Source: Vezdaea acicularis
Lineage: Eukaryota
Length of the DNA: 39,594 nt
NCBI GenBank assembly: GCA_026025075.1
Contig: JAPEUI010000063.1
Span: forward strand, 62,001 to 101,594
Direction of reading: 5' to 3'
The position numbers were made by a program, and so were the translations under genes. Numbering within the stretch: the stretch's first letter is position 1; every line of letters begins with the position of its first letter. Below are positions 1-39,594 of this stretch, piece by piece. The notes beneath the pieces were generated by a model. The model did not search any database, was not told where the DNA came from, and saw nothing but the letters and a program-made list of their open reading frames with translations.

Positions 1-878
1 TGGTGGGTTAAGTTTGGGTTCGCATCAAGTTTCGCGCATAGTAAATGAAACACCGCGCGGATCGTTGGCGGCGAAGACACTAAGTGGCCTGTGCAACACC
101 AAGATGATTTCTCACAGAACGTGCCAAACTTTTGCTTCGGAACTACTCAGACGCATGCGAAGAGTGGTCTGAAAAGGGCCGAGTCCAGTGTCAACGTCTG
201 GAGGTGTAATCCCTTGGAAATCTTCAATTCTTCATGGAAATATTAGAGATCGCTGTTAGAGTTCTGCTGACCGAGCTGTACACTGCCATGGTAGGGACAG
301 CAGCAATAATTTTAGGGAAGCCAGTGATTAGTCTTCGTCTAAGGTGAACTCATGGCTCCCACCCGAGAGGCATGAGGGGCTCACGGGCTACAAAGCCGAC
401 CTTAGCGTTCCAGCATGGTGATATGCACTGGCTGGCCTGGACGGAATAAGAGATCTAAATGGTCAAGAGAATGCAGCAACCAAGGCTTGGCTTTGAATAC
501 AGGGCCTGACGATTTTCCCAAGGCATACTTGCTGGACGAACTTGATCACACGACAATCGACAATCGTGGCAAGTAATCAAGACTTCTAACGCCCTCTTCC
601 TCGGTGGTCTGTGCTGTGATAGGCCCACCGCTCGGACCTGGATGATGATTATGAATGACATAAGGATCCTTCTTCACCTTGGTGAAAGAGAATGAGGTGT
701 AGCTGGATAAATCACGCTGCTAAGAGGCAGCAGAAAGACAAATTGCCAGTCGAACCAACGGGCGACAGACAGTGGAGTAACAGAAACCTATGAGGCAGCT
801 ATGACTGTGCCTCGAAAGCGCGGATCTGCAAAGTTTCGCATTGTGGTCACTGGCTTGCGAGTTCAACATGGATATCCC

Positions 879-1636
879 TCACAGGCCATGTGGTGGTCCG
901 CCCGAGCCATCTATACCAGACCCGACGCTTTTGCCCACACCCACGATTGGCTTATGGTCAGACGGATTAGCAGCAGCTTCGTATAAGACGCTGATAGGCT
1001 CCTTGTTCAGTTTTGTATGGTCTCCTTTGAAGCCTATATAAAAAATGCTCGTTTCGTCCTCCACTCCAGCACTCCAATTATCTTCAAAGAACAGTGTGAG
1101 CGATCGAGTCATATTGAACAAGGCTCGCTTTACTGGAATCTCTTGTATCGAAGAAGTCTGGGCAAGTTGGAGCGTTTGCGTTGGTGAAACATCGCTTGCA
1201 GCTGCAAAGTCAAGATCGTCGCGATTGATATAAATACGTAGGGTTTGCGGGGCAGAGGATGAATTCGAGGTACGAAATAGGATAGAATGTAGCTTGACTT
1301 GGCCTGCAAAACTATTGATAAAACCTTGGTCAAGAATTTCCTTTAATACAGGAGTGGATAGACGTACGGGATATACATGAGGAGCTGCTCATCAGCGTCG
1401 CTTTTGAGCTCTGGGTCTGCATTCATTCGTTCTTGCCACGATTTCTTGACAATAGCCTGGCCCGAATCAGGGATGCTTTCATTCAAAGTTGTGATATTGT
1501 CAAAATCTATTTCCTCGTAGATATACGATTGTAATGCTGGCGTAACATCATCAGTGTGATCATGCTCGCCCCCGTGACCGTTGGGGCCATGGTCGTGGTC
1601 GTGGCTGGCGTGCTCGTCATGGCAATTGTGCGACAT
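879..1636 (-). CDS. PITH-domain (proteasome-interacting thioredoxin-like) protein; 2 exons (1636-1368, 1311-879)
   Basis: His-rich N-terminus MSHNCHDEHASHDHDH, then motifs SDADEQLLMYIPFAGQVKLHSI, YINRDDLDF and IFYIGFKG. 56-nt GTACGT..TAG intron 1367-1312 restores the frame. Confidence 0.9.
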
Positions 1637-2239
1637 CGCTGTATCTAGGATATGGGCGCAGGGTTAAAAATCGGACTAACGTGAGCAGTATGTCAGGTGT
1701 TGTTGTTTTTGAATGTTCAATTTGCGACGGGTTATTGATTTGATTTGTTGGTTGATGATATTAGCTGCTAGGAAAGCACTTCCGTCAGTCACTGAGTGAA
1801 TTTAATTGAGCTCTTAAAATTAGCCGACTAAAAGGATCCTTTCAATGTTTCAATCTGGCCTCATTGAATTAACAGATTTTAGAAAGACGTAAGTCAGCGA
1901 AGATTAACGATCATATCTTTAACATTTGTTACAAGGCGCGTTCACACCATGAAGCGCCGAATCAACTCGCCACGTGCCGCTCAAGGCCTACATTTAGAAC
2001 TAAATGGGTTTAAGTTTTGACAGGGGGCGGACAAAGCTTAAATTCATCTCTCCAATCGAAGTATTCTTGGGCTCTGGCCAAGTTTCTGCTAGGTATCTAT
2101 GGAAGTAGTCTGTTGATCCTATTGATCTAGACACATCTAGGAGGAACGAATTCAGAAGATGCCTGAAGATGAGTCTGAAAAAGTCCATGAAGCAAGTGTG
2201 GAACACCGGCGAGCATTGTGAAATTGGCGGCATCCGGCT

Positions 2240-3418
2240 TCAACGACCATTGTTCATTGGCGCCTCCGCTGCAGGGCCTTCTGGCGTGACGTACGCCTAA
2301 CTACGTTAGCTAGCATTCTCAATTTATAAAACCAACCCGTGTAGTATTCTACCTTGGTCATACCACCATCAACCACGAAGTCCGTGCCGTTTACAAAGCT
2401 ACTCTCGTCACTAGCCAGGAAAACCACAGCCTGTGCCTGCTCGATAGCTTCTCCAAATCGGCCTGTCGGAAAATGTATTTCTCGTCGAGCACGTTTAGCT
2501 TTGTCCTCACCTAACCAGTCTTGTAGAAGTGGCGTACTACACTAATAGTAAATTATGGTTTGAGACCAGAATAGATGTGCTCAGTACATACTTCAACGGG
2601 GCAGGACAGAGCGAATTGAACCGAAATCCCTCCCGAGCGTGTACTATGGCCAGTTCCCTTGTCATGGCTAACACAGCGCCCTTGCTTGCGGTATACGCAA
2701 GCTGTGGTGTTGCAGCTCCCATTAGTGCAACGACACTCGCAGTATTAATAACACTGCCTCGCTTCTTGCGATGCTTTCGTAGAGCAATTACACCGTGCTT
2801 GCAGCCAAACCACACGCCCTTGACGTTGATGTTGTGAGTAAGGTCCCATACGGATTCAGGGGTCTCTATGGCATCGGCGTCGGCGCTATGCATGATACCG
2901 GCGTTGTTGAAGAGAACATCGAGACCGCCCCACTCATCCATCGACTCAATTGCGGATGCTACAGATGCCTCTACACTGACATCACAAACAACGCTAGAGA
3001 GCTTCCCATGACTAGGGACGACTGACTGAAGCTTTCGGACTGCGACTTCCAGGCCAGGGGCAGAGACATCCGTCATAAGCACATTAGCACCTTCCTTAGC
3101 AAAGAGAATTGCAGTCTCCAGTCCAATGCCCCTGTAATATTTTAGCAAGGTAGCAATCTATTCTCTTGGTGGGGAGTAAAGCTGGACTGAGCAAAAGGCT
3201 TCAAGTGAGAGGCGCAGCAACGAACATCCACACGAGAGAGATCATGAATCTGGAGAGCACCAAGAGCAGCAACGGTTTGGTACTAACTTTACCCGCGGGC
3301 TGAGACTCTGACGTATATTCCCCCTAAGCTTGCAGATAGAAAAAGCGTGAAAAGAGCAATCCAGCACCTACCCTGCAGCACCTGTGATCATTGCGTTCTT
3401 TCCTTCGAGTCGACCCAT
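2240..3418 (-). CDS. Short-chain dehydrogenase/reductase (classical, probably NAD-dependent); 4 exons
   Basis: Spliced start [19 protein letters not shown] (TGxxxGIG), NNAG, catalytic YTASK, C-terminal [11 protein letters not shown]. Introns 3371-3132, 2591-2537 and 2352-2297 are all GT-AG and frame-preserving. Confidence 0.92.
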
Positions 3419-4342
3419 AGTCACGGAAGAGATGTTGAACTCTTACTTGCGTAGGGTATTCAGGAAGTTGAAGTCCTCTACTGGTGTGGAACTCAATGGA
3501 GGAGCACAGAAGTCGTAAGATTAAAAAATGAAAAAGAGGTGTCCGCGTAAGATGTCTGTTATGCTCAGTCGCATCTACAGCCTTGAGCAGGTAACAGATA
3601 CCTCTTACGTACTTGCTAAGCAAGATAACGACTCTCAAAGGAGGAATGAATCTATTTCCGTTGACTCAGGTCAAGCAATCAAGCGTTGGTGAGATCCTGG
3701 CGTTGGGGATTTGATGGTGGTGGAATAGCCAACGTGTCGGATTCTCGTGAAATTCCTATCGGAATGAACCGGGTAACCAGTGAATATGGAGAATAGGATG
3801 TGATAAGATTTCGGCTTAGATAAAGCACTGACACAGCTTCAAACATTCCAAAAATACGAACTAAGCTTGAAGTACTGCTTCGACTAGCATTCGTGGTAGG
3901 GTGCACAAAGCCCGCAAGCTGGAAGCTACACGAAGTCCGCCCAGCCAAAGGACGGAGAAATGGCACTGACGAGACAGCTTTCAACCATATGGCTTATCCA
4001 TGGAAACTGCAGAGCACAGTCGACTTATTTCAAAGCGATCAAGCAATCTGCACACTTGAACATCCCATGATGCTCATTCATATGGGCCTGGGGACTTCGT
4101 TGCCGCATGAATGCCATGGGAACTTACTCTGACGTATGAGACGATAAGCTTCCGCCGAGCTTAAGCTCCGTAGTTGCGACTAGAGCTCCACCAACCCCTC
4201 ATCGCACTTACACGTACGACATGTCTTGCGACAACTAGATGACTTTGTTGAACTGCACACAAGGGCTAAGAGTTCACTTTTGCCAGTTCCAATGAAATTC
4301 GCCGCACCCTCAATATACTTTGAGCCCTAATCTTTAAGTAAT
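3419..4342. promoter_or_regulatory. Divergent promoter region of SDR and GS-like gene, with candidate GATA (AreA-type) and bZIP (CpcA/AP-1) sites
   Basis: HGATAR at 3623, 3756 (minus strand), 3801, 3818 and 4142; TGACTCA at 3662-3668. Function is inferred only. Confidence 0.4.
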
Positions 4343-5938
4343 ATGCCTGGCCTCACCTCGGAGGGGCTCCCCGAGCTCCTCAGAGATGACACAAAGGTTA
4401 AACTTGCTGGAGTCGATGTCGATGGTATGCTCCGTGGAAAATTAGTTACCAAGAAAAAGTTCCTTTCTGTAGCCAAAGATGGGTTCGGCTTCTGCTCGGT
4501 CATCTTTGGCTGGGATATGCATGATTTGACATATTTTAAGGAATTGAGAATTAGTAACAAGGAGAACGGCTACAGAGATATGCTTGCGATGCCAGATTTG
4601 AGTAGTTTTCGAAGAATTCCATGGGAAGACAATGTACCTTTCTTCCTGGTTAGCTTCCTCGATCCTGACACCTTAGAGCCTATAAGTGCTTGCCCACGGG
4701 GGTTACTAAAGCGGATGCTGAAGAGGCTTGAGAAAAAGAAATGGGGCGCAATGGCTGGAGGTAAGATTCTCTACAAAGGGTTCAAGGCATGGCCTACAGC
4801 TAGGGGTCTTTAAGTTGGGCTCACACTAACCCGAAATGCGGTCCTCTAGCGGAGTATGAATTCTTCCAATTTCGAGTTCCAAGCTCAATCGATGGCCTGG
4901 CAGCTGAGCGTAACTCATCTTCAACGGCTACGTTCCTCCGAGATAAACCGGTGGACACGCTACCGTCTCTCACAGAGGGTATGTTTGGGTATAGCTTGAC
5001 AAGACCTGTACACAACCAAGATTACTATTATGGTATATTTGACGCATGCGAGAAGTTCAATTGTGGGATTGAGGGTTGGCATACAGAAAGCGGACCGGGT
5101 GTTTATGAAGCTGCTCTTGAGTTTGGAGAAATCGCGGGAATGGCAGACAAAGCAAGCCTCTTCAAGTTCGTCTTCCTCCCCTTCTCAAACTCCAAAGCGA
5201 GATTTAACTATTCCTAGGTATGTCGCCAAATGTATTGGCAGTAAACATGGTATAACCCCCTGCTTCATGGCCAAACCACGCCAGGGTCTTCCTGGAAACT
5301 CCGGACACATGCACATCTCCCTTGTCTCCTCCTCAGGAGAGAACCTTTTCTACCGTGGCGCCAAAGACCCGAACCCACCATATCCTGACCTGGCGCACCT
5401 CTCCAATATGGGGCGTCACTTCCTTGCTGGCCTTCTCGAAGGTTTGCCGGACGTCATGCCTCTAGTAGCCCCAACAATAAATTCCTATAAACGCTTAGTC
5501 GAGAACTTCTGGGCTCCTGTAACCGTCTCTTGGGGTCTTGAGCATCGCGCTGCCTCTATCCGCTTGATTGCACCGCCAACGTCTAAGCCAGGAGCCACCC
5601 GCTTCGAGGTTCGCGTCGCCGGTGCAGATGCAAATCCGTATTACGTGCTTGCCGCTATTCTGGCAATGGGCTGGCGTGGTGTGGAGAAAGGGCTGGAGAT
5701 CACCGTTCCACCTCTGGGGAAAGGGGAGGACGTGGGCGGGGCGGCTGATAAAGGGGTTAGGCTTGCAAAAAGTCTCAAGGAGGCGAACGATAGGTTTATG
5801 CGGAAGGAGAGTCTAGCGCGGGAGGTATTTGGTGACGAGTTTGTGGAGCACTTTGGAGGCACGAGGGAGCACGAAGTAAAGCTTTGGGAGGAGGCAGTCA
5901 CTGACTGGGAGGTAAAGCGATATATCGAGACAGTATAG
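4343..5938 (+). CDS. Glutamine synthetase-like protein (GSI-like gamma-glutamyl-amine ligase); 3 exons
   Basis: Motifs DVDGMLRGK, AEYEFF, HTESGPGVYE, GNSGHMHISL, NSYKRLVENFWAP, WGLEHRAASIR and RFEVRVAGADANPY. Introns 4761-4849 and 5166-5217. Confidence 0.93.
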
Positions 5939-6161
5939 TTATCCTTTATTTATGGCCTCTGAATTTTCTGTCTCTGTGATATCGTCGGCCTTGTGTCGTT
6001 CAATCAGACTGCAAAAATATAAAGGATCATATGCTCACTATGTCATCACGACATACAATGACTCGAGGTTCATCTTATGTGATGACGGATAATTATCACT
6101 AGCCGAGGCGAGCTCACTAATATCTGCGCTTTTCTGCTATTCCATCCAGAAACCGCTCAGA

Positions 6162-6762
6162 ATGTTTTCGAGAACCATATTTCCACAGGTAAGCTATACA
6201 CTCTTGACTTAAATAAAGCAATACTAACATAGAAGGCTTTACGCCTATCCTCGCGCTGCATCGCTTCCCATGGCTTTCGACCCCTCGCCACACCTCTATC
6301 ACAATTTCCCTCTCTAACAGCGCGCTTTCTCTCAACGGAGACTCGCGCCGCAATCGATAAGGCAGTGGCTTCGGCTCCTGTAGTACTGTTCATGAAAGGG
6401 ACGCCGGAAACTCCACAGTGCGGCTTCTCGAGAGCGAGTATACAGGTCTTGGGACTTCAAGGAGTTGATCCAGCGAAGTTTAGCGCATTCAACGTTTTGG
6501 AGGACGAGGCTTTAAGGTCAGGTATGTTCACTCAAATAGCGGGTCTACTAAAGAATAAAAGCTAACAAATCGATCAATTACAGGCATAAAGGAGTACTCG
6601 GACTGGCCAACGATACCACAGCTTTACGTCAATAAGAATTTTGTAGGAGGGTGCGATATCCTGATGTCAATGCATCAGAATGGAGAACTTGCGAAGCTAC
6701 TAGAGGCTGAGAACGTGCTCGTGACGGAGTCGCCCGCGGAGGAAGGTACAACGGCAAAATAG
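6162..6762 (+). CDS. GRX5: Mitochondrial monothiol glutaredoxin; 3 exons
   Basis: Arg/Ser-rich presequence-like N-terminus, [27 protein letters not shown] and FVGGCDI. Introns 6189-6232 (or 6235) and 6522-6583. Confidence 0.95.
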
Positions 6763-7249
6763 GCAGGAAAAAAAATGATATACGATTTCCTAGGGTGCAC
6801 CTATGTATGATACTGTCTAAATAATACACGTAAGAACCAGGGGTTTCATTCACACAAAAACAGTTCAAGTACGATCTATTCTTGGGGAATAGGTTCATCT
6901 TTTGTATGCCCACACATTCCTCTCTTATCATCCCTAATTGCTTACATTGTCTATGCGAAGAGGTGTCTTTATCTGGCGCTCAAAGACGTCTTACATTTGT
7001 CGGTTAAGCGGAGATGTAATCGACATCTTGAGGAAATTACTGACACTTTGAAAACCACTTGGTTTCTCCCTGCTGATCTAGCCTAGTCATCTGCACAGTA
7101 ATGCAGATAAACCTGCTCTTATGCTAGGCATGGCACTCTCAGCACTGCGTTCAAACTTACTAGTATTCGCCGGGCTAGGTCACTTCGATGCGTATTATAT
7201 TTGAGAATGAGACCTTTTGAGGGTTTAGGAATCCATACTAGTGTTGCTT

Positions 7250-7954
7250 TCATGCACCCTCATGATCTTCTTGTAGATATATAGGAAGCTTCGCTACGAT
7301 GACTTCAACAATCTGCGTCCATTCTTTCATAGCCCCGTCACCCACGTCCCCACAGGCCAGAGTTTTCTCTATTGGCCTTAACACTTCAACCCATCCATCG
7401 TCACCTCCCCAATCTTCCTCTAACAATTTGATATGTTTCTTCGTAACAGGATGCCTCCACATGCCCGTATTCATAGCTGGCGCCACAACTATCTTCTTTG
7501 GTTTCTCCCTTCCCTCAATCTCGCCCGTTGTATCCCATGCACGGATAACTGACAGCAATAAGTTATCACTAAACCCTCCAACCATCTTGGCCATGGAATT
7601 CGCAGACAGTGGTGCTACGACTAAGATGTCTGCCCAGCGCCGTAATTCGATGTGCAATATCGGATCACCGCGGCGCCAAGGTAACTTCCACTCATCCTCA
7701 TCGAGATGAACACCGTCGACATTCGTCATCCGGCCTAGCTCTTCCAGTGTGACTTGCTCCGGACTCTGACCTCCAAGGAATCTCCGCGCGGGCTCGGTCA
7801 GGAGAAGGCGAATTGAGGTATTGCGGTATTCACCTAGTTTACGCACGATGTTAAGGATCTTGATGGTCGCTACGGAACCGCTAGCAGCGAGGAGGATGTG
7901 CTTTTTGCCAGAGTTAATATAGTCCGATGCTTTGAAAACCTGTTGCGTCGGCAT
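7250..7954 (-). CDS. Phosphopantothenoylcysteine decarboxylase (Hal3/Cab3 HFCD flavoprotein)
   Basis: Intronless 234-aa ORF with LLAASGSVATIK, LHIELRRWAD, APLSANSMAK, PAMNTGMW and LACGDVGDGAM (catalytic His and Cys both present). Confidence 0.93.
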   Translation of the reverse strand: MPTQQVFKASDYINSGKKHILLAASGSVATIKILNIVRKLGEYRNTSIRLLLTEPARRFLGGQSPEQVTLEELGRMTNVDGVHLDEDEWKLPWRRGDPILHIELRRWADILVVAPLSANSMAKMVGGFSDNLLLSVIRAWDTTGEIEGREKPKKIVVAPAMNTGMWRHPVTKKHIKLLEEDWGGDDGWVEVLRPIEKTLACGDVGDGAMKEWTQIVEVIVAKLPIYLQEDHEGA

Positions 7955-8800
7955 GGTCGCTCAGTGTGTGTTGATTCCTCATGTCCGTATGGTAACAAAG
8001 GAACCCTCCAGAGCATGCAAGACAGTAAACGACATCGCGCTTGCGACTGTGCTGCGCAAGGCCACACGCGTAGATGAGATACAGTTCTCACGTTAGACGG
8101 CCCTTTTCCTTCGGCTGTCAAACTAGCTACGCGCCATGGCCGTAGGAGGTTCCCTTAGCACCGTAATCAATACGTCTGGCGGGAACCGGCAGACTAAAGG
8201 ACCTTGCCCTGGGACCCGCATCCTATTCCGTCACCGCACAAATTCTACCCGCAGCTATCAAGCGGCTATTAGCGGTTGAACTTTCGAGATGGCCGTCTAC
8301 AAGACTTGCGCCCTCCCCTTGATGACTATCCCCAATGCTAAAAGATTTGATGCCGTGTATCCGGGCCGTGATTCTACCGATTTACTTCGAGCCAGCCTCT
8401 AGGAAACGTTCATTGTGGCCATATCTTTAATTTCGGAAGATCCCAACTGAGCAGGTCGCTGCCGCGGGCTGAGTCGCGTTCGCCACTGATAGGATGGAAC
8501 CCCTCAATTGAAGCATAACGCCCTGTTAGCTGCGGCGATTTGTCTTTTAGGGGCAGGATCCTCTTGATAAGAGAATAATTTCTTTACTGAGGCGTTCGCT
8601 CCATGTGTTGTGGCGTCATTGAACACACTGGTTCAACGGCTATTTAAGTTCTCTCTAGCTCCCCCACCCTGCTATCACTGGTGACACACATTTCACAACA
8701 TCTTTTTTCTCATTGAAAGAAATCAGTCTTTCAAGTCGAATCCTTCCAAGACGTTGATATAGATCAGCAGACCCCATTTCCCATTCATCAAACAATCAAT

Positions 8801-10177
8801 ATGTCTCCCTCAGCTATAAGCCCAGTGGAGACCCCAATTCTTGTTAAAAAGGGCGTCTCCTCATTACTAACCTCCACCGCCCCCTCCATCACTCCCTCAA
8901 CAAACATCTCTACTGCAGCATCACACCTCTCCGAACTCAATGCCTCACTCCTCCATACGACCCCTACGGATTCTCCGAAAATCGTCCCTGCCTTGTCCTC
9001 CCCCGAGATCCTCAGTGGAAACAGCTGCACCGATCACATGCTAACCGCGAACTGGACCTCCACCACAGGCTGGGCGCCCCCGCACATCCTCCCATATGGC
9101 CCCCTCTCTCTTGAACCTACTGCTTCCGTCCTACATTACGCAACAACCTGCTTCGAAGGGATGAAAGCTTACCGGGGCCACGATGGCCAAATACGACTCT
9201 TCCGCCCTAGTCTGAACTGCAGTCGTATGGTCTCCTCTGCAAGCCGTATCGCCTTACCAGCCTTCGATCCGCGTGAGCTCGAGAAGCTAGTAAAAGCATT
9301 TATTGCATACGAAGGACCAAAGTGGCTCCCGAAGAGTCGACCCGGGACGTTCTTATATCTCCGTCCGACCCTGATTGCGAACTCGGCAGCGCTAGGTGTC
9401 TCCACGCCGAACGAGGCGACCTTATTCATCGTCGCGGCGTTCCTCCCCTCCATTGATGAACACCCTGCTGTCCCTCTACCCTCATCCGGGCATATAACTC
9501 CTCAGATGCGCCGCGCTGCCAAGCCGGGTCTTAAGCTGCTCGCCTCATGCGAAGACAGCATCCGCGCGTGGCCCGGCGGGTTCGGGTACGCAAAGGTCGG
9601 CGCGAACTACGCCCCGAGCCTGATCGCTCAGGCAGAGGCTAGAGCATCTGGGTACGATTCCGTGCTGTGGTTATTCGGGCAAAATGCGGAGGTTACGGAG
9701 GCAGGAACAAGTAACTTCATGGTTGTACTAAGAAGTAGGGAGGGGCGCAAGCAATTAAAGACGGCACCGCTTGGGGACAAAATCATTCTGGACGGAGTGA
9801 CGCGGCGGAGCGTTTTGGAGCTTGCGAGGGAGCGGCTTCGGGGTGAGCTGGAGGTTGTGGAGGAGAAGTTTGGAATGGGCGAGGTGGTTGAGGCAGCAAG
9901 AGAGGGGCGGTTGGTGGAAGCGTTTACGTGTGGGACTGCGGTAAGTTTTCGCTCTGAATGCATGAGGGGTATTTGACGGACTGAACACTGATATTATATT
10001 ATGTAGTACTTCGTAAGTGCCGTGAGCGAGATTAACTACCGTGGCGTGGATCTGGATGTTCCGCTTGCGGAAGGGAACATTGGGACTTATGCTAAGGCTA
10101 TTAAGAACTGGCTAAGGGATATTAAGTATGGAAACGTGCAGCATCCATGGGGAGTTGTGATCGGGGAGGTAGAGTAA
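8801..10177 (+). CDS. Branched-chain amino acid aminotransferase (class IV PLP enzyme); 2 exons
   Basis: LHYATTCFEGMKAY, LYLRPT, GYAKVGANY (PLP lysine), EAGTSNF, ILDGVTRRS and TCGTA. Intron 9941-10006; exon 2 ends IKYGNVQHPWGVVIGEVE*. Confidence 0.94.
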
Positions 10178-12642
10178 GTAAAAGGCGGCCGAAAATGGGA
10201 ATGTTGACGTGATGGTTTACGGAAAGGTTAATGGGAGATTTCGGAGCACTCTACTAAGCTAGCGGGTGGGCCCAAGAGGATTCACATAAAAACAACTGGT
10301 TAAAGGCGTTGACGGATTCACGGACAGGATCGCTTGCACAATGCGACGAATCCAATGTATACACAAATTGAAAAGCCACTTTCGACTGGAAGAGATATAG
10401 GCTTGACGTCACAAACAAAGGCCAGTGGGCAATGTGTGAAGTGATGGGATGATGATACGTCGAGAGAGAGATCTGCATCTACGGAAAATCTATGTGGCCG
10501 TGTGTGCTTGAATACGACCATGAGCGGTTATGCAGCAACCCACATGTGACTGACGCATCGAGTCTCGAGCCACCCACCGGCTCACAGGTATGGATCACCC
10601 GGAATAAAGGAAATGATGCCACGGTTTATGCCCTTGTCAATCATCGCGTCTCTGGACCCAGTAGCGTCCCTTACCTACCATAGATGAAGCATCTGCTCAT
10701 CGGATTCACCGGCTGAAAGCAGATTGGCAGGGAGGGGGTGGTCATAGCTTGACAAGGCTGCAGGATCGTTCAGTGAGCGTGCGTGACAGGCCGGATCAGG
10801 GAATTCGAGGAATCGTCACGAAGCTCCGGCGATGCCCTTGCGCCATTCGGCGCGAGAGTAAGGCCGTACGGGGGTGGCTGAATGCTATAAGGCAGATGTT
10901 GTAAGCCAACAAGGTGGACAGAGCGTTTCGACAACGTTGATTGATCGCCTTGTTAACAAGGGAGTGCATGGCGCCCTACGCACTGAGACCCGGGAAAGAT
11001 CTTGTCTGGCAGACAGCAAGTAAAGCAAGAAACGATAGTCTGATTCATAAGAGAGTGAGGGAGGGGTATGCCGGTATAGGCAATCCAATTGGGGTCCTGG
11101 CATTAGAGAGTCTGTCTGTTAGGACCAATGATAGGGTACAGACCAGTCGGTCAACCATGCCGGCCTCAGAGATATAGCTGCATACCGAAACTGCCACATC
11201 TCGTACAGATGACAAGCAAGAGGCCTGGGTGAGAATCCTTTCGTTCATGGCGGGTATCAACAATAGAGGCGCCGTCTTATCAACTCGTCCCTCCTAGTTC
11301 CAATGCTTCATGATGATTCATTCGCCGAATAGATCTGAATCGGCTGGGCCGAGGCAAATACCGTGTTGCATGGGAGCTGAAAGAACTGATGCTGAAACCG
11401 GACGAAGGTCGTTGAGCCTCGGCGATGCCCAATTTGTTCTACTCGTAAGGGAAGAGAAACTATCCTGCGGTAACACCCCTAGCACAGCGCCTGTCCCCCT
11501 CGAACGCCATACCCTTAATTTTTATAAAGCCCCGAAAGTCAATTCAAAAGCGTGACCGTACGCAGGGATCTTTCCCCGGGCATCATACTTAGTTCGTTGG
11601 CCGCTCAAATTTCCTTGAATGGTGATATGGAGGTGTTCTGGAGCTGTAACGGCATAAGGAGCGCGATGAAAAGAATTCGGGCTTTGCCGCTGCACGTGGG
11701 ATTACGCGCCGTTTACAGGGCTAGTCAAGCATCCACGTCCCTCAGTGTTCGACTCCCGCTCATCAACACGAGCCCGATACACGGGTTCGCATCTGCCATA
11801 TCGCGGAGACCCGATCGATCGGCGTCAGATTCGGCAAAGGCGTCCGACTGAGGGCACGGGCACTTGGAGAGCAATCATTCGCGTGACATCTCACATGAGA
11901 TGTCTTGTTCCTGAGACGGGTCTGAGAAACTCCAACGCTGTACCAAGACAGAGTTGACGGATCTTGGATCTTCTCGAGTTCTTTTGTTGTCTTGTTTTAA
12001 TACATCTACTCTGCCTATTGCCCCTAGCGTGAGCACCTGTGCCTCACTTCGCACGCTCCGCGTTCTTCAAGCTCAACCCTTGGGAAAGCCCAAGGCGGAC
12101 CACCATTGGAAGGGAGTAGCATATCCCACGTTTAGGAAGGTTTGTGTTCAACACGGCTTGCTCTCTTCGCTGGTGTGGTGGGGGAATTGAGGGGCAGCAG
12201 TTGAGACAACCCTGCGCTGTCAACACGCCAACCGCCAATAGGGGCATCGTCAGCGGGCCTCGGTCACCATCCTCCTGCGGGAGACACGGCTAGGGTGAGT
12301 GACAAGCAGAATTGCATAGCATCATCATTTGCCTGAAGGCAAACCAATGGAAGATATGCGTCGCCACTTCTTACCCCATCTTGCATTCTCCGAGCCCCCA
12401 TCTTCATTTCACCCGCCGGCTTCAGTGCGCCCCGCTCTTTCTTTCTGCCCGCTCGTCGGTCGATGCTGTCCGTATCGACTCTTCGAGGCTATATCTGTCT
12501 GCTTTCCGCCCCTTTCTCTTCCACTCTATCCTAGATTCTCCTCGATTACGATAACACTTTTACTATTCGCTTTTCTCAACTTGTTTACACCTCCTTTTCA
12601 CGTTCACATTTCGTTCACGAAGTCCAAAATATCGCATACAGG

Positions 12643-12945
12643 ATGTCTAGTAATGGAGCAGCAGCAAATATCACCATCCAAAACGCTCTAGATATCGTCC
12701 GTAGCTGTAACGGAGAGCAAGTTGATCCCGCTGTGACTGCTCTCTTGAACCAATTTGTTGCAGAAATCTGGCAACGCATCGGCCCTGAACCATCTTCTTA
12801 TATTCTGACTCAACTAGAGTTCGCTGTATTCAATTTCTATCAGGACAGATTTAGGGAGTACCCCGCCTATCGCGCCGCCATTGGCCGCTTCTGGACCCAT
12901 TACGGGTACACTGGGCAGAACGGCGCTGCCGGGGCTCAGTCTTAA
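12643..12945 (+). CDS. 100-aa hypothetical protein (probably a small helical fungal protein)
   Basis: ATG-initiated ORF after a pyrimidine-rich 5' region. It has protein-like amphipathic segments (ITIQNALDIVR, VAEIWQRI, YILTQLEFAVFNFYQDRF, AIGRFW). No family assigned. Confidence 0.7.
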   Translation: MSSNGAAANITIQNALDIVRSCNGEQVDPAVTALLNQFVAEIWQRIGPEPSSYILTQLEFAVFNFYQDRFREYPAYRAAIGRFWTHYGYTGQNGAAGAQS

Positions 12946-13107
12946 ATTAAAGACGCATCGTTGTCGCGAGATAGGAGCCTCACACGCGGCAACGGTTTAT
13001 CCTCCATAGGCTCCTCCCTAGCACGTTCTTCAAGCGACATAACGAAGCTAGGATACGTCAATTGCCAGAAAGGGATCATTACCCTAAGTTTCCAAGACCC
13101 CTTCACC

Positions 13108-15427
13108 ATGGCAAGAACACCTACCGGGCAGGCCCAGTCAATTCCCACCAGCCCGGATGACCTCAACGTATCTCCTCCATCCAAACTTCCATCCTCACTT
13201 GGCTATGCTAAAGGGATGCATCTAAGTAGCATCGTCCCCTTCATCCAAGGCAAAAAAGGAAATATCCTGTCGGAGCGCTCGAGAGCCGGTACTAGCTCGC
13301 GCTTCTGGAACATCTCATCAAGGCGATCAACTGCAATTTTCTTCGCTTTACTAATCCTCTACCTGTGGCGATTTCATCTGCAGACATTTTTAATCACTTC
13401 GCAAGATCACTCTGTATTTGGCCCAGATATCAAGAATATCCACTCCCGACCGAGTAAGGAAGTATTGCTCGATGTTTTCCAGGTCCGAGAACCTGTTCCT
13501 ACGATTCCTAGTGCATCTCTACAGCCCGTGGATTCGGACGGGTCCTACACACAGACCGATGGTGCGCCTCAGACAGTGTCTCACAGGAGGGATGACTGTA
13601 CTAGAAGCTTGATGGAACACTCTTTCGGGTTCAGTTACGGGATCCCTTTCATTGGTATTTGGTTCTTCGCCTCCTTCTGCTTTCGGTGCTAATGGTATGT
13701 CAGGTAATTATGCACCACCAAGTTGCACGTTCGATAAGGTGACGATCAACTTCACTGTCACGTCAAGAGGACGCCAATTTGACCGATTGGGATCCATGTA
13801 TCTTGGTGACATCGAGGTGTTCAGGACCTCAACGGCGGAGCCTACTTACGATGGCATTCGTTGGGAGTACCTCAAAGATATGTCGCATTACCTGACCCTA
13901 TTTCGTCAACCTCAGAAGATCATCTTCGATCTCGGAAATCTCATAGACGACACATACACGGCTCCCTTCAATGCTACGCTAATCGCGACATTCTTCGCCA
14001 GCTCTGAGAAGACCAATGCAGCCGATGTTATCTACCCTATCTCAGCTCGAAGATCAGCAAAGGACGCCCCAAGCGCTTTCTCAGTACCTGGAGAGAATGC
14101 TTCTGTCTCTGTAGACTTCCCAAGGAATGTGCGACGCGCAGTTGTCTCCATTGCTGCGTGCGGACAAGGCGACGAGGAGTTCTGGTTTGGCAATGTTCCG
14201 CAATCGCAGATCGATGCATTTCCGGACATTGCTCCTATGTTCGGGTACTCTCCTTTTCGAGAGGTACAGCTCCTTGTTGACGGCAAGCTGGCTGGCGTCG
14301 TCTGGCCTTTCCCGATTGTGTTTACCGGCGGCGTTGTGCCAGGTCTCTGGAGACCCGTCGTCGGATTAGATGCATTCGACCTTCGAGAACACGAGATAGA
14401 CATCACGAGGCTTCTTCCAAACCTATGTGATGGAGATCCTAAAGGTCACACTTTTGAGATTCGAGTCGTTGGCATCGATGATACGGACGACGCCCCACCT
14501 ACCCTTTCAAAAACTGTCGGTCAACGTTGGGTCGTCTCTGGCAAGATCTTTCTGTGGCTAGATGAACCTGATCACATCACCGTCGGACAAGTGTACGATC
14601 CATTCTCTGACCAGGTGCAGCTTCTTATGCAATCCTCTGTTGGGCAGAACGACGCTGGCAAGAACATCTCCTTGACATTTGATACCTTTGCGACGAGGAT
14701 CTACACCCAGTTTTCTACCTTATACACGTCGACCGGTGCAAGCAGTGTGTCCTGGCGACAAGTACTCTTTTACACAAATACAGCAAAGTTCACAGAGAAA
14801 GGCGCCGTCCAGCTCATTGAGCAGAATACGAGGGGGTATGACGCTGCTACAGGCTTCAACCCCTACGTCAAGGCTTACCACTACCCGATCTGGCTTAATA
14901 CATCGTTCCACCTCGATTCTAGGAGCGGAAACTTCACAATCGACGCGCCCATCGCTCGTGGTCTCTTTTTAGACACGTGGGGCTCATCAGTCTTTCCTCT
15001 ACAACTTGACGCCTTCCCAAACTTCAAACCTTGGCCAAACGACACCGTCTACGGTGCCGGCATTCACACAACGCAGAATGGAAGTGCGCATTACCTCGGC
15101 GTTCCATCCAAGAAGAGTGCGTACGGCTATGGCCAGACTGAGCAAAACTTCAGCTTTGAGGGCTTGCACACACCGCCTCGTTTTCGTGAAATCTCCCTGG
15201 ATGAAGTCTCAACCGCGTCGCCGTTCCCTGGGGAAGAACTGTACTTCCGGCATGTCCTTGCAGCAAATAACACAGTACTATCAGACAGGGAAAAGATATC
15301 TGGAAGTATAACGAGAGATTACTTCAACACAGACATACCTACCGAGAAAAGTTTGCAGCATGTTCAGTCACTAGATGTGCCTAGGTTACCACAACGGATT
15401 AAAAAGTTTCTTGGCATCCCGCGATGA
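13108..15427 (+). CDS. Peptide-N4-(N-acetyl-beta-glucosaminyl)asparagine amidase A (acidic PNGase A family); 2 exons
   Basis: CACCATGG start, hydrophobic anchor TAIFFALLILYLWRF, HSFGFSYGIPF, GRQFDRL, RTSTAEP, GDEEFW, SPFREVQL and PFPIVFTGGVVPGLWRP. Intron 13655-13703. Confidence 0.92.
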
Positions 15428-15888
15428 TTTGTATTCATTTTGCATTAATGGTATAAAAGCAAAAGGGCTCCCTCTACCTCCTGTCCTTCCCGCATTCATC
15501 TGTTTTCTTACTGTGGAAGCAAGCCATTCGTTTAATTTCTTTTCGGAACGCGGTATCTCTGCCAAGTCCTACCTCAATTGTTAGGTTTTTGTCGAATTTG
15601 TTCTCTCGTTCAGATGGTACGCGCGCAAGCGCTGGGCAGGCGGGTTTGGCGTTTTGCCAGGCCAGGACTATTATCCTTTTTACTATCGTTTTATGGTCTA
15701 ATCTGAAACAATGCTTTCCACTCACTTGATCGGACCAAGATATGACCTGAAGCAAACAGGAGTAGATCGCGAAGTGATGACCATGGAAATCAAAGAGGTG
15801 TCTGTTGAGAGAGTCTATCACCCTTCCCTTTAACTTGATTTTGGAGCTATGTACAAGATTATCACGCCTTCACCCCGTAACACTGCCA

Positions 15889-16585
15889 TCATACAAACGT
15901 TCGGCACGGATACCTAAACACCTCGTTAGCTCAGCCCTCTCCGAACCAACTAGAAACCGGATACATACTTCTCAGGATACCCGTTCTCCGTATCAATAAC
16001 ATAATTCTTCCCTTCAGGGCGCGGACTCAATGAACCCGGAAGGGGTGGGAGGCCATCCTTCCCCAACACACCCCTCACACTCTTCCCATCCCGTTCGAAC
16101 AAGGCCGCCAAGCCCTTCTCCTCGCCCTCCTCCCTAACCTTCACCAACTCCTTCGAGCCCGCCTCCCCAACCAGCTCTTTCGTCGGGGCCGCCTTACTCC
16201 CCACGCTCAGCAAGCCCACTACGTCAGCCTGGCCAACGACGCTCAGCCGCGGGTAACTCCTCCGCACATCACGCTTCCAATACGGATTTTCGGCGATGTC
16301 GGCCGCGGGCACGGTAGTCGGGTCGTCATATTCTTCAGCCGGGTTCGCGCCGGGGGGTGGGTTACGGAATTGAGGGTTTAGCGGTATGCCATTCGAGCGC
16401 GAGGGGTCGATGGAGAGAGTACGCCGGATGCGTTCCCAGATGCCGGTAGATTGTACGGTATATTTCTAAAAGCGGTCAGTAGGGCTGTGGAACTTTCGGG
16501 CCGGAGGTGGGGTGAAGAGGACCTTATGGACGGGGATCACGCGTGAGGCCGATTGGGCTGCTTGGGCGGCGGATTTGGACGACAT
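15889..16585 (-). CDS. nuo-21.3a: NADH:ubiquinone oxidoreductase 21.3-kDa accessory subunit (NUZM type); 3 exons
   Basis: KYTVQSTGIWERIRR, RSNGIPLNPQFRNPPPG, DIAENPYWKRDVRRSYPRLS and C-terminal YPCRTFV. Introns 16522-16466 and 15968-15914. Confidence 0.9.
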
Positions 16586-17261
16586 TGCTTAGTGACGGCC
16601 TGGATGGAGGGATTGGTGAGCAGGCCGTATAGAGTAAGAGTTGAAATAGTAGGTTCGCACGTGTCTCTAATACGAGGCCAGGGTCCTATGGCGTGAGAGA
16701 GATGAATACGTAGGGCTGAGGTTGAAGCTCGTCTTCCCTTTTACGGCGGGAGTACCTAAGCGAAATCGCGAGTACGATTACGGTATAAACGACTGGTCTC
16801 ATATACTACGAGGGGACGGTGTACTCAAATATTTTATTCGCAGGGCATAATCGTTAGGGATTAACTAGACTTTTTTTTGAGCCGCTCGATGGTCAATACT
16901 TGCCGTTGTCCACGTCCGTTATGGTAGATATCAGGAAGGCAGCACAGACTTGCCGACTTTCACCAAGCGAAAGCTCAAGATGGCGTTATTTGCAAAACAT
17001 GTTCCTCATACGCTTGGATGTAATAAGCACTAAGATACAAGCTTTTGAAGATGAAGAGTACACGTAATTCGACGTATGACAGAAGCAATAACGATCTAGA
17101 TATCGCACGACGCTTCCAACCCATTATCCGTAGCAAGGAAAAGTAGGTTTTGACTATCCTATCGTATCGAAGAACCAATTGAGTCACTAGAGAAGAACAA
17201 CTCATCCGATGATAGAGATATTCCAAAGTGTTTATAAGTAAATGAGCTGAGAAGTTCAACT

Positions 17262-18061
17262 TCAAGCAGTCCCATCAATCTTAGCAGCCGTATCAGCGAC
17301 ATCAGCGGCTACATTAGCCTTGTCTTCGTCTTCTTTCTGTTCTGCAGACTTTACTTTCTGGACAGGAGCTCCATTGGCGGCAGAAGTAGAAGAATTGACC
17401 AACTTCTTGACGACTTCAACGGTAGCGGCAGGGCCACCAGGTTCGGAAGCCAGGACTTTTCCATGCTTGTCGACGACAAACACCCCGCGAGTGGTGCCAG
17501 CAGGAGCTTTCTTGAGTCCAATTGCTCCGATCAAAGTACGATCTTTGTCACAGAGGAGAGTATAGGGAAGCTTCTGCTTGGTCTTGAAGGTGGTGTTCGA
17601 TTTCGGCGAATCGTTGGAAAGACCATAGATGGAGAAGCCCGTGGCAGTGAGAGGTTCATAGGAGTCCCTAAAGAGACATGCCTGAGTGGTACCTATGCCA
17701 TAACTTAATAAGGCGTCATCTAAGAAGCGGGGTGGGACCTACATCCAGGAGTAGAAGCCTTGGGGTAGGTAAAGAGGACAACGCCGTTCTGGCTCTCATC
17801 AACAAGCTGCTTGAGGGTTGTTTTCTCTCCGTCGTGGGTCTCAACTTCTCCGCCAAAGCCCGCTAGGGTCAAGGTACTGCCAACACTAGTTGCGCCAGCG
17901 GCTTTTGCGCCATTGGTAGCAGCAGCGCCCTTCTTACCAACAACAGCTTCTTTAACTTTCTTTGCGGTATCTTTAATGGGGTTATTGGTCTTCTTCTTGG
18001 CGGGGGGAGCTGCTGCTGGAGGAGCGGCAGGAGCTTTGCGCTTTCGCAATTCGACGGGCAT
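17262..18061 (-). CDS. DOT5: BCP/PrxQ-type peroxiredoxin with basic N-terminal extension; 2 exons
   Basis: MPVELRKRK (NLS-like); FTYPKASTPGCTTQACLFRD (CxxxxC) formed across intron 17742-17693. Confidence 0.9.
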
Positions 18062-19148
18062 GATTACTTGTGCTTGAGTTGTCCTGTTAAAAATCTTGAG
18101 ACTCAACAGGTTCTAGTTGGATTGCTGCGCGTAAATGCAACCTTTCCTCCTAAGTCTAGGAGGGTGGATGTGTTGAGTTGAGGTCGGCGCAACGACTGAA
18201 GGTGGCTTGGATCGCGAATGCGCGCAATATCAAGGCTGGAAACAGGCCTTGAAAGTCAAGTCTTGCACTCGCCGCCAAGAAAAAGGTATGGAATGCAGAC
18301 GCGCAAAGGGTTAAGACAATTGCGCAAGCAAACAAGGGTTAGAATAAGCTCTCTGGGGATGGTGAATCAAAGAGAGGGTTTGTTTGCTAGAGAAGCTCGA
18401 GGTAGGTTGTCTCCGCACTTATAGCACGGCGTCAGGGGCCATGCTTAAAGCTTGCGTTGACGGGCTAACCGTAGGAGCTGTTGGGGGTCTGGCCAATGAC
18501 AGGGAGCGACAAGCACGGGAGGAAGAACAGGTAGATATCCATGCGGGAATCACTATAATTAAGTTATGAGGACTCATTGAGAGCTCGGGATTTGCCCGAT
18601 TGAACTCTTTAGAGAAGTAACTCTCTTCAGAAAAGAAAAATTGAAGTCATTGTAACGTGATATTGCCAAGGGCTAGCTCGCGTCTAACTGCCATGCTTTC
18701 ACGAGCTGACACGGATCTCTCAGCCATGTAAGTCATGGCTGTCGATCTTAGTCACCTTGAGTTTTCCGTGCACATTTGATCGGCGAAACCTTTCTGCTGC
18801 TCCAGTGCCGACGGATTTTCTTCGCGGACCGATCTCGCCGCTCGCTTGTCTCTTGGCCAATCACGACATTTCCTCGTCCCAATTGACCTCTCGAATTTTC
18901 TTGAAGCCCGCGGACTCACTGATTTTTGAAGATCCAGCTTATCATCAAACGTTGCTTTCGTTCCGACTCACCTCCCCACCTCCACTCACTCTTTCGTAAA
19001 TACATCTCCATCCTCAACCTGACACTGACATCGACTTTATCCGAATACAGTAGGCCATCAACCAGCGGTTCCTCCTGTGCAGTTCATTCCCGTCGCCTCT
19101 TCTCCTGTGGGCGACCCACCTCGTGCCGACGCACACAAATCACCCGCA

Positions 19149-19780
19149 ATGAAAGTCTTCGAAGCAGACTGCACATTCAACTACTCCTGGGATGAAGTTT
19201 CCACCGGCGCCTGGCGTAAATATTGTCCCTGGAACGACAAAGTATCGCACGTGATAGCCGTCGACACGATATCTCGCACCGTCGATCCCAACACCGGCAT
19301 CGTACGTCTCTCTCCCCCTTCTGTTCATTCCCCCAAAGTCGTGATACTAACTCGTGATGACAGCTCCGCACAGAACGAATAATAACCTGCCGGCAATGCG
19401 CGCCGAAGTGGCTCACGCATATAATCGGGTCGGACCCAACCTCGCACGTCTACGAAACATCCTACGTTGACCCCGCCACCAAGAAGTTCACGATCTGCAG
19501 CACGAATCTGACATGGTCGAACGCACTGTCTGTCCGGGAATCAGTCGTCTATCGACCTTCGAAGACAGCGCCAGAGAGTCAGACGCAGTTCAAGCAAGAC
19601 GCGAAGATTACAGCCCTATGTGGTGGGTGGCAGAAGGTCAAGGATCGGCTGGAGGATATCACGGTAGAGCGGTTCGGTCAGAATGCACAGAAGGGACGAG
19701 AAGGTCTCGAGGCGGTATTGGAGATGAGCAGGAGGGTATTTGGAGAGGAAAAGGCGCGTAGAGAGGACCAGTTGGCGTAG
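19149..19780 (+). CDS. UPS2: PRELI/MSF1-domain mitochondrial phospholipid transfer protein; 2 exons
   Basis: MKVF..FNYSWDEVS..WRKY, HVIAVDT, LRTERIITC, STNLT and ERFGQNAQKGREGLE. Intron 19302-19363. Confidence 0.88.
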
Positions 19781-20238
19781 CCATCTTTGCTCCGTATGCG
19801 AATTTGACGAGCTGATAGTCCTCTAAACGCCTCCGGGAATCAACAGCGGTGTTTTTCAGCATTTCAAGCGAGTTACAGCATTTTCACGGGTTATAGAAGG
19901 ACGGATCGGCGCTCTTGGATTTGGTGGATTGCTGCGTTTCAACAGCGAGCAATTAGACATGCATTAGAACGAAATTAGAAGACCTTCTTTCCCAACCAGT
20001 CAACGAAAAGATAAGATATCTCGCTCCCAGTCTGGCTCCCATGCATCCAGCCCCCGAACCATGGCCGGGTTGAACGCCAAGCTCTCCTGTTCATGCGCAG
20101 CTACATGCGGTACAGACTAAGATGTCCCTCCAAGCGCGGAAGCGCCCACTCGCAGGGACTAAAAGAATCTACTCGAAACGTGGTAATCGAAGGTAAGATA
20201 TGTAGGATGAAATGAAAAGTGAGAAAGTGTTGGAGATG

Positions 20239-21869
20239 TTAGGAGGAGCCAATTTCACCCAACCGCAGAGCGAGAAGGGCTCGCACGTCTACAACATACT
20301 GCAGAGCTTCAAGCAGCGGGATAAGATGCAGGAGGTCGTTATCCGTCGGGTCGCTAATCCAACCTTCAATGGGAATCCCATTATCTGACCATGTCGTTAG
20401 CACGCCCTGCTCTCACATGTACATCTCAGAGCTGACTCACCCTCATGGAACGCATAGCTCGTTGGACTATTATCGACAATCATGACCTTACTCAAATCAG
20501 GCTCCACTGCAGACAGATCCTTGATATATGATCCATTCCGGAACGTGCAATGCTGCCTATAGTACCTCCCTGCAAAATATTTCCGGTCCTGCTCCAACCA
20601 GTCAATGACCGGGTCTGCATACTCCTGCACGCTCGCAGTAAACACAACGAGGTTGTACCACTTGCACACTTTCCGCAAGAATTCGTCGCAGTGGGGTCGT
20701 TTGTGTACATAGTACAAAATTGGGTGTTGAGGGCCAAAAGCCATTGCATTGAGCTTCACTTCGACCATGTGCCCGGTGCTCATACGACCACCTTTTGAAA
20801 GTGAGTGAATTAGTGTTTCGTCCAGATCGAGGATAAGTGTCTTTTGCGCGAGACGGGAGGTACTGGGGTCGGGGAAGGCGTATGAGGGTTGCCGGCGGGG
20901 AATCAGAGGTCGTGGGGGCTTGGGGATACGAGGGTATTTGGACAGGCCAGCAGAGGTGGGGGGGGAGGTTGGGGACTTGAGTGTTTCCGGGGAGATGGAG
21001 ATGGAGGGGTTGGAGGAGTCATTGGTGCTCATGGATGCAGTTCTTCTCTTCTTTGGTCGTTGGGTGTCGTCGTTGTTTAGTTTTATTCGAATGCTTCTGC
21101 GCATAGGCGCGCTGTCATCGCCTTTTTCAGATGATGACTTCGAGCGCGTATTATGTGACGGACTTCCTCTATCCGCTCTTCCATTCTTCGTTGACCTCTC
21201 CAGATCATCATCCGATTCCGATGTGAAAGCAGACGACGACGATGACGCGGAAGGCGATCTTTTGAGCGGTGGAGATTGTTGCTTTCGCCGCAGAGAGCGC
21301 TTTCCTTGACCTTTTGACAAAGACTTCTCGTTTAAGTCCATAGATCCTAGTGTAGAAGATTGTTGCACGGGTGTCCTTGTCTTGCTACTAGAAAGAAAGC
21401 GACCTGCGTTTCGCGCTGGTAGGAAAGGGGAAAAGTTGCCTTTGCTATCGTAGAAGCATGATATAACATAAACTCCAGGCGCCGCTAATGTCGAGAACAC
21501 CCATCTAATTGAGTCTAAGAGCGCGTTGATTATTCCTTTAGAGATCGATAGCCATGGGTGCGGCTTAACAAAGTCCGCTCTTGAATCTATATCCCGGTGT
21601 AACAGAGGTGTCTTTTCGTCAATGTTCCCTTGATCGATGTCGGCAACCTCTCTCTCGTTCACCTCGCTGATAGTTTCGCTAGAAGGCTTTGTGTTTCCAA
21701 CCTCTTTCTCAGCTGTTAGAGATGTAGGGCCATAACTAGACGTTCTGCGCGATGGCGACGGCCGTGTTCCTGCCTTTGTGAGGTCCGCATAGGACTGTGA
21801 GCGAGACTGGCCAGGGGTTCGGTCTGGGGTGCGAATGACGCGGGCGGAGATAAGATTCAATGAGTTCAT
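20239..21869 (-). CDS. NEM1: Nem1/CTDNEP1-type FCP1-like HAD phosphatase; 2 exons
   Basis: MNSLN start, hydrophobic segment near the N-terminus, KTLILDLDETLIHS, VHKRPHCDEFL, YIKDLS and IVDNSP. Intron 20440-20385, then DNGIPIEGWISDPTD. Confidence 0.92.
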
Positions 21870-21964
21870 GGTATGCTTCCTGCCATAGACAGTAGCAGCT
21901 TGCCAGTCTCCTGCTATCCCTTAGTCCTTAGACAACATAGCGCTGTTGCAATCAAGGTCTGAAT

Positions 21965-21986
21965 TGCTGAGTCTCTGCTGAGTCTC
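21965..21986. repeat. Tandem duplication (TGCTGAGTCTC)x2 upstream of NEM1
   Basis: Read directly from the sequence. Confidence 0.7.
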
Positions 21987-22531
21987 CGCTGCTGCTGTTT
22001 AAGACACTCGAATGTTCTGACGGTCTCCTACTCAAATCGTGCAAAGCGGAAATAAGGAGAGGATGGCCAATGACAAGGTACTCCTGGATGATCTAACTCT
22101 CAAAGGTTCATCCGGATCAGAGCCGACGAATGCAAGTATAGTGGTAGGGACAGGTTGAGGTGGGGGTGTAAAGGCTGGGAGTGTCCGGGTGATGCTGAAT
22201 GCGCTTTGCACTAAAAAGATCCCTGCAATTCCGGAAGCGAGCAAACAAGACATCAAAATATCGAACGCTTCATATTGGATGTAGCTCACGGAGTCCATTG
22301 CATGAATCGAGATCTTCCATTCCTTTAGCATGTACGGTACGACTGTCGCTATTCCCTATGATATTGGCGCAGGAAGGATTTGGTGCAGAAGTCATCCTCA
22401 TATCAATCTGCATCTTTGACTGAGTCGATTTAACTCAACGGAAGTGCCCTCTTGATTGGGAAGCTATAAGATTTGACCCCACCCCGCGCCCAAACGCAGT
22501 TCAATCTACCCCAGTCTCCTTCTCAGTCAAA

Positions 22532-24149
22532 ATGCCCTCCAAAACTGTAGCGATTCAGCCAGGCCTATCTTCGTTCCTCAAGTCTCTTCACGGCCAGTCG
22601 GTCGAGTCTGCTATCGAGCGACTTATATCGTAGGTACACACTGCCCACTATTTGAACCATTTCACTCACCCTTTATCCGCAGACTTCTGAAAAGGAGACA
22701 AATTCGGAGTTCAAGGGCTTGTGCGATAGCGACTGCGAACTTGCTGCTCAGAGTTGTGTCGGTCTTCAAATGGACGGATGTGCACCGTCTTATCGAAAGG
22801 ATCCGACAGGTTGGGCAACGGCTATGCACAGCGCAACCACGGGAGTGGGTTGTAGGAAACATTGTACGGCGCGTTCTAGGTCTTATTAGAGAAGAGGCAG
22901 AGGATGACAGAGACAAGGATGCCAGTAATTACAGCGACGCTGGGGAAAGTCATACAAGCTCACCTCATCGGAATGGCATCGATGATACACTAGCACCGCG
23001 GAGAGCTTTTCTACCTTCCAACTCCATCTTAAGTCCCTTTGGGCGGGGCGATTCTGTGGATACGAATATGGAAATCGGTAGTAGCGATACGGACGACTCT
23101 TCTCCACGTAAAGGAACGCCAGATATAATGTCTCGCCGACCTCCTCTATTGACATCACATACTTCCTACGCTCCTACTACCCCAGCTCCTATGGTAACTT
23201 CTATGTTTAACCTCTTCTCCGAGGCAGGTACTCCCTCTGGATTATCCTCACCAACACCTACAGGTGCGAATTCTCCAACGCACCGTACAGCCTTAACAAC
23301 ACAACACCTGGCGGGCCTTAATACACCTCCCGTCCGGAACATTAAATCCGACGTTGTAGAAGGCATCAAAGAGATCATCGACGAGATCAAACAAGCTCAC
23401 GACCAAGTCGCGGGCTACGCCCTTGAACATATCCATGATAATGAACGTATCCTGACTAGCACTGCCTCGCACACAGTTCTAGAATTCCTCCTGAAGGCGG
23501 CAAAGGAACGAAAATTTACCGTCATTTATGCAGAGTCATACCACAGCGACCACTTCACAGCAACTTCGGCTAAAACAGAACCTTTTACGGAGCCACGCGA
23601 TGACTCTAAGAGTAGTAGCGACGAGAACAGTCTGTCCACAGCCACATTTGCCAAGTCCCTGACAGCTGCGGGTATAACAGTCATCATCATTCCCGATTCG
23701 TCAGTTTTTGCTCTCATGTCCCGAGTCGATAAGGTTATCATAGGAACCCATGTTGTACTCGCAAACGGTGGACTAGTGGCTGCTGCGGGCGCTCGGATTA
23801 TCGCGAGCGCGGCGAAAAAGCATGCGAGGAAGGTCTTCGTAGTCAGCGGCGTGTACAAGCTCAGTCCAGTCTACCCTTTCGATGTTGAATCCTTGATTGA
23901 GTATGGAGGCGCTGGGCAAGTGGAAAAATATGAAGAGGGGGAAGACATGATGGATGCCGAAGAAGTGGAGAATCCGCTGTTCGACTACGTGTCGGCCGAA
24001 TTGGTGGACCTTTATATCACGAACCTGTGAGTGAGCTCGTACGTTGTATCGATCCATCTGCTAACGTTCGGCGAAGGGGTGGGCATGCACCATCTTACTT
24101 GTATCGAATAGTGTCAGACCATTACAGGAACGAGGATATAAATCTATGA
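22532..24149 (+). CDS. GCD7: Translation initiation factor eIF2B beta subunit; 3 exons
   Basis: LLKRRQI, VGNIVRRVLGLIREE, IPDSSVFALMSRVDKVIIG, GVYKLSPVYP and NPLFDYV..YITNL|GGHAPSYLYRIVSDHY. Introns 22630-22682 and 24027-24076. Confidence 0.93.
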
Positions 24150-24981
24150 AGCAGCTTTCATGCCTCCAGGCGCCCACGCGTCATCATCCTTACTCACCAA
24201 CTCTTCCGTGACGTTGAGCCTCCCCTTTACGATCTGCTCCCCGTTCACAAGATCGTTTTCATTCGCTCTCTTCAGCGCCTCATCCGGCGTCTCTGCAACG
24301 CCAGTCCGAACATGCCTCTCCACCAGTCTCTGCCTGGCCGTCTCAAAGTCCACCTTGACGAACCACAACTCGTCCATGAGTTCCGCGATCTGATTCCAGG
24401 GCATTTCATTCAAACTTAGATAATTTCCTTCAAACACCAAGATCCGCGCAGAGGAACTGATGGCGATGTCATCTGCGATAGGATCTTTTGTCGCATGATC
24501 GAATGACGGTGCATGGAGTGTGACTGACTCAGGGCAGAGTGGCTCACGGATTTTCTTGACAAGTGCGAGGAAGGCCTCACCGTCGAAAGTGAAGGCGGCG
24601 CCCCGGCGAGCGTGCGCGGTAGCAGGGTCTGGCATAGCGCTCAAATGCGCACGGGTGAAATGATACCCGTCCATAGGAATAAAGGCTGCAACCGGAGTAC
24701 ACGCCAGGCCGGGTGCCTCTTCATCGTGAAGAGCGTTCAAACGTTGGGTTACTATCTTCGCAAGGGTCGTTTTACCTTAAGATAGTCAGCGAATAGGCAG
24801 ACCTTGGATGATAGGTAAAGCACCGGATCCGGGAATGCCAGAGATAGCGATCAACAGTCGTTTGGACGCAGGCGTTTCCTTATATTTCTCTAGCCATGGT
24901 TAGACACACAGCAATCAACCAGAGAGTATTGAGCTCACTCCAGGTCTTATCAACCAGGAAATCTACCTGCCCCTCCATCAT
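24144..24981 (-). CDS. Yfh7-like P-loop kinase (phosphoribulokinase/uridine kinase/PanK superfamily); 3 exons
   Basis: Walker A ISGIPGSGKTT assembled across intron 24823-24776; PMDGYH, RRGAAFTFD, PSFDHATKDP and FEGNYL. Further intron at 24938-24890. Confidence 0.9.
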
Positions 24982-25569
24982 AGATTTCGCTTGGAAGAAG
25001 TGAAGCTCCGCGCAAGGTGGGGTTAGCGGCAAATTTGACATGCATAAGCGGTGTTTAGTTTTTCCGGACGGAAGAACTCAGCGCCCATCCGCTCTTGAAG
25101 ATCGAGATTGAGAGCCAATCGGCTAGAGAACTTATGACGTAAGGGTACGAACGCATCCCGTTCCGAGGGGCTCCCCTCGCCTTAGGAATGACGGTCGGCT
25201 GGAAACAGAGAGCACAGCGAGAATGGTGAGACGCTGCGATGTAGAGCAATTAATCTGGATTGGTGTGAATGTGGAAAAGCGCTGGGTGTGACTTCGGACC
25301 TGCATTTGCGTGATGATGAAATGTTGAATGGCGGCGGAAATTAGATGCGTGCGAAAAAGCCTGGCAAGAGTGACATAGGAATCGAAACAAGTGGCGCCTT
25401 CCGTCATGGGACACAAGCCACAATCCCGTCTCCCTGCTACAAAAGCCTGGCCGAAGCCTTCTCACCTTACCTCCTTCCTCTCCTACACCCGCAACACCAA
25501 CATCATCCGTCTTCAACCTTCTTGTTCATTAACGACAACCACAAATCTTCTAACCCCTCACTCTTCACA

Positions 25570-26382
25570 ATGGCGACCCTTCACTGTAAGTCAACCACCT
25601 TTATTCTTTGTCGATCAGCCCGGGAAATGGACAATGACGACATCAACTTTGTCAATTTTCTCCTTCGTTACAATTTCAGTCTGGCTCCTTTTCAACATCA
25701 ATCTGTACTCAAAGCGTGCCTTCATGCACTTGAGATATCCTCAGTGATGAAAAGAGTTCAAAGTGACAGCTGTGGATTATCATTTATCCCTCAGTTCCGC
25801 CAAACTCCAGGGTCCTTCAGTACCATGGATGACATTTCACATATCATCAACTAAACCTTGGATGAAGCTAATCAAACGTCTCACCAGACCTCCCACCGGT
25901 AAAGCCATCGGCGATTGCCCTTGGCGCCGTCTTCAGCAACACCGCTGCCCTCGCGGTCCTTGCCCCAGTTTTTGGTGACACCTACCACCGCGCCAAGCGT
26001 GCCGACTCCGCCGAGGAATTCATCAAGTCTCGGGAAGCTGCCTCCGCTGGTATGGCGTGGGGTTCTTCGATCATCGGTTCATGCATCCAATCCTACGGGG
26101 TCGGTGCTCTCATCAACACAACTGGTACCCTCAGCTATAAGGGCGCTGCATATCTCGGCTCGTTGATTTTCATGGCTAGTGCTGCACCAGGAGTATGTGC
26201 TTCCATTTAATCTTCTAAGGAATTAAAAGTAATTGACTTGTCAACAGATCATCGCCCAAATCACCCTCGAGAAGCGTCCCGCTGACCAAGTCGGCATCGG
26301 TGCCCTCTCCAAGGTCATTGACTCCGTCGGTCTTGCCATTTTCCTCACATGGTGGGGAACTCGCACAAACCCATTTGACTAA
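25570..26382 (+). CDS. Small multi-pass membrane protein, DUF1761-like; 3 exons (25570-25585, 25888-26192, 26248-26382)
   Basis: Spliced product MATLHYLPPVKPSAIALGAVF...SYGVGALINTTGTLSYKGAAYLGSLIF...LAIFLTWWGTRTNPFD*. Canonical splice sites and C-ending codon bias. Missed by the ORF track. The family name is recalled, not verified. Confidence 0.8.
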
Positions 26383-27603
26383 GCGTCTCGCCTAAGCCTT
26401 GAGAGCGTGAAATCTATAAGTGACGAGGTGAAGGGCAGCAAGAAGGGAAGGTTGTGACTTTCGATCAACCGTGTAGTTGTGGTCCGGGCTTGGGTAAATT
26501 TCATTGCAACCAATCTGCGTGTAGCTAGTCGCTTTTCACATTGCATTAAACTAAGACCAAATTTCCCACTCAGGATCGTATACGTGATGTGATGTATTTG
26601 TGCTTCTTCGGTATTCATAATGTGATGACAAGCCGCAGAATTGACGTTTTGAAGTGTTGGCTCGATCTAGCGCCAACCTGTGCCAGGCTATGTTTCAGAT
26701 ACCATTTGCAATAACATTCCGTGAAACCTCTCAAGAGATCAGTGATCTAGCCAGATGCCACCGCTCCAATGGCATGTATTCATATGCCCTTTAGATACGG
26801 ATCAGCTGCCTCTCAAGTTCCATGCCTCATTATTGCCTTTCTGAAAAGACTTAGGGTCAGTGTATCAATCCAAGGCGTGCCGCTTGAAGCTAGGAGTCAC
26901 GGTGTCTGCTCAGGAGAAGCATTGAATGATGCAAAGACCGCCGTGAATAACAGGATATCACCATACCTAAGGTTACTATTTTCCCAGTAATAATTTAAAT
27001 GTAGACTTCCGAGCAAGAAACGACATCTTGAGATGGACTAAGAGACATATATCTAAGAGAATATCACTCCCGATTCGCGTTTCAAAGTATGTAAGAGAGA
27101 TCATTTCATTCAGCAAAGCCGTGCAAGTATAGCTAGCAAACCCGCGAACCACCTCGTGGTTCGAAGAGAGCAAAAGAACGCCAACCAGCAAAGACACATA
27201 CACCGCTTCGAGCTTTTAATACACGTTGCAGCCGCCGCCGCAGAGTAAGAAGCCGCCTTCCGCTTTTTCTGGTGAAACTCGCCATGAGAAGAGCTGCCTA
27301 AGGGGCATCTCACTAGAGGGAGCAAGTACAATGAGCCAAGTTCTTTTCTGTTCGCCGATTTTTGGTTCCGTCGTGGCTTGTAGCCATGTGTATTTACCCC
27401 CCTAGATCCGATACGCCAGCCCGCCAAGCATACATGTGTGAAGCAAAGAGCCATTCAAGTGCAAGTTGAGGTAGATGTGGTCGAATTAGAAACCTGAAGG
27501 TTATAGGAAATGGAACCAGCCATGTTGCTCTTTTCGAATGAGGGTCATTAGTAAACAACCACACCACACATAAAATTCCCCCTTTCAAGACACAACCCCT
27601 ACT

Positions 27604-29446
27604 TTACCATTGAGGAGTAACATCGCCACCCCTATCATTATACGTGCGTGCAGGCGTGGCCGCTCCCACTCTGGCCTCATGTGGGAGGATCCTGGCCAGC
27701 CCCGCCGCTGCCCACCACTCGTCTGGGATATCCTCTCTTCGCGCCAGCCGATGAATGAGCAGCTGCATGTCCGCAAGCTCGTGCACTGGCGCATCGGCAT
27801 CGACTTCGACGTGGTAGCGCAGGAATTGGTGGTTATCCCACAAGCTCCTGTTCGGCCTGGGATGCTCCTGCCATGGCTGGTGGCGACGTGAGTGTTCGCG
27901 GGGCGGGCCGTTGGGGACGATGGGGCTCAAGCCGGCGCGGGTGTTCATGTAGGCGCGCGATTGGCGGATGAGCGTTGCGATCTCGGTTTCGGATTCGATG
28001 TCGGAGGCGGAATCGGTCGAGACGTCGGAGAGCTCGCAGTCCTCCATGTAGGCCGGGACGGGGGAGGCGGCGGTGAGCGGAGTGGATGAGGAGGTAACAG
28101 TGGAGGTGAGGTGTGATGCCGAGGCCGAGGCAGTGGCGGTTGCGGACGTGAAGGACGAGTCGGCGCTCGGCGCGCGCTCGTCGGGTGGGATGGTCGTGAG
28201 TAGTGTTTCCCAGTTGTCTGGGCTGATGCTGCGATCGCGGTCACCAAGGCCGTCTGCAGGGACGGAGGAGGAGGTGGGAACAGGGGAATAGCGCGGGCGG
28301 CGGCTAGAAAGCTCGGCGGCCAGGCGGGAGCTGATTTGACGACGGCCCATGCGGCGGAGAGGTGGGAGCGTGTCAATCTCCACAGAGGGGTTGAGCAGGT
28401 TGGCTTCATATGCATTGGGGACGTGGTCTGATCGGATGATCGGATATGGTCGGGGAAATCGCGAAACACCAGTAGAACCGGCCAATGGTACTATCTGTGC
28501 GAGATCGTAGATCCCAACCACCATCTGATACTCCTCGGCCAGGTCGTAGTTGGGGAGGTGGGCGTGATTTAAGGCCTGGTTGGAAGACCGGACTAGATCC
28601 ATAACTTCCTCTGTAGACGGAGGCTGGATGCCTTGATCAAGAGGAGCCTCGGCCCGTAGGAGAACAAGTCGTTCCTGCAGCAGGCGGATCTCTTCGCTTC
28701 GAAGCCGTCGAGTTTCTGCTGTACTTTCTGACGGAGGAGTCGTCGTGAAAGGGTGGGCTTGATCATATTCGTTCGCGATGCGAAGAAGGGCCCAGGTCAT
28801 CTGGTTAAGCATTCGCCTGATGGCATCGTCGCGCGTGCCGAGGGATAATTCAAATACCTCTTGCTCCCGCAGGTTTTGTGGCTCAGGTAGGGCGTTCCTG
28901 TATGCAGCTCGCTGGGCAGTGGCTAGTCGAGAAGTAGCTTGAGCTCGTGCGGCTATGGTGAGGGCTCGAGAGTGCGCCACGAGGTCCTCTGGACGGCCTG
29001 GGAGCCAGCTGTGGCGAGTGGTGTTGCCGTGACACCAACGGTCCCGGATTGCGCGCAGTAGGGTGACTTCGTCATCAAATCTTGGTGCAGAAGATGTGTC
29101 TTCAAACGTCGTCTGCAAGCGGTGAAGTCGAGTTTCTACACTGGAACGTACACTCGAACGCGTTCTCCGACGTGATCCATTGCCGACGCGAACAAGCCGA
29201 CGACGTATAGGGGAACGCGCAGGGCGAGTAGAGTCGGTGATCTGCGTTGCTGGCTTCGGCGCTTCCGCGGTCGGTTCTCGCCATACGCTGTAAGAAAAAA
29301 AGCGGTTAGCAGGAATCTCGCGTGAGGCCGACGATGCCCCAATGCGCACCCGTTACAGATCCCGCGGCAAGGCAAACCAGGAGCTGTACGGGTGCACCAG
29401 CAGAGTCAAATGTCGAGGGGAGCCAGGAAACTTACGGAACACCCAT
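27604..29446 (-). CDS. Hypothetical, largely disordered Arg/Ser/Pro-rich fungal protein; 2 exons
   Basis: 11-nt first coding exon ATGGGTGTTCC, then intron 29435-29288 (GTAAGT..GCTAAC..TTACAG) gives MGVPVWREP, followed by a ~1.7-kb open frame. Confidence 0.8.
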
Positions 29447-29613
29447 CGCGACGTATTTTACTCGGAAGTGACGTTGATTTGGATGATGAGAGGTTATTCT
29501 TCGGTCGGAGTGAAAGTCGTGGACGAATGAGGGTGATCGGGCGCGTGCGCCGGAGGTGAGGAGCAGAAACACACAAACACAACTCAAAGATGCCTTCGAC
29601 ACATGCAAATTAA

Positions 29614-29645
29614 GAGAGTGGAGAGTGGAGAGTGGAGAGTGGAGA
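29614..29645. repeat. Heptamer tandem repeat (GAGAGTG)x4.5
   Basis: Read directly from the sequence; lies in the divergent intergenic region before FOL3. Confidence 0.85.
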
Positions 29646-29975
29646 TCTGAAAGAGAAAGGAAAGGCCCTCGGTCTTACTGGCTCGACGGCGGAGGAGAGG
29701 TCGATGGGGTTGAAGGGAGCGAGTCGGAAAGAGAAGCGCAAAGGCGGAGAGGAGGCGTGGGAGGGCAAGGCGAGCGGCGTCTGTTTGGGGGGAGATCGCG
29801 AACGCCCGAATCGTTTCAGCGCCGGCTCGCTCGCTCGCTGGCCCCGTCTGCACAGAATGCTCGCGTAAGCGCCCCTGCTTCGACTGGCGCCGCCCTCGGG
29901 CATAACCCACGGCCACACCTTTCGCCGGCCTCCGCCCTCGCGCCAATCACGCCGCACGACACACCTACATCAGTC

Positions 29976-29982
29976 TGAGTCA
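29976..29982. promoter_or_regulatory. Candidate CpcA/Gcn4 element TGAGTCA about 90 nt upstream of FOL3
   Basis: Exact match to the TGA(C/G)TCA consensus; function not shown. Confidence 0.35.
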
Positions 29983-30040
29983 CGGTTTCACCCTGTTGTT
30001 GTGGGCCCGACGTGCGCTCTACGTTACGACGAGCGCCATC

Positions 30041-30067
30041 ATGGCTATAGGGCTGCGAACGCTCTAG
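30041..30067 (+). promoter_or_regulatory. 8-codon uORF (MAIGLRTL*) ending 6 nt before the FOL3 start
   Basis: ccatcATGG context; in frame with ATG 30074. Confidence 0.45.
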
Positions 30068-30073
30068 CCGGCA

Positions 30074-31348
30074 ATGGCGATCGAGCTTGGCCTCAGTCGA
30101 ATCAGCCGCCTGGTTCAACCGACGTCGCAGAAGTGGCGAGCGATCCACGTAGCGGGGACGAATGGCAAAGGGTCCATCTGCGCATATGCCTCGGCGATGC
30201 TGCACGCCGCCGGTATCAGGAGCGGTCGTTTTACCTCACCTCACCTTATCGACAGGTGGGACTGTATCACAATCGATGAGAAGGTCGTGGACGAATCGCT
30301 CTTCCGCCAAGTCGAAGACAGCGTCCGCTGGAGGGACCGCAAGCACGGTATCAGAGCTTCAAACTTCGAGATCCTCACGGCAACAGCGTTTGAGATCTTC
30401 ACGCAAGAGAATGTAGAGGTGAGCGTTGTTGAGGTGGGCCTTGGGGGAAGACTGGACGCGACGAATGTCCTCGTAAACCCTTTTGCTACCGTTATTTCGA
30501 AGATAGGGCTGGACCACCAGTCCTTCCTGGGAAACAGCCTTGCAGAGATTGCAAGAGAAAAGGCAGGCATCATGAAATCGGGCGTTCCCTGCATCGTGGA
30601 TGCGACCAACGATCCAGCAGTGATGGATGTCCTCGAGTCCTCAGCAGCTTCGGTATCTCGAATGCCCCTTATCAAGGTCTCGCCGGAGCATCAAGGTCCC
30701 CTCTGGGATCCTGTCCAGAAGGAAGTACTACCGGGCCATCAGCGGATCAATCTGGCTTGTGCGGTGACCGCTCTTCAGACTGGGATGAAAGAAGCCCATC
30801 CCGAGATCAACTTCCAGGACTACATAAGCGCTGCTTCCCATATACGAAACCCAGCAAGGCTTCAAAGGGTGTCCATCGAGCAAATTACGGGAAGGTGGGA
30901 AGCAGTTCTGATCGACGGAGCTCACAATCTTCAATCCGCCGAGGTCTTGGCCTCAGTTGTCCAACAAGACCGAAGAGATGGGGGTCAAGCTGTAACGTGG
31001 ATCGTTGCTGTATCAGCGGGCAAAGATGTCGGCGGGTTGATGAGGGTGCTCATTCACCCATCTGACAACGTCATTGCCGCTGAATTCGGCCCTGTGGATG
31101 GAATGCCCTGGGTGAAAGCGGTCTCTGCACGGGAGATCCTTGACGAAGTAGACCGAATAAGGCATAGGGAAGGCATGTCAGTGGCTGTCAGCGCTGACAT
31201 TGAGGGTGCTCTACGAAGAGGGTCCGAAGTAGCTGGCGAGGGCCCTCTCGTAATTGCAGGTAGCCTCTATCTTGCGGGGGATGTCTTACGGCTTCTCCGT
31301 AATAGCGGAGGTCTTCAGCTTCACAGGTGTAAACCTATTCCACAATAA
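30074..31348 (+). CDS. FOL3: Dihydrofolate synthase / folylpolyglutamate synthase (FolC family)
   Basis: IELGLSRI, IHVAGTNGKGS, FTSPHL, VEVGLGGRLDATN, IGLDHQ, EKAGI, IDGAHN and AGSLYL; intronless 424 aa. Confidence 0.92.
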   Translation: MAIELGLSRISRLVQPTSQKWRAIHVAGTNGKGSICAYASAMLHAAGIRSGRFTSPHLIDRWDCITIDEKVVDESLFRQVEDSVRWRDRKHGIRASNFEILTATAFEIFTQENVEVSVVEVGLGGRLDATNVLVNPFATVISKIGLDHQSFLGNSLAEIAREKAGIMKSGVPCIVDATNDPAVMDVLESSAASVSRMPLIKVSPEHQGPLWDPVQKEVLPGHQRINLACAVTALQTGMKEAHPEINFQDYISAASHIRNPARLQRVSIEQITGRWEAVLIDGAHNLQSAEVLASVVQQDRRDGGQAVTWIVAVSAGKDVGGLMRVLIHPSDNVIAAEFGPVDGMPWVKAVSAREILDEVDRIRHREGMSVAVSADIEGALRRGSEVAGEGPLVIAGSLYLAGDVLRLLRNSGGLQLHRCKPIPQ

Positions 31349-31961
31349 CTAGAGATATGCTCTAAAATCATGGAGCTCTTGTAAATGTTCTGATAGTAAT
31401 CGCTGCTCACCTCTAGAGAAACCAACGAAGGGGCAATATGACCTCCTTTCGCGAGATGAGGCCCCGGTCGAGTCCCTCGGCTCCGATTTCACGTCAATTC
31501 AGCCCTACCTGATCACAACTTTCGTTAAAGTTGCAAGGATCACACGATCATCTTCTGTTTAAGCTATAGAGCCACTTCCAAGCTGTAAATGTACTGCAGC
31601 AAGGGGAAATGTCAATTGCTTCCGTCGGTTCGGTCCAAGTCCCCGGTCCCATCAAAAGTCTCGCTATACGGGGAGGGTTGTAAAGCATGATCATTGCTCT
31701 CCCTAGCACATTGCAACCCCCGAGCTGTTCGTGCCCTCCGCAACCTACATTTCTATTCTCGTCATGAAACGCAAAGCTAAACAATCACTCGTCTTCTGCA
31801 GCTCCCTCCCCGACACCTTGCTTCTCTCGGTCGCGTCGCCCTCCCTTAGTCATTGCCCAGATATATCTCCGACTTTGGTTACCAGCATGCGAGTCGAGCA
31901 GTGCGGTGAAGCTCAAGATCCACTTGGCCCATTTGCTTTTGCCGCCTCTCCTACATTGAGA

Positions 31962-34900
31962 ATGCCATCAGCGGCAATGCCTTCACACGCGATTAGCCCT
32001 GAGGGAAAACATGCGTCTTCCCGGCGGCAGCACGCTGCGGCAGCGAACAACCAGAAGAGTAAACCTAGCAAAAGCGCGGCTCCTAAGAAGGATGGGGCAA
32101 ATCAAAGGGCCGCTCAGGATGTTGCTGGGCTGAAAGACTATGTATGGGTATACCTTACCAATGATGTACACTTGGCTGACTAGTTCGGTCTTTAGCAATT
32201 GGGGGACTGCCTTGGGAAGGGAGCGTTTGGCTCGGTATACAGAGCGTTGAACTGGGGCACGGGGGAAACAGTAGCTGTAAAGCAGATTAAATTGGCTGAT
32301 CTTCCGAGCGCCGAATTGAGGACAATTATGGTGGGCGCTTTCGTGGATACCGACATACTTGGTACCAGGACTAATCTTCGTTTTGGCAGCTGGAAATTGA
32401 TTTGCTTAAGAACCTGAAGGTCTGTTACAAGCCCTTTATGCATAGCTTTTGAGATGAAGTATGGCTAAGCATGGTCCAGCACCCGAACATTGTGAAATAT
32501 CATGGTTTTGTAAAGTCTGCGGAGTCGCTATACATTCTGCTCGAGTAAGTAGCATAAAGCCCCCCTGCCTAAATTACTCTTTTTAAATTTTCTCCCCTAG
32601 GTTCTGCGAAAATGGCTCTCTGCACAGCATATGTAAGGATTTCGGCAAGTTCCCAGAGAATCTGGTTGGACTGTACATGTCTCAAGTGCTACATGGCCTC
32701 CTATACCTTCATGAGCAGGGTGTCATTCATCGGGACATCAAGGGGGCCAACATCCTCACCACGAAAGAGGGACTGGTCAAACTGGCCGACTTTGGCGTTG
32801 CCACGAGGACGACCGGCTTACATGAATCAAGTGTCGTTGGGACCCCCTACTGGATGGCACCAGAAGTGATTGAGCTCTCGGGTGCTACTACTGCTTCCGA
32901 TATATGGAGTCTTGGATGTACGGTTATTGAGTTGTTGGAAGGAAAGCCGCCGTACCACAAGTTACAGCCAATGCCAGCACTGTTCCGAATTGTCAACGAT
33001 GATCATCCTCCTCTTCCTGAAGGAGCTTCGCCAGTTAGTTCTCAAAGTTTACTTGTCGCTTCTTCATAGCTACGCTAACAATGTACAGGCAGTTCGAGAC
33101 TTTTTGATGCAATGCTTCCAGAAGGACCCAAATCTGAGGGTCTCGGCAAAGAAGCTTCTCAAGCATCCATGGATTACTAGCGCTCGCAGATTGGATTCTG
33201 TTCTCCCCACGCAGCCAACGAACTATGATGCGGCAGTCAAAAGCGTACAGGAATGGAACGAGGCATTGAAGTCTCCGAAATCAGGCTCAATAAGGAAAGC
33301 TGTAAGACCCCGAGCACCAAGTCCAGCGCCGAGGCAAAAGGATTTTCAACATAGCCACGCAGCGCCTATTAAAGGTCCGCTTACATTGTTCAACCCACGC
33401 AAAGCGATCCGGACACAAGCCCTTATTACTCCAGAGGAAACTGGTGATTTCTGTTTACCTTTTGTTTTATCTTGACTAACATGGCTCCAGAGGATGTTTG
33501 GGACAACGACTTTGCGTCCGGGATATCTCCCAATGCGCTCAACCTTCCACATCTTAAACCGCAGGACCATTTTAACGGTAACCTTTCGTCCGACAGACTC
33601 AAAGCTTTTGCGACCCAAGACACTCCTTTGGAAGAACAGGACAATTGGGACTCCAACTACGAGGGCGAATTGACAGTCAAAAGCCCATTACATATGACGA
33701 ACGCAGATCCCCTTGAAACAGTCCGGCCTTACTTCCCTCCCAAGGCCAATACAGAAGATATCCGTCAGGGCCCTCCAACAAGATCTCCGGAGCGTAACTT
33801 TGGCCAAGCTCGGCGAAAGACTGTTTCAAGCTCGCCCAAACTGCAGAAAAAAGTGCAAAAGGCATCCCAGCCGGCCGCAGCCAATCGAGGGCGGTCCGGA
33901 ACATACACAACTGCCGCTACAGCATCTCCTACAGCCCTTAAGAGAAACTCAGAGACACCAAAGGCAAGCGATAGTCGGTTCCACATAGATAATATTATAT
34001 GCTAAACTTACCTAGAAGGATGATACGCTATCACCACGGCTTTTTCACCCTTCAGATCTTAAAAGTCTGCCGAGGTCAGCCCAAACGGACAAGGTCGCTG
34101 CAAGTCATCGCCGTAACCCAATACCTTTCCGAGACCGAGATACTTCTCCACTGCGTCGGATTCAGTCTTCAATCGAAATACAAAGATATGCTGAAAACGA
34201 GAATGATGACGACTACTCGGACGTGTTTGGGGGTGAAGACGAAGTGTCTGTTGGAGCAGAGAGTGACAGCGAATCTGAGCATGGGACTTTGATGCTCAAT
34301 TCAAAGCTATCCAACAACTCCTGGGTATGTGGCGCTTGTAAGTGAGACTGATTGAGGTTGCTGACGGCGACAGCTTGGAGATGAAGATGATGAGGACGAT
34401 CCATTCGCGCAGCTCGAGGAAGGGTTCGATGAGATGGGTAAGTCTTCGAACCCGCTTCAAACAATTCTTTTGGCCTCATAGTCTTCAGATCTGGAAGCAA
34501 ATATCGCAAGGGACAAATACGCAAGGTTATGTGTCATGGTTGAGAGCTTAGTTGAGTCACTCAAAACCTCTCAACCAGATGATGTCTTGTCAGACATTTC
34601 TGAGCAACTAGTATGGGCTCTTCACAGGGTGTAAGAGGTCGAAAAGTGCTAACGCGACTCAGATGGACGTGCTACTGGAATCTCCTGAGACTAAGGGCGT
34701 GATAATCAGCGCTCATGGCATGCTCCCTATACTTGAGATCTTGGAAAATTGCGTCCGTCGCGACGTCATCCTTCGCCTGCTGAAAATTGTCAATGCCGTT
34801 AGTAATGTATGTCCCTCACTATGAGAGTTGGTTTTAAAAGTCTATCAGATTATCCTCAACGATACCGAAGTCCAGGAGAATCTCTGCTTCGTGGGAGGCA

Positions 34901-36757
34901 TTCCCATAATCACGAAATTCGCGTCAAAGAAACAACCTAGCGAGATCAGACTTGAAGCTGCTGCATTTGTGCGACAGATGTATCAAACTTCAACCTTAAC
35001 TCTCCAAATGTTCGTCAGCTGCGGCGGGACGAATGTCCTTGTCGAATTTCTTGACGAAGATTACGAAGATGAGCGTGACTTAGTACTAATTGGCGTTAAC
35101 GGTATTGGGAGTGTTTTCGATTTCCAGGTGCGTCTAGCCATTTCCTGCACTGAGATCTCACGCTAAACCTTACTCAAGGGTCAAACCCAAAAGAACGATT
35201 TCTGTCGAATTCTATCCCGAAGCTCTGTGTTATACCCTCTATCTCTAGTCCTTACAAAGGTCCTAGATGAGGCTGGTGACGTCGCTGCCCTTTGTGAAGC
35301 TCGTATCGTCGACATCTTTTTCCTCTTTTCGCAGGCGGAAAGCCATGTTAAGGAGATGGTCGCGGATCGTATGATTTTGAAAAGTAAGCTATACTCCTAC
35401 AAAATGGATCAAGAATTTGACTTAACGATTGCGTGTAGTTGTTCTCAAGGACCTCAAGCGAATGAGCCCACAGCCTCAAATCACGATGCTAAAATTCATC
35501 AAGAATTTATCGATGCTCTCCACGACCCTCGATGCGCTATATAACTCAAACGCCATTGAAGTCTTGATTGATCTTCTTAATTCAAACAGGCGGGCAAAAC
35601 ATTTTCGCGAGATGTCCAACCAAGTACTAAATACAATGTATAATCTCTGTCGATTAAGCAAAAAGAGACAGGAGGACGCGGCACTCAATGGTGTAATACC
35701 CCTACTCTATCAAATTGTGAAGACGGAACGGCCTTTGAAAGAGTTTGCCTTACCAATCCTGTGTGATATGGCTCACTCTGGTAAAGTCGGGCGAAAGATT
35801 TTGTGGCAGAATAAGGGCTTGCCCTTCTATATCACCCTCCTAGCGGACCCTTACTGGCAAGTCACCGCTTTGGAGGCAATTTTCTTATGGTAAGTCTTCA
35901 CTTTAGACAATACTCGTTCAACGCGATGACTGATCTTTCGAAGGCTCCAAGAAGAGACTGCGAAAGTAGAGGAGCACCTTCTAGATGGGACATTCTCTGA
36001 AGCCATCGCAAATTGCTTCACCACTTCCAAAGCGAATGCTTTCGAGAATCTCCTCGAGCCATTGCACAATTTGCTGCGTCTGAGCCCCCCTGTAGCTCAT
36101 ACGCTTGCCCGACCAGACCTCTTCTCCCGCATTCTTCAAAAGCTTCACCATCCAAAAGTAGTTACACGACTGAACTTGCTCCGAATTGTACGTAGCATCT
36201 GCGACTCGAGCGAAGAGAATAGTAGCTTGATCCGTCGGTACGAACTTTTTGACGCCATTGAGGTCTTAGCAGAAAGGGATGAGTCGGTACTAGTCAAGAA
36301 TATAGCAGGAGAGCTACTGAAGTCAAGCACAGAGCATGAACGCTCTATCAACGGCAAGGGACGACGGTTGACAATGAGACCGACAAGCTCTAGCTCAAGC
36401 TCAAGCTCACCAATCACAAGTCCTCTCATGATGAGCGCCTCAGTGTCAAACATGGGCTACTACAGCGGAAGAGATGTGTCTCTTCGAAATGGCACCAATT
36501 CGAATAACACACCACCATTCCATCCAGCCAGCCGAGATCGCACTATATCAGATGCAACCTCTAAATCCTCCAATTCCAAGGTAAACAACGGCGTTGGTAA
36601 TGCGCCGTCCAACGGTAATAGCAGGTTACCTCGAACCGCTGGGAATCGCCTCCCTCGAGCTTCAATGGCGGGGCCGCTATCAAAAAGTCAAACTACCCTT
36701 TCAAACGGCTCTCCATCTCCGGTGCTACACAGAAGGCGTACAGGGGCGGTGGAATGA
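31962..36757 (+). CDS. sepH: Septation initiation / mitotic exit network kinase (SepH/Cdc7/Cdc15) with C-terminal armadillo-like repeats; about 15 exons; start approximate
   Basis: [45 protein letters not shown]; later [10 protein letters not shown] and RQEDAALNG. About 14 introns traced between 32142 and 35943. Confidence 0.92.
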
Positions 36758-37191
36758 TCAACCACTGAAATTCGTTCGTTGTCTTCAGTCGAGAGTGGAG
36801 CTACTCCTTCCCGTTCGGTCTTTTGTAAACCTGCGGAGAGCATAGCGAAGGCGTACGTGTGGATGGATTTGAGTCTGTTAACAGATACCATATCTTAGCG
36901 TGTAGACTCAATTCGTTTTAGCACTATGAATTGAGATTATCATCGTTACTAGCAAGGTATCACAACTTCATAGAATGCCTATAATGAGACCCTTGACGTC
37001 GAGTGACTTTTTGTCGGCAGCAGCCGAAATCGTGGCTGGCGCCACTAAAATTTTATGATGCCTTTATACTTTAGCTCGGCTTTAATCAAAGTAATAGGCA
37101 TCACCTCACAGCCGCTTTGCTATAACGAGAAGTATGGTGCAAGTCATCCATTCCTCCGGAATCATGAGATGCTTCTAGCTTGAAGCCAGCA

Positions 37192-38998
37192 ATGAAGGGG
37201 CTTCCAGTGCGTCACTGCGTTGAGCAGGTCGTGCCCTGGACATGCCGGCGATGCGTTCGAGCGAGGACTCAATTTCCTCCGCCAACCCAGTCGCGGCAAT
37301 CCTCCACTGTATGGCAGAAGCCTCGAAAACGACCAGGCGTGCGCATCGCATTATTAGCAGCCGCAGGAGGCACCCTCGGAGCGGGCGGGCTAGCTCTTAC
37401 GGACGATGCTAAGCATTACTATGGTGCGGCGGAGAGGTCAGGTCGGGTCCTGAGCACACTCGCTATATGCATCAATGAGTAGATGGAATGATTCAGCTGA
37501 TTGACTGAGCTAACATGGTCACACAGCTATCGTGTGACTCTAAACCACAAGACCGATGACCAGGAAGAGTACGCGGCGCTTCTCAAACAATGTCATCAAC
37601 GGTGTGCCGAGCGGACGCTCCGGGTGCTGGAAAAGAATGGGTCGATATTCATAAAGCTCGGACAGCATCTGAGCAGCATGAACTACCTTTTGCCCCTAGA
37701 ATGGACAACAACGTTCATTCCTTTGCAAGACAAGTGCCCCGTCTCACCCATTGAGTCGATTGAAGCGATGTTCCAGAAAGATACGGGTCAGACGATAGAA
37801 GAGCTGTTTATGGACTTTGAGCGCGAACCTATAGGGGCTGCCTCGCTGGCGCAGGTGCATATAGCCAAACTTAAGGAGACGGGGCAAAAGGTCGCAGTCA
37901 AGGTGCAGCACCCGGCACTGGAAGAATGGGTTCCTCTCGATCTAGCCCTCACAAGCTTCACCTTTTCGACGTTGAAACGAGTTTTCCCAGAATACGATCT
38001 GTCGTGGCTATCTGACGAGATGTCCTCCTCCCTACCTCAGGAGCTAGATTTTGTTCAGGAGGGGATAAATGCCAAACATGCGCGGGAATATTTCAGCCAT
38101 GTAAATGAGCCTTCTTTGGTTATCCCTGATGTCATCTGGGCGAAAAAGCGCATCCTCGTCATGGAGTACCTTGCGGGGCATCGCCCTGACGACCTGGATT
38201 ACATTGACGCGAATGGCATAGATCGAGATGAGGTGTCTGCGGCTCTCTCAAGAATATTCAATGAGATGATCTTCGGAGAGGACGCGCCTCTCCACTGCGA
38301 TCCTCATGGAGGCAATATCGCGATCCGCAAGAACACTCACCGCAGGAATCCGAACTTCGACGTCATCCTGTACGACCATGGATTATACCGTGACATACCC
38401 AAGGCTCTTCGAAGGTCGTATGCAAAACTTTGGCTTGCGGTCATAGATGCAGACGAGCCACGGATGCGCAAATACGCATATGAAGTGGCTGGGATCACTG
38501 ATGAACAGGTATGAGCTTCACGCCTCGACTCTGCCACTCTTGCTGACAAAAACATAGTTTCCGCTTTTTGCCAGTGCTATCACAGGACGTGACTATCGCG
38601 TACTAACAAGATCTGTGGCCGTCCCAAGATCAGACGAGGAGAAGGAGCATATATCAGAGGCAATGGGAGACGGCTTACTCCAACAGCTCGTGCAGCTCTT
38701 GGGGCAGGTTCCGCGAATCATCTTACTTATACTAAAGACCAACGACCTTACTCGCAGTTTAGACGAGAATTTACACACTCGTCAAGGGCCAGTGCGGACT
38801 TTCTTAATTCTGGCGCGATATTGCTCTCGGACGGTGTTCCAGGAGCAGATGGAAATCATCTCTCAGAATGGAGGTATCCTAAGACCGAGTAATCTAATAA
38901 GATTTTTAAGTGCATGGGGCACTTATATGAGGGTAGAACTAAAGCTATCGGTGTATGAATACTACATCTCTCTCAGGAGACTGGTTGGGGCGTCCTGA
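37192..38998 (+). CDS. MCP2: ABC1/UbiB-family atypical kinase (ADCK1/Mcp2-like, mitochondrial); 3 exons
   Basis: NGSIFIKLGQHL, PIGAASLAQVH, VAVKVQHP, ELDF, HCDPHGGN and YDHG. Introns 37479-37526 and 38509-38557. Confidence 0.85.
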
Positions 38999-39346
38999 TG
39001 CATTTGGGTTCATGCAGTAGGGGGTACCGTAGATAGACGCTCTATCTAGAAAATTTTGCTATCTTAGCGTAAATACTCCAATTATAATCAGCATACGAAT
39101 CGCAAGACAATTTAAACGTGCGAAAGTCTTTTGAAGTCTCCTGCTCAAATCAGAGTCGACGAATACTTCCCAGCTTTTAGGCACGCTCGCGTGTATTTTA
39201 CCGAAGCTCCGGAAGCTCGACCTCTGCACCCCTCTTCTGCAACATATATCTTTTGGCATTTGCTCAGGGCCCGACAACGACGCCTGCGCAACATGCGCCA
39301 GAGAACAAGAGCCTCGATTCCATAGCCCACCGCCTCCACCGCCACA

Positions 39347-39594
39347 ATGGCTCCCAAACGCAACCTCAACTCCCGCGTAAGCCCCACCTACTCTCCCCTC
39401 GCCCCTCCCCGGACCCTCGACATACCAAATCCCCCCTTTCCCCCTATGCCTCTGACTGAACCACCCATCTCGCACACAGACAGTCGCAGCCCCCATCGCC
39501 GCCTTCACAATGGCCTGTCTCCTCTTCGTATACAGCCGGACGTCCATCCGCGCCGCGAAGGAGAACGCGCAACGCCACCGCGAGGCGGACGGCG
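39347..39594 (+). CDS. 5' part of a small single-TM hypothetical protein, truncated by the window end
   Basis: cacaATGG start, MAPKRNLNSR, intron 39377-39479, then TVAAPIAAFTMACLLFVYSRTSIRAAKENAQRHREADG. Confidence 0.75.
   Translation, partial: MAPKRNLNSRVSPTYSPLAPPRTLDIPNPPFPPMPLTEPPISHTDSRSPHRRLHNGLSPLRIQPDVHPRREGERATPPRGGR

Follow-up and report, generated by a model that had tools for sequence, protein, structure and literature searches.

A conserved small gene directly upstream of PNGase A in Vezdaea acicularis: a probable dicistronic or overlapping gene unit of the Pezizomycotina

In Vezdaea acicularis, a gene for a small protein lies immediately upstream of a gene for the deglycosylating enzyme PNGase A, and comparison with related loci suggests that the two are probably an ancient dicistronic or overlapping unit. 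The 100-codon ORF would be a separately terminated and translated gene for a small, cytosolic, helical protein, arranged since ancient times head to tail with the gene for a putatively membrane-anchored PNGase A. Its TAA would be a true stop, and the reading frame common to both genes a coincidence. We infer the co-transcription and the mode of translation, whereas the protein family, linkage, spacing, stop, AUG pattern and the intron of one clade are observed features of the sequences. The window analyzed here is a 39,594-nt stretch of contig JAPEUI010000063.1 (assembly GCA_026025075.1); the features of the locus are collected in Table 1.

Table 1. Features of the small gene-PNGase A locus (positions within the window) and annotated gene pairs in other species.
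Feature	Position or gene IDs	Strand	Description
Small ORF	12643..12945	+	100 aa; TAA at 12943-12945; from ORF list and homology
Out-of-frame ATG ORF	12653..12691	+	12 codons, MEQQQISPSKTL followed by a stop; overlaps start of small ORF
Spacer	12946..13107	+	162 nt = 54 codons; without ATG, in-frame stop or canonical intron donor
PNGase A exon 1	13108..13654	+	~74-aa N-terminal tail, hydrophobic stretch, start of PNGase A domain
PNGase A intron	13655..13703	+	49 nt, GTATTT...CTAAT...CAG
PNGase A exon 2	13704..15427	+	PF12222 and PF25156
Sarcosagium pair	M1825_002780/81		consecutive gene IDs
Thelocarpon pair	M1838_006179/78		consecutive gene IDs
Chlorociboria pair	B7494_g259/g260		consecutive gene IDs
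Zymoseptoria tritici pair	four strains		consecutive gene IDs; in IPO323, MYCGRDRAFT_50591 / MYCGRDRAFT_22021
Elasticomyces	four pairs		consecutive gene IDs

An earlier note on this DNA had described the end of the small ORF, its distance to the PNGase A ATG, the frame common to both ORFs, the stop-free spacer codons and the 12-codon ORF opened by the ATG at 12653; all of these were re-derived and agree. Between positions 12300 and 13300, plus-strand ATGs occur at 12347, 12356, 12463, 12643, 12653, 13108, 13157, 13205 and 13216, which bears out the ATG-free interval of 12656-13107 and leaves 12653 as the sole further ATG between the two gene starts. The stop of the small ORF is a TAA followed by A; an ATTAAA (12946-12951) abuts it, and a 12-bp hairpin is predicted at 12957-12996.

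The downstream gene is a clear member of the acidic PNGase/PNGase A family, as had been proposed. Both Pfam domains are present, the catalytic region (PF12222, 2.6e-128) and the C-terminal domain (PF25156, 9.7e-13), and the product is 756 aa long after removal of one intron. The donor and acceptor of this intron keep the frame open and join Pfam profile positions 32 and 31; a 42-54 nt gap marks the same site in many related loci and is absent from five (L024, L035, L042, L052 and L056). A hydrophobic stretch was located by eye, without a predictor, near residues 75-97. Residues ~105-182 can be aligned to homologues and the N-terminal tail is poorly conserved; the closest named homologues, from Trichoglossum, Geoglossum and Glutinoglossum, are 58-59% identical.

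Judged by its homologues, the small ORF is a genuine conserved protein-coding gene, as the earlier note had supposed, and belongs to an unnamed Pezizomycotina family of ~100-aa proteins predicted to be helical. A HMMER search of 1.84e9 representatives returned 328 cluster representatives at E<=1e-3 and 74 at E<=1e-10, mostly 80-170 aa long and mostly stand-alone, and a profile search gave 420 matches at E<=1e-5. These homologues are distributed across the Pezizomycotina, with Trichoderma, Cercospora and Fulvia among the genera that have the small gene, and W43, Y53, E59 and W84 are invariant. The AF2 model (pLDDT 79.5) places helices at residues 12-21, 29-46, 57-65, 67-70 and 74-89. Searches with the protein matched no Pfam family and gave no usable match in the ESM Atlas, and a Foldseek search of the PDB with the model gave nothing at E<=0.001 (best 2.8). 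Of 20 database proteins scanned, 10 combine the domain, at their N-terminus, with a Zn2Cys6 domain. Each of the 80 metagenome copies is closed by a stop, at 87-143 aa when counted from the start codon nearest the alignment start, and all but two of them at 87-107 aa.

In these metagenome loci, which were gathered with a narrower alignment and are biased to copies carrying EFAVFN[FY][YF], PNGase A follows the small ORF directly on the same strand in 31 of 80 cases. Dereplication at 90% identity gave 22 linked clusters, 12 unlinked clusters and 8 too short to decide, which corresponds to linkage in 22 of 34 decidable clusters. Additionally, the pair carries consecutive gene IDs in five annotated species (Table 1), and 13 of 120 annotated PNGase A models contain the small ORF fused on as an N-terminus. 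Linked copies are dispersed over the entire tree of the small protein family, suggesting that the linkage is ancestral. In 18 of 19 distinct loci, the first PNGase A ATG follows the small ORF stop at a distance of 9-344 nt (median 167); the remaining locus has 1639 nt. The tandem linkage and short spacer expected by the earlier note in other Pezizomycotina thus recur in distant relatives; homologues without PNGase A, which it regarded as counter-evidence, make up 12 of the 34 decidable clusters, against 22 that are linked.

Downstream of the unlinked copies, 41 ORFs searched against Pfam gave one match, a FAD monooxygenase 1.3 kb away at a single locus (L076). No downstream ORF was common to the unlinked locus groups, and neither a Zn-cluster motif nor a tblastn match was found there. 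A literature search found no account of a small ORF in linkage with PNGase A.

The start of the small ORF had been described as weak, the first half of a "weak-then-strong Kozak" signature. This description does not hold: the window's start (c-a-g-g-ATG-t) has A at -3, and among 40 dereplicated loci a purine occupies -3 in 39 and G occupies +4 in 26. The proposed AUG depletion stood in part, in that an ATG-poor leader recurs in relatives, whereas depletion of the whole small ORF is confined to some lineages, the window's included. Since the small ORF has 3-5 ATGs in 12 of 21 linked loci and, in 8 of 19, the ATG closest ahead of the PNGase A start is that of a conserved in-frame Met near nt 183, depletion of the whole ORF is no family rule.

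Of the 682 ATG gaps on the plus strand of the window, none exceeds the 455 nt seen here, but this interval is weak as a window-wide outlier because comparable gaps of 447 and 414 nt (plus strand) and 485 nt (minus strand) are also present. A test of the single interval is stronger, with 1 ATG observed against ~6.2 expected from shuffles (4.2 + 2.0). Across loci, the small ORF has 0.52 of the expected number of ATGs, compared with 0.73 for the spacer and 1.06 for the PNGase coding sequence. Permutation of synonymous codons gave 35 ATGs against 42.1 expected in linked copies (P 0.045, as with all P values here optimistic because the loci are phylogenetically related) and 27 against 21.2 expected in unlinked copies. 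The last fifth of the small ORF contains no ATG in 21 linked loci versus 7 ATGs in 12 unlinked ones. The ATG-free run ahead of the PNGase A start has a median of 221 nt versus a background gap of 39 nt; it is at or above the 95th percentile in 12 of 19 loci and extends into the small ORF coding region in 14 of 19. When these 19 loci were scored after removal of the predicted intron, the nearest ATG upstream of PNGase A, apart from the Met near nt 183, was the small ORF start itself in four and lay 10 or 22 nt past it in the window and L024; five retain spacer ATGs.

The intron in question is a feature of one clade, in which a predicted canonical intron begins 5-25 nt past the small ORF stop. 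A strict splice donor within 36 nt downstream of the stop occurs in 11 of 14 loci of this clade and in 0 of 27 others, with a chance expectation of 0.03 per locus. In five linked loci with the intron, 12 of 13 spacer ATGs fall within it, and its acceptor lies 25-147 nt upstream of the PNGase A ATG. The intron is also found in three of the 12 unlinked clusters and therefore may belong to the small gene's own 3'UTR. Near-identical contig pairs displayed no spliced/unspliced difference. A search of 16 spacers for IRES-like or reinitiation structure gave a mean z of -0.5; a 191-nt stretch of the window reached z -2.88, with a structure that is not conserved in relatives. A sigma-70/terminator scan gave nothing above shuffles, and these bacterial signals are irrelevant to a eukaryote.

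With regard to mechanism, the AUG-free leader of PNGase A would extend back into the small ORF and, in the window, through all of it; the PNGase A mRNA therefore most likely has its 5' end within the small ORF or upstream of it. The products would be a dicistronic mRNA and possibly a shorter one, initiated at a nested start site and carrying PNGase A alone. On the dicistronic mRNA, the small ORF would be translated by most ribosomes because its AUG context is strong, leaving PNGase A to the minority that bypass that AUG by leaky scanning or reinitiate, such that the small ORF would both encode a protein and throttle PNGase A. For the same reason (purine at -3 in 39 of 40 loci), leaky scanning would be inefficient, and reinitiation after 100 codons is generally poor. 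Counted against a dicistronic unit are also the ATTAAA directly past the window's stop, the spacer ATGs in 5 of 19 loci and the 12 of 34 clusters that are unlinked.

The same observations would fit two independent, tightly packed genes, which we regard as a real possibility though not the favored one. The small gene would end and PNGase A would start within the spacer, with UTRs overlapping at most; the adjacency would be kept by a PNGase A promoter in or near the small gene or by co-regulation, and the ATG-poor zone would be the PNGase 5'UTR together with a low-complexity C-terminal tail. Separate annotation in five species, the strong start context typical of an ordinary gene, the ATTAAA and the 12 clusters with a small gene and no PNGase A all agree with independence, as does the density of fungal genomes, in which 3' and 5' UTRs are often reported to overlap and spanning reads to be rare. 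However, a 3'UTR, terminator, promoter and 5'UTR would hardly fit into spacers of 9-344 nt, and the 3' ends of unlinked copies do not show the ATG-free run that enters the small ORF in 14 of 19 loci. In the intron-bearing clade, a small-gene transcript that stops short of the PNGase ATG would have no more than 25-147 nt for the exon following the intron. Additionally, same-strand adjacency is kept across many annotated genera and in loci scattered over the family tree, and such conserved adjacency is unusual for unrelated fungal neighbors.

A more ambitious extension of the dicistronic unit is doubtful: that the mRNA is obligately dicistronic throughout the Pezizomycotina and that the small protein (cytosolic, helical, often beginning with Met-Gly and possibly myristoylated) is a partner or regulator of membrane PNGase A. 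If true, such a role could explain the inactivity of fungal pngA expressed alone, and no deeply conserved pair of translationally coupled genes would have been described in filamentous ascomycetes before this one.

It is very unlikely that PNGase A begins with the small ORF as its first coding exon, with an intron removing the stop and the domain forming a cytosolic N-terminus. Fused gene models exist, the domain can be part of a larger protein (the Zn2Cys6 proteins), and one locus (L046) has no in-frame ATG ahead of the PNGase hydrophobic segment. Nevertheless, a stop closes the domain in 80 of 80 loci and in the window, canonical donors sit past the stop where they are present, the final 100 nt of the window ORF showed no consensus donor on inspection by eye, and most database members stand alone at ~100 aa.

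Programmed readthrough of the stop, yielding a fusion of the small domain with PNGase A through the open spacer, was raised by the earlier note and is most improbable. The arrangement of the window, with both ORFs in one frame and 54 open spacer codons, is found likewise in L047 and L052, and the 13 fused database models are compatible with it. Against this, the frame is common to both ORFs in only 4 of 21 distinct loci, fewer than the third that chance would give, and three have an open spacer. The window's stop is TAA followed by A, an efficient termination context, and a search of 120 PNGase A proteins at E<=10 found no homologue of the spacer peptide. The fused models join at varying points and often cut the domain short, which is typical of gene-predictor artefacts, and their linkers do not align. 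The chance of an open spacer is ~0.075, close to the earlier value of about 0.07; combined with the common frame, the prior odds are ~1/3 x 0.075, and the combination is not conserved in relatives. In the window it is accordingly read as chance, and a readthrough fusion is not supported, with every copy stop-terminated and frames matching in those 4 of 21 loci. Finally, the idea that the ORF arose by chance in the 5' leader of PNGase A, with nothing but its small size in favor, is practically negligible and already refuted: its homologues number in the hundreds and share invariant residues, and the helical model is confident.

Overall, the small gene-PNGase A pair is a candidate conserved dicistronic gene for filamentous ascomycetes, backed by comparative genomics; species for which long-read RNA data are public, such as Zymoseptoria tritici IPO323, allow it to be tested directly. 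The analysis also brings an unannotated protein family to notice and flags a recurrent annotation error, the fusion of the small ORF onto 13 of 120 PNGase A models. Were the genes merely to overlap, they would still be a well-documented and unusually persistent pair. For the biology of fungal acidic PNGases, co-expressing the upstream ORF with the enzyme offers a concrete lead: N. crassa pngA, a filamentous-fungal acidic PNGase, is reported to have no deglycosylating activity alone in yeast, and the available text of that account mentions no upstream small ORF (bioRxiv 10.64898/2026.03.25.714127).

Green-algal nuclear bicistronic loci, reported to be translated by leaky scanning (PMC7896298; PMC11291117), resemble the fungal pair in having two conserved same-strand ORFs with a short inter-ORF distance and often different frames, in lacking a conserved IRES-like structure and, for some of the fungal loci, in avoiding extra AUGs between the two starts. 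Co-transcription is reported as demonstrated for the algal loci, whereas for the fungal pair it is inferred. Algal ORF2 output reportedly rises as the ORF1 Kozak context weakens (PMC11291117), whereas the fungal ORF1 context is strong, and complete AUG depletion of ORF1 is, unlike in the algal loci, confined to some fungal lineages. A conserved polypeptide encoded in a leader, potentially both protein and translational brake, is also described for the upstream-ORF proteins of animal bicistronic mRNAs (PMC13303939) and for plant conserved-peptide uORFs (PMC3426882). At 100 aa the small protein equals the longest of these peptides; unlike them, it is also found as a gene of its own, with no PNGase A, and as one domain of Zn2Cys6 proteins.

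Within fungi, polycistronic or readthrough transcripts have been reported from Agaricomycetes (PMC4503453), Fusarium graminearum (bioRxiv 10.1101/2021.11.08.467853) and Zymoseptoria tritici (bioRxiv 10.1101/2023.04.26.537486), the last with 224 polycistronic loci, and as described they share with this pair the tandem same-strand arrangement and probably also UTRs that overlap or abut. According to the available text of the two long-read studies, most polycistronic reads are rare readthrough from genes with overlapping UTRs (bioRxiv 10.1101/2023.04.26.537486; 10.1101/2021.11.08.467853), and the reported transcripts are mostly of low abundance, their genes also being transcribed independently. 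Conservation of the Agaricomycete gene pairs is reported to fall outside the class (PMC4503453), whereas the small gene and PNGase A are kept together across many Pezizomycotina genera. Unlike the reported fungal transcripts, this pair also carries a translation-level signature, the AUG-free leader.

The small ORF is a genuine gene with its own stop codon. A word-based search with it found no match beyond the ORF itself; HMMER, run against 1.84 billion cluster representatives, returned 328 proteins at E<=1e-3 (74 at <=1e-10), mostly of 80-170 aa, and a profile search returned 420 family proteins at E<=1e-5, named in the databases solely as 'hypothetical protein' or, in error, as 'PNGase A'. 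Genera among the profile matches include Coccidioides, Aspergillus, Fusarium, Trichoderma, Colletotrichum, Zymoseptoria, Hortaea, Cercospora, Rutstroemia and Chlorociboria, along with several lichen fungi. Four residues (W43, Y53, E59 and W84) are invariant in the family alignment. No Pfam family was found for the small protein, and its AlphaFold model is a four-to-five-helix bundle (pLDDT 79.5) for which a PDB structure search gave no significant neighbour. About half of the family starts with Met-Gly (24 of 40 loci, and 58 of the 118 short proteins taken from databases), and a myristoylation-like N-terminal pattern fits about a third; the window's protein starts with Met-Ser. Since Gly2 is frequent, the common G at position +4 relative to the start may stem from this residue rather than from initiation context.

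The small ORF and PNGase A are an ancient tandem unit. Scanning metagenome contigs with the family pattern yielded 80 loci (L-numbers), in all of which the ORF, counted from whichever start codon is closest to the alignment start, stops after 87-143 aa (87-107 aa in all but two); in 31 of them PNGase A lies directly downstream in the same orientation. Collapsing the loci at 90% identity left 22 linked clusters, 12 unlinked ones (no PNGase A in 1000 nt or more of sequence behind the small gene) and 8 too short for a decision; the tandem linkage that the earlier note had proposed to test in relatives holds in the first group, whereas the unlinked homologues that it named as contrary evidence make up the second. 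Consecutive gene IDs were found in Sarcosagium campestre, Thelocarpon superellum, Chlorociboria aeruginascens, four Zymoseptoria tritici strains (including IPO323) and four Elasticomyces elasticus pairs, and the two IDs are two apart in two Rutstroemia genomes. In the family tree, which was built on 105 columns and is poorly resolved (33 of its 60 inner branches are open), copies linked to PNGase A turn up in all parts, with unlinked copies nested among them, so we read linkage to PNGase A as the likely ancestral state. No description of the pair was found in the literature searched. L002-L018 and L029 (17 loci, 5 clusters, related contigs) carry the small gene without PNGase A behind it; what they share 0.9-2 kb downstream is a region that looks multi-exonic and matched no Pfam family.

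Features of the window, with the support for each
Feature	Position	Strand	Basis
PITH	879-1388	-	Pfam
Short-chain dehydrogenase	2537-3157	-	Pfam
Glutamine synthetase	about 4331-5938	+	Pfam
Flavoprotein	7250-7960	-	Pfam
Aminotransferase IV	8717-9976	+	Pfam
Small ORF, 100 codons, TAA stop	12643-12945	+	ORF list
PNGase A gene, 756 aa	ATG 13108; sole intron 13655-13703 (49 nt)	+	Pfam
AhpC/TSA	17262-17738	-	Pfam
PRELI	19361-19780	+	Pfam
NIF phosphatase	20397-21920	-	Pfam
eIF-2B family	22477-24030	+	Pfam
Protein kinase	32587-33069	+	Pfam
ABC1 kinase-like	37501-38514	+	Pfam

PNGase A was identified by PF12222 (2.6e-128) and PF25156 (9.7e-13); its nearest named relatives, from earth-tongue fungi, share 58-59% identity, indicating a poorly sampled source lineage. 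In the window, 162 nt separate the small-ORF stop from the PNGase A ATG, the two ATGs share a frame, none of the 54 spacer codons is a stop, and the sole + strand ATG between the two starts (12653) opens a 12-codon out-of-frame ORF. The sequence thus agrees with the earlier description of the 100-aa ORF and its surroundings, except that the upstream Kozak context, described there as weak, is not weak: it has A at -3. The 455-nt ATG-free run is the longest among 682 + strand gaps in the window; the window has further runs of 447 and 414 nt on that strand and one of 485 nt on the - strand, making it weak as a window-wide outlier. The ATG scarcity is stronger as a single-interval test (1 observed vs about 6.2 expected from shuffles). 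Upstream, the flank at 11900-12642 is also poor in ATGs (none in the 447 nt of 11900-12347, then only three) and C/T-rich from about 12380; C/T-richness is frequent in fungal core promoters and leaders. The small ORF lies about 2.7 kb from the aminotransferase-IV ORF, with no Pfam-supported ORF found between them. A 12-bp hairpin is predicted at 12957-12996, beginning 12 nt past the TAA, and the 191-nt stretch around the spacer has a folding z of -2.88 (0 of 200 shuffles as good); no consistent structure was found across the spacers of 15 other loci.

The short spacer recurs in relatives, a point that the earlier note had proposed to test: with PNGase start codons assigned by rule, and with four rows lacking an assignable PNGase ATG and the duplicates L027 and L040 left out, the small-ORF stop and the first in-frame PNGase ATG are a median of 167 nt apart; of 19 distinct loci, 18 have 9-344 nt and one has 1639 nt. 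Pooled observed/expected ATG ratios (17 loci) are 0.52 for the small ORF, 0.73 for the spacer and 1.06 for the PNGase coding sequence. Linked copies hold 26 out-of-frame ATGs at synonymous sites vs 38.5 expected from PNGase codon usage, and 35 vs 42.1 under within-ORF permutation (P 0.045, the loci being mutually related), whereas unlinked copies show no depletion (27 vs 21.2 expected); the final fifth of the ORF contains no ATG in 21 linked loci vs seven in 12 unlinked loci. ATG-free runs 5' of the PNGase ATG have a median of 221 nt vs a background gap median of 39 nt, with 12 of 19 at or above the background 95th percentile. Going 5' from the PNGase ATG, the first ATG met is the start of the small ORF itself in 4 of 19 loci, lies 10 or 22 nt past that start in two (the window and L024), is an in-frame Met conserved near nt 183 in eight, and falls in the spacer in five. 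ATG depletion spans the whole small ORF in about 9 of the 21 linked loci, including the window, and not in the others.

From these patterns we lean slightly toward a PNGase A mRNA whose leader would include the small ORF, wholly or in part. For the window, a true dicistronic mRNA would be the leading form because the whole interval is almost ATG-free; for linked loci without whole-ORF depletion, a PNGase start site within the small ORF would fit the ATG pattern equally well. That the pair are instead two independent, compact genes is possible, at rather less than even probability. The dicistronic reading is weakened by the patchy whole-ORF depletion, by the relatedness of the loci and the rule-based assignment of PNGase starts, and by the following. 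Firstly, the small-ORF start context is strong across the family, so that leaky scanning would be limited to a minority of ribosomes, and reinitiation is generally inefficient behind an ORF of 100 codons. Secondly, an intron following the small-ORF stop is retained in three unlinked loci, and may therefore be a 3'UTR feature of the small gene.

This intron, which also counts as indirect support for a shared or overlapping transcript, is marked by a strict donor at most 36 nt past the stop in 11 of 14 loci of one clade vs 0 of 27 others (chance in that range, 0.03 per locus), followed by branch and acceptor signals; the acceptor lies 25-147 nt before the PNGase ATG, and 12 of the 13 spacer ATGs of five linked intron-clade loci fall within the intron. 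It is absent in the window. In three related loci (L024, L036, L041) it contains two conserved motif copies about 45-50 nt apart with a palindrome-like core, TGCGATCG (GCTTGCGATCG), in diverged flanking sequence. The window's PNGase A intron, at the start of the domain, has a counterpart in most loci (gaps 42-54 nt) and is absent in L024, L035, L042, L052 and L056, where two tblastn segments abut, which suggests lineage-specific loss or gain.

A spliced fusion with the small ORF as exon 1 is very unlikely, as canonical donors, where present, lie 3' of the stop. Readthrough fusion as the normal product, also raised by the earlier note, fares slightly worse still: the frames match in 4 of 21 distinct linked loci and the spacer is open in three (the window, L047, L052), no more than chance, so the shared frame is a coincidence. 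Each of the three stop codons occurs among the loci, the window's TAA is followed by A, an efficient termination context, and no homologue of the spacer peptide was found. The small domain does appear at the N-terminus of 13 of the 120 best PNGase A homologues (E 6e-9 to 3e-22), with joins that vary in position and often truncate it, the pattern expected if gene predictors bridged a stop; this comparison was the key result for the linkage of the two genes. The small domain is also N-terminal in database proteins with a fungal Zn(2)-Cys(6) domain about 110-200 residues in, found in 10 of 20 proteins scanned (P0125, P0140, P0165, P0174, P0186, P0197, P0220, P0221, P0258, P0265); these copies form one clade (support 99) and could be either true fusions or another bridged stop. 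In L046 the PNGase frame is open from within the small ORF, already encoding the hydrophobic segment with no in-frame ATG ahead of it, which could reflect a faulty assembly, an intron that was missed or initiation at a non-AUG codon. A chance ORF is practically excluded by a family of hundreds with invariant residues.

According to the available part of one report, the acidic PNGase of N. crassa had no activity when expressed alone in yeast (bioRxiv 10.64898/2026.03.25.714127). In the available parts of long-read work on Z. tritici and F. graminearum, most fungal polycistronic reads are described as rare readthrough from one gene into another whose UTR overlaps with it (bioRxiv 10.1101/2023.04.26.537486; 10.1101/2021.11.08.467853), and to that extent these systems weigh against a dicistronic reading of the small ORF and PNGase A.
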